A stretch of DNA of 62,759 nucleotides, filler included, from Asterionella formosa (lineage: Eukaryota): NCBI GenBank assembly GCA_002256025.1. It is 18 parts of 18 records of this genome, joined end to end, with 100 filler letters (N's around TTAATTAATTAA, not from the genome) between each part and the next. Parts side by side here need not be neighbours in the genome. Positions count along the whole stretch, not along the records: positions 8,151 to 28,615 come from NKIB01003353.1; 17 more parts are not named here. One strand, 5' to 3'. Position numbers and translations under genes: made by a program. Positions 1-62,759 of this stretch are shown piece by piece; the first letter of the stretch is position 1; each line of letters begins with the position of its first letter. The notes under the pieces are model-generated. The model ran no database searches. It was given only the letters and a program-made list of their open reading frames with translations, and was not told the DNA's origin.

Positions 1-1260
1 AATGTGTTTGTTTACGAGTTGGTTGGCGAGATTGTTATGCTGTTGGTCGACGAAACGGATTTACTATGTGCGCTTTGTGCGGAAGCATTCCGAGTTCGAA
101 TGATGTCTTCTCTGTTAACTCTTAATTTAATGATTATGAACATAGGTTCACTGCACATGACGATTACTCAAAGATATAATGATCACTTGACCAACAATTC
201 AAGACGTTTTCGCAAACAATCTTTCCAATTGTTATCGCTTGTATTTCGTCGTTGCTGCAAAAATCGGCGTGAATACTGATGATGATGAGCCAAAGTATAT
301 TACGTTAGCTGGTACATTATCCTACCAAGAAATTTAAATAAAGGAACCTATTAGAAACATTTACATATAATAATAAAATATACAAAGTCAAAAGGGTTAC
401 CATTTAAATTACAAGGGCATTCATCAAAATTATTGGATGATATAACGAAAAATTATGATCAGATGATCACAATCCTAGGATGCATCATGGGAATATGATG
501 GTTTTTTTTGCAGACGTACCTATAACGGTTTCGTGTGAAGTTTTCACAATGAACTTTGAACTCGAAAATGAATTAGTTGATGCATGTTTCAAATCATTGC
601 TCTCGTGGATAATTCATTTATGACTTGCATCTTCATTTGTTAATTTGGAATGATATTTTTTGTGTCTTTTTTCTTGCTTGAACAATCTACAGTTTATGTT
701 AAATCATATGAACTATTGTAGTGAACAAGATTAATCTTCCTGGTTTTCATATGATGGTTCACAATCATACAGTGAATTCCAAGACATATCTATTTGATAT
801 TACAACTAATTATTTTAAAAGTTCATGATGACATATTTTTAGAGGATAAATCGTTGCGGAAGACAACTTTAATTTAGGGGAAGTACAATATTCATGGCGT
901 CGATGTACCAAGCAAGCCTCCTCTATTGGTTTATAGATATGTTCATTGTCACTATAAAATTCTAAAATTTAAATTTTGCAAATATCATCAGTTGTTATCC
1001 CTCACCAGTAAACCAATATATTCCAAATGTATCCTGTTGACGTTTATAACATATGCCAAGAAGGTATGATGAAACGCCCAATAAATGACGAGGATACATG
1101 CATAGAGCAGCATTTTCGCCATTCTCATGTAACAAATTGACGCAACCATGTACATCATCGCTATAGGCAGCACCATCAGGAAATGCGCATTGTCAATGCA
1201 AGATACTAAAATGTTTTGCATAAATTATTCATTTGTTATCCCTCACCAGTAAACCAACAT
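1..1260. repeat. AT-rich contig, near-identical to 6792..8050 (probable allelic haplotig); no recognisable gene
   Basis: Same first and last bases as 6792..8050, with about 23 differences counted by eye. An internal direct repeat TTGTTATCCCTCACCAGTAAACCAA occurs at ~992 and ~1233. Confidence 0.9.
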
Positions 1261-1360
1261 NNNNNNNNNNNNNNNNNNNNNNNNNNNNNNNNNNNNNNNN
1301 NNNNTTAATTAATTAANNNNNNNNNNNNNNNNNNNNNNNNNNNNNNNNNNNNNNNNNNNN
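1261..1360. other. Artificial contig linker N44-TTAATTAATTAA-N44 (first of 17; others start at 2621, 3981, 5340, 6692, 8051, 28616, 29975, 31334, 32693, 34052, 35411, 36770, 57329, 58686, 60044, 61402)
   Basis: Identical 100-bp structure each time; TTAATTAATTAA puts stop codons in all six frames. Confidence 0.98.
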
Positions 1361-1831
1361 AATGAGGTTCAAATCAACATCTTTTGTGATGCTGCGCATG
1401 CGACTTGCCTTGCTACCCGTAGATCGACAACAGGGGTGTTGATATTCATAAATGGTGCTGCTGTGAGGTGGTATTCCAAAAGGCAAAATACTGTCGAAAC
1501 GTCAACTTTTGGGAGTGAGTTCGTGGCGATGAAAATTGCTATTGAAATGAATGACGCCCTCAGATACAAGTTACGTATGATGGGAGTGCCCATTGATGGT
1601 GCCGCAAATGTGTTTGGAGACAACGCAAGTGTGGTAAAGAATGTGACTAGGCCTGAGTCAACGTTAAATAAAAGGCATAATGCGATTGCTTATCACAAGT
1701 GTCGTGAGGCTTGTGCATGCGGATCGGCGCGTGTTGCACATGAACCTGGTAAGGCTAACTGCTCTGATGGTCTAACGAAAATACTCACTGGGGTGCCGTT
1801 TTATCATTTTGCCAGGAATGTTTTACATTAA
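1361..1831 (+). mobile_element. Ty1/Copia pol C-terminus (RNase H domain), 5'-truncated by the contig edge
   Basis: IFCDAAHATCLATRRSTTG, WYSKRQNTVETSTFGSEFVA, FGDNASVV and KRHNAIAYHKCRE match Copia RNase H; frame is open from 1361. Confidence 0.93.
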
Positions 1832-2082
1832 ATTGTTTCTGTTATATCTATTAGAACATTGCTTGAGAGCGATATTAAGTGATGTTTGATACAGAACAAG
1901 GTTCAATGACTACTGTTCTTTTCCAAAACGGAATAGGAAGACAGTGGGTTGCGAATCGGAATACATGGTACAGCCCAAAAATGGACTGAGTGATGAAGAT
2001 CACTGGCAGAACCGGTCGTTATTGTTGCAATGGAGGAGCGTTTTCACGGTGGCATCTGGCATGGTTACCACCGTGGGGGGAC

Positions 2083-2405
2083 TGGTAAATTCTGAGTATA
2101 CGTCAGGGTGTCTCAGGCGTATGCTCAACGGGGAAACCGTTAGGTGTATTCCTGCGAGGTCTGTCTTGTGACATGCAGGCGCCTGGTACTAGCGGCCTGT
2201 AGGACCAGCGTGTATTTTGGTCATCCTTGAGTGGGTAATCCTTGTCTGGAATATGTCGAGTTTTTCCCATCCAACAAGTTGTGTTGGATATTGCTTTGTG
2301 ATTACTTCTTTTATGTGGTACCCTTCGATAGCGCTAATTGCAACATTAGGTTCAGTATTCTCCCCATCGCCTGTTTGATAGGAGAATTAGTCGTCTACCC
2401 CATCA
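2083..2405 (+). mobile_element. 3' LTR of the Copia element, preceded by a polypurine tract (2073..2082)
   Basis: GTGGGGGGAC directly before TG at 2083; ends ...TACCCCATCA (CA at 2402 or 2405). A homologous stand-alone copy at 60437..60810 starts at the same TG. Confidence 0.75.
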
Positions 2406-2620
2406 TGTCAACAACAATGAAGGTTTGGTTCCAGTTTTTTCTTGGAGACGCAGCACAAACGCCCTTTAAAGTAACTTTGAATCAGAATGCTGACGTTGCT
2501 GACTTGATCGATGCCGTGAAGATTAAATGTGGTGACGATCTTCAAGGTGTTTCTCCAACGCGGCTCCGTGTGTACCCACCTGGAACTCAAGTGCCGGTTC
2601 CTGAGGGAGCTACTGATGAT
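2405..2620 (+). CDS. Crinkler (CRN)-like protein, N-terminal ubiquitin-like header (3'-truncated)
   Basis: MSTTMKVWFQFFLGD...PFKVTLNQNADVADLIDAVKIKCGDDLQGVSPTRLRVYPPGT resembles the CRN N-terminal pattern (VxDLxxAxKxK...LxVY). Confidence 0.6.
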
Positions 2621-2722
2621 NNNNNNNNNNNNNNNNNNNNNNNNNNNNNNNNNNNNNNNNNNNNTTAATTAATTAANNNNNNNNNNNNNNNNNNNNNNNN
2701 NNNNNNNNNNNNNNNNNNNNCG

Positions 2723-3980
2723 TACGAGTCAAGTAATATGGCAAATGTGATTGCCTTGTCAGGTCAGTGGACAAAATGCACGATTAACGAGAATGAGAAC
2801 CCCGACATTTGGTTTGTGGAGTTGGATAGAATTCGAGAACGATTGAGTCATACGAGCTCCGCAATTTCGGATGGTGCCTATTTGGCCCATGTTATCAACA
2901 ACCTACCGGAAGTCTACAAGAGTTTGGTGGTTGGAAAATTTGGTCTCGCGAGCTCCGAGCTCACGATCCAAGAGGTCAAGAAGAATGTACGCGACTATTA
3001 CGATTTGTATGTGCGTGACGAAACCAAGACGAATAAGAATGGCGAGCAGGCCTTCTTTTCAAAAAGCAAGTTTAAGGGAGACTGCAGGAAGTGTGGCAAG
3101 TATGGCCACAAGGCAGTTGATTGCCGAAGCAAGGGCAATACTACAGAAAAGAGAGAATTAACTCCCGAGCAACGAAATAAGAGAAAGAATCTGAAGTGTT
3201 ATAATTGCCAGAAGATGGGGCACTATGCCAGTGAGTGCAACAATCAAAAAAATGCACCAATCAAACAGAAGGGAGAAGACGCCAACACTACTACGCAAGG
3301 AACGTTCGTGGTGACGTGTATTGAGGCAAGGTACAATGAAGAGGTAAATTATACGTGCGTGCATGAGGACCGTTGGCTACTAGATAGTGGCGCTACGGTA
3401 CATATATGCAATGATGAGCGCATCATGGAGGACAAGCGCACAGTGCGTGAAACTGTTCTTGTGGGAAACGGCGCAGCAATTGTTGCGACCGTATCAGGCA
3501 CGGTGACCCTTACGACAACAGACGAAGGAAAAGTGTTGAAACTCACCAATGTGCTCTATGCACCGGAGTTCAAGCAGAACATTATCAGCATTTCGAGAAT
3601 TATTGACAAGGGAAATAAAGTTATGTTTGACGATGATAAGATGACGATCAGAAACAACAACGGATTTTTGATCTGTAAACGTGATGAAACGAGGACAATT
3701 GGTGCAATGTACCATGTGCAAGGAACGCCTATTCTAAAGGAAACGGTGTTGGAGGTTGATCAAGAAACAAGCGAGAAGCCAACACAACAATCCATCGACT
3801 ATGATACTAAAGAAGACGAGAATGAATGGACGAAAGTTAACGATAAGAAGAAAACGACGAAAGCGATAGATGAAACGATCGAGAAAAGAAACGCGAACGA
3901 AAATAATGATGTGATTGTGGAAATAAATGAAGCGCATGAAATGCTTGGACATGTGGGGGAAAAATGTCTTCGTGAGACAT
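2723..3980 (+). mobile_element. Ty1/Copia gag-protease-pre-integrase fragment
   Basis: Two CCHC knuckles (CRKCGKYGHKAVDC, CYNCQKMGHYASEC), protease WLLDSGATVH, LTNVLYAPEFKQNIISIS and pre-integrase HEMLGH; ORF spans the contig. Confidence 0.93.
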
Positions 3981-4549
3981 NNNNNNNNNNNNNNNNNNNN
4001 NNNNNNNNNNNNNNNNNNNNNNNNTTAATTAATTAANNNNNNNNNNNNNNNNNNNNNNNNNNNNNNNNNNNNNNNNNNNNTTAACACACTTTTTCCTCAA
4101 TTGATAATCTAAACTTAAATTAAATTATCAGCCAAACTAAATGTTTCCTTTCCATGCATCTTTGCTTCCAACATATTCGTTTTCAGACTCTCATCGAATT
4201 TCCACTTAACATTTCCATAGAAATCTTCAATCTTGGATCTCGTCAGATAGCGGATTGATGTGGCAACGCAATATTCGACTAGTTGGATTACAATCGAGTC
4301 CACAATCTTTGTGACTCAAGCTAATATTCTTGACAATTGAGTACATATCATCTACCTGGAAGGTCCGATAAAACACATTTTTAACTCACTAAAAGGTTAA
4401 GCTAAATATCTCGATTTCCAAAACTTCCTGTGGTACCAGGGAGATGATGTCCCCCGTGTCATTCGCTCCTTGGAGACTTTCTTACGAGGTCCCAGTATTC
4501 TTGCTTACCGTAGCAATTCTTCCTAAATTCGTCGAGATGTATTTGAACT

Positions 4550-5030
4550 ACCATGGTAGGTACCAGGTACTTAGACAACTGATATTTTGGTATTTCGCTC
4601 ATACATAGCCAAATACGGGATATACCGTCACGAGGGCCTACCAGCACATGTCGGTAGCTACCGGTAGTCTTCGTTGTGACATGCAATCACGACGAAAGTA
4701 CCTGGTACCTGCTACTGGTACCAGGTACCAGCTCCTGGAACATAGCACCCCTTAAAGTAACAGGTACGGAGTACCTCATACAATACCAGGTAGCCCTAAC
4801 ATCTACAGTACAGTATCTACTGCTTTCAAGAAGGTGCGGCATCTCCTCTCTATCATGTACCGTTATTTCTATCTGTGCATGGTATCCTGGACCTGGTGTA
4901 ACCGGTACCGGTACCAGGTACCGTACCAGGCAGGTATCAGGGAATCTAACAAAACTGGACCGCATCGCCGGCACATATATCATAATTCAATCGTAGTGTA
5001 CCCGGTATACCGGTACCTGGTACCAGGTAG
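4550..5030. repeat. GGTACC/TACCAGG-rich low-complexity repeat tract
   Basis: Many GTACCAG, CTGGTAC and TACCGG units, e.g. 4901..4935 and 4998..5030. Confidence 0.75.
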
Positions 5031-5986
5031 TTAGTTACAACAATGCATCGACACTGTGTTCATTTTCTGGTATGACCGCCTACATGATATTACGTAAAAG
5101 GCATTACTGAACGCGCAGACAACAATTCACAAAACCCAACGCCGAGTCACTTCTTCGCTCTTTCCCTTATCGTTGCCATCGCGTTGCTTATACCCAACCA
5201 ACTCCGTTTCTGTCCTCCCTTGTTATAAGATTCAAGATAGAGTCTCTACTTTATCACATTAGATATAATAGTCTCATCGGAAACGCGAAAGAACGTTCCC
5301 CAATCAACTATCCAAGCACACCTCGCACACTCGTCTATTNNNNNNNNNNNNNNNNNNNNNNNNNNNNNNNNNNNNNNNNNNNNTTAATTAATTAANNNNN
5401 NNNNNNNNNNNNNNNNNNNNNNNNNNNNNNNNNNNNNNNTGTCAAAGTAAGCAAGATCATTCTTGACGAGATCAAGGAAAGTGTGAGAAGTCTTGTTTGG
5501 GATTACATGAGTTATCAGACAAGAACAAGACCTAGATAGACTATTAACAGAAAGCTCACAATATTATAAAGTGTAAAGTGAAAATACGTTTTCAGCTTTA
5601 GAGATCTTAAAAGTAAGATCTGTGATATTTCAACTAGACAATTTAACACGGTCGTACTTTGTGGTCATGAAAGTCCTTGTGTCTATGTCTGACTTTCGCG
5701 CTCTGGCTGCAGTGATGACTTGATTTTCGATGTCCTCTCCTTCCAATTTTTGAGAGCTAATATAAGCATTTTGCCTTTCGTTGTGATAGTATTGCTGTTC
5801 ATCGTAAGTGTGTGGTGCCAACATTGGATTATACTTTGCTGCTTATGAGGATTTTGCTGGAGTGGAGAGTGGTTCTTCGTTATTCAAGCCATAAGGAGTA
5901 TCCGATGGGAGTTGGAGTTGGAGTTGCTGTTCATCATATAGTTTGTGGGGAATCACTGTCTGATTGTGATTGGGAGCTGTTGAAGA

Positions 5987-6163
5987 ATGCGCTGTGACTG
6001 GAAATTGTATGTGAATCTAGCTCAAATTGTTGGGTCACAGCAAGAGCAAGTCGATCAAATTGAAAATCAAATGGAACAATCCAAAGCAAACGCAGAGCAA
6101 GGTTTAAGTCACATTCAAAAGGCAAATCTAAAGGCATCGCAATCTCAGTGTTTAATATCTTAA
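5987..6163 (+). CDS. Syntaxin-like (Qa) t-SNARE C-terminal segment ending in CaaX; 5' part missing
   Basis: Manual translation: ...NLAQIVGSQQEQVDQIENQMEQSKANAEQGLSHIQKANLKASQSQCLIS*. It falls just under the ORF-track length cut-off. Confidence 0.65.
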   Translation: MRCDWKLYVNLAQIVGSQQEQVDQIENQMEQSKANAEQGLSHIQKANLKASQSQCLIS

Positions 6164-6345
6164 AAGACATTCCATTAGAAATGAAGACGGGGATTTTGCG
6201 AAACCAGAAACCGAGGGCTCCTTGAGGTCTATTTTCTAGAACCAATTAACAAAAATCTTTAAACTGCTTAAAACCAGCAATTAGTCTTAGCACCAGGTTA
6301 TTTCTCACTGAAACACGATTTGTCAGGAATGATCCGAATCCATGT

Positions 6346-6690
6346 CTAGCCGGGTCGCACTATTGACTGCTGTTCGTTATCGTCGGGACCTTCCGTGACA
6401 TCGCCCCCTGTCTCGCCTGCAAACCCTTCCAACTCGTTGTCAGACTCCATCAATACGATGTCACTGTGATAACGAACATCAGAATTTTCGTTTCCTTCTT
6501 TATCGAGTAGGTCAATGACAAAGTCTCTCCGACAACACGGGCATAGAGACCCTGCAAGTTGTTCCATGAGCCACTTTTCCATGCAGGCCGTATGAAAACA
6601 ATGTTCGCAAAGTGGATTAGACGACCAAACAACGTCATCACCAATTTTGTAGGATGAAATACAAATTGCACATTCGCCGGCTACATCTCG
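6346..6690 (-). CDS. RING-H2 E3 ubiquitin ligase, C-terminal fragment
   Basis: ECAICISSYKIGDDVVWSSNPLCEHCFHTACMEKWL...LCPCCR fits C3H2C3 spacing; frame is open to the contig edge. Confidence 0.88.
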   Translation of the reverse strand, partial: RDVAGECAICISSYKIGDDVVWSSNPLCEHCFHTACMEKWLMEQLAGSLCPCCRRDFVIDLLDKEGNENSDVRYHSDIVLMESDNELEGFAGETGGDVTEGPDDNEQQSIVRPG

Positions 6691-6791
6691 TNNNNNNNNN
6701 NNNNNNNNNNNNNNNNNNNNNNNNNNNNNNNNNNNTTAATTAATTAANNNNNNNNNNNNNNNNNNNNNNNNNNNNNNNNNNNNNNNNNNNN

Positions 6792-8050
6792 AATGTGTTT
6801 GTTTACGAGTTGGTTGGCGAGATTGTTATGCTGTTGGTCGACGAAACGGATTTACTATGTGCGCTTTGTGCGGAAGCATTCCGAGTTCGAATGATGTCTT
6901 CTCTGTTAACTCTTAATTGAATGATTATGAACATAGGTTCACTGCACATGACGATTACTCAAAGATATAATGATCACTTGACCAACAATTCAAGACATTT
7001 TCGCAAACAATCTTTCCAATTGTTATCGCTTGTATTTCGTCATTGCTGCAAAAATCGTTGTGAATACTGATGATGATGAGCCAAAGAATATTACGTTAGC
7101 TGGTACATTATCCTACCAAGAAATTTAAATAAAGGAACCTATTAGAAACATTTACATATAATAATAAAATATACAGAGTCAAAAGGGTTACCATTTAAAT
7201 TAAAAGGGCATTCATCAAAATTATTAGATGATATAACGAAAAATTATGATCAGATGATCACAATCCTAGGATGCATCATGGGAATATGATGGGTTTTTTT
7301 GCGGACGTACCTATAACGGTTTCGTGTGAAGTTTTCACAATGAACTTTGAACTCGAAAATGAATTAGTTGATGCATGTTTCAAATCATTGCTCTCGCGGA
7401 TAATTCATTTATGACTTGCATCTTCATTTGTTAATTTGGAATGATATTTTTTGTGTCTTTTTTCTTGCTTGGACAATCTACAGTTTATGTTAAATCATAT
7501 GAACTATTGTAGTGAACAAGATTAATCTTCCTGGTTTTCATATGATGGTTCACAATCATACAGTGAATTCCAAGACATATCTATTTGATATTACAACCAA
7601 TTATTTTAAAAGTTCATGATGACATATTTTTAGAGGATAAATTGTTGCGAAAGACAACTTTAATTTAGGGGAAGTACAATATTTATGGCGTCGATGTACC
7701 AAGCAAGCCTCCTCTATTGGTTTATAGATATGTTCATTGTCACTATAAAATTCAAAAATTTAATTTTGCAAATATCATCAGTTGTTATCCCTCACCAGTA
7801 AACCAATATATTCCAAATGTATCATGTTGACGTTTATAACATATGCCAAGAAGGTATGATGAAACGCCCAATAAATGACAAGGATACATGCATAGAACAG
7901 CATTTTCGCCATTCTCATGTAAAAAATTGACGCAACCATGTACATCATCGCTATAGGCAGCACCATCAGGAAATGCGCATTGTCAATGCAAGATACTAAA
8001 ATGTTTTGCATAAATTATTCATTTGTTATCCCTCACCAGTAAACCAACAT
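6792..8050. repeat. Second copy or allele of 1..1260
   Basis: Collinear, about 2% divergent, identical ends. Confidence 0.9.
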
Positions 8051-8318
8051 NNNNNNNNNNNNNNNNNNNNNNNNNNNNNNNNNNNNNNNNNNNNTTAATT
8101 AATTAANNNNNNNNNNNNNNNNNNNNNNNNNNNNNNNNNNNNNNNNNNNNGTATTAACTTGTGTAGACTCTACGACTTGGATCGTGATGGAAATTAATAT
8201 AAGCCAACCACATCACTTATTCGATTATTCGACCAGAATCATGACATGCACGAAATATTTCTGCATCATGAGGCAGCAGACGAAATGATTCTGTGAACAC
8301 TTCCGGCAAGCCGACAAC

Positions 8319-8645
8319 ATCAAGGCCAGAACTGCCTGAGCCTTTAGCATTCAGCTTGATAATCGCTCCACAACAAGCATGCAAGTTGCAGCTTCGACTT
8401 TTGAAATAGATCTCAGGACAAGGATATCGCCATCGCAAATGTCATTGGCATCGCTCGTGTTGTTGTTGATTGTTGTTTCATGATGGTGACCGGTAAGAAT
8501 ACAATTATAGTAAATTCATTAATAAATAGCTAGAATACAATAATATGCTGTTATTTTTTCTGTAGACATAAAATATTTGGGGGTGTTGTGCCAGATGTAC
8601 GAAGGGGGGTACAGGTATCTGGGGGGATACGAGACACCAGGTTTT
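8319..8645. repeat. Dispersed repeat (probable transposon segment), also at 57429..57753
   Basis: ATCAAGGCCAGAACTGCCTGAGCC...GGGGATACGAGACACCAGGTTT is shared at high identity. Confidence 0.85.
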
Positions 8646-8867
8646 ACGGGGGGGGGTACATCGTTTGATTACCGGTAGGTATACCGGGAACATACCTGTC
8701 CTGCATGTTCGGACAAATATTCGTAATATTCGGACTTTCCCGTTACTTAACATGCACACAATAAGGCGAGTTAATAGACAGCAGTGCATCAATGTGTCAA
8801 TGCACCCCGTCACACCGCCCACTGGTGCAATAGCAAAAGTATCTCAATCCAGAGTGTTTATGCCTGT

Positions 8868-10286
8868 ATGCGATTGCCTAATCACAACCATAACTTCACT
8901 TATGATCAGCTTGGATATGTAGATGCAGCAGCGCACGATAATGATAGCGGGTTAGTCAGTATGTGGGACTATGTGAATGCAGTAATAGAGAAAAGTTCGA
9001 ATCTTTACGAAGCGCTTTTGGATTTTTGGCCGGACAAAGACAATCCTTATAATAGTGACGATGATCTGGCGGGAATTCATGCACTATCTTCTCAAATAAA
9101 GGCGCAATTTGTATTTAATCCGCTTTTTTTTCAAAAAATTGTTCATCTTGCGCGACAATTACCGGTTCATTTTCCACTTGGTGAAATTCCTAAATTAACG
9201 AGTGGCGTCGCTTCAGCAATTACGTTTTCTCGAAGCCAAGCAGCGAGTGTCGTATGTCATATGATGTTATGCACCGTGACCAATCAGAAAACAGGACTTG
9301 AGCAACAACAACATTGGAATGGTTGGTGGGCTAATTTTGGACCCTGGTTTTATCGACATACTCAGCCAACAGAAACCTATGCAACAGCGTTATTTCATTA
9401 CGTGGATCAAATCAATGATTTTCACCCTGATGTTCTCAACGCACCGATTAAATTTACTCGTCTGGTACAAGAGCCCTTCAATGATTGGCATGCAGATGAT
9501 TCCTTCCTCAAGGTAGTTGAAATTCTCCAACAAGACCCCCAGCTGGCTGCACTTGAGCAACCAGGCGTTGTGGAATCAAGTTTTGCCAATAAAGACGTAG
9601 GTTTTGGTATTTCTGGTACTCAAGAAGAGCGGCTAATGGGCATGTCGCCAGAACTCTGTTTAGCGATGCTGTTGTCGCCCAGCTTAGCGGATAACGAAGG
9701 TTTGTTGATTGAAGGGGCGATGCCTGCGGGGATCTGTCGCGGTTTTGGTCGTGGTATTGAATGGGTTGGTTGCTTACCGGATACCGCGAGACAAATAGGC
9801 TGGCAGCAGCGAACCGTGTTGGTGCTAGATGCCTTGGAGCTTGATGAATATCAGGCAGATGAAGAAAATGCAGATAATACAGCGAGCGCTGTACCGTTTC
9901 CTGATTTCCATCCTGAGGCCATGGATCGAGAGCTGAATAAATTATTTTGTGGACTGTCGGCGGTGAGTGGTCGCAAGTTATTGACTGGACATTGGGGTTG
10001 TGGTGCTTTTGGTGGTAACAGTGAAGTCAAGGCTTTGTTGCAAATGATTGCGGCAGCACGCGCCAATGTGCAGTTGGCATTTTATGATGTGCCAGAGGAC
10101 GGCTCTCCTTCACCCTCGGTAGCTACTTTTGGTCAAAAACTCTCAGATTTTTCCGAAAGCTTGCATCGCCATGAGGTTTCGAGTGGGGTCTTATATCAAT
10201 CATTGCAAGATTTGCGATTAACTGATTTTAAGACTGGTGAAGGCGTATTTGATATTCTAAGGCAACGTTTATTTTCTTCAGATTAG
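8868..10286 (+). CDS. PARG: Poly(ADP-ribose) glycohydrolase (PARG macrodomain family), intronless, ~472 aa from first ATG
   Basis: SFANKDVGFGISGTQEE (catalytic QEE loop), SPELC, VLDAL, MDRELNKLFCG and TGHWGCGAFGG. The ORF track starts at a GTG at 8784; the first in-frame ATG is at 8868. Confidence 0.88.
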   Translation: MRLPNHNHNFTYDQLGYVDAAAHDNDSGLVSMWDYVNAVIEKSSNLYEALLDFWPDKDNPYNSDDDLAGIHALSSQIKAQFVFNPLFFQKIVHLARQLPVHFPLGEIPKLTSGVASAITFSRSQAASVVCHMMLCTVTNQKTGLEQQQHWNGWWANFGPWFYRHTQPTETYATALFHYVDQINDFHPDVLNAPIKFTRLVQEPFNDWHADDSFLKVVEILQQDPQLAALEQPGVVESSFANKDVGFGISGTQEERLMGMSPELCLAMLLSPSLADNEGLLIEGAMPAGICRGFGRGIEWVGCLPDTARQIGWQQRTVLVLDALELDEYQADEENADNTASAVPFPDFHPEAMDRELNKLFCGLSAVSGRKLLTGHWGCGAFGGNSEVKALLQMIAAARANVQLAFYDVPEDGSPSPSVATFGQKLSDFSESLHRHEVSSGVLYQSLQDLRLTDFKTGEGVFDILRQRLFSSD

Positions 10287-10294
10287 GACCTAAC

Positions 10295-10433
10295 TACCCA
10301 TCGACCTTTCCCACTGATTGAAATTCTAACGCTATGCTTGTTGAAAACACCTATAAAAATCTGAGGAGGTAAACTGGCTGGTGCCTTGGTCAGTATTAAA
10401 AATTTCTGGTATTCTCTATTTCCATAACGCTAC
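10295..10433 (-). pseudogene. Remnant of a bacterial IS3-family transposase (rve/DDE core)
   Basis: Manual translation VALWK*RIPEIFNTDQGTSQFTSSDF/IGVFNKHSVRISISGKGRWV, with one stop and one frameshift, resembles the IS3-type pattern PEIFNTDQGSQFTS...ISMDGKGRW. Confidence 0.75.
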
Positions 10434-11099
10434 CCAAACGACATTGGCCTTGAAAGAGGCTGGATGATTTGACATGCATGACTCATATACTGACTCTCCT
10501 AAAGCCTAAATGAGTAGTTTAACATCCTGTCCTTTTTTAAGACTACCTCTAGTATTAAGAGATCCCAATGTTGCAAGGCAAAAATTTTAGAGTCTAGGCT
10601 TTCGTCTGTTTTACTTACTTTCACTTTTCTTAAATTCGAATTACAGAACCTTTTGGAGCTTTAATGAAGAAAGATGAAACTTCTGGCAAGGCAAGTTATT
10701 TGGTCTTCACCAATGGCTTAGATTAGCAAAATAATCAACTTGCTGATTCAATTCACGGCATTAACCCTTTCCGCCTTGAATCGGCGACGCAATTCGAATG
10801 TGATCTGATTGGTGGTGGGTCAGCAATTGGTTACCATGAGATGGCAAAACCAAGGATGCACGATGCAGGAATTAACTTCATCTAGCAACTACTATTATGA
10901 AGTATCCAAAATCAGTGCCAATGCCAGCCTTATGAAAATGATGGGGCACAAAAAACATTTTATGTTCCTCTTAATAAGTGGTCAGCTTATTGTGAGGAGC
11001 ACTTTTTTATTACTAGGAGATCGCACTGCAAAGTCAATGAGATTATTTCGATATAACTGCGCTTAAACACCTGAACCTCCAACTCACCATGGTATTCAC

Positions 11100-12260
11100 C
11101 ATGAGAATTGCTTGCGTTTGTTTACAGGAGCAAATCTCATCCAGGCGGATGATAGCTAATTAAGATGTCGTCGTTGTTGCTAGTCTAGAAACAGCTAATA
11201 CTGGATAGAGGAACAAGAAGAGAATATACAAATTAATTCGATTTCAGGAAAAAGATACAGTATGTTGAAAGATTCTCCAGCTTCAGAAATTGGGAAACTC
11301 AAAAACAGCCACCTATTTGTGGGCATCATACTTTTTAGTGATGGATCGCTCCACGATTGACAAAATGCAAAAAAAATCTTCACATCCATGATTGCTAATA
11401 ACAATGCTCAATTTGTCTATTGAATGCAGGAACAAGGCGATGGAAGCATGGCAGTGGGTGTCGCTGTTACCTGAAGTAGAAGTTAGCAACTTGGAAAAAA
11501 TTCCAAATCTATCAGATTTGAGCAAAGAACGTTTAGCCCAATATCACAACCGATCCAATATGCGACAAAAGACAAATATCACAAAACACCATCATTCCGG
11601 CAATTATGTACCACTATTTCGGTGGTGATGTACAGGGTGTCCATGGTGCTTCACCTTTCGAAACCTTACACCAATTTTTAAACGGAATAATGCCATACAT
11701 TCTAGAGTCACTGTACAAGAATTACAGATCTGTTAATGACCTTTGGAAACAATTCTTCATCAAACGAGCATGGCCAGATGTACCTGAACAAGAGACCAAT
11801 GGACAAACGGAAACATCCAAGAAGAAATTTTTTTACAGTAATTGTGAGGGGGAAATACCCGTTACTGTTGGTAATACTCGTTCACAACAAGAAAGGTACC
11901 TACATTGGCAACAGTCAAGACCAAAGTTGGAGAATCAATAGCATCACATCAATTTTTTCCAAAATTGATTTTGAAATGATAGCAAGATTGATCAATGGTC
12001 AACTAGAAAGACAAAGTGATCGCAGGAAATTCCAGGCTTATGTCTATTAACAATCTTCACCATGGCTGGCATGATGGGTCCCAAATTTCAAAAAGTTGAG
12101 TCATACTTTACTATATTATTATGGCTAAGTATTTCATTGAATGTCAATCTGAATATGGTACAATACACTGCTGTAGAGAGTATAGAAGTCATCCTAGGCA
12201 AACGAATTCGAAGATATCTTAGCTACTGTGACAAAAACAGTAACTGGAGAACAATGTGAA
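11100..12260 (+). mobile_element. Degenerate Plavaka-like transposase fragments
   Basis: FGGDVQGVHGASPFETLHQFLNGIMPY and LERQSDRRKF occur across shifted frames with many stops. Confidence 0.45.
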
Positions 12261-14559
12261 TTAACTGGATTCTTCTGTCGCATACCGTTTACCCAAGTTC
12301 CATGGAATGATTCATCACCCTCATTTGTTAAACAAATTTGGAACTCCTATTAACTTCTTTGGTGGTTTCCTAAAATCATTCTTGAAAGAGAAATTGAAAC
12401 GTCCATGTAGAAGAGCAAATGGTCATACACACCGTCTACAACACGATATATTATTGAAGAGTTGCCTATAAAGGAAGACAGTACATATTCACTTGCCAGG
12501 AAAGTTCTCTTCCCCAGTGATTGCGTTATTTCTCTGCTGCTATTGAAGTGAATTTGGAAAGTCGGAACGGTAATCAATACTAGCTACACTGCACCAGCAA
12601 ACCCACTTTTATGGGGAAATGTCATTAACTCGGATTGAACCGAATCACTCCTGGCGTCTGTTTGTTCGTTGAGAAACACCAAGAACATGACAGTCCATGA
12701 TCGCATGTTTTTTGCTACAGGAGATTTTCATAATTTCTCAAAATCGTTGTAAACTCTATCATGTTGAACGCCATCAAGAAGGACAGAATGATGGCTCACT
12801 CTCTGCATGGCCTCAGTAATACTAACCAAAGCACGTTCAAATTCTTTGTCAATTTTCTTGTTTTCGCTCTTCATGATCATGCCAATGGAATGATTTTAAG
12901 CTATGTTGAAGCATTTCACTAAGATATGTCAGCTTGCTTGGTATCACTTAGTAACATCGGAGATAACTCAAAATTTGGATTAAACTCCATTGCTGCAACT
13001 TTGTTAACCCACGAACCCACGATTTTTTTCAAACATATTCCATAACCGCATCTTCAGTTCCGAAATCTGTGGTATCGTCAGGAAATGACCATCAAATTCC
13101 ATTATTTGCATTAAATTTCATTCCCAAGAATGTATCCCAACCATCAATCGTTAACCATGCCTCATTTTGTTTCCCCGTAAACACCGTTTCTCCACTGTGC
13201 TGGTGTAACTGAAGTTATTATTCCATAAACTTCACAATCCTAAAGGTACCACATGACCAACTGCCATCCTTGGTTGGTTGGTAAATGACATCCACCACCA
13301 GCAATCTTAAACTAAAGTTTGCCATCAGCGTAATCTCGGATCCTTGGTTTCTCACCCAATGTTTTCAAAAAACTTTTGCGACATAGTGATCTAGCCTTCT
13401 TCCTGACTAATTTCCATTTGTCGAACTCTGTGTTCAACTTGACCACATTTTTTGATGGTATAATTTCTTTATTGACATCAAACCCTGGGCAAATTCGGTA
13501 TTTATGTGCAATCTTGTGAATGCATTTCGAATGACTTTTCAAACACACTCCATGTTCAGGATCACATACTTCAACTATGCCATCATATCTTGGATCAAAA
13601 CAATATAGAAGGCTGAATCAAATACTTGGCAATTCACGAAGAATGAACCACAGGACATGGATTCCACTCAACAAAATGATGGTGAAACAATATAAAGGGG
13701 ATTATTCAACTGTTCCAATTCCACACCATATGCCGAAACAGCAACATTAACCTTTCCCCGCACAGACTTTTCCACCACTTAATTAACTGATGTGTTTCTT
13801 TGTTTCTTAGCGGTTTTCGAAACCTTTCAATACATCCACATCCTTACTAGAAAAAAGGAGGTTGATGCCTCGACCTGTTCATTTACTTTCCTATCAGTTA
13901 CCCTAATAATTTTGTAATTCTTTGGAAAGCTATCGTGAATTGCTCATCTCCAGATTTGTAACATGATATCTGGATTTTCCTTTGCTGTACCTTTCTCTTT
14001 TGCTTTGGAACGGGATGACTGCTTAATATCAAGCAAATCGGAATCAATAGACTCTGTGGAGATAGAAACAAGATCTACCAGCTACACAAACCTGGCGATC
14101 TTCATTTCAAACTTTATCGTTGTTGTCAATTACCTGTGTAGATTTAGACGCAGAGACCACACAACATCGATGTTCTTCACTTGTTGGAATGACAGGAATG
14201 ACTTATTCCGTCGGCTGGTCAGGAAAGAATGCCGGTAAGGAAATATATGGGGATTATTAGAAACTCCCCAATAACAACGAAGCACTTCATCAACGTCATT
14301 GCTGGACACATCTTGACTAGCTACTGTTGTTGCTATACCAGTATGCCATTCCTCGATATTGAATGATGAATGCTAGTGGTATCAGGTATTCTGCATTCTT
14401 CTATTTTATACATAATACATACCTGACACTCTACTGGTCCAAGCAGGGTTCCATTTCCACCAATGTCCAGGCCGCCTTCCTCCTCTGACTGCAAGCCCTC
14501 CACCAGCGCCACTACTACCAATTCTACCACAGTACCCTCTCCCACATCGCAGGCACTGC

Positions 14560-16010
14560 CAATGTCATGGCTGATGATGATTGCAGCCGGCATTGGCACC
14601 TTTCGGATGCTCAACTAAACACGCACCCAACATCACCACTCTATTCGCCGCTCTCTTCGACCAGACTGGGATTTGACATCTTCAGCTCTTCTAATGGTGG
14701 TCCTTCTTGCCTCCTCTCTACCCGTTCACATCACCGCCATCCATGTCAAGAATCACCAAGATGACGACAAACCCTTCTTTAATTATCTTACTATACCCTG
14801 CCAGCCAAACTCAATATTCAGGCAGATGGTCTCACCCATCTAGCATATCATCAGCGTGCCCCCTCTCCCAGCCACTTGCTCATGTTCTCTCGCCTTTAGT
14901 CCCGCCTGCTACCCTTCTGATAGCAGGTCGCCCAGTTTCCTCCAATCTGGTCACGACTTCACTAACTTCTTACTAAAAACCTACTAAGCAAGAATATGCT
15001 TACTTTGAGTCTAAAGATGGTTGGACTTCTGCTGATTCAGACTCTATCGATTGACTCTCCTCTTCCAGCGCTTAGTACAAACATCTCTCTAATGGCATGA
15101 AACTTGCCTTGTTCAAATTACATAATGGCCAATGGCCAACAAATTATACCCTACACAGCCAGAAGGGGTCACTTACACTCACCATTATGTCCTCACTCAT
15201 TGCAACCCTTCCCTAGAAACTCATGATCATGTACTCTGCTGCCCAGCAGCTGTCATCTTCAGAGATTCGCAATGGACACCTATTGCTTCTTGCCATGACA
15301 CTTCAAACCACAATTCAGACACCACCACGACCCCACATTCCCTTAGCCATCCTCAGCACTCATGGACTTCAGTCCTGGGCCCCAGGGTGGAATGTCTCCT
15401 CACTCCCGGAGTGAGGAGACATTCCACCCCTGCCTCTGGCCCTTTCCTCCGCCTCCCCCTTCCGACGCACTCCAATTTTCTGCCTAAACTGCATTTATTC
15501 AACAATCTTCTATCGGTTGGAACCATTTACTTGCTTCTTAGGGGCCACATCACACTCACCCGCTGGTGCCAGGCCATGACCATATAGAATTATCAACATT
15601 TCCCAGACAAACCCTATGATGATCCAACCAGATGGTGCTTCTAGTAGTAATTGTATCAAAATTATTCAAACCCACTCCATGGCTGGCACAATGATGGAGA
15701 TCCTGCAATGACTTCATCCACCATGGCTGCTGGTGCCACCATCACAGCCCAGCAAGCAGCCCACCTAACCCACACCCTCATAACCGATGTCTCTACCGCC
15801 TATCACAATCAAATTTCCGTTCCAACTGATGAAAGGGGTCACTGCCCTTTGCTTTTGGTCTTCCTCTCTCCACTTGCCTCACACACTCCACCTCTGCAAT
15901 GACCACAGCATGGTTGGAGATGTGCGTACAAAGCAGGTCAAACCCATCTCACTCATCACCAACTCTGCCAAGACCAATGCCGGCAATGCTCTATTCGTCA
16001 ATAATTTCTA
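14560..16010 (+). mobile_element. Degenerate non-LTR retrotransposon (LINE) C-terminal region
   Basis: Frameshifted LFKLHNGQWPT, CNPSLETHDHVLCCP (CCHC-like finger) and QQSSIGWNHL..RGHI; C/A-rich strand. Confidence 0.55.
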
Positions 16011-16282
16011 AATCGATGCCTACTAGTACGGGAGATAAAGCAGATTTGGAGCTATTCACTTCAATTTTGCTTGTCAATGATACTTTTGGAAACACTGCCT
16101 ATCTTGTATGTGATATGCCAATTTGTATGTACGTGCTCGACTACCGGTATTCTATATCCACTATAGGGTATCTGCTGCTGACCAGGAGGACAGTAAGTAT
16201 GTATGCAATCAACAGTACAACACATTTGTACATATTTTCAGTATTTCCCTGGCACGACACACCACTGCGTTGATTTATGATA

Positions 16283-16355
16283 CAGTACCAGGTACCAGGT
16301 ACCAGGTACTTGGTACCAGGTACAGGTACAGGTACCTGATACGAGGTACCGGTGT
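16283..16355. repeat. (GTACCAG)n-type microsatellite upstream of the MYB gene
   Basis: cagtaccaggtaccaggtaccaggtacttggtaccaggtacaggtacaggtacc. Confidence 0.8.
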
Positions 16356-16820
16356 AAAGAATTATCACCAGAATAATCGATGCAGCCATCATACCACGTC
16401 ACACGTACACCAACGATGAATCATTCCAATATATTCAGACTTGTATATATTTGATGATAGATTCAAATTTAAAGTTTGAATCCATCCTATCCAAACCGAA
16501 GGACACTTTACTGTTACCTAATGATAGTGAGAGCGTATTTTACCGTTGACTCCCTTGTTTGATTCCTCTCACATCATTTGCTGTTTCTAAATGTGCTGTT
16601 GGATACCGCCTTTGTTGATCTCGTTGCTCCTCCGACCTCATTGACTTCCCATTTGTGAATAGCTACCTGCGTCTACTGCTGCTGCTGCTGTCACATCAAG
16701 GAAAGGTCAAGCAAGAGCCGTTGATTTGTCTGGAGCGTTGATTGAATAACGAACGGAAGAGAACATATTCTGATTTGATTCTGATTTTTCAATTCGAAAC
16801 TTCCCGTAGAATCAGTTTCC

Positions 16821-19318
16821 ATGGCGCCGCCGACAGCAAGCAATTCACACAAGCAACGAAGCAGCGGCGGACAGCCGCGGAGCCACAATGGCCACTCACG
16901 ACAGCCCATGCTGATGCCAATGCCTCCTCCTCAGCGAGGCATGTCACACCCTCCTTCCTACTCGTACTATTCCAAGTACCCTCCGCCTCCTCCGCACATG
17001 TATCCCATGCACATGATGCCTCATTACTCCAGACCTCCGCCTCCGCCGCTGCAGAAACCGATGAAAGCCAAGAGTAGCATGCCCAAACCAATCCATCCTT
17101 TGTCCAATAACAGCAGCAGCAGTAATATCAACAACAAGAACAGCAGCAATAGCCGCACTAGCTCGGGGGCTGCAACGAAGGAAGACCCTCCGTCTCCTTC
17201 TGTTGGAACTGTCACTGGAAAGCCTTCCCAGTCGTTTGGAAAGAAGCAAGGGACCAAGTGGACGCAAGAGGAGGTGAGTTTACTCTTTGTTAGTTTCATT
17301 CCCGAACTGTGCAAATATTGTGCTGATTCAGAAAATCTCTTCCCTGAATAGGACGATGCCCTACGTATGGCTGTAGACGAGCACGGAGCCAAGAACTGGA
17401 AACTCATTTCGATTCGGCTCCCAAATCGAACAGAAGTCCAATGTCTGCACAGGTGGCAGAAAGTCCTCAAGCCATCACTCGTCAAGGGGCCATGGACAAC
17501 AGATGAAGACCGTAAGGTTATGGAATTGGTCAAGAAATACGGGGCCAAAAAATGGTCCTTGATTGCCTCGAATCTGCCGGGTAGAATTGGAAAGCAGTGC
17601 CGGGAAAGGTGGCACAACCATTTAAATCCGGACATTTGCAAAGAAGCTTGGAAACTGGAAGAAGACCGAGCGATACTTGAAGCGCACACCACCCTCGGTA
17701 ATCGATGGGCTGAAATCGCAAAGCTGCTCCCCGGAAGGTATGTACAGAATGTCGTTGTTGTGAACATCAACTATTAACAGTAAATCTCATTCGACCCTAT
17801 TTCCTTGCTAAAACCAGAACCGACAATGCAATTAAGAATCACTGGAACTCATCAATGAGGAGAAAGATTGAAAAATTCCTGGCCAAGAAGCAAGGGGTAG
17901 ACGAGATAAACATAAGATACACAGATGATGGTAGGTTCGATTTCATGGGGGATATTGACGGTGTGCTGGCTGCAGTTCGGGGCAAGGACGGCATAACGAG
18001 AATTCGAACAGGGAAGAGTGGCCAGAAAACTCGGCGGCCATCAATCGAAAAATCGTCTAGCGATGACTCTCCATCTCATGGACATCCCAAATCGCGTCCA
18101 CACCACATGCACCCAACTTATCATCACGCAAGTATGTATATGCATCATCCCTATTATCCTCCAATTCCAATGCATGCGATGCCACGTGGAAAACCAAATG
18201 ACAACAAGGAGAATATGAAGCCTAAAGGAGAGCTAATGTCGAATCGTAGAATGCGCTCTGGGCCACCAACAGCGGGAAGACATGGCAGTAATTTTGCCCA
18301 TTCTCCTGGCAAAAGCAACAGAAATCACGAGGACCATGTTGGCTCGTCACCATTCTTTGGGATGAGTGTGACGCCTGGAAGCACTCTCAAAACTCCATTC
18401 AAAATGGACTCTGAACTGTCCAGCTACTTGGAAAGCAGCCGAAAAACAATGTTTGACTCGCCATGTAGCTCCTACAGCTCCTCTTCCAAATTGGATTTAA
18501 AAGGAATGACACCGTTGACTGATCTTAGACGTGCATTTGCGTCGACGCCCTTCAACGGAGAAGAAAACCAACTCTTTTCTCCAAGTGCAATGCGAAATGG
18601 TGATCTAAGCAAGACTCTCTTTGGAGATGACGAACCAAATCAACTTGATCCAGTGCTCAAAACACCAAAACCATCAACTCCAACTGTTATACGGTTCAGA
18701 ATAGGTGATGGCGATGACAGGTATGCTCATACTATCCGTCATGTTTCCATATCTCCTGTTTCACAGATCGCTTTGGCGGGACGACCAAAGACAACACTTC
18801 GGGATTCAAGTAAATTCCTTAATTTGTCGGCATCCTTTGCAGATGATAAGAAGAAGATGCCACCTCCCAGCATCGCTAAAGACAGTCGTGACGTTTTGCA
18901 AGCGAAGACCAGGGGAACAATATTCTTTGAGGATAAGGCAATGATCATGAAAGCTGAACCTCATACCCCCGCTGCGGACATTACACAGGTCACTCAAGAT
19001 GAGTCCTTCTCTGATGACTCTACTAGAGACATTGCTGCGCCAAGTCCTTTCGACACTTCTATAATTGGAATGACTCCAGCCACTGCCAGGTCCAAGGATG
19101 GATCCTTCTGGAGCCGAGAACTAGATTTCAGTCCAGCAGACCACTCCTTCACACCATTCAAATCCCCACCCGGCCCTCGAGTTAAACTGGACAACCTGGC
19201 TGCCAATTCAGAAACTTTTACTGCTTCGCTACTCACTGCAAGTAACTCCTCGCGACTTGTTTCCTCACCATCATGCAAGCGACGAAAGTTTGAGGTTATG
19301 AATTCTCCGGCCGAGTAG
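16821..19318 (+). CDS. MYB3R: R1R2R3 (3R) MYB transcription factor, 779 aa; exons 16821..17273, 17352..17737, 17818..19318
   Basis: Three MYB repeats (KWTQEEDDAL, KGPWTTDEDRKV...GKQCRERWHNHLNP, AWKLEED...GRTDNAIKNHWNS) are restored in frame by two GT-AG introns of 78 and 80 bp. Confidence 0.93.
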
Positions 19319-19489
19319 TGTGCCATCTATGGTGCGTTTGCTGCTACCTTTTTGTCCACGAATGTGACGACATTCGTTCATATGGTGGACTAAGATTGGC
19401 TATTTTAACTTAAACACAACATTTGAAAATACGCATATAAGGATTTTCTTCTCTCTAAATCAGTCCATGTGTCAATGCTTATTATTCGT

Positions 19490-20656
<1,167 letters not shown>

Positions 20657-20727
20657 CTACAGACAGCCAATGAGTGAATTTTATGCGGGGGCAGAGGAGG
20701 ATGCGATGAATACCGGGTATACGTATA

Positions 20728-21540
20728 NNNNNNNNNNNNNNNNNNNNNNNNNNNNNNNNNNNNNNNNNNNNNNNNNNNNNNNNNNNNNNNNNNNNNNNNN
20801 NNNNNNNNNNNNNNNNNNNNNNNNNNNNNNNNNNNNNNNNNNNNNNNNNNNNNNNNNNNNNNNNNNNNNNNNNNNNNNNNNNNNNNNNNNNNNNNNNNNN
20901 NNNNNNNNNNNNNNNNNNNNNNNNNNNNNNNNNNNNNNNNNNNNNNNNNNNNNNNNNNNNNNNNNNNNNNNNNNNNNNNNNNNNNNNNNNNNNNNNNNNN
21001 NNNNNNNNNNNNNNNNNNNNNNNNNNNNNNNNNNNNNNNNNNNNNNNNNNNNNNNNNNNNNNNNNNNNNNNNNNNNNNNNNNNNNNNNNNNNNNNNNNNN
21101 NNNNNNNNNNNNNNNNNNNNNNNNNNNNNNNNNNNNNNNNNNNNNNNNNNNNNNNNNNNNNNNNNNNNNNNNNNNNNNNNNNNNNNNNNNNNNNNNNNNN
21201 NNNNNNNNNNNNNNNNNNNNNNNNNNNNNNNNNNNNNNNNNNNNNNNNNNNNNNNNNNNNNNNNNNNNNNNNNNNNNNNNNNNNNNNNNNNNNNNNNNNN
21301 NNNNNNNNNNNNNNNNNNNNNNNNNNNNNNNNNNNNNNNNNNNNNNNNNNNNNNNNNNNNNNNNNNNNNNNNNNNNNNNNNNNNNNNNNNNNNNNNNNNN
21401 NNNNNNNNNNNNNNNNNNNNNNNNNNNNNNNNNNNNNNNNNNNNNNNNNNNNNNNNNNNNNNNNNNNNNNNNNNNNNNNNNNNNNNNNNNNNNNNNNNNN
21501 NNNNNNNNNNNNNNNNNNNNNNNNNNNNNNNNNNNNNNNN
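20728..21540. other. Sized scaffold gap (813 N) in the divergent GFUS/SPT6 promoter region
   Basis: N run without the TTAATTAATTAA linker. Confidence 0.95.
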
Positions 21541-21802
21541 ACCTGGAACTTGTATGATGTACGAGGTATCAGCTACCAGTTACCGCTACATAGCAGTGGC
21601 ATGGAACGAGGCCGGGATTTGCGATGTTTATAGTTTTGTTTCCTGTAGAGTCTGAACCGTCTTTTACGTACCTTCCTCTCAGGAATCCGCAGCGGTGTCA
21701 TCATAGTGGCGCTGCCAATGCCATCATTCATATATCCTTCCATTTCCGCTACGACTTGTGTCCTTCCTTGGACTCCTCCTTACTTCACTACATTGACACA
21801 TC

Positions 21803-24800
21803 ATGTCCGACCATGAAGACGACAATGACGATGAAGAAGATGGAGAACTGCTCGACGACGACAGCAGCAAAGAAGCAGGACCTGATGCTTCCATGAGCAA
21901 TAATAACAACAAGAAACGCAAGAAACCCAAAAACAAAAGCAAGCCAGTTCCATCCATGATCGACGATGCGGCTGAACTGTCCGGGGACGAGGGCGGATCA
22001 GACGAAGAAGAAGATGACGATGAGAATGAGAACGATTACGTTCGGGATGGATTCGTGGTGGACGAAGTTGACGACGACGACGACGATGAAGCAGTCCGGG
22101 TCAGACGAGACGACCTAGAAGACAGCGACGACGACGACGACATGGACGAGGAAGCTCCTCGGAAGAAAAGCCGCATTAGCAAAATGAGAGATGTGCAACT
22201 GTTAGATGATGACGATCTGGATCTAATCAACGAAGCCAGAGGTGGAGCAGATGGAGGCAAACGAGCTAGAGAGGAAGCAGCAGCGCTCAAGTTGCGAGAA
22301 GCAGCCCGACTGGTAAAGGCCAAGGATGCACACGATCTGCAAAAAGGACTCTTTTACGACTCGGAAGAAGAAGAGACAATGGAGAAGAGGAAACCGACCA
22401 AACAACTCAAGCAAAAGGTGCAACTGGAGAGGTACGACGAGGATGGCATGGATGACTTCATTGACGATGACATAGGGGATCAGGGGGAAATCATGGCGGG
22501 GTCCAAATATGAGACTACCGGTGGTGTCAGTGAAGCTCAAATGCAAGAAGCAAGCGACATATTCGGAACGGATTATCTTGACTTCATGCAAGGAGGGGAG
22601 GAGGACGACGAAGAATTCATACAAACCAACAAGTACAAGGAACGTGGCGTAGGTATTGACTATGGTGTCGCGGACTCGGACGAAGACTACGATGAGGACG
22701 ATGACTTGTTTGGAGACGATGAAGATGACCAGCAAAAAAAGGAATCACTCAAACTCAAACGTGAAAAGAGGGAAATGACCAAGGCAGAACGTCGCAGGGA
22801 AGTTAAACGCAAGAAGGCACAACAAGCAAAAGCGGAACTCAGGAAAAACTTTGAACCTGTGCAGCTGATTGAAAATTTTTGTACCGAACGAGACGATGAA
22901 ATTAGGATCAAAGATGCACCTGAACGCTATTTTGATTGGAAGACGCCCTTTCATGGTTCCGCAGATGATAAAGGGATTTCGGCAGAAGAAGAGGAAGAGG
23001 CCATGTGGATCATGAACAAGATTTCAGCGATCGCAACTGACTTTTTTTCGATACCACCATTAAAAGTGGGGGATAAACCGGCAGATGCCATCGAACGACA
23101 TCAACGTGAGACATTAGAGTCCATTGCACATGCCTTGCGTTACATGCACCGGGAAAAATTGGAACCTGCCTTCATCAAGCGATACAGAAAGGATTATGTC
23201 ACGTCCAAGTCTGTCAGGGACAATTTGTATGCCATCATGGATGAAGATGGCGAGTGGGACCGGATGGTGTCCAAGCGGGATGCTGTGGATGACATGTTAA
23301 CGAATTTGGTGGCTGCGAGCGAAAACGACGAAGCTAAGGGAGCGGAAGAACATGATGTCATCAAGTTAAAAGTGGATTTGGGTGTCGCCCAAGAAAAACT
23401 TGATGACGTTGTACAGCAAGAGATCCGGATAAAGGAGCAATTGCGTGAAGCTAGTAAGGATGATGAAGAGGATGACGATCTTTTTCAGGACGAAGACGAA
23501 GATGACGAGAAAAAGGAAATACAAGAAAAGGCAAAAGCTACTATCAAAGGCCATTTAGCAACGGTCCAAGAAATGCTCCAGGATCGCGCTCAGCGTGTGG
23601 CAGATCTCGCTCAAGCTCTGAAAAATGCGCAAGCCCGAACGGCAGTCTTTGACGATGGGCCGTCGTTTAACATTGCTAAGAAAATGTGCCATGCACAATT
23701 GTGGAATGCATTGGACTACAAACAGTACCTCATGGGGTTGACAGCCGAGCGACATGTTGATGATATGAAACAATATCTTGCGCTTCTTAAGGAAGGCAAT
23801 GACGCGATTCGCAAGAAGGAGGGAGGTGAGAGTCTCATTGATGACAAAAAACGAAGTAGATCCATGAATAATGATCTCTACCGTTCTCGCGTCTCTGAAG
23901 GGATGAGACCCATGGCATATGAATTCATGTTAGCTCCTTCCCGCGGTGGTATCAAACTTGAGGAGATGGCTACAAAGGGGCAATTCAGCTATGATCGAAC
24001 ACTTCCGGGTGAAGAAGGATCTAGTGATCCTTTGAAATGGGTTGCACCAGTGATTATAGACTCTCCCACAAAGTTCGCTAATGACAAGATTGGGAGTGGG
24101 GAGCTTGTTCAGATTTCTGCTGGAGATTCCGGAAATAGAGTCGACGACGATCCACTCAGTGGGTGTCGGTTTGTTGCTGCCATTGAACTAGCTTACGAGC
24201 CGCGGGTTCGGCGGCACTTGCGAACTATTTTCCGAGAAAAAGCGGTCCTGACGACACGACCAACGAAAAAGGGATTGGACACAATCGATGCCTTTCATGA
24301 ATACTATGGATTACACTTGATCAAAAATAAGCCAATCAAGGAACACTTTCCAATGGAAGGGAAAGAGATCGAAGCTAGGAAAGATCATCTAGGTCCTGAG
24401 GAACGCAGAGAGCTTGATCTTGAGATGAAGAAACGGGAGGAGGAAAGTTGTCTGCAGTTCCTTCGCATTGTGGAAGCCGAACACTTTGGTCACATTAATG
24501 TCCATGTCCATGTCCCATACCTCAAGACGAATCAAGATTCCTGGTTCAAGGAATCGAAAAAGGATTATTTGAACAGGGAAAACCAGGATCTGGCTCCATT
24601 CATGGCAGAACTAGAGAAGGTGTTCCTTCCTCTGGACGGGGACACTGAGGAATGGAATGAGGAACGCCGAAAGATCTTTCGCTTTGCTTTGATCAAGGTC
24701 CTTCTACCCGAATTCGAACGCGAAACTCGTCGTGAACTCCGCGAAGCTGCTACTATGGTTGGAGTTGCGGCTGCTGGCAATAACTTGAGAGTGATGGCAA

Positions 24801-27800
24801 TGGAAGGTGCTTACCGACCAACATCTCTCCTCCAAGATAATCGTTTCCTTGTTCCAACAGGCGACCTTTCATTGGTCGGAGTTTGCACATCAGCAGATGG
24901 GAAGGATGCGACATATCTAGCGTCTGTTACGGAGGCAGGTGCTTTAAGCGACCATGTTGCGATTCCTTCAGGAACAAGAATCGATAGCGATCAGATGCGA
25001 GAGAAAGTGATCAATTTCCTGATGACTACTCGTCCTTCTGCCGTGGTTGTGGGAACTAGCGGGGGGTTTACCAGTCGTATGCTTACCAGAAAGCTTGGTG
25101 AGATTGTTGCAGAGGCCGTTGAACGATGGAACAATAGGCTCATCCAAGGTCAGGATGAAGACGAAGAGGAGTTTGAAACTAGAGCAGCACAATTCCGGCG
25201 TATACACCCAAATTATGATCTTGACGACGATGAGCCTTGGAAGTGTAATGTCGACTTGGTCGACGATTCTGTGCCTCAGCTCTTTGGAAGGAGCGTTAGA
25301 AGTAAGAAGGAGTTCGCAGACATGGAAGTGAACTTGAAATGTGCTATTGCTATAGCTCGTCACGCTAAAGACCCTTTATCCGAGCTAGCGTATGCATGGA
25401 ATGTCGCCAGTGATTCTGGCATTTTTGGTACTGAGATGTTTTACTTGAACATCCATCCAATGCAGCGCTTGCTACCGCGGACAAAATTGCTTCGTCAGTA
25501 TGAGCGAGAGCTTTGCGAAGCCGTTGCTGAAGTCGGTGTAGATGTCAATGCATCATGCTCACATGATCACTTGCTAGGCCTATTGTCTTTTGTTTCTGGG
25601 CTTGGTCCAAGAAAGGCAGCAAATCTCAAGCAGAGCATTTCACGTATTGGCGGACTTGTCGGAAGTCGCCGGGACTTGCTTGCAAAACGTCTGATGGGAC
25701 CCACTGTTTATAATAACGCTGTGGCATTTCTTCGCATTAGAGATGTTGAAAAACTGGCGAGTCAATTTATCCATCCATTGGATGACACTCGTTTACATCC
25801 TGATGTTTATCATCGCAACAATTGGGCAGTTAAAATTGCTATTGATGCCCTTGAGCGGCTAGAGGGCGATGGTGGGAAGGGAGCCGATAAAGATTCCTTT
25901 GGAATCAAATGTCTTAGAGATGTCATTGCGAATTCCGGTAACGAAGTCGAGCGTCTGTTCAATGCAACCAAGAGCGAATGGGAGACACACTATGGACCTA
26001 CTTTTAACATTGCAGCGTGGGACCCAATTGTAAATGTACCCGCCGGACATTGGCGCGACAAAGTTGAGGAACTTGACCTTGAGGCATTTGCCAATATTAT
26101 TGAGCAAAATGGAATGGGCCTCTGGAACTCCCATCTTCAAATGATCAAGTGGGAGTTCCGGCTTCCATTCGAAGATCCTCGAAAGCCCATGGAGCCCATT
26201 ACGGGAGAAAAGCTGTTCCGTTTGGTAACAGGTGAGACTGACCAATCTCTCCGCCCTGGCAAGGAAGTAACTGGAAAGGTGGTAAAGAATGGTGATTTTG
26301 GGTCGCGTGTCAAACTTGAAGGTGAAATTCCTGCCTTTATCCCGTTGCGAAATCTTGCTGATGAACACGTGGAAACTGCAGAGGACATAGTCACTGTAGG
26401 AAGTGTCGTCACTGCCATCGTTACTGAAGTGAAGAAGGATCATATGTGCGTCGATATGAGTCTAAGAATGGAGGATTTTCGAAAGCCCCATACTTCTTGG
26501 GATCGACCTGCAAGTCTACCTCGACTCGACATGTTTTTTGACACTGGAGCTGCATCTAGGATTGAAGAAGAAAAGTTGAAAGAACGGGAGGCGCGCTTGT
26601 CATCACTTCAGCTTAGCCTTGGATTATTTAAGATGGATGATGATAGTGGGAAACGTCGTTCTGGTCGGGTCACCCGCCGCGCCTGTGCACACCCAGCTTT
26701 CAGAAATGCGAAGAACGACGAAGTAGACCGCGAACTTCGAGACGCGGGCGACTCCATGGTGGGCGAGGCTCTTATTCGCCCAAGCAGCAAATCTTCAGAT
26801 TCTTTGGCAATTCACTGGGTGGTGAAACCTGGGTGCATCAAGGTGATCGAAGTATCTGAAGAAGAGAAGGATAATGACGCCAGCATAGGCAATATTCTCA
26901 AGATCAAAAATGAAAGTTATGGCAGCATTGATGAAATGCTTGGACGATATATCGCTCCAATGAACGACCATGTTGAGTCACTTACTTCGCACCGAAAGTT
27001 TCTTGACTTTCCCGAAGACGAATTGGATGAGAAGATCAAGGAAGAAAAAAGGAAAAGCCCTGGTGGTATCTTTTACAACATTTGTTGGATGGAGATGCAT
27101 CCTGGTTATGCTTCGTTGCGTTTCATTCTCGGTAACAACCCACGAAGCCACCCGATTGGCATTACTCCCGAAGGTTTCGCCTGGGGCGCCAAAGTGTTCC
27201 CTAACCTTGACAAGTTGTTAAATGAATTCAAGAAGAACCCCCGAGGAGTTTCTAGCTCATCGAGCAGATCTACTCAGGGGTCTGTGATCAGTCGATCCAC
27301 CGTTCAGTCGACCATGCAGTCTAGCATGCAATCAGGTTTGCAGTCTAACATTCAGTCTAGCCGAGTTGGCGGGGAAGTCAATGCTCGACCTTCTCGGTGG
27401 GGTGCTCGGCCCCCTCCACCACCAGGAGCACCCCCAGCAGCCCCACCAGTATCCAACTCAGGGTGGGGAACAAGACCTCCAGTCCCCATTGCTGGTTATG
27501 GAGTGCCGCCTACTTTTGCTCCTCCGCCAACTCATCTTCCTCCTCTCCACAGTCTACCTCCTCGTGGTCCACCTACAGGATTACCCCCACCTCCCTTAGG
27601 CATGCCTCGTAAGTTTCTCATAAGTTTTTTGTGATGGAAATCTTGCATGTTTCTATGAATCTCACCCCTTTTCCTTTCAGCCCCTCGACCACCTCCTGGT
27701 ATGCCGCCTCCTGGAATGCCCCCACCTGGTATGCCCCCACCTGGTATGCCACCTCCTGGAATGCCTCCATCTGGTATGCCACCTCCCATGCCCAACTTTG

Positions 27801-27844
27801 GCATGCCACCTCCTCCAGGTCCACCACCTCCCTACAGATCGTGA
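21803..27844 (+). CDS. SPT6: Transcription elongation factor Spt6, ~1989 aa; exons 21803..27608 and 27681..27844
   Basis: Acidic N-terminus, YqgF/HhH core (GLGPRKA, HPLDDTRLHP), S1 domain and tandem SH2 (HPAFRN...GEALIRPSSK). Intron 27609..27680 (GTAAGT..TTTCAG) joins a PPPGM-repeat last exon. Confidence 0.95.
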
Positions 27845-27949
27845 GCATGATTACCCTGGGCAAGAACTTAGAATAGAGCAAAGAGCTTTAGCTATATAAG
27901 CTATGCTTGATTTGTTTGAGTGATAAATTATGTCTTTTTCCAACCAAAC

Positions 27950-28171
27950 ATGTTGAGGTATTTCACTGACTATTGACCAATAAATGTCACGAAACTGGAC
28001 AAAGAGGGATTGATAAATGCAGTTAAAGCATCTGTTAGTTTCTGTAGAAAGGAGAGAGCTACTTCAACCCCCATAGCTACAGTTTAAACTACTAAACTAA
28101 AAGTCAAGAGGAGTTCAAGCGCAATAGATTACATTTTAGCATGTGATTCTACTATGTTAAATCTTTAGCTA
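27950..28171 (+). repeat. Fragment homologous to the 3' part of the pogo-like element (47956..48186)
   Basis: Shared ATGTTGAGGTATTTCACTGA...CAGTTTAAACTACTAAACTA...GCATGTGATTCTAC...TTTAGCTA. Confidence 0.75.
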
Positions 28172-28615
28172 TGGGAGAGAGTATCTTAGAGCTCCAACCA
28201 ATGAGGACCTTGAGATGATTCTATGTTTAGAGAAGGGTTGGCGGGGGCTTCTTGGTTCATTGGACGTCATGCATTGGGAGTGGAAAAACTGTCCCAAAGC
28301 ACAAAGAGGAGCATTTCAAGGAAAAGATGGAGTGGCAACTATTGCTTTGGAAGCTGGTGTTGATTGTAGACTTTGGTTCTGGCATGAATGGTTTGGAATG
28401 CCTGGTGCAAACAATAATCTTAATATTTTGGATTGTTCTCCATTTTTCCATGATTTGTCAGCTGGAAGGACTCCAAAAGTAAGCTTTGCTTGCCATCAAC
28501 AACCAACAACACAATCTGGGGTATTATTTGGTTGATGGAATCTACCCAAATTGTCATATATTTGTCGAGACCATTTCAGAGCCACAAGGTCCAAAGCGGC
28601 ATTATTTCTCAATGC
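28170..28615 (+). mobile_element. PIF/Harbinger transposase fragment (frameshifted)
   Basis: EYLRAPT, GLLGSLDVMHWEWKNCP, LEAGVDCRLWFWH..FGMPGANNNLNILDCSP and YYLVDGIYP in a shifted frame. Confidence 0.9.
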
Positions 28616-28715
28616 NNNNNNNNNNNNNNNNNNNNNNNNNNNNNNNNNNNNNNNNNNNNTTAATTAATTAANNNNNNNNNNNNNNNNNNNNNNNNNNNNN
28701 NNNNNNNNNNNNNNN

Positions 28716-29400
28716 GAGAAAGGAGTTTGGAATTTGTGTTGCCACAGCACTGATGATCAGTCCACAAGCATCCGAAAAGTTACACATCTGGATGCCTCCT
28801 TTGATCAAGATATGTTAGTTCTGATCATATCAACATTCGACATGACTAAATTGATTTCGTGTACATCAAATACTATGCTAGATAGAAATCGGCCTTAGAT
28901 TGGTTGAGAAGGGTTGTTTGGAATTTTTGTTGCTCTTCACTAATGATCAAGCCACAAGTACCGAAAATTTACACACCATCCTGATGACCCATTGATCAAT
29001 GTATGTTCGTTCTGAGCGAGCATATCGACATTCGAAATATCGGCATTGATCTCGTCTAAATCGAATACTATGCTAGATAGAAATTGACAATGAATGGGAA
29101 GAGAAAGATGGATTGGAAGTTTGGTTGTTAAAGCACTGGTCATCAGTCCACAGCAGACACCTAAAATTTACTCATCCTGATGCATCCTTTGGACAATATA
29201 CGTTCGTTCTGAGCACATCGATATTCAACAAGAAGCCTTTGATTTCGGGTACATCGAATAATATATTAGATAGAAATCGGCATCAAATTGGTTGAGAAAG
29301 GAAATGAATTGGAATTTAGGTTGCTGCAGCACTGGTCATCAGTCCACAGCAAGCACCGAAACTTTTACGCATCCTGATGCCGAATTTGATCAATTCTGAC
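28716..29400. repeat. Degenerate tandem repeat, ~190-195-bp unit, ~3.5 copies
   Basis: GAGAAAGG...CACTGxTxATCAGTCCACA...TAGATAGAAAT recurs from ~28716, 28905, 29100 and 29293. Confidence 0.8.
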
Positions 29401-30076
29401 TAAGCATAGACTGCGCCAGCTTTTTCTGAAGTATAATGTACACAAATTTAGTACAAAATGTATTTAGGCGAGGAGGACTGTCCGCGCCAGTTTTCTTAAT
29501 GAAAAGCAGCTGCTGGAATGAAAGGAACAAAATATCACAATCATGGTAAAATGAAATTATTATTATTGTTATTGTTATTGTTATTGTTGTAATTTTTGTT
29601 GACTTTTCTGCTATCATTGTTGTATTCTCGTTGTAGTTATCGCTGTCCCTGCTGTTTCTGCTGTCATTTTTCTTGTTCTTATTCTATTGTTCTTTCGTTG
29701 TGGTTACTGTGGCTGCATACCCTTCTTTTTTAGTGTTCCTCACCCTGCGTTTGAACTTGAACATGCATTGTTTGATATGGAAGAATGTAAAGACGTGTTG
29801 TTTTGTTAAAAACCAGCCATCATCTGACTCTGTGAATCTTGTTCTTCGCTTCCAGATAACAAGGACTCTGTTGTGGGCCGGTTTCTCTGGAAGAAACAGG
29901 CAGGCATTTTTTGTTTCTCCTTGTCATCACAGAAAGGATGCATCTGAAAGTTCGAGAAATATATGGCAAGCACTNNNNNNNNNNNNNNNNNNNNNNNNNN
30001 NNNNNNNNNNNNNNNNNNTTAATTAATTAANNNNNNNNNNNNNNNNNNNNNNNNNNNNNNNNNNNNNNNNNNNNAA

Positions 30077-31333
30077 AGTGGGCTGGGATTGATTCATATA
30101 AAAGGAATCGACATAAAACATATATCTGTCAAGGTACTTCGAAAAATTTGCGTGAGATTTAAAGTGTCAGGGTACAGGAATGGCAAGAAGGACTCCACTA
30201 TCTCCTTGATTGTCCGTTTACTGAAAAGAGACTGGCTGGTTGGTCAACTATACACCCCCACTCCTATGATCACTTATAATGAAGTGATTGGCATCCACAA
30301 CAACAACAGGAACAATGATGAATCTATTATTGAAGATGAAGAAAAGAGTTGTGGCAATGTTGATATGGACTCTGATTGTTCACAGAAAGGGAAGCCAGAT
30401 GAATCAGACAAAGACCCTGACTATGTTCTTAATTCGCAAAATAGCAGTGATGACGATGACAAATCATTGACTCTTCCTCCTCCTGTTGCAAAGAAGGCAA
30501 CAAAAAAGAAAAATGCTACAGTAGCAAAATCAACTCCTCCAAGCAGTGTTACTTGTACTAACACATATTTTCGTGTCATCAATGTGTACATGTGTGAGCA
30601 ACACAGAAGTGATGTGTTGATGCTTGGTCAGCCTCCAACTATGGCTGAACTGGATGTAAGGAAATTCAGGCACAAATACATTTTCGATAGACTCATAACT
30701 ACATTCCTTGATGATGAAGATGATGACAGCAATAATCTTGCATTTTCACAAGATCCTTATTGGGAACAAATGGGAATAGACAGTTGTTACCCAAAGATGT
30801 ATGACGCTCTGTCCTCTGTCGAATTTTCTATGGCAATGGGGTACATGAACTATCATTACCAAATTGCATACAGGAACAACAAAAAGTCAGGAAGTAATGA
30901 TGACTTTGTTAATTTTGTTGGAAGCCGACCTTATATATATTACTACCATTTATGGTTGTGCCAAGTTCCTCATCTTCTCAATTTCGCTGTTCCATTGCTT
31001 CCAAAATCATCATTCCGTGAAAGTACTGATAGTGCCAAATCTTCATCCTTATCATCAAAGACTGTTGGCTCGAAGAAAGGAAAATGTTCATCTACCTCAT
31101 CCAATTTGTCCCATCATTCCTCTTCTATGGTACAAATGGCAAATGCATTAGAGTGTTTTGAACGAGTAAATGCAGTGAAACTTCAAGTGCTTCAGTCTTC
31201 AGCAGCACCAAGACGCGAGAAAGAGATCCTAGATGTTCTGGATCTCTATAAAAGTCGTCTCAAGAATGCTCGGAAGGATTTGGAAGAGTTGGAGAATCAT
31301 GGGTATGACTCCAATAATTCTGATGTAGTTCAG
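30077..31333 (+). CDS. Uncharacterised protein fragment (>419 aa), possibly a transposon accessory ORF
   Basis: ORF spans the whole contig with TYFRVINV and KSGSNDDFVNFVG..YIYYYHLW motifs; function not recognised. Confidence 0.6.
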
Positions 31334-32149
31334 NNNNNNNNNNNNNNNNNNNNNNNNNNNNNNNNNNNNNNNNNNNNTTAATTAATTAANNNNNNNNNNN
31401 NNNNNNNNNNNNNNNNNNNNNNNNNNNNNNNNNACTGGAAGGCAAATGCTCAAGGATGACGAGTTTGACCTATTGAAGGAAGATTTGCAATGGAACGGAT
31501 CTGAGCATATATATAGCTAAAACAAGGAAAGACGACACGACAATGAACGTGATGTCTGGTTGTTGAGGATACCGGTATGTGATATGCATCAATCAATATC
31601 ACAAATCATATTATAGTGATGTACATATCAACGCATCCGTATACTTAGATCCTATCCACTGTATAATACTATCATATTAACTGTTGACTTTAACTGTATA
31701 TATTAAACAACAAACATATATATTAATTAACATACTTTATGAATGCTTGATTTATATTCTGTGATGTATCGATAACACTTGCGTACATATTTTATCGTAT
31801 TTTATTGTCATTGTACTATTTTTACATGATCATATTTTGATCAAAATTATATCATATATATTTTATAAAATCATCATAATTTTAGGATCAATGTATCATA
31901 GCTATGTGATGTACTTTAGTCAATATTACGTATCATACTTTGGTGATGTATGCATCGATGTAACCTTATCATGATATCACAGTATCATCTTATCAATCAT
32001 GATGAGATGATTGGGAAGCAACTGTATTATGCATCGTGCTACAGGGTATATTATTATATCACGCAATTTAGTAGCTAACAAGTCACTCCGCCTGTAATGT
32101 ACTAAAGTCGACAGTGCACATACCGGGTACAGGTACTCAAACGCTAATC

Positions 32150-32570
32150 AGGTTTGAGGCAACGGACAGTGGTTCGAACGAGCGAATGATGATACGGTAC
32201 CAATTTTTCCAATGAAAGAACTTGTCTCTCTATTGATGAGGATGACATGGACACAAACACCGACTTTTTCAGGAGCAAACAACAATGAAGAGACCCACTT
32301 GTCGCTCTATTGATGGTAAAAAAGATGCGGACAAGTTCAACAGTGAATACAAGAACAACATACCAATGAAAACAAGTCGACAGTGTGTGTACGCACACGC
32401 CAAGCAAGTTTGAGGCAACGGACAATTCCAACAAGCAAATGACGATACAGATATCAAATTCTTCCTACGAGCAAACAACAATGAAAAGAGCCACTTGCTT
32501 TCGCTCTCTTGCTTGATGGTATCAAAGATGCGGACAAGTTCAATAGTTAATTCAAGTACAGTATACCAAA
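32150..32570. repeat. Imperfect local direct duplication (~2 units)
   Basis: TTTGAGGCAACGGACA and GAGCAAACAACAATGAA...AAAGATGCGGACAAGTTCAA each occur twice. Confidence 0.6.
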
Positions 32571-32792
32571 TGCAGAAACGAGCGAGCGATATGAAAATGA
32601 AATGCGTTCTAATCAGAATCATTCTATAACTATAGCTATGTGGACAGTAGTCTGTTACGCACATTTTCGTATCTCCTTCTATGCTGAATCGANNNNNNNN
32701 NNNNNNNNNNNNNNNNNNNNNNNNNNNNNNNNNNNNTTAATTAATTAANNNNNNNNNNNNNNNNNNNNNNNNNNNNNNNNNNNNNNNNNNNN

Positions 32793-34049
32793 CTGAACTA
32801 CATCAGAATTATTGGAGTCATACCCATGATTCTCCAACTCTTCCAAATCCTTCCGAGCATTCTTGAGACGACTTTTATAGAGATCCAGAACATCTAGGAT
32901 CTCTTTCTCGCGTCTTGGTGCTGCTGAAGACTGAAGCACTTGAAGTTTCACTGCATTTACTCGTTCAAAACACTCTAATGCATTTGCCATTTGTACCATA
33001 GAAGAGGAATGATGGGACAAATTGGATGAGGTAGATGAACATTTTCCTTTCTTCGAGCCAACAGTCTTTGATGATAAGGATGAAGATTTGGCACTATCAG
33101 TACTTTCACGGAATGATGATTTTGGAAGCAATGGAACAGCGAAATTGAGAAGGTGAGGAACTTGGCACAACCATAAATGGTAGTAATATATATAAGGTCG
33201 GCTTCCAACAAAATTAACAAAGTCATCATGACTTCCTGACTTTTTGTTGTTCCTGTATGCAATTTGGTAATGATAGTTAATGTACCCCATTGCCATAGAA
33301 AATTCGACAGTGGACAGAGCATCATACGTCTTTGGGTAACAACTGTCTATTCCCATTTGTTCCCAATAAGGATCTTGTGAAAATGCAAGATTATTGCTGT
33401 CATCATCTTCATCATCAAGGAATGTAGTTATGAGTCTATCGAAAATGTATTTGTGCCTGAATTTCCTTACATCCAGTTCAGCCATAGTTGGAGGCTGACC
33501 AAGCATCAACACATCACTTCTGTGTTGCTCACACATGTACACATTGATGACACGAAAATATGTGTTAGCACATGTAACACTGCTTGGAGGAGTTGATTTT
33601 GCTACTGTAGCCTTTTTCTTTTTTGTTGCCTTCTTTGCAACAGGAGGAGGAAGAGTCAATGATTTGTCATCGTCATCACTGCTATTTTGCGAATTAAGAA
33701 CATAGTCAGGGTCTTTGTCTGATTCATCTGGCTTCCCTTTCTGTGAACAATCAGAGTCCATATCAACATTGCCACAACTCTTTTCTTCATCTTCAATAAT
33801 TGATTCATCATTGTTCCTGTTGTTGTTGTGGATGCCAATCACTTCATTATAAGTGATCATAGGAGTGGGGGGGTATAGTTGACCAACCAGCCAGTCTCTT
33901 TTCAGTAAACGGACAATTAAGGAAATAGTGGAGTCCTTCTTGCCATTCCTGTACCCTGACACTTTAAATCTCACGCAAATTTTTCGAAGTACCTTGACAG
34001 ATATATGTTTTATGTCGATTCCTTTTATATGAATCAATCCCAGCCCACT
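32793..34049 (-). CDS. Second copy or allele of the 30077..31333 ORF
   Basis: Reverse complement with identical ends and only a few amino-acid changes. Confidence 0.6.
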
Positions 34050-34151
34050 TTNNNNNNNNNNNNNNNNNNNNNNNNNNNNNNNNNNNNNNNNNNNNTTAAT
34101 TAATTAANNNNNNNNNNNNNNNNNNNNNNNNNNNNNNNNNNNNNNNNNNNN

Positions 34152-34578
34152 GAGTGGTCGCATAGTTGTAAAGTTATGGAATATCCAGTAGTAGAAACCT
34201 ATCATTTTAATATTGTGTCTTTATGCTGCAACATGACATGATGACCATTCTATGGCGTTTGTCATTGTTCCCATTTTGAGATTTGGATACAATCTCGTTC
34301 TATACAACTACCCAATCAATTGAGATGTCCAACATCATGGAGAGGTCGCATAGTTGTAAAGTTATGTAATATCCAGTAGTAGAAACCTATCATTTGAATT
34401 TTGTGTGTTTATGCTGCAACATGACATGATGACCATACAATGGCATTAGTCATTGTTCCAAATTTTAGATTTGGATACAATCTTGGTCTATATTAATCCC
34501 CAGTCAATGAAGATGTTCAACTTCATGGAAAGGTCTTATAGTTGTAAAGTTATGGAATATCCAGTAGTAAGAACCTCT
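34152..34578. repeat. Tandem repeat, ~188-bp unit, ~2.3 copies
   Basis: ATAGTTGTAAAGTTATGxAATATCCAGTAGTA recurs at ~34162, 34350 and 34538. Confidence 0.85.
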
Positions 34579-35410
34579 ACATTTGGATATGCAGACATCA
34601 CTGTTCTGACCTTACTTGCTCACTTAGAATCTACATATGCAACATTGAGTGCGGATGATTTGGAACTCAATCGCATGTGCTTGGCCGATGCTTGGACACC
34701 AGAGGAACCTATTGAGCATTTATGGATCCGCATCAAACATCTTCGGGCCATTGCTGATGCTGGTGGGGAACCTTTCTCTGACAGTACTGTCATGCGATTG
34801 ACTCTTTCTGCTTTAGAAAAGGCTGGTGTATATTCTCATAGCATTCAAACTTGGCTTGATCGCGCTGAGCTGGACCGTACATGGGTTAATTTTTGCCCAC
34901 ATTTCATGCATGCTGATAAGGAACGATTGCGCCTTGCCACCGCCACCACTGCTGGTTATCATGGTGCCCATGCTGCCATTCCAACCAGTGGCCCTCCCCC
35001 ATTGCCAGCTATTGCTGCCGCTGCTCGTGCTGTCCCTTCTGGATACACTTACAACAATGTCCAATTAGGCTATTGTTGGACTCATGGTCTTACCAAAAAC
35101 CCTGACCATACCAGTACAACTTGCAATCATCCAGCTTCTGGCCATCAACTCAATGCCACCCTTGATCGACGTCTGGGTGGCAGCGTCCGTCTGTTCAGTG
35201 ATGGTCCCCGTCCTACTCGGCCACCCCGTGTTTCACCGCCACCTTCACCACTTGCTTGATGTGGAGGGGAGCAAGTTGCTGTCGATAATACTATTAACAC
35301 AAACTTATCTCCCATCACTTGTCCCCCCGTCACACTCATTGCTGATTCTGGTAGTTCTGGCAATTACGCCACTGTTGATTTACCTGTCATCAACAAACGA
35401 CCTACCACCA
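34579..35410 (+). mobile_element. Diatom-type Copia gag, then in-frame TGA (35257..35259), then protease start
   Basis: FGYADIT..LLAHLESTY, WTPEEPIEHLW and GYCWTHG...HTSTTC; LIADSGSSGNY lies in the same frame after the stop. Confidence 0.85.
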
Positions 35411-35597
35411 NNNNNNNNNNNNNNNNNNNNNNNNNNNNNNNNNNNNNNNNNNNNTTAATTAATTAANNNNNNNNNNNNNNNNNNNNNNNNNNNNNNNNNN
35501 NNNNNNNNNNTTTAGTTGAATGAACTCCAGAAAATTACGTAAACAAATGTTACATATTAAGTGAACTTTATTCTAGAATTATGTGAACGAAATTACA

Positions 35598-35720
35598 GAA
35601 TTACGTGAAGTATTTCAAATAATTATGTGAAGTATTTTCAAATAATTATGTGAAGTATTTCAAATAATTATGTGAAGTATTTCAAATAATTATGTGAAGT
35701 ATTTCAAATAATTATGTGAA
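35598..35720. repeat. 22-bp minisatellite (AATTATGTGAAGTATTTCAAAT)n, ~5 copies plus degenerate upstream units
   Basis: Directly visible tandem units. Confidence 0.92.
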
Positions 35721-35909
35721 CGTGATCACATAATATAGTGATGATCAGGAATGCATGCATGATACTTTGATCAAATATTTAACGTGATGTATTCAGATAA
35801 TATATAGATATATTCAACTACGTATTTTGATGTATTCAACTAATTCATGTGATGCATTCAAAATCAACTAGGCTTATTTATGTGATGGTCACTTCACGTA
35901 ATACGCGGC

Positions 35910-36769
35910 TTAGATGTAGTACATTTGTTGTGGTGGTGGTGGTGCCGGTGGAGGATGAAAATATGGCTGCTGATAGGAATTAACAACATTGTTCGGTGGG
36001 GGAGGGGGGCCGGGATGGTAGATTGCATGTTGTGCAGGAGGCGGCGGACCAGAACTGTATATGTGTTGAGGAGTTTGAAGCAGATGGTGGGAGTAGTAGT
36101 GGATGGGAGCTCCTGGAGGATGAGCATGAGGATTTGGGTTGGTAGAGGAGGGCAACAAAACAACTTTACAATCAACAATAGGATCGTCATTGGGAATGGA
36201 AATTGCATCCGATTTCTTGACATCAGGAGGAACAACTGCAAGGTCGGAAGAATATTTCTCGGGAGTTTTATGCTGGTCCTCATTGTCTTCAAATTTTTCA
36301 AAAACTGCTAGCCTTGCTTGATGCTGCATTTCCTTTGATGGCAGCTGGTATCTGGCATTGATTTCAGCTGATCCATGCCTGGATTTGTCGAGAATTATTT
36401 TTGTAGGTAAGGAAACACAAGAGTTGACAAGGGAAGAGATCATACTCTTCCTCCTCCCATGGGCAGTGCAACGAGCAGCATTATCCATGCCTGCAGCTGT
36501 TGCTAGGTCGACACATAGTCTTGTAGCATAGCCTTTACCAAAACAGTCTCCCTTCTTGTGTCCTGCCTCGTATGTTAGCCCTAGCTTGCGTCGGTTCTTA
36601 GTGATAGATATACGAGGAGCCATGTAGAAAAAGACGCACATGAGTTAGTCCATAGTATGCACAACAAATCACCAGTACAAATTTGGCACCAGGTATAATG
36701 AATCACCGGTGTGTACAAGGGATTACACACATAATTTACATACCTTGAGTTCCTTCTCAGGAGCGCGTC
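35910..36769 (-). mobile_element. Tyrosine recombinase C-terminal half with an intron (36597..36743); Crypton-like
   Basis: CTAHGRR (HxxR), KSRH and INARYQ catalytic pattern. A GTATGT...CTAAC...TAAG intron joins RAPEKELK to NRRKLG in frame. Confidence 0.65.
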
Positions 36770-38039
36770 NNNNNNNNNNNNNNNNNNNNNNNNNNNNNNN
36801 NNNNNNNNNNNNNTTAATTAATTAANNNNNNNNNNNNNNNNNNNNNNNNNNNNNNNNNNNNNNNNNNNNGTATGATAGGGTATATAAACATTGAGCGATG
36901 GAGAACGTTTATGTATATATTTATTGAATTCGAAAAGGAATCTATGTATGTACGCGCAAATTTCCAGTGATTCAAATATTTCAATTGGAATCACGTTATT
37001 CAAAATTAACTCATAAAAATTCTTAGTTCCAGGGAATTTCGGCAACCCTAAGCAATATTTTAATTTTTGCCTAGGGGTTCAAATACAGGAACCTTAATAT
37101 GACAATTATTTCCGTCTTGTGAAAAATGAGAGAGTTCTTCACCTCGCAAGAAAAACGCGACTTCGTGTTGTTATCGGCGATCTCAATTTTCGTTGTCATT
37201 ATTAGTGTTATTACTTTACTTCTTTTACGATTGTATTTTCCATGTTATTCTTAATACAGGTAGCAAGTAGCAAAGCGTCGTTCTCTATTTTCGTGGAGAT
37301 AATTCGTATTTTCGTCATGGTCAAGGTTGCGACAACATCATGAAGGATTCTCTAGCTGCTCACAGCCACTACCTGTCGTCTCTTGTGTTTTGTATGTACA
37401 AAAGAATCGCAAAATGGTAGCTAAATTATTACATACTAGTGCCTACGAGGACAAAAAGAATTATAGCACGTTACTTTGTCTATGACAAGAAAATTATTGG
37501 GTGTTTGGTTCCACCTCGAGAAAAATGTACAGGGGGGTCCAGCAACCATAGGGGGGTCCAGGACAATGAAGTATACGGTAGTTGGTTTGAGTTTTTTACC
37601 GAAAGGTTATTACCATGGGTATAAGAAGGCTAAGTTTCGCTTATCCCGGACCTCCCAGGCAAAAATCTTGAAATCCTTCGTTCAAGGGACCTGGTACCGA
37701 GTCTTTTTGGACTGAGAGTTAAACAGCAAAACATACCTGCGCAAGAACGTTTTGCACATACAAAATCCGATTCCAATATTTTGGCGACTGTTGAAAAAGC
37801 CGATCGGGTCGACTTTTTGGAGGAGGGATTGCTCTACATCTGGGGGGTTTCATCAAGATTGAAGTAAATAGCCATGTGTACCCTATAACGTCAGGAGTTA
37901 ACTTCTGGAGAGAAACTGCAGTAATGTTTGAAACAAAACAATGTCTACACTCAGCAACGTAGATATATTATAACGTTTAAATATCATTTTCGTTTGTTTA
38001 AAATGGAACTCAAGTAGTCTATCATGCCAGTACCACCAG

Positions 38040-39560
38040 GTACCACTAGGTTATAATATTTATTTATTGGCGCAACAGCACTTCAACAACTCATAATAAA
38101 CGAGTTATTACGGCACACAACTTAATTGCACTGCCGCAAACATGCCATAGTAATGATGTGGAAAAGTCTTGAAACAACAAGCTAATTATTTATGTAGCTT
38201 CAGCTTCTCCTATGTGTTGAAAAAGTCCTGCAGGCTCAATGGGGTAAAACTGATTTGGACCAAAAACTGTCGACAGCCAATTTTGGGCTACTATAACCAA
38301 AGAACTGGTATGAGATTGCAGTGTTCAAGTACAAACACTGCTGATCCTTATATGCACAGGAAGAACTTTGTCTAATACAGATTTATAATATTTCAAATAT
38401 TCATCTCAAACCGTGTGATTTTGCTATGACTATATGCAAGCATGGCATCTTCTGCCATGACTGAAAGCAGCAATTATGACACTCTATTTGAACACCATTT
38501 TCTCGCCCATTCCACTTCCAAACTTATTGGGGAATGCCTCCTTGCATTATGATTGTCAACAGCATGCCAGTGGGGAATGACTCGTTGCATTGTGATTGTC
38601 AACAGCATGCCAAAACTTATAGTGGTTGTAGAAAACCACTGTAAATGTCATCTTTCTCTGTTATTCATGATCTACGCACACTTTCCCCTCCACCATTCTC
38701 ATTCCACCATTTTTTCAATCCATCTGAGTGGTTACAGGTTTGCCATCAACCTTTTGATCAATGATAAACATAATTGAATCATTCCAGAGCTCCAAAGGAA
38801 AGATTAAATGAAATAACTGGAAGGCAGTCGACTTCAATAGAATTGAAAATGATGAAAATATTGGATGCTCTGCCATTGATCCATTCAACTTGCTCCTGTC
38901 GCGAATTCCTGACATATCTCACTCATTGGCAAACAAATTTTTTGCAACTTCATTATGAAAAAACATTTTCAGATGCTGGGGCATTGTCAACACCATTATC
39001 AACAAATCTAGCTGGGATGGCAATATTGTCAGTGTCAAGAACTGCACCAGTAGTACACTTTACAAGTTTGAGAAGCTCTGAATGCATCACTTCACCTTCT
39101 GCTGCCTCCTCAAGTAAATAATCGCCTTCATCATAGTAAAAGGTGTCTGGATCACCATCGGAAATGACAGCTCCTCAGTTGTATCAACATCATCTACAGT
39201 CCTGGGAGCAGTGACCATAATGGCTATCGCATGATCCTTACCTCCGATTTCCTTGAGCTCCCTCTGCCAAAAGTTCATTCTTTCAAGTCAATGGTCTTTT
39301 GAGATGTTCACATGATGATTTCGGACCCACAGAGAAGGGTGAATGTACTTGGAAACAAGGCACAAAACGACGGCACCTTTGCCCATAGTCAAATTTTGTT
39401 TTCGCGCCATCCTGCCCAGATTTTTTTGAGATTTTTTGGCAGGCAGACTTCTCATGTATCTGAAATTTTTAAACCTACGGTATATAAGCTTATTGCCATT
39501 CATACCTCCAGAAACATACAGTTCTGTAGATTAAGATTAACTTTTCAGAAACGAAATATC
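38040..39560 (-). mobile_element. Degenerate piggyBac-like transposase
   Basis: VFYNHYKFWHAVDNHNA..HSP and NHNARRHSPISLEEVEWARKWCSNRV near 38480..38650, with multiple stops and frameshifts. Confidence 0.5.
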
Positions 39561-39677
39561 CATTGAATTGAGCTGGGGGCAAGGGATTTAAAACCCAGAC
39601 TGAATCCAGTCTATTAGACTGGAATCAGTGTCGGCGGAAAGAATCCGTTACTCAATTCACATGCACATTCCTAGGGA

Positions 39678-40790
39678 ATGGAATGCATTCAACTGGTACC
39701 CATGTCTGTCCTGACTTCTCAATCAAACGATGAAGCTTCTGGGATCAAAACGAAGATTGCTGATCGCAAACGAAGAAGAGAAAGCTCCGTGTCGAACACT
39801 TCGTTGAAACCAACAAACAACAAACCGAAATTGAGCAATGGTCGTTGTCCCAGTGTGGGCGAACGATACGAAAAGATTGGACGCGTTGGAGAAGGAACGT
39901 ACGGCATTGTGTACAAGGCCCGAGACAAACACACAAACCAGCTGGTGGCCCTCAAACGGTGTTTACCTCACCAGGAAGCCACTGAAGGGTTTCCGCTAAC
40001 TACACTTCGGGAGATTGCTACGCTCCAAAGCAGCCAACACCATCCAAACATTATTCGACTCCAAACAGTGGCAGTCTCATCCTCGGCTGTCTTTCTCGTG
40101 TTTGACTACTGCCCTCATGATCTGGCTCAGCTAGTTGATCAGCACTATCAGATACATCGCAAGTCACCGTTTTCTCTGCCTCAAGTCAAGCGTCTCTTGT
40201 TGCAACTCTTCTCAGCGCTGGAATTTATACATGCTCGTAACATATTACATCGTGATTTAAAGCTCGCCAATTTGTTATATGATGGTGAGCTGAAATTGGC
40301 AGACTTTGGACTGAGTCGCAAGTACAAAGTACAATTGACCCCCAAGGTGATGTCATTGTGGTATCGACCACCAGAGCTGTTGTTGGGTGCCTCCAGGTAT
40401 GACGAGTCCATCGACATTTGGGGTGCTGGCTGTGTCATGGGAGAACTGCTATTGGGAAAACCACTTTGGACATGCAAGACAGAGATGGAAATGATCAGAA
40501 CACTCTTCAATGAACTAGGCACACCACATGAGGCCATATGGTCAGGTATTTTAGAACTACCCTTGATTGCAAATGAGACCATTGAACTTCCTACCATAGT
40601 TTTACCTGCAAAACTGTGGGATCGCTTTCCTGAAATATCACCAGTTGGTCTCACATTATTTTCCAATTTAATGATGTGGGATCCCAGTAAACGATGGACT
40701 GCTCAACAGGCAAGCAAGTCGATTTATTTTGATGAATTGCCCATGCCAACACCAGACAGTGCCATGCCAAGATTCCATGACAGAAAATAG
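39678..40790 (+). CDS. CDK10: Cyclin-dependent kinase, CDK10/11 (PITSLRE-like) family, intronless
   Basis: GEGTYGIVYKA, VALK, EGFPLTTLRE, HRDLK, ADFG and LWYRPPELLLG. The true start may be the ATG at 39702. Confidence 0.88.
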   Translation: MECIQLVPMSVLTSQSNDEASGIKTKIADRKRRRESSVSNTSLKPTNNKPKLSNGRCPSVGERYEKIGRVGEGTYGIVYKARDKHTNQLVALKRCLPHQEATEGFPLTTLREIATLQSSQHHPNIIRLQTVAVSSSAVFLVFDYCPHDLAQLVDQHYQIHRKSPFSLPQVKRLLLQLFSALEFIHARNILHRDLKLANLLYDGELKLADFGLSRKYKVQLTPKVMSLWYRPPELLLGASRYDESIDIWGAGCVMGELLLGKPLWTCKTEMEMIRTLFNELGTPHEAIWSGILELPLIANETIELPTIVLPAKLWDRFPEISPVGLTLFSNLMMWDPSKRWTAQQASKSIYFDELPMPTPDSAMPRFHDRK

Positions 40791-40809
40791 CCAAGCGATT
40801 TCAAGAATT

Positions 40810-41760
40810 ACTTGGCACTGCCATCATGGTCAAATTTAGAATTGGATGAGAAAAGTCGGAGGTGAACATCAGTTCAAAGTTCGTCTCCCACTCAGGTGTA
40901 AAATGAGAGTAAGTAGTTCCTCTTTTGCACCAGTCTGATGCCTGGCTTGGTGGTTGGCAATTACTACATCTTTCACAACTTCTCCCCAAACCGATATACC
41001 ATACAGTTCCCCCCATACACCAAGACGAGTTAGTAAGTCATTCGTCTCATCCGCAGCAGTCTCCAAATGACCAACAAAAGTAATATAATTCCAATAACTA
41101 TCGCCTACTTACTGGAGATGACTGGGATGCCCAATGTGGGTGAGGGTATTAGTGAATGAATTTTAGCAAGTCCTTCAAGTCTTTTGATCGGATTGTTAAT
41201 TTCACTCCGACAATGCTCAGATGCATTGTCATGGTGGCATCATTTTTCCTTGACAAATTAGTCTCTTGCCCTCACCCCCTTGTCAGTGTAGGCGGACACC
41301 AGTTGCTCGTTGGGGCCACGCACAAACATGGGTCTTGTCCAATTTAGTGAATTCAATATATCATATGCATTTTCAGGAGTATAATGATAAAGGTAAACAA
41401 GTCCATTCATTGCCGGATTATGTGGCACACCACCGGGCTCGTTCTTTCTGTAGTCATCATGACCCATGATTCGTTGGAAGAGTTGCTTGAAGATGGTGCA
41501 TCCAACCTTGGCAATGGTGACAAATATGAGATTATGTCCTTCGACAACAATAGACAGGCAGTCCTAGCATTGTGTGGCGCCCTTGTTGATTGGGTCATTT
41601 TCAGGAATGATGGTAGAATTACTATTAAGTGCACTGGAAATGTCGTTCCACATTTTGTCGTACCAAAAATTGTTTTTTGTTCTCAAGGCTTCCGTAGCGT
41701 TTTAAGATTCAAGAGCAGTCCAGTCAGTAGTCTTGATTTTCAGATCAAGCACTGTTTGTT
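40810..41760 (-). pseudogene. Carbohydrate sulfotransferase (Sulfotransfer_2-like) pseudogene
   Basis: *DCLSIVVEGHNLIFVTIAKVGCTIFKQLFQRIMG...PHNP..NGL.YL...MFVRGPNEQLVSAYTDK and YWNYITFVGHLETAADE, broken by stops and frameshifts. Confidence 0.75.
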
Positions 41761-42177
41761 TGTTCATTATCTTTTACATATAGGCCAAAATCTACCATAG
41801 CCTTTCCAGCTCGGGAGGAGTACAATAAACCAGCCAATGATTATTTGATCCTGTCGTGTGTGGAGAAAGATTTGCAGCAAATATACTAGCAAGGCTGTTC
41901 CATGTAAGTATGGCATCAGTACCAGCAACATTGGTTGCTGAAACACTAACAGGATGTATGGGACTTTCAGGACATAGTCGAAAAGTAAAGTCAGTAATTT
42001 CAGTTGGCGGAGAATGAATCAGAAAATATTAGGATTTATTCATACTCTTCCTTCTTTATTCTTCGTCATTGACTTTATCATCCGAAAGACTCTACCATTC
42101 CATCATTCCTTTCCCAATCAAGATTACTATACTACCATTACTTGTAGGAAACATAGATTCGGCTTTTTAAAAATAAC

Positions 42178-43189
42178 TCAGCACAATTCTTGGCAGTCGT
42201 TCCCACAATTGCAAATCAATGGTGGACAAAAGTATATATTTGGTATGGCATAACACACTTGAGTTGGAACGTGGCCCTCGAAATTGTTCATTCCGAACTC
42301 CACTAGTTCTGTTATGCAATTGCAAAATTTAGTATCTCATGGAATGTGCAACATGGCTGCACCAAACGATTTCGAGTACATTACAACCACTTACCTAAAT
42401 TTCTTAGGTTACCAATTTCGGTAGGTATTGTGCCATTAAAATGGTTGGCTTGAATCCGAAAATCAGTGAGATCACTAAGTAGACCGACTTCTGAAGGAAT
42501 CGTTCCAGAGAACTGGTTATCGTGTAGATACAATAATTGTATTACTGTCAAGAATCCATTCTCTATAGGAAGCATGCCAATGAACTGGTTACTGGACACA
42601 TCTAATACTTGTTCGTCAAATTGCCGACCTCCATGGGAAGTGTGCCACTGAAAGAATTATCAGACAAATTAAATCTTTTCATTTCTGTCAAGAATCCAAT
42701 CTCGGCGGAAAGTGCGCCAGTAAAACTGTTAAAGGACAGCCACAAGTCGCTCAGATATTTCAAGTTTCCAATATCTGGGGGAACCATGCCAGTGAACTGA
42801 TTATCATACAGATATAACCCTACCAGATCTGTCAAAAATACGACCTCCTTGGGAAGTGTACCATTGAATTTGTTACTGCTTACATCCAAATATTTGAGGT
42901 TGGTCAAACGGGCAATCTCGGTGGCGGGAAGTGTCCCAGAAAACTGATTTCCTTGGAGATGCAATTGAAACAAACCCTCCAAGGATCCAACCTCCTGGGA
43001 AGCATGCCAGTGAATTCGTTGCTTTGTACCTCCAAGAAATTGAGCTTATTCAAATCGGCAATCTCCACGGGGATACTACCAGTCAACTTATTTACCCCCA
43101 GTAGCAATGCCGTGAGGCCTGTCAACATTCCAATTTCCTTTGGAAATGCACCAGTCAACTCGTTTTCAAATAATGGTATGCTGAGCGAC
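42178..43189 (-). pseudogene. Plant-type LRR (receptor-like) protein, frameshifted, 5' part missing
   Basis: About 11 LxxLxLxxNxFxGxxPxEIG repeats over three frames, an intron at ~42310..42394 and a Cys-rich last exon (...LICNCGNDCQELC*). Confidence 0.85.
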
Positions 43190-44941
43190 CTATAAACGAG
43201 TCATGGATAATGGGTGATCTCGAAATCATGAAATATACGAATTATTATATACCGGTATATCTATACAACACATACAATTGAACAATCGGAACTTCATGCA
43301 TGGTTCAAAAGAATATGTATCATACAATCAAGCATGTTGGAAGTTCGGAGGAATTGCTAATTGCAATTTCCTTACAGGAGTCATGAAGCTGTCATGTCGC
43401 TAGTATTACTCATGGTAAAATACGGCACGATTGTGGTATACTAATAGCTTATCAATCAGCACAGAAAGTGCAGGGACCCTTGGATCGCTCTCATCACCAT
43501 TCTAATCTCCACCTCAAATACTGTCGCGCACAATTCACTGCTGACCATTCGTCTCCACGTCAATTGTAGTAGACCGCTGCCACGTTTCAATCATGACAGG
43601 TATATAAAATGGATGTCGATACAACATAGGTTTGGTGAAACCATAACAAGTCTAGAATAGAAAGGGCTGGAATTATGAGTGCCGCGAAATTCGCGCCACT
43701 TGATGATTTTTGACGAAAAACCATCCCGACGTACGGGGACAAATCGAAGACTTCGTGCACCGCTTTCCTTGATGATGGATCCTGTATTGCATTTGGAGAT
43801 CATTTTGCTATGTCGGTAAGAGTCTTCCCCATAATTGGCATCATAAGAGCTACACAGTGACGCAACTCCGCCTTGTACATGATCTGTCATGAGCCTTCCT
43901 CGGTCTAGGATCTTAATTTGGTTTAGACCACTTATTGCCATCAGACTCCAAAGAGAAAAGGTTCTCCTACCTGAAGACTACAAACTTTATCCATGACAGA
44001 ATAAAGAATGAATCCCCTTTCGAAGGCTCTAGTATGTAAAAGAATCATTTTTTTGAGTTCTACCATCTTTGTTGTCGATGATGATGGATACTACTCCCAA
44101 TTTATCCTACTTTTGGGTTTCATCCTACCACACTGTGATCCCGAGGGGAAATTTTTGCTGCTCTGGTTTATTTCCCCAATGTCAGGCAGTAGTCGCCCTA
44201 TTAATGGACTGAGGATGGATTGCGCTCCCACCGAAATAATGGTTATTCGTATCTTACTCCCTGCTCAAAAGTCTCTCCTGAATCTGACATGTAAATATGG
44301 CTGTCTTACAAAGTGAATAAATGCGCATTCCATTATCTCCCTAAATAATTTCAAGGCTTGCTCTTGTCGTTGTCCTCATTGTCTTAGCAGAACATCATCA
44401 CCATGGCATCATTAATCGCTGCAGGCATCATCCATTCTTGCAAGAATAAACATCATGTAGATTAACTAATTAATATTAAGTACAAAAGATGCCATCATTT
44501 CATATAATGAAATGTGAACAGGGCATCTTTGCGAATGCGGATTGTGCGAAATACACATAACTTGCCCTGCAACCGCCGCTTGCTCAATTGATGCCAATCC
44601 AAAGGTCCATCCTTGATGTTGATGGATTGCACTTCTTCATTACTATGGCACAGTTGCTAGAAGAGTAATGGTACATTTTGTGAACACGCAAGGTGCTTCC
44701 ATTGGATCTGAATATATCATTATTCTTTACTACCATATTAGAAATGATGTATGAACATCATTTGCTCACTATTTGTTGCTTGTTTAAATAGGAAAGATGT
44801 AATGAACATAAGTAACTATATGTATAGATGTATTTACTGTTCTCGTTTTGCATGATAATATGGAATACACCAATCATGTTAGAAATTGAATGTAAATTCC
44901 TCTGAAAGTTGTTGGCTGTAGAGGGGCAACAGAAGGAAGAA

Positions 44942-45394
44942 TTACATATCCAAAGAAAAGATTGCATCAGAGTCAGCATCGTCATTTTGACCATGGAGCG
45001 TTTTGTGCCTTGAAAATGGTGATGCTGAACAATAGTAGTTTCCAAAGTAGTTCTCGTCTCTAGCCATGGTGTTGACAACAAGAGCCTCATCAGAATGAAA
45101 TGACGTCTGAAAGCCGGAATTACCACATTGTTTCGTATTGGGATTTCGAACCTTGGTACTACTTATTGAACTTAGTTGGTCCGCTTGTCGGGTCCGAATG
45201 ATGTTGTCAAGGGATGGGTTCGGTATCGATCGATTTCTAGCCGCCTTTCTCCTTCCTATAACGATTCGGCAAAACATGCAATAATCTCTATATTCGGCCG
45301 CATCTTCGTCTTGTACTGACTCTAGTTCCGATACAGTCCACTCCTGATCTCGTGGAATCTTGATGGGATCGGACTTGATAGTAGAAATCCTCAT
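44942..45394 (-). CDS. Uncharacterised 150-aa protein (paralog 1) with PIKIP, YRDYCMF and C-terminal IFSLDM
   Basis: Intact ORF conserved with 51492..51950; start chosen as the shared MRISTIK. Confidence 0.7.
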   Translation of the reverse strand: MRISTIKSDPIKIPRDQEWTVSELESVQDEDAAEYRDYCMFCRIVIGRRKAARNRSIPNPSLDNIIRTRQADQLSSISSTKVRNPNTKQCGNSGFQTSFHSDEALVVNTMARDENYFGNYYCSASPFSRHKTLHGQNDDADSDAIFSLDM

Positions 45395-46016
45395 GTTTGT
45401 AGGGGTCGTGTTAAGACTATGCTTTCGTTGATAGGCGATGCAGTGTTCGATGTTGACCTTCTGGTACAGCTCAGCAGGTACCGGGGTAACACTAATAGTA
45501 GAGTGAGTGTTACGATGCTGGCCCATTTGCGAAACACCAAGCGAAGATATGAGGATGTAGCAAAAGAGTTTCTTGGTATACTTTATGAGAAGAATTTGAA
45601 AAAGTGACAGAATGTGTTTTGCCACATCACTGGTAGAAATAGCCTGCATAATAACTGATCATGGAACACATCCTGTACCAGGTACACAAGACAAAGTGTG
45701 ATAACTGAAGCCAGGCCATTGCAGCAGAAATTGTGTTGTACCGCTACCACTTACCAGGTCATACTGGCACCTGATGGTACCGTACCTGGTACCTGGTACC
45801 TGGTACTGGACTTTAGACAATTCACACATTATTTATTTAATAGCTCAGAATACAACATCGAGAAATGGCCTTTCAATATTACAGATGTCAGCCTATTATA
45901 ATACCAGTAATAGATCTGAGCTACCGCTAAATATTGTTACCGGTAAGCAAATTAAGGCCATTCTGGTATCCTCTTCAGAACAATCAACGCACCACAATTG
46001 TTGGTTTGTCTGATGA

Positions 46017-46438
46017 TGTTAAAGTGAGCTCATCTACGTAGTTATGACTCGGAAGTCAAACGAGTCAAACGATTCGAATGAGTCCACTTTGATGTACCAA
46101 GCTCTCATCAACCACACATTATACTTTGCTACTCCGACTATAATGAGCCGGACAACATAAGCTATTTCGGAAGACCGATAGTTTGAAATGAATGATCATG
46201 GTTAAATACCTATGATCAGTAAGTGTGAGATAGACATGGGTCTATCTATGATTGTATGTTCCTAGAAATGCAAACAGCATTTGGAGAATAGTTCGTTTGT
46301 TTTGTTCAAACAGAACAACCTAAACTAGATTAGTAAACTCACAATAAGAATATAGAAACGGAAAGAGAAACGAACATCTCTATCTATAGTCTTCTTTGTC
46401 TAACGATATAGATCTACACAAAAGGTAATACTTTAACA
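46017..46438. mobile_element. Solo LTR, 422 bp
   Basis: Termini TGTTAAAGT...ACTTTAACA form a 9-bp inverted repeat; flanked on both sides by TGATGA. Confidence 0.8.
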
Positions 46439-46483
46439 TGATGATACCAGGGTATGGTAGAATATACCAAATTTGGTCAACTA

Positions 46484-48464
46484 GAGTTGACCTGACCAAA
46501 CCGGCACCCTGACCAATTTTGGATTTGACCTTGTGGTACAGCCCCCGTAGAACTTCCGTAGGATCTTGTATTATTTTTAGTTCATTCTATTATGCATGTT
46601 TTTTCATTATTATAAATGATTTCTAATGCTGCTGGCGCGCGCTACCCGAATCCGTCGTAAAAAGGCAGTTACACAATAGCAGTACAACAATTTTTATGTA
46701 CATCGCAAACTCAGTATTTTTGCGCTCTGGTGGATGAATGTTTATCATCTTCATTAATTTGCGTCACCTCCTCTTCTTGCTCACTGCACATTCAATTGCA
46801 ATAATCAAATGTGGGAGGCCGAAGACTAGGCAAGAACAGGTCTGGTGACATACGAGGGTGAGTAACAATGCCATTAATAATGGATGTACAGAGTTATTGC
46901 AATGTGCTCATTTTCTTGTTTACTTGTTCTGTTAGATGGATTCCTTTACGACGCGGATGACCTCCAAAGGATCAGTCTGATTTATCACACCAGAAACCAG
47001 TGACAGTAATAGCAAAAGCAATAACAACAATGATGAAGGTAGGAGCAACCAAGCCCAAGAAGCGCAGCCATTCAGTGATTACAGAAGAAATGAATGATGT
47101 TGAAAATTTAGTGAGTCAATCTCTGGTTTCGAAGAAGAATCATTGCGGTTGATACAAGAACTGGAACTTGCCTGGTAACATCAAAGTACTGTTGGAATAA
47201 TTGAACATCATGGGAGGGGGGAATTAGGCGAATATTGTGCGCACTCACAGAGTTCCAAGACCCACATTGTATGATGCAAGGAAATGATAATTTGGTCGGA
47301 ATTGCAGCCATAGATATGCTTCACCCAACTTGTCCTTCACCCAAATCTTTAGCAACATTGTCGGAAAGAGATGAGCTTCAAGGTATAGCTTGCTTCAGGG
47401 ATAAAAAAGATAATGGGATGATGAGGAAGGAGATGATTCTTTTAGTTATGGATTTTACTGGATGCTGTAAATGGAAGTAAGTTGAGAATCACTTGGACTT
47501 TCTGATCCGTGCTGGTAAGTTTCCTAATTTGAAGCGTGGAGGTCGAACAGTTTCTGCACAGAAGACAACTACAAAGCATTCCCAGATAACAATTGAGCAA
47601 CAGCTCCGCTGGCATGGTAACATAGAATCTGTTTGGGAAGAGCAACTCCAACTGTACCATCCAAATGAGAAGTTCAGTGTTCTGAAAGCCCATTTTATGT
47701 GCAATGTGGATGAGACTGGCGTAATGGTAAACCTTGGGTCAATAAAAGTGATGGGAGACTTTTCAAAGAGAAAATAAGAAAAGAATACTGATGATTGTTC
47801 CGACTCAATTTCAATTGTTACAATCAGCAATGCAGCAGGTTCCAGTTGTGGTCCGCCATGGATCTTTATTGCATCTGGCAAGAGAATGACAGTTAAACCT
47901 CTTCAAAATAATGAGGATACAATTGCTATGTGGAGAGACAAGCAGCTCCAGGACATGTTGAGGTATTTCACTGAGGACCCTCGACCAGTGAATTTCATGA
48001 AATTGGACAAAGAGAGATTGAGAAATGCTGTTAGAGCATCTGCCTGTTCGTGTCTGTTGAGAGGAGAGGGCTGGCTGCTATCAACCCCATAGCATCAGTT
48101 TAAACTACTAAACTAGAGCCGAGAGGAGTTGAAGCACACTAGACTTCATATTTGCATGTGATTCTACCGTGTTAAATATTTAGCTAGTACAACTAGCTAC
48201 CGTGCTTTTATTTGTTTTTATTTCTCCCGTAGCGCGCCCGCAGGGCGTGGTACTTGGCGAATTGGTAAGGATTCTGGGATTCTCGAAAATGGACGTTTTT
48301 GCGGAAACGACCATAAATATGCAATCTTTTTAGAATGGAAAAAGGTATTAGATAGTACGAAGGGTCAGCTATCGATTCCGCACTTTAAATTGCCGTTTCA
48401 AAGAACATGGGGGGCACACGATTTTTAGCGCCAAGAGAGTGTGTCAAACAGGTCAGGTCAACTC
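46484..48464 (+). mobile_element. pogo/Fot1-like (Tc1-mariner superfamily) DNA transposon, internally deleted and degenerate
   Basis: TIRs GAGTTGACCTGACC / GGTCAGGTCAACTC with TA on both sides; transposase remnants CNVDETG and ISNAAGSSCGPPWIFIASGK. Confidence 0.8.
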
Positions 48465-49072
48465 TAATGACGTCAGGAAGGAGTCGTTTTGAAACCTTAT
48501 CATGCATGTTGCAGATGCACTAGGTTAATTTTCGTCTCTAACATGATTGCATGACAGGGTGGACAAGCTCAAAGACTTTTTATCCAAGCATGTGACATTG
48601 ATACATTTAGGATGACTCAGACTGAGAAAGTATCATGCAGACACTTTGTTCACACTGACCTTTAAAAATCAGCGTGTCGAAATCGGGAAGAACTTTTTGC
48701 TTAACTCCAATTAACGTGGGTCAATCATACTAAGTAGGCAAGAAAACATGAGCTTAAAACCCTGTGTCGCTCAGCATTCCATTAAAACTAGCTGCAAGAA
48801 CGCAGCCAATCTACAAAAGTCAAAGAAGGCTGAGATGAAAAAGCAAAGGAGAGGGTTGAAGGCACAAATTTAACTTTTAACAACTATTGGGAATAATACA
48901 ATTAATTACTAATCGTTCAGCAAGCTCGATTATAAGGTAGTATGACTGATGATGTGGTTGCATACAAATTAGCAGATGTACAAAATATTATGCTTATCCC
49001 AAAAGTTGCATGGAACATCACGCCATTTTGTTTTCTTTGATCGGATTATGATGTTGCTCTAGATCTAAGTCG

Positions 49073-49164
49073 TATCTTGTGTAAAAGTGATTCCCAAAAG
49101 GCTTTTAGAAATTTTCTTGAAATGATGAGTATAATTCTTTTGGGGAATCAGTTTTCACAAGATA
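49073..49164. repeat. ~28-bp imperfect inverted repeat (possible mini-MITE)
   Basis: TATCTTGTGTAAAAGTGATTCCCAAAAG ... CTTTTGGGGAATCAGTTTTCACAAGATA. Confidence 0.6.
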
Positions 49165-51491
49165 ATTAAGAACAATTATAGCAATATCAGTTATGGCCGT
49201 CAAAATGTGACTGACCCTCTCATTCATGATGTTTTGGTGCGGGTCGATCAAATAAGGGAGTAACTTCATGAAAACTACTCTTTGTTGACGATATCATACA
49301 ATTTGATACAAATAGATTGATAAGGTGTTTCCAAAACAATCTTTGGAACCAAAGAAGTCAATTACTTGTTCTTCAGGTAAGAAAATGATAGTACTCGACT
49401 CACATATGAGTATCAAACGAAAGGCAAAATAGACAAAGTTATATCTATACATCACATGAAATTCAGTATCAGCGGTTCCCAATCTACCTACAAATGAATT
49501 CATTTGAATAGTATAAGTAATGTGCTCCAGTGAAGAGGCCGCAGCTGAGAAGTTAAGTCGGGGTTTTGATGATCAAAATTTTCGTGTTGATGGTCTGTTT
49601 GTAGCTCATTTCATTCAATGTAGCTTTTTGGTTGCAACTGTGGCATGGTTTGAATGTTTTCTGTAAATATTCATCGCCCGCCTCAATAGTGAGAGACGGT
49701 ACTTAGTAGCTACCAATGCTAGTAGAATTGTTGTGATAGTACTAGCTTTGTTTCTTTCCACTGGCTTGGATGCTTTGAAAAATTGCAATATTATCAATTT
49801 CTATTTATAGCCTTCAATTTCATACAGCAATCATAAATAAGAGAAAGTTTTCATATGGTCATGTTGCAAATAGGATATAAGTAGTATTGCATTGTGTTGG
49901 TGCATATGTAACAAAAGTAGGACTTATTAATTGCGCTGTGTCAATGCAGATATCACCATGCATGTGGTCATCATTTCGTGCTTTCTCATCGTCCATTACT
50001 CCTCTGCCACATCCCTTATCATTGTATTGTCGTGTTAATATCAGCAATCAAGCAAGTGTGCCCATATTATATTCATGTATGCAATTGCTCTACATAAAAT
50101 TTAAACCTGGTGTTCAACAATCAATTATCAGAATCTAAAAAAATTGCAGTGGCACCCCCAAGCTCTTCGCTCATCCATTGGTCTGTATTTTCATTTAGGA
50201 TCATTGACAAATGCCAAATTGGAACTTAAAGATAAGGACCAATCAAACAAAATTGAGAAACTTCCGAATGTTGACTTCACAACGCACATAGTGGCTGGAA
50301 CATCAAAATAACAAATGAAAACGTTTTGTTCTAATACTGCCCCGCACAATTTCCTCTCCTGGCCATTGCCCACCATAGTATATGTAGTCGGCTGTTGACA
50401 CATAGAAATTATGACAGGTTTATAAACTGGATGACAATGTGACATAGATTTGGTGAAACCACAACATGCTGTCTAAAATAGAAAGGGCAGGAATTATGAG
50501 TGCCACAAAATTTTCGCGTCTTGATGATTTTTGACGAATAACCATCCCGACGTACAGGTACAAATCGATGACTTTTTCAACGCTTTCCGCAGTGATAGTT
50601 CCTGCTTTGCTGTTGGAGAACATTTTGCAATGTTGGTAAACCTCTTCCCTATATTTGGCATCATAGTACTAGCTATACAGTGATATGAGACAACGCTGCC
50701 CATGCTGTACAGCATGATCTGCTGTCAAGAGCCTTCCTTGGCCAAAGATCTGGGGTTTTTGAATAATTGAAACCAACTTTCAATTATTCAAAACCAAATT
50801 AAAATCCTTAATACTTGCGTCATGACAGCTTCATGACTCCTATACAAGTAGGCAAAGTTCAATTAGTAATTCCTCCAAACTTTCAACATCATGCTTGATG
50901 GTATCATGATACATATTCTTTTGAATCTTGTATAAAGTTCCGATTGTCAATTGTATGTTTATATAGATATCCCGGTGGATAATATTTAGTATATTTCAAG
51001 ATTTCGAGATCAGTCATTATCCTTGACTCGATTATAGGTCAGCACACCGTTATAGTACACACAATATTATTTTTTCCGGAATTTACTATCTATAATTTCT
51101 CTGCATAAGTTTTTTTTTCTATAGTATAGGGAATGGCTTACCATAGTTGTTTGATCACATTACCTTCGATCTGAAGTTTATGGTTCGATTCCCAAAATTT
51201 TTTGAGAAGTAATTTGTTGGTTTGACTTGTCTCACACTGCTTACTGTCCCGAAAAGGGGATTACTAATGGGCTCTGAAACAGATTATCATATTATAAATG
51301 ATGTATGAACATTTTGTTGCTTATTTAAATAGGAAATATCTAATGAACATATGTAACCATATGCATGTATATGTATATGTTTATAACTGCTCTCGTTTTG
51401 CATGATATGGAATGAAACGCCAAACATGTTAGAAATTGAATGTAAATTCCTCTGAAAGTTGCTGGCTGTTGGGGGGCAACAGGACGAAGAA

Positions 51492-51950
51492 TTACATATC
51501 CAAAGAAAAGATTGCATCAGAGTCAGCATCGTCATTTTGACCATGGAGCGTTTTGTGCCTTGAAAATGGCGATGCTGAACAATAGTAGCCAAAGTAGTTC
51601 TCGTCTCTAGCCATGGTGTTGACACCAAGAGCCTCGTCAGAATGAAATGATGTCTGAAATCCGGAATTACCACCTTGGTTCTTGGAATGGCGAAGCGATC
51701 TTGGAACCTTGGTACTACTTATTGAACTTAGTTGGTCCGCTTGTCGGGTCCGAATGATGTTGTCAAGGGATGGGTTCGGTATCGATCTGTTTCTTGTCGA
51801 TTTGCACATGCCTGCAACGATGCGAGCAAACATGCAATAGTCTCTATATTCAGCATCATCTTCGTCTTGTGCTGACTCTAGTTCCGACATAGTCCACTCC
51901 TGATCACGTGGAATCTTGATCGGGTCGGACTTGATAGTGGAAATCCTCAT
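51492..51950 (-). CDS. Uncharacterised 152-aa protein (paralog 2)
   Basis: Intact paralog of 44942..45394 with frame-preserving indels. Confidence 0.7.
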   Translation of the reverse strand: MRISTIKSDPIKIPRDQEWTMSELESAQDEDDAEYRDYCMFARIVAGMCKSTRNRSIPNPSLDNIIRTRQADQLSSISSTKVPRSLRHSKNQGGNSGFQTSFHSDEALGVNTMARDENYFGYYCSASPFSRHKTLHGQNDDADSDAIFSLDM

Positions 51951-53532
51951 GATTGTAGGGATCGTGTGAAGACTATGCTCTCGTTGATAGGAGATGCAGT
52001 GTTCGATGTTGACCTTCTGGTACAGTCCAGGTCCTCGAGACCTAGAAGTAGAGAGGGGATTGCGCTGCTGGTCCATTAGAGAGGGAGGAGGGAGGGGAAA
52101 ATCGTCGTTGTGTAAATGCTTTCGTGAACAGGATTTTGAGAAATTTGTGTGCACGGTGAGTGGTGTACCGTACATACAGAAATGTTGCGTCACCATGAAA
52201 AGTCTCGAACATCATGCAGTCGTGGATCTTTCTATTACCGGTATACCGGTAGTTCTTAACTTTGAATATACCGGTATCATATATATAGTTGCTACCTGGT
52301 ACCAGGTACCGTACTCCTAGAGTAGAGGTGCTATCATGGCCCTACACATGTATAGTGGTAGTGCTCCACTGACATCCGCTACGGTACCTGGTACCAAAGT
52401 TTGACATGGGTTCGACGCACACGCCAGACGCACTTTGTTCACATCGTTTGTGACCGTAACAGACAACCGGTAAGCCTCCACCCACACTCGCCATTCGGAC
52501 AAGAGCAAAGCTACTGCCAATAATAATGATATTTAATAGAAATGAACGTTTGTGAAACCCCTAGAGAGCAGTTACACGAGAATCAAAATCATCGACCATC
52601 ATTTTATCTCGTGTATACCTCATGATAGGGTCTAGTAAGAATCCACTTTTTGACATCAAGCAAATGTCCAGGTGGAAGCGATACCGTGGAATTCATGCCC
52701 GGCCCATACTATATAACTCGAATCAAACTTCGCGTTTGGGGATTTCCAGACGTGGTCTACCAGTAATCCTTTCTGAAAAGTTATTATCAGCTACACTGCC
52801 CTATAGTTACTATACTTACCTCTAATTCATCATCTCGTCCAACACCAGCCAGCACATGGAATGAACGAGAAGTAATGGCGATTCAAATCAGAATTTGCAT
52901 AGTAGTGTGAAAGAAGAGTCTTTCTAGTACACAACATGACGAACTAGTAGCTAGCCACCCTTCAGTTAGCTAATATGCCTAGACTATGGTTGCTGTAGCT
53001 AGCGGAGGATGCATCATTCCGACGCTGTATCGCCACACGTTTCGGATTTCCACGTGATGGCTTTCTAGTTGTTCTTTGTAAGGCAAATTGCTACATTCGT
53101 GCTTCTAATTCTCATTCTGCTCCTTCAGCAGCCATGACACGGAATGGCTGAATGAGAAGTAGATCCTCAAGCACTAGTATAGATATTGCATAAAAATGTA
53201 TGAGAAGCGATAGTATCAACCATTCATAGGCTGGTTGGTGTCTTGTCGTGACAACACAACATCATCACTTCGCAGAAGGAAATTTCCAGACGTGTTGCTA
53301 GTCTTCATAGTTTCCTCTGGTTTCTTCATTCATCTTAAGATAGTATAGTAGCTAGACTATGGATACTAGTGTGAGCGAAGGGTGCAGTACCTTCGCTGCC
53401 TAGTAGTACAAAACTTCCTAACTTGCCATTCGGTAACAAGATGAAATAGCAAATTTAATAGCTAATACTCCTTGATTTTGTTGTCTGCTGTTTGAGAAAC
53501 TCCCTAGTCATGTATGGCTAGCTTTTTCAAAT

Positions 53533-54090
53533 CACCACTTCACGTTTGGAATTTTCAGACGTGATGGTCTCCTCATTGTTTGGTCGTGAAGCACATCATT
53601 ACTAAACTGGAAAGGATCAGCAGTACTGTACTATACTGCTAGCTTGGTATCAAGAATACTCCTTGCTTGATGCTGTTCTGTGTTGGTGGAGCAACCCCCG
53701 TGTCAGGCATGCCTGGTGCTGAGTGATAGCTGAGTGACATAATCTCCTGAACAAAAACACCACTTCACGTTTGGAATTTTCAGACGTGATGGTGTCCTCA
53801 TTGTTTGGTCGTGAAGCACATCATTGCTAAACTGGAAAGGATCAGCAGTACTGTACTATACTGCTAGCTAGCTTGGTATCAAGAATACTCCTTGCTTGAT
53901 GCTGTTGTGTGTTGGTGGAGCAACCCCCTTGACAGGCATGCCTGGTGCTGAGTGGCATAATCTCCTAAACAAAAACACCACTTCACGTTTGGAATTGCCA
54001 GACGTGATGGTTCTCATTGTTTGGTCGTGAAACACATCATTACTAAACTGGAAAGGATCGCTCAGCAGTACTGTTGCATACTGCTAGCTT
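53533..54090. repeat. Tandem repeat, ~220-bp unit, ~2.5 copies, with degenerate units back to ~52725
   Basis: CACCACTTCACGTTTGGAATT..CAGACGTGATGG at ~53533, 53758 and 53977. Confidence 0.9.
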
Positions 54091-55725
54091 ACCGGTAGTC
54101 CTGGTTTAGTTTATGCATAGCAGCAGAACTAGTACTACTATTAAAGGACGAAGCAGGCCCAATCTACAAAGAACATAAAAAACAAATAGCCATGTAAACA
54201 ATAGTAGTCCTTGTTGCTGCTGCAGTTTCTTGGTTGAACCCAAGTCATAAATCTATGCTCCCATTGCAAATTGTTGTTCCTTGTTGTGGTGAAGCACACA
54301 TTATGCCTCAATTTTTAATTTACTTATTACTCCTACTTGATGTCTTGACTCAATGAACGTGATACCTTTTGCAGTATTTCGTTTGCTGAAGTTTGGGTTT
54401 TGCTTTGTCTCGTCAATCTCCGAATTCTAGAACCATGACTGCTTCTTTTTTAGGCTACTATAACTAGCTAGCTAGCTACCAACCAACTATCCAAGGAACG
54501 AGATGTCTTGTACTACCAACAACCAGGAACTACCCCACTACTACTAGATGCAAGAACCACTTGGAGTTGCTTACTGGTGTACTGGTATAAGAATAACGAT
54601 ACCCTGCTGGTACAAGCAGTCATCCAAGATGATGGTATGCAACTGCTAGTAATACTATGAACAATTTCAATTTCTCAACATCGGGATGGCTGCTGGTGGT
54701 GACGCCACTGCCAACACATTAATTCAAAAATGTGTATGCTCGTCCAAGTCAATGAAGTGATGGCGGGCAATACTACCTGAAGAGACACTGCAAGATATAT
54801 AAGTCCAACATCAAGTCTAGCTAATACCAAGCAAAGGTACTAGAGTAGTATATTAGTAATAAGGAAACCTGGCCGGGTATTAAATGGCCGTTGCAACTAT
54901 TAGTCGTCTCCGGATACTGGTCTCGTCTTTCATTTTCCAATTTTGCTTAGAACTATATTTATACAGCAAGCACTTCATAGATGAAAGACATCAAGATCTG
55001 CTGTACATTTTGTATTTCAACTCGATCTCATCATTTAGCATAACCGCTTACTCCTATAGCTACTACTATCAGGTATCTGTAGCAGCGAGCGACATTTTAG
55101 TTTATAGGTACTTGTTCTTTCATTCGACTTTTGTACCAGGTACTAGGTACACGGTTTGTACTGCGGTCTCCTGGCACTGCATCGTGGTTTTTTAACCATA
55201 CATAGTACTGTAATCATGTACATAGTCCAGAAGGTAAGGTAGAAGTCAATTTTAAGAAAACGATGCTACATTTCTCAACAACCAGGTAGGCCTTGTTCTT
55301 CTCTGATGCCAGCGATGAACTCGGATTATGGCATGGCTTCATCATTCTGAAAAACGTGATGCGAGGTACTCCTTATTTCTTTTATTGTATGCCGCTATAA
55401 TTTATAAAGATAAACCCAAAATTTTCTACATTGCTTTTGTGTAAATTTACCTGGTAGACTACTGCTCCGGAGTACCGGTACCCCCTGGTACTATACTTAC
55501 TTGCTTGTTCAGAGTTTGTTCAATCGGTTCCCTGTGCGTGTAAGATATACTGTACAGCAAATATTTTATATAGGTACAGAAAGTATGTAGATATAGCTGG
55601 TATGTACCGGGGAGCTTGCATGACAGATTCGTCATTGCTTCTTTTCTTAGGATCCATGCCGGTAGCTCCTATTCATGTGCCTTATGAATGTATATATGAA
55701 AAAAAGTATGGATATCAGTCTACAG

Positions 55726-55892
55726 TGTTGAGGGGAACCTTATCGTGAATAAAGGTGAACTACAATATTATGACTATTCTATTGCTGTTCCAAGTACATC
55801 GTTGTTAGCACTCACGCATGTACCTAATCTGGTGGCTGCGCCGGTATGGTTTGTACGGCGCATGTATGGAGCATCATATGCAGATATTAACA
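55726..55892 (-). mobile_element. 3' LTR (167 bp) of the adjacent Copia element
   Basis: Minus strand: PPT GGTGAGGGTG, then TGTTAAT...CTCAACA. Confidence 0.75.
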
Positions 55893-57328
55893 CACCCTCA
55901 CCAGCAGATTCAGGCAGAAGAACAGGAGCTGGGGTGGAGATGATATCAGCATCGGCAGCCAAGCACGCATAATAGTTAGGAGGACTAGGGAGGGATGGAG
56001 GGCAATGGAGATAGCGCGGGCGCATCAACATATGATGGGAAGCGGGATGATGTTTAGTGAAATAATCAGCACGATTCAAACTACCTTTTTTCCAGTAGAC
56101 AAGAAATTGGCCTTGGCGAACCCGATTGCGTACCCAGTAATAACGCATATCCATAGCTTTGGAACGTTTTTGTCGGACAGTATCATTGGCGATGCCACTG
56201 GCAGTGCTATTATCGGTGACAATACGGGTAGAAGGTTGGTGATGACCAAGCTCAACAAGAATGGTGCGAATAGCATATGCCTCTTTGCCATTGTGGAATA
56301 GAGCAGCTAATTCAGCCTCAGCAGCACTTGATACAACCTCCTTAAGAATTTGACAGTGGACGTAAATAGCACCGTTAAGAGGAGGGATGGATGTAGTGAG
56401 GCTAGGTGGAGACACGGGTTTACAGCTGAGAAAGTGAATGCCGGCAGCGCGGGAGCGACCACGTGTTTCAGAGAGATAGGAAGCATCACTTTCAACATGG
56501 AGGACCATGTCACTGGCAGTAAAGCGAAGTGTGGCCTCAGGATGCGTGGCACAATAATTGAGAAGGTGAGTAATAGCAGTCAAGGTAGCCACAGTAGGGG
56601 TTGCTTGTTGTGTAGCCAATGTACCAAGGGCCGGCAACATAGTACAATCAATAGAACAGGCATAATACAATAAAGTACCAAGAATCTCTTGCACACGTGT
56701 TTTATCATGGAGGTCAAGGACAGGTGTGACATCAGAAACAACAAATTGCTGGCGAGCGCCATAACTAGGTGCAATCCAGGCATGGGGGGCATGTTGTGGG
56801 TGTGTTGGAGTGGAGTGCGTGAATCGTTGTAGAGAACGAACAATGTAACCAGGCATAGTGAGGTCAACTGTGCGATGTTCGTAGTCCCACACCAGTGTAA
56901 GGCCAATGTATCGAGAGCCAGTCCAATCAGTTGTGAGTCGGTATTTGGTACGTAAAGTGGTGAGGAGACGGTCCACGTCACTATGTTTGGTGTAACGTAC
57001 ACCAAAATCATCAACAACAAGCGTAAACATGAGATCACTGGTGGTATCCATCCATAGGCCAGGGGTGACTGGGCAGGGGAGGTAATGATGTGGTAGCAAG
57101 AACTGAGCAAGTTGATCATTGGCAAGTTTACCAGCTTGAGGCAGCCCATACATGCCACGACGGATTTCGGCATAGATGTGCCCATCAATGATTTTTGGAG
57201 CTAGGTTGTAGAGGGTTTGAATGTGTGGGGGAATCATCCATATAGGGATGCGCACGTATTCATACTCGGCAGGTGCAAGATGACTTTCCAGATAAAAATC
57301 AGATAAATCCAGAGTCATGAAGCGGCCA
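55774..57328 (-). mobile_element. Diatom-type Copia reverse transcriptase-RNase H
   Basis: LDLSDFYL, GMYGLPQAG, LVVDDFGV, VESDASYL, SSAAEAE, TDNSTA and NRADYFTKHH; ORF runs through the PPT into the LTR. Confidence 0.95.
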
Positions 57329-57428
57329 NNNNNNNNNNNNNNNNNNNNNNNNNNNNNNNNNNNNNNNNNNNNTTAATTAATTAANNNNNNNNNNNNNNNN
57401 NNNNNNNNNNNNNNNNNNNNNNNNNNNN

Positions 57429-57753
57429 ATCAAGGCCAGAACTGCCTGAGCCTTAAGCATTCAGCTTGATAATCGCTCCACAACAAGCATCCAAGTTCCA
57501 GCTTCGACTTTTGAAATAGATCTCAGGACAAGGATATCGCCATCGCAAATGTCATTGGTATCGCTCGTGTTGTTGTTGATTGTTGTTTCATTATGGTGAC
57601 TGGTTAGAATACAATTATAGTAAATACATTAACAACTAGCTAGAATAGAATAATATACTGTTATTTTTTCTGTAGACATAAAATATTTGGGGGTGTTGTT
57701 CCAGATGTACGAAGGGGGGTACAGGTATCAGGGGGATACGAGACACCAGGTTT
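57429..57753. repeat. Copy of the repeat at 8319..8645
   Basis: Direct sequence match. Confidence 0.85.
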
Positions 57754-60436
57754 ATGGTACCTGGTACCGCTATTTTAGATATATTGTATCCTGCGCAATA
57801 TCAGAAACAACTTTGTCGTACTATAAAAATAGTCATAGCTCGAACAAAATTAGAAAAAATCTATGGAGACACTGTGAATTTTTTATCGTTTATTGGTTCA
57901 AAGCCTTATTAATCCTCTCATTTCTCCCACGTGACACTGGAACCCGACCCATCCTGACGATGATTCTTGTTTTATGATGTGTACTCAACACATAGTATAC
58001 ACACCAAGATGGCATTGGCAAATAGAGTTTCGACATGAAGGGACTATAGTGAATGTCCTGTAATTATATGTATGCACTCATTGAACCATAAATGTTACGG
58101 TACTGGTGATGGCCACAATTTCAACCAATAGAAGTGCTTCGTTTTTTTGGTCGTGGTCGGAGACTTATTGACCAAATACCTGATATTTGGTTGATAATAA
58201 GGGGGTCATCCTTGACCAAGACCAAAGCATATTTAGTCTTCGTCGATGCGGTGGCAAATTATTCTTGCTTTTTCGACCAACACATCGCATCATGACGTGT
58301 AATGACCCGGAACTTCAATAGGTCTGCTATTAGGTCGATGTGGTGGCTATGCTCTTACGGTTTTAAACGAAGTACCGGTAAGAAATTCACATTTGTCGTA
58401 TTATACATGTGATTTGAGAATAATGTCCGATCTGAATACCGGTACATCATAAACGATTCGGACCCTCCGGCACACCCCACCGGAATTTTTCTCCTGTTGT
58501 TGCAATCAACCGATCATCACGAAGACATAGAAGGCCCTGGGAACAGCTGTAATTTTATCTTGTAGTGCCTTATTGTGCAGCAATGGACGACATGACAGAA
58601 ATGACGAAAACAAGTGAGCTGCCTTATGAAACCGACCGGAAACAATGTTTGGAGAAAGTGTCAAGGGTAATTTGTGACAAGCTCANNNNNNNNNNNNNNN
58701 NNNNNNNNNNNNNNNNNNNNNNNNNNNNNTTAATTAATTAANNNNNNNNNNNNNNNNNNNNNNNNNNNNNNNNNNNNNNNNNNNNTGGCATGCTCCTTGC
58801 TGCCTTTTCTGTGACCATCATTGGACGATCCTCCGTTCAAACATGCCGCAGAACAACGAAGGTGTCAAAGTTCCCGAATATGGAGGGAACACCAGTATGT
58901 GCTCGTACCCTCAAGTATCGTAGACGAGCGATGTATGTGGTTCCGGTTGATGGTGACAACAGGCGGGAAGGCTGTGAACAAAATCACGATGGGTTATTTC
59001 ATTACGACTCTTGAATAACTAAAGCTAAATTTTAACAACTCGGTCTGGCTCGTCCAGATTTGCTTCGTAGGTGATGCGCTAACTCGCACATAAAAGGGTC
59101 TCAGCACAGGTAGTGGACCAACCAATAAAAACATTAACAGGTGCTGGATACTAAACATCTTGGCAAGAACCAATCATTGAAGCATGATTCCCATTCGCTG
59201 ATAAGAAGCAGAAGCAAGCGATTCCAAAAATGTGACTCACAGAACCCAATCGAACATGCGATAGTTGGTCAACTTCGACTGTGCACTCGGCACTAGGGGG
59301 AATGTTTGCTTCAAAAGGGACCTTCTATTGCTGTACCTGGTTGTGGTAACGAAGCAGTCTAGATTCTAGATCTTCAGGCCATTATCTGATCAGCGAAAAA
59401 TGCAGAGCTACCAGGGTAACAATAACTGCTTGCAGAGATATAACCCCATGTCGAAATGGTGGTAAACATGTTGTGGTAAGGCTAATCCTTGATGTCAACA
59501 CAAATACAGAGTCTTTTGGTGATGGGTCAAACCATCTTGTGTGTCACTCCAGGCATTCTAGTGTACCATGTGAGTCATGCTATTGCTAAATTATTAAATG
59601 GTGGAAGTATTACAGATAGGATTGCATTTGTATATACATTAATATTACTAGTACAGAAAAATTGTCCCATGCCCCTTTTCCAAGACAAATGCATGTGTTG
59701 AGTAAATTATATCAATTGCATGCTCATGCTATGCACCAGTAGTCTCCTTGTCAATGAATACTCAACTGCATTGACAATGATGGCACCACCCTTTCAAACC
59801 TTGCTGCCTAGCCTTTGTGTAGAGAATACTACTAACTATTGGAATTTGAAATGAGATGGCACTTAAAGGGGCATCATGCCAGATGACCAGTTCATGTACA
59901 ACAGCCGAAAATCATCATTTCCAACATGCTTTGCCATCATCAGATTTGTACCCCCATTTCTCAATTGACCATAATCATCCCAGCTGCGCCTGTTGATAGT
60001 GATTTTATTGAGCTCCATTTAATGCAGCCAGCACTCAAACCTTNNNNNNNNNNNNNNNNNNNNNNNNNNNNNNNNNNNNNNNNNNNNTTAATTAATTAAN
60101 NNNNNNNNNNNNNNNNNNNNNNNNNNNNNNNNNNNNNNNNNNNCATTCTCACAGGTGACGTACAATCGATGATATCGATCAACCGATGACGATATGCATA
60201 TGACTCGGGCAGCTGGTGCTGAAGCCAATTCCAGCTCTACATGGCTATCGCCTTGACATTCGGGTAGGCTATAAGTAATTTCTTAAGTAATTTTTATTTA
60301 GGGGCTATAAGGGGGACATCGAATTATTTGGCATTAAAATTGCCGATTTTAGTCTGACAGCCTGAATAACGGTAATAAACCACATAGAAATGATAAAACA
60401 AGCGTCAAACGCAGGAGAACGATTGTAACATGCAAT

Positions 60437-60810
60437 TGGGAAATTCTTGGTACACCTCAGGGTATGTTGGGCGCGTGCTCAACAGGAGAAAACCGTTAGG
60501 TGCAGTCCTGCGAGGTCTGTCTCATGACCTGCAGGCGCCTGGTACTACCGCCTGTAGAACCAGCGTGCATGTTGGTTCTCTTCGACTAGTACTACCTGGT
60601 ACCGCCTCTAGAACCAGCGTGCGTCTTTGGCCCTGTTTGAGTGGGTATTCCTTGTCTGGATTATGTCGAGTTTTCCCATCCAATACTGGTAAGTTGTGTT
60701 GGATATTACTTTGTGATTACTCTTTCAATGTGGCGTCCTTCAATAGTGCTAATTACAACCTTGCTTAGGTTCAGTATTCTCCCCATCATCTGTTTGATAG
60801 GAGAATTAGT
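60437..60810 (+). mobile_element. Solo LTR related to 2083..2405, with an internal duplication and a clipped 3' end
   Basis: Collinear with 2083..2391; flanked by TGCAAT at 60431..60436 and 60811..60816. Confidence 0.75.
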
Positions 60811-61674
60811 TGCAATATCAATGAAAATTGAACAGGATGGATGTTTGGAGCAACCAAAGTATGTTGTGCAATGTAATGAGTAATAGCATCAAATGAGAAA
60901 TAGAAAATATTGTTTTGGGTTAGAAATACAGTAAAAAATAGGAGTTTCAGTGGAGACATATGCATTGTAGTACTTGCAAAGGCAAAATTCTATCACACAA
61001 TCGAAGAGCAAAATAAAACCAATAAGAAGAAAAAAGCTGAACCCAACAATTGAGATCTGCATCATGATGTACTAGCATAGATGATCTGGTTGCTGCAACC
61101 ATGAATATCACTGTAGTAGCCTGACAAAAGTTGCAGTCCTTCCGCCCACAGTCATTCCTCCCACCAAACAACCCTGATCATCATTCCATTCTGATTGATT
61201 ATGATTGCCAGGCTGCTCCAGCACTATCGACTCCCTCTAGCTGAATTTACTTAATTGTGATACAAACTAGTAGCAGAAATGTAGCAAAGCGCATAAGTTC
61301 AAGAAAAGCATTGCTTGGTGGCAATATTGACATCATGGTCAATGACTATACAAATAATCAAATAAGATCAACAGTGGTGCAATACATCTTCAAAGAGGAG
61401 TNNNNNNNNNNNNNNNNNNNNNNNNNNNNNNNNNNNNNNNNNNNNTTAATTAATTAANNNNNNNNNNNNNNNNNNNNNNNNNNNNNNNNNNNNNNNNNNN
61501 NAGCAACCCGAGGAATTTATGAACCAGAATAATTTTTTAAGAAAATCAAACTTGCTACTTTTCATATAGTAACAGGTACCTTTTCGACCCGTGCATTATT
61601 TAAACTCCTCTAACATTTCCTGTATTCACAGTACATAAATATATTCAAAAAATTTGAATAGCAATCATTCCCGC

Positions 61675-62140
61675 TCCAGCTACCGTCTTGCCACTCGGGT
61701 CCTTTTAAGAAAGTTTTGTGCTCTTAAGTAAATTCTTAAGTAATTTTTATTTAGGGGCAATAAAGGGCACAGCGAATTTTTCGGGATTGAAGTGGGTAAT
61801 AAACCGGTATGTAGAAATACATATTTTGCATTGGTGTTGGTAAAACAAGTACCCCGTGTTCAACACACAAGAATCATTGCAACATACAATATCAACAAAA
61901 ATTGAACATGATGTTTAGAACAAACAAAGTATGATATGAAATGTAATAAGTAGCATCATGTGAGAAAGGAAAAATTGCTTTGGGTCAGGAATGCGCCAGT
62001 GGTACTTACACAACAGGCAGCATTGCCTTCTTTCCATAACACAGTCAAAGGACAAAATAACACAGCAATGAAATAGAAACCCTGAACCCAGTTGAGATCT
62101 TCTGTATTGTACTTTAGAGCAACTGATCTGATCATTGGAA
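61675..62140. repeat. Unclassified repeat homologous to 60230..61100, lacking the LTR insertion
   Basis: Shared TTCTTAAGTAATTTTTATTTAGGGGC, AAAATTGAACA..ATG and TGAACCCA..TTGAGATCT blocks. Confidence 0.65.
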
Positions 62141-62759
62141 CCTTGTAAATAGCTTCTGCCTGATGGTAGAATACATGTATCAGTCTCCCCTGAACACTGG
62201 TATTTTATTTGGTGGTAGTATGGGGTACAAAGCGCCGGGTGGTGTTGTCCTTGCTGGATTGCCTTGTGGTTATGCCGTGATATCAGGTTTACATGGAAAC
62301 GGAGTATTAAACTTGCTTATTTCTAATAAATCTGATGTCTAGGAATAACCATAGGAAATGTAGGAAATCCATTTCTGGTTACTACGCCTGTGGTGGAGGA
62401 CATATGGTATCAAGGGCTTGTCGAAGTGCATCTACATTAAGTAGTGCGTTTTATTTTTGCGGTTAAGGTGATGCCACTAGCTGTCTTCTTATGGATGATG
62501 AGAACTTGGTCATAGGTGAGGGTGTTTGTAGTGTCTGAATTGTGGAAACCATATTTTACTATGATGATTAGTGTTGACTAGTAGTGCGATAGCTAGCTAA
62601 CTGTGTGGTTAAGGTATTGTCTTGGATATAATGTAGGCGGGGAAAGCTGTGTTTTTCACGTCTTTTTGTGGATGTGTATCGGATTGAATCCTGTGTTGCC
62701 AGTGGTGATGTTATGTGCTACTAGAGACACCGGTTGATTGTTGAAACCTTGGAGTGAAT

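Follow-up and report, generated by a model that had tools for sequence, protein, structure and literature searches.

A transcribed PARG gene beside a dead IS3 fragment in the diatom Asterionella formosa: a probable bacterium-to-diatom transfer

Anatomy of the locus

The window, meaning the whole stretch of 62,759 nucleotides (filler included) that was analysed, comes from the Asterionella formosa assembly GCA_002256025.1 and consists of small contigs joined by N44-TTAATTAATTAA-N44 linkers, so that it resembles a set of unplaced contigs, a kind of bin in which contaminants often accumulate. The part of interest, 8151..20727, is gap-free, as the first-pass annotation of this DNA had stated: there is no N in it. 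Its features are as follows.

8319..8644, no strand assigned: dispersed host repeat upstream of the putatively transferred piece, with a 95.4% identical copy at 57429-57753
8770..10512, plus strand: unspliced polyA+ transcript with a 5′ leader, the PARG ORF and a 3′ UTR that holds the IS3 remnant (polyA RNA contigs)
8791..8862, plus strand: frameshifted relic of the N-terminal extension of the relatives P0002 and P0003 (tblastn)
8868..10286, plus strand: canonical PARG ORF of 472 aa (Pfam, human PARG alignment, fold match, dN/dS)
10295..10460, minus strand: internal fragment of IS3-family orfB, the DDE/rve region around NTDQGS, truncated at either end and broken by one stop and one frameshift
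16785..19318, plus strand: host MYB3R-like gene with introns 17272-17349 and 17736-17815 (Pfam, polyA RNA joints)
19490..20656, minus strand: host GDP-L-fucose synthase (GFUS) gene with intron 20205-20330 (Pfam Epimerase, 1e-35; RNA joint)

The MYB3R-like gene carries Myb_DNA-binding in three stretches (Pfam, 1.6e-40), and its joints at 17271/17350 and 17735/17816, both GT..AG, appear in two polyA RNA runs. The GFUS gene has a single joint at 20204/20331 (CT..AC, the gene being on the minus strand), also in two RNA runs, and its product is 90% identical to that of Fragilaria crotonensis and 88% to that of Thalassiosira pseudonana. Both genes had been called intron-containing from the sequence, and the RNA joints bear this out. 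From the GFUS identity to F. crotonensis and the RNA-confirmed introns in the two genes it follows that the host is a diatom. Little else was found around them. In 8151-16800, 72 of 80 ORFs of at least 45 aa were scanned (the other eight lie on or across the PARG ORF), and none gave a Pfam score above its curated cut-off; Rfam and tRNA scans found no RNA gene in 8151-20727. Upstream, the DNA data set X2 reaches a summed depth of about 6800 in 8151-8570, where single-copy DNA would stand at about 99. Joints of the form ‘8649 to 16285’ were considered as transposon ends and rejected, their matching sides being only 21-38 letters long; their source is a GTACCAG microsatellite at 16285-16350 together with GGTAC-rich DNA near 8600-8680.

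A canonical, eukaryote-type PARG

The PARG frame is open from stop to stop over 8784..10286, with its first ATG at 8868 and a TAG stop at 10284-10286. The 472-aa product exceeds the gathering cut-offs of both canonical PARG models, PARG_cat_C (PF05028; 1.3e-34, 120.1 bits against a cut-off of 26.3) and PARG_cat_N (PF20811; 2.1e-11, 44.5 bits against 25.6), and the same Pfam scan returned no bacterial-type (DUF2263-like) PARG family. Human PARG (4a0d) matches the protein with an E value of 1.2e-26, and the alignment includes both the catalytic QEE, encoded at 9621-9629, and the diphosphate loop GHWGCGAFGG, encoded at 9987-10016. The G-x-G-x-F-G-G of this loop is present (TGHWGCGAFGGN in the window aligned with TGNWGCGAFGGD in human), and the loop is near-invariant in an alignment of 11 sequences (A1). 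The canonical PARG catalytic signature is GGG-X6-8-QEE. The window protein has GFG-x4-QEE where the aligned human chain has GGG-x7-QEE, a loop three residues shorter; across the 11 sequences GFG is the consensus and QEE is nearly invariant, GFG being common to the whole subfamily.

The fold points the same way. An AlphaFold model (pLDDT 71.9, pTM 0.79) contains the macrodomain and the helical accessory domain, and in Foldseek it matches mouse and human PARG with a TMq of 0.72 (E 9e-24) and Tetrahymena PARG with a TMt of 0.74; matches to bacterial-type PARGs have a TMq of only 0.29-0.32 (E 1.7e-3 to 4.4e-3). With the solved canonical enzymes (human 4a0d/4b1h, mouse 4fc2, Tetrahymena 4epp), the protein thus shares both Pfam domains, a fold at TM 0.69-0.74, and the aligned QEE and GxWGCGAFGG loop. 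It differs in being only 18-24% identical to them, in lacking the long regulatory N-terminus, and in belonging to a rare clade that is at most 40% identical to anything else and includes a copy in a bacterial context. Bacterial-type PARGs (Thermomonospora curvata 3sih, Deinococcus radiodurans 5zdc) would be expected to share the macrodomain core and the chemistry with it; both kinds of enzyme occur in bacteria. Their fold match to the window protein is weak (TMq about 0.3, E about 2e-3), and the helical PARG_cat_N domain, shared by the window protein and the canonical PARGs, sets it apart from them. Membership of the bacterial type is ruled out on these two grounds, and the window PARG is a canonical eukaryote-type enzyme. 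If translated, it would be expected from its sequence to cleave the ribose-ribose bonds of poly(ADP-ribose).

A dead IS3 fragment next to the stop codon

The first-pass annotation had placed an opposite-strand remnant about 10 bp past the PARG stop and had read it as an IS3-family transposase. On both counts it was right. The remnant spans about 166 nt, 9 nt separate its edge from the PARG stop, and both minus-strand peptides are as reported, PEIFNTDQGTSQFTSSDF at 10409..10356 and IGVFNKHSVRISISGKGRWV at 10354..10295, the reading frame shifting by one base from one to the other and an in-frame stop directly preceding RIPEIF. A 27-aa piece of it matched 1548 plasmid records (tblastn over 7.3 Gb, best E 7e-3), and where an annotated feature lay beneath a match it was an IS3 transposase. 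All five IS3 references tried match 10460..10295 collinearly (tblastx, E 1e-3 to 1e-6); the best score is 31.3 bits against a shuffle maximum of 23.5, none of 40 shuffles reaching the real score. The match exceeds chance.

In intact elements such as ISKpn11 and the IS3 elements of the loci L002 and L008, the orfB segment ...ALxxxGxPEIFNTDQGSQFTSxxF...ISMDGRGRW aligns with the remnant. Whereas orfB has about 290 codons, some 55 are left here, interrupted by the stop and the frameshift; the orfA, the first D and the E of the triad, and the ends of the element are missing, and nothing of the triad survives except the region of the second Asp (NTDQG). Whole IS3 elements gave no orfA-like tblastx match in 10287-11600, no matching terminal inverted repeats were found, and with the five references no IS sequence was detected past 10469. 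Against plasmids, the DNA of 10287-10700 had no blastn match, and a 48-aa frame piece at 10286-10429 returned neither rve nor any other Pfam family at E values up to 1. The remnant is a dead fragment, not a mobile element. One plus-strand tblastx match (E 0.096) hinted at a further IS3 piece, at 10857-10937. This candidate was rejected; it lies in an 85-aa ORF (10809-11066) that has no plasmid match at E values up to 10.

An unspliced, polyadenylated transcript

Eukaryotic-style expression of the gene is seen in polyA libraries of two different studies, X13 and X10. One contig (X13 record 8) covers 8770..10512 in 1740 nt with 0 mismatches, and another (X10 record 2) covers 8770..10478; the 5′ ends are identical and the 3′ ends lie 34 nt apart. 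No RNA splice joint is listed inside 8770..10512, and the same PARG protein is encoded by JGI contigs of 1.6-1.84 kb. Together with the Pfam score and the fold match, this unspliced transcript of about 1.7 kb bears out the earlier call of an intronless 472-aa PARG ORF ending at 10286. RNA depth in X13 is 105.9 for PARG and 91.9 for GFUS; in both runs it drops to 0 across 10671-11510 and does not exceed 6.6 in the remainder up to 16130. As the mRNA ends near 10480-10510, the IS3 relic is part of its 3′ UTR.

The leader also carries a trace of the gene's past. Residues 35-57 of the relative P0003 match 8791..8862 in frame 2, the ORF being in frame 1 (tblastn, E 0.006). This relic of an N-terminal extension, 24 codons long with one lesion, is therefore now part of the leader. 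Three out-of-frame ATGs (8792, 8800, 8860) precede the PARG start, and a 40-codon uORF overlaps it.

Relatives of the gene

The closest relative of known context is carried by L001, a 3.8-kb metagenome contig that also holds a tRNA-Met and a gammaproteobacterial UbiB C-terminus (NF003404, 2.9e-50), the best named relatives of this UbiB being those of Ketobacter and Pseudomonadales at about 50%. Its PARG is 83% identical to the window copy in protein and 84.6% over 1202 nt of DNA, with a dN/dS of 0.21 over 400 codons, and the homology between the two sequences ends at 10277-10283, that is, at the end of the PARG ORF. Both belong to a clade of five members (SH-aLRT 100) on a stem of 1.52 substitutions per site, in which bacterial genomic context is established for one of the five, L001. 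Outside it, the closest of 1.84 billion representatives shows 40% identity. P0002 and P0003 keep the N-terminal extension in frame, and since only a frameshifted relic of it is left in the window, the window copy is derived. Among the cluster members, P0066, P0073, P0067 and P0069 have frameshifted C-termini or N-termini; these frameshifts fall in homopolymer runs and could stem from misassembly.

The first-pass annotation had named grouping with orthologous stramenopile PARGs as a sign against a transfer. The clade groups with no named eukaryote, in a tree whose references include no stramenopile PARG. Its nearest outgroups are eukaryote-type PARGs, and the deeper origin of the clade is therefore eukaryotic, which means that the direction of the transfer is read mainly from the IS3 relic. 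Base composition, too, had been proposed as a guide: GC3 is 0.367 in the window PARG, near the 0.341 of L001 and below the 0.43-0.60 of host genes, which speaks for the transfer.

Wider searches added few sequences. A single-protein scan of GTDB prokaryote genomes yielded 0 relatives among 28 pattern matches. A profile scan gave one locus among 31, L004, which is labelled a Puniceispirillum MAG and is 33% identical; it was rejected as a bacterial PARG, as its F-box/LRR neighbour, a 60S acidic ribosomal protein fragment and sparse ORFs make it look eukaryotic. Viral contigs held 0 PARG relatives among 35 pattern matches. In the Protein Atlas there were generic eukaryote PARG clusters and one cluster that is 58% bacterial, with no placement of the clade.

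Origin of the locus

A real, expressed transfer from a bacterium to the diatom is the best reading of these data, and we regard it as probable. The idea that a bacterial fragment had integrated here was raised in the first-pass annotation, and it is now supported by the bacterial kin of the gene, the IS3 match, a bridging DNA contig, DNA depth on a par with host sequence, and the polyA transcript. A bacterial DNA fragment of at least 1.67 kb (about 8791..10460 of the window) would have become part of the nuclear DNA of a freshwater diatom, its donor probably an undescribed gammaproteobacterium. The fragment would have carried a canonical-type PARG gene and an adjacent piece of IS3 transposase, probably already truncated. 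The diatom now transcribes it into a polyadenylated mRNA, unspliced and about 1.7 kb long, starting near 8770 and ending near 10480-10510, with the frameshifted relic of the donor's N-terminal extension in the 5′ leader; the encoded protein retains the catalytic Gln-Glu-Glu and the diphosphate-binding loop. The 84.6% DNA identity to the bacterial copy makes the transfer look young. From these observations we infer the direction of the transfer and, further, that the mRNA may be translated into an active enzyme that may benefit the diatom.

The eukaryotic ancestry of the clade can be accommodated by a round trip, which we offer tentatively, as a possibility that falls somewhat short of an even chance. 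A eukaryote-type PARG would have been captured by a gammaproteobacterium living with protists or diatoms, perhaps to act there as an effector that interferes with the PAR signalling of the host, and would later have been returned together with the IS3 fragment. The very long stem of the clade and the extra N-terminal extension would fit capture by a bacterium. The diatom PARG would then be an expressed, lineage-specific second PAR eraser whose 3′ UTR comes from bacterial transposase DNA.

Whether the gene is useful is a separate matter, and it is conceivable, though unlikely, that the transfer is real and the gene a transcribed relic: a recent arrival under a fortuitous promoter, making no useful enzyme and still open for lack of time. 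The three upstream AUGs and the overlapping uORF would fit such a relic, as would the frameshift loss of the donor's N-terminal extension, the frameshifted termini of four cluster members, and a GC3 that has not moved towards host values. Listed polymorphisms of the ORF within the diatom, three non-synonymous and two synonymous, also lean this way, although the only ORF indel among the variants listed is in frame (9303, 3 nt). The contrast between ORF and flanks among the variants listed is not significant (p 0.53 for substitutions, 0.08 with indels), and within-diatom polymorphism is uninformative on selection. Against the relic stand 472 codons free of stops and frameshifts, compared with two lesions in the 55-codon IS piece and one in the 24-codon extension relic; a terminal branch of 0.054 that is not longer than those of its kin (0.046-0.084); the shared 5′ end and closely spaced 3′ ends of the transcript in the two studies; and the homopolymer setting of the frameshifted cluster variants. 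The first-pass annotation had taken a decayed IS beside an open PARG as a sign of selection or of recent arrival. Recent arrival is favoured by the identity to L001; selection is not established by this contrast, because the IS piece may have been inactivated before it left the donor, so that decay on one side and an open frame on the other are by themselves no proof of it.

Contamination is a more familiar concern. In an assembly chimera, roughly 8657..11265 would come from a bacterium living with the diatom and would have been joined to host DNA at repeats. Such an artefact would suit a bin of unplaced contigs, the repeats that flank the piece (8151-8650 and 11091-11510) and the bacterial close relative. 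It would also suit the independent assemblies at the edges: among the independent contigs listed, none spans 11265 to 11572, extends across the left edge of the piece or reaches MYB3R from PARG. The contigs beginning at 8657 in X2 and X6 have 146 and 153 extra letters, respectively, that do not match the window, so that the left junction is tentative. The bulk of the evidence speaks against a chimera. An independent X2 contig (8657..11265) bridges the PARG, the IS remnant and 800 nt beyond, and those 800 nt contain no ORF or bacterial gene, unlike the gene density of bacterial DNA. In X2, seven pieces at 11572-14564 have depths of 86.6-105.9, and the PARG contig has 98.7. In X6, depth is 7.8-9.4 in neighbouring pieces, 8.32 in the MYB3R/GFUS contig and 5.9-6.1 in the PARG piece. 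The depth of the piece thus equals that of its neighbours in both metagenomes, which are unrelated and 16-fold apart in depth. Cover in X2 is nearly nil over 14871-16130 and 16551-20330, except for 118.9 in the bin 16971-17390; X6 covers both stretches, and as filters leave some records out, no weight is put on this difference. In eight DNA runs, 68-87% of the words that make up the 10-kb stretch from PARG to MYB3R are present. The transcript, moreover, stands at the level of a host gene in polyA-selected libraries and has sharp, monocistronic ends. The independent public data therefore show no contaminant join of the kind the first-pass annotation had wished to see checked, and a chimera is very unlikely.

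Still more improbable is a native gene or the opposite direction, with the clade a fast-evolving diatom PARG that the L001 bacterium acquired and the IS3 piece a separate event: canonical PARG is overwhelmingly eukaryotic, the outgroups are eukaryote-like and bacterial context is proven for a single clade member, but the PARG transcript includes the IS3 fragment as well, 9 nt past the stop codon, which would take two unlikely independent bacterial insertions at one spot, the PARG is intronless and both its neighbours are spliced, its GC3 is like that of the bacterial copy, its extension is a derived, frameshifted relic, and there is no named diatom protein among 60 matches (weak evidence, as only 8000 candidates were scored).

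Significance

Transfer from bacteria to diatoms is accepted, mostly on the basis of old, fully domesticated genes identified by phylogeny alone, and contamination is a constant worry. A literature search for PARG with diatoms, Phaeodactylum or HGT found nothing. Reported transfers include sing1 of Nitzschia (PMC11960938) and adhesive trail proteins (bioRxiv 10.1101/2023.03.06.531300). Such cases share with the present locus a bacterial-derived gene that lies in diatom nuclear DNA and is expressed; the window copy differs from them in retaining recognisable bacterial mobile DNA in its own transcript, in being 84.6% identical in DNA to a bacterial copy, and in carrying cargo from a typically eukaryotic family.

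The locus is a clean new example of a known phenomenon. On the reading of a real transfer, it is a young one that has left a physical trace: the polyadenylated transcript of the gene contains the dead remnant of an insertion sequence of a strictly prokaryotic kind. The early steps of domestication can be observed in it: the gain of a promoter next to a host repeat, the loss of the donor N-terminus, an unoptimised leader with upstream AUGs, and a codon usage not yet shifted to that of the host. It also indicates that canonical PARG circulates in environmental bacteria, which bears on how the erasers of ADP-ribosylation move between hosts and microbes.

Genomic context of the PARG locus

Most of the contigs chained together in the 62.8-kb window measure about 1.26 kb; two longer scaffolds reach about 20.5 kb. 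Contig joints are N44-TTAATTAATTAA-N44 linkers (e.g., 8051-8150) with stops in all six frames, so adjacent pieces have no physical linkage. Unplaced-contig bins of this kind attract contaminants, and the main question is therefore whether the gene for a poly(ADP-ribose) glycohydrolase (PARG) marks a real integration or a chimera. The PARG locus sits on a 12,577-nt piece without gaps, 8151..20727; beyond an 813-N gap comes 21541..28615. Features of the window are as follows.

8868..10286, plus strand, PARG ORF
10295..10460, minus strand, IS3 remnant (orfB fragment)
Downstream of PARG on the same piece, plus strand, three-repeat MYB (MYB3R; 1.6e-40)
Same piece as PARG, minus strand, GDP-L-fucose synthase (GFUS) ORF
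Next piece, 21541..28615, SPT6 (1945 aa)
28161-28532, plus strand, PIF/Harbinger-type transposase fragment (Plant_tran, 2.1e-32)
39675-40787, plus strand, protein kinase ORF (Pkinase, 2.5e-57)
55777-57327, minus strand, weak Copia-type reverse-transcriptase remnant (RVT_2, 9.6e-5, below cut-off)

The host of 8151..20727 is a diatom: its GFUS exon shares 90% identity with Fragilaria crotonensis and 86-91% with many other diatoms. Splicing in polyA RNA contigs (GT..AG introns at 17271/17350 and 17735/17816; another at 20204/20331 on the minus strand) bears out the first-pass annotation, which had placed PARG on one gap-free piece with intron-containing MYB3R and GFUS. A single 3746-nt contig from the polyA RNA run X10 spans both genes (16585-20614), so the 3' ends of the convergent MYB3R (+) and GFUS (-) meet or overlap.

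A canonical-type PARG beside an IS3 remnant

On the plus strand an open frame extends from 8784 to a TAG at 10284-10286, with its first ATG at 8868, giving 472 aa, as the first pass had estimated. Both canonical PARG catalytic halves are found by Pfam, each above cut-off (PF05028, 1.3e-34; PF20811, 2.1e-11). Human PARG is the best match among solved structures (E 1.2e-26), and the catalytic QEE and TGHWGCGAFGGN loop align with it, although GFG stands in place of the glycine triplet and the loop has three residues fewer. The AlphaFold model (pLDDT 71.9, pTM 0.79), for which 11 sequences were aligned, resembles mouse and human PARG (TMq 0.72) and Tetrahymena PARG (TMt 0.74) but matches bacterial-type PARGs at a TMq of only ~0.3, which makes this a canonical, eukaryote-type enzyme. 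The literature search found no paper on PARG in diatoms.

The neighbouring remnant had been read as a decayed IS3-family transposase about 10 bp past PARG, on the opposite strand, with a stop and a frameshift. Both of its minus-strand peptides (10409..10356 and 10354..10295) were confirmed, with a stop immediately before the first and a shift of frame by one base between the two; 9 nt separate the PARG stop from the end of the last matching codon. The family assignment also stands. A 27-aa piece matched 1548 plasmid records, with an IS3 transposase wherever a feature was listed, and by tblastx whole IS3 elements from five plasmids were all collinear over 10460..10295 (E 1e-3 to 1e-6), the best score being 31.3 bits, whereas 40 shuffles gave no more than 23.5. 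No IS sequence was found past 10469 with these five elements. Their match limits make the remnant about 55 mid-orfB codons, cut off on both sides.

Probable integration and expression in the diatom

Parts of the 10-kb stretch 8151..18150 occur in 20 public runs (13 studies), most of them labelled freshwater or lake water, and in eight DNA runs 68-87% of its words are present. Two DNA metagenomes (X2 and X6) and two polyA RNA runs (X10 and X13) were compared along 8151..20727. One X2 contig (depth 98.7) spans 8657-11265, covering PARG with the IS remnant and a further 800 nt without an ORF; seven more X2 pieces over 11572-14564 have depths of 86.6-105.9. In the unrelated and far shallower X6, PARG pieces lie at 5.9-6.1 against 7.8-9.4 for neighbouring pieces and 8.32 for a 6-kb contig with MYB3R and GFUS. 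The proposed check of depth against host genes thus places PARG near neighbouring host pieces in both samples. This counts against a bacterial contaminant, which is not expected to follow host depth twice.

No contig among the independent contigs listed crosses 11265-11572, where moderately repeated DNA starts. The X2 and X6 contigs starting at 8657 carry 146 and 153 further letters that do not match the window, so the left junction with the host repeat is without independent support. A second copy of this repeat (8319-8644), 95.4% identical, lies at 57429-57753. The dispersed repeat at 8151-8650 reaches ~70x single-copy depth in X2, matches no Pfam family and occurs in polyA RNA contigs (e.g., a 1158-nt X10 contig, minus strand). 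Apparent 8649-16285 'joints' were rejected as spurious, given a GTACCAG heptamer microsatellite (16285-16350) and GGTAC-rich DNA (8600-8680), both at very high summed metagenome depth.

PolyA RNA, another proposed check, contains the PARG transcript in two studies. The X13 transcriptome yields a 1740-nt contig (8770..10512, depth 105.9, 0 mismatches), and the X10 lake metatranscriptome a 1706-nt contig (8770..10478). Both share the start at 8770 and are unspliced, in agreement with the first-pass view of PARG as intronless. In X13, PARG depth resembles that of GFUS (91.9); in both runs RNA depth is 0 over 10671-11510 and at most 6.6 out to 16130. JGI members of the identical PARG cluster lie on contigs of 1.6-1.84 kb, the size of the transcript.

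Relatives of PARG and the direction of transfer

A word-indexed search gave 60 hits, including an identical cluster (15 members), P0002 (77%) and P0003 (86% over the first half), with none of the others above 37%; in an exhaustive search of 1.84 billion representatives, the next relative of full length was 40% identical. A tree of 61 rows places the window PARG with P0003, P0061, P0002 and the copy on the metagenome contig L001 (SH-aLRT 100). This five-member clade has a stem of 1.52 substitutions per site and terminal branches of 0.046-0.084 (window PARG, 0.054), and it falls among eukaryote-type PARGs without resolution of its position.

L001, a 3.8-kb contig, is the one clade member with fetched DNA. 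It shares 83% protein identity with the window and 84.6% over 1202 nt, and the homology ends at 10277-10283. Downstream of its PARG are:

1506-2297, 263-aa ORF directly downstream, with no Pfam or NCBIfam family and no counterpart within the window
tRNA-Met
UbiB C-terminal 197 aa (NF003404, 2.9e-50)

The best named relatives of this UbiB are gammaproteobacteria (Ketobacter, Pseudomonadales; ~50%), another relative reaching 75%, which marks L001 as a gammaproteobacterial contig. The locus L004, the only GTDB match, was rejected as a bacterial PARG. In this record, titled as a MAG of uncultured Candidatus Puniceispirillum sp. (2.5-Mb 'chromosome'; locus at 1-11263), the PARG has one in-frame TAG and 33% identity to the window copy. 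Around it are an F-box/LRR protein, a 60S acidic ribosomal protein fragment and few long ORFs, and the record resembles eukaryotic DNA deposited under a bacterial MAG label.

P0002 and P0003 have 45-57 extra N-terminal residues; 8791..8862 is homologous to this extension in a different frame (E 0.006), and the window copy has therefore lost it. Truncated relatives of this PARG clade are P0061 and P0068 (154-156 aa; their contigs reach 56.7 kb), which begin within the gene and break off early at ...LAFYSKISIV, and P0003 (293 aa), which stops early at ...VVALSYCQ. Decay of the gene may be under way in other genomes.

Several observations argue for a bacterial origin of the DNA. IS3 elements are prokaryotic, and a piece of one lies 9 nt from the PARG stop in the same transcript; PARG has no introns; and its N terminus is derived. 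Of the suggested codon-usage comparison, GC3 fits, the window PARG (0.367) being near the bacterial L001 copy (0.341) and below host genes (0.43-0.60).

Possible selection in the diatom

An open PARG beside a decayed IS had been taken as a sign of selection or recent arrival. The pattern is confirmed, with 0 lesions in 472 PARG codons versus two in the 55-codon IS piece and one in the N-extension relic, but the IS piece may have been dead already in the donor, which weakens the argument. Selection is favoured by the lesion-free ORF, by the sole ORF indel among the variants listed being in frame, and by a terminal branch without acceleration. Against it, the listed variants include at least three non-synonymous and at least two synonymous changes in the ORF, the ORF-flank contrast among them is not significant (p 0.53; with indels, 0.08), and three out-of-frame AUGs precede the ORF in the transcript, one a 40-codon uORF overlapping the start. 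Relative to L001 (dS 0.46, dN 0.096; 400 codons), a dN/dS of 0.21 reflects constraint along the combined path, not diatom-specific constraint. The odds that the protein is made and useful in the diatom are roughly even.

Taken with the IS3 piece, the L001 kinship, the depth and the polyA transcript, the best reading remains the one first proposed, a bacterial fragment integrated in the diatom. Quite probably this was a fairly recent transfer from a gammaproteobacterium-like donor of a canonical-type PARG and an IS3 fragment, now expressed as a polyadenylated mRNA. The boldest reading, in which a PAR eraser made a round trip from a eukaryote to a bacterium and on to a diatom, is tenable. As an instance of bacterium-to-diatom transfer, a known phenomenon, the locus is new and well marked.
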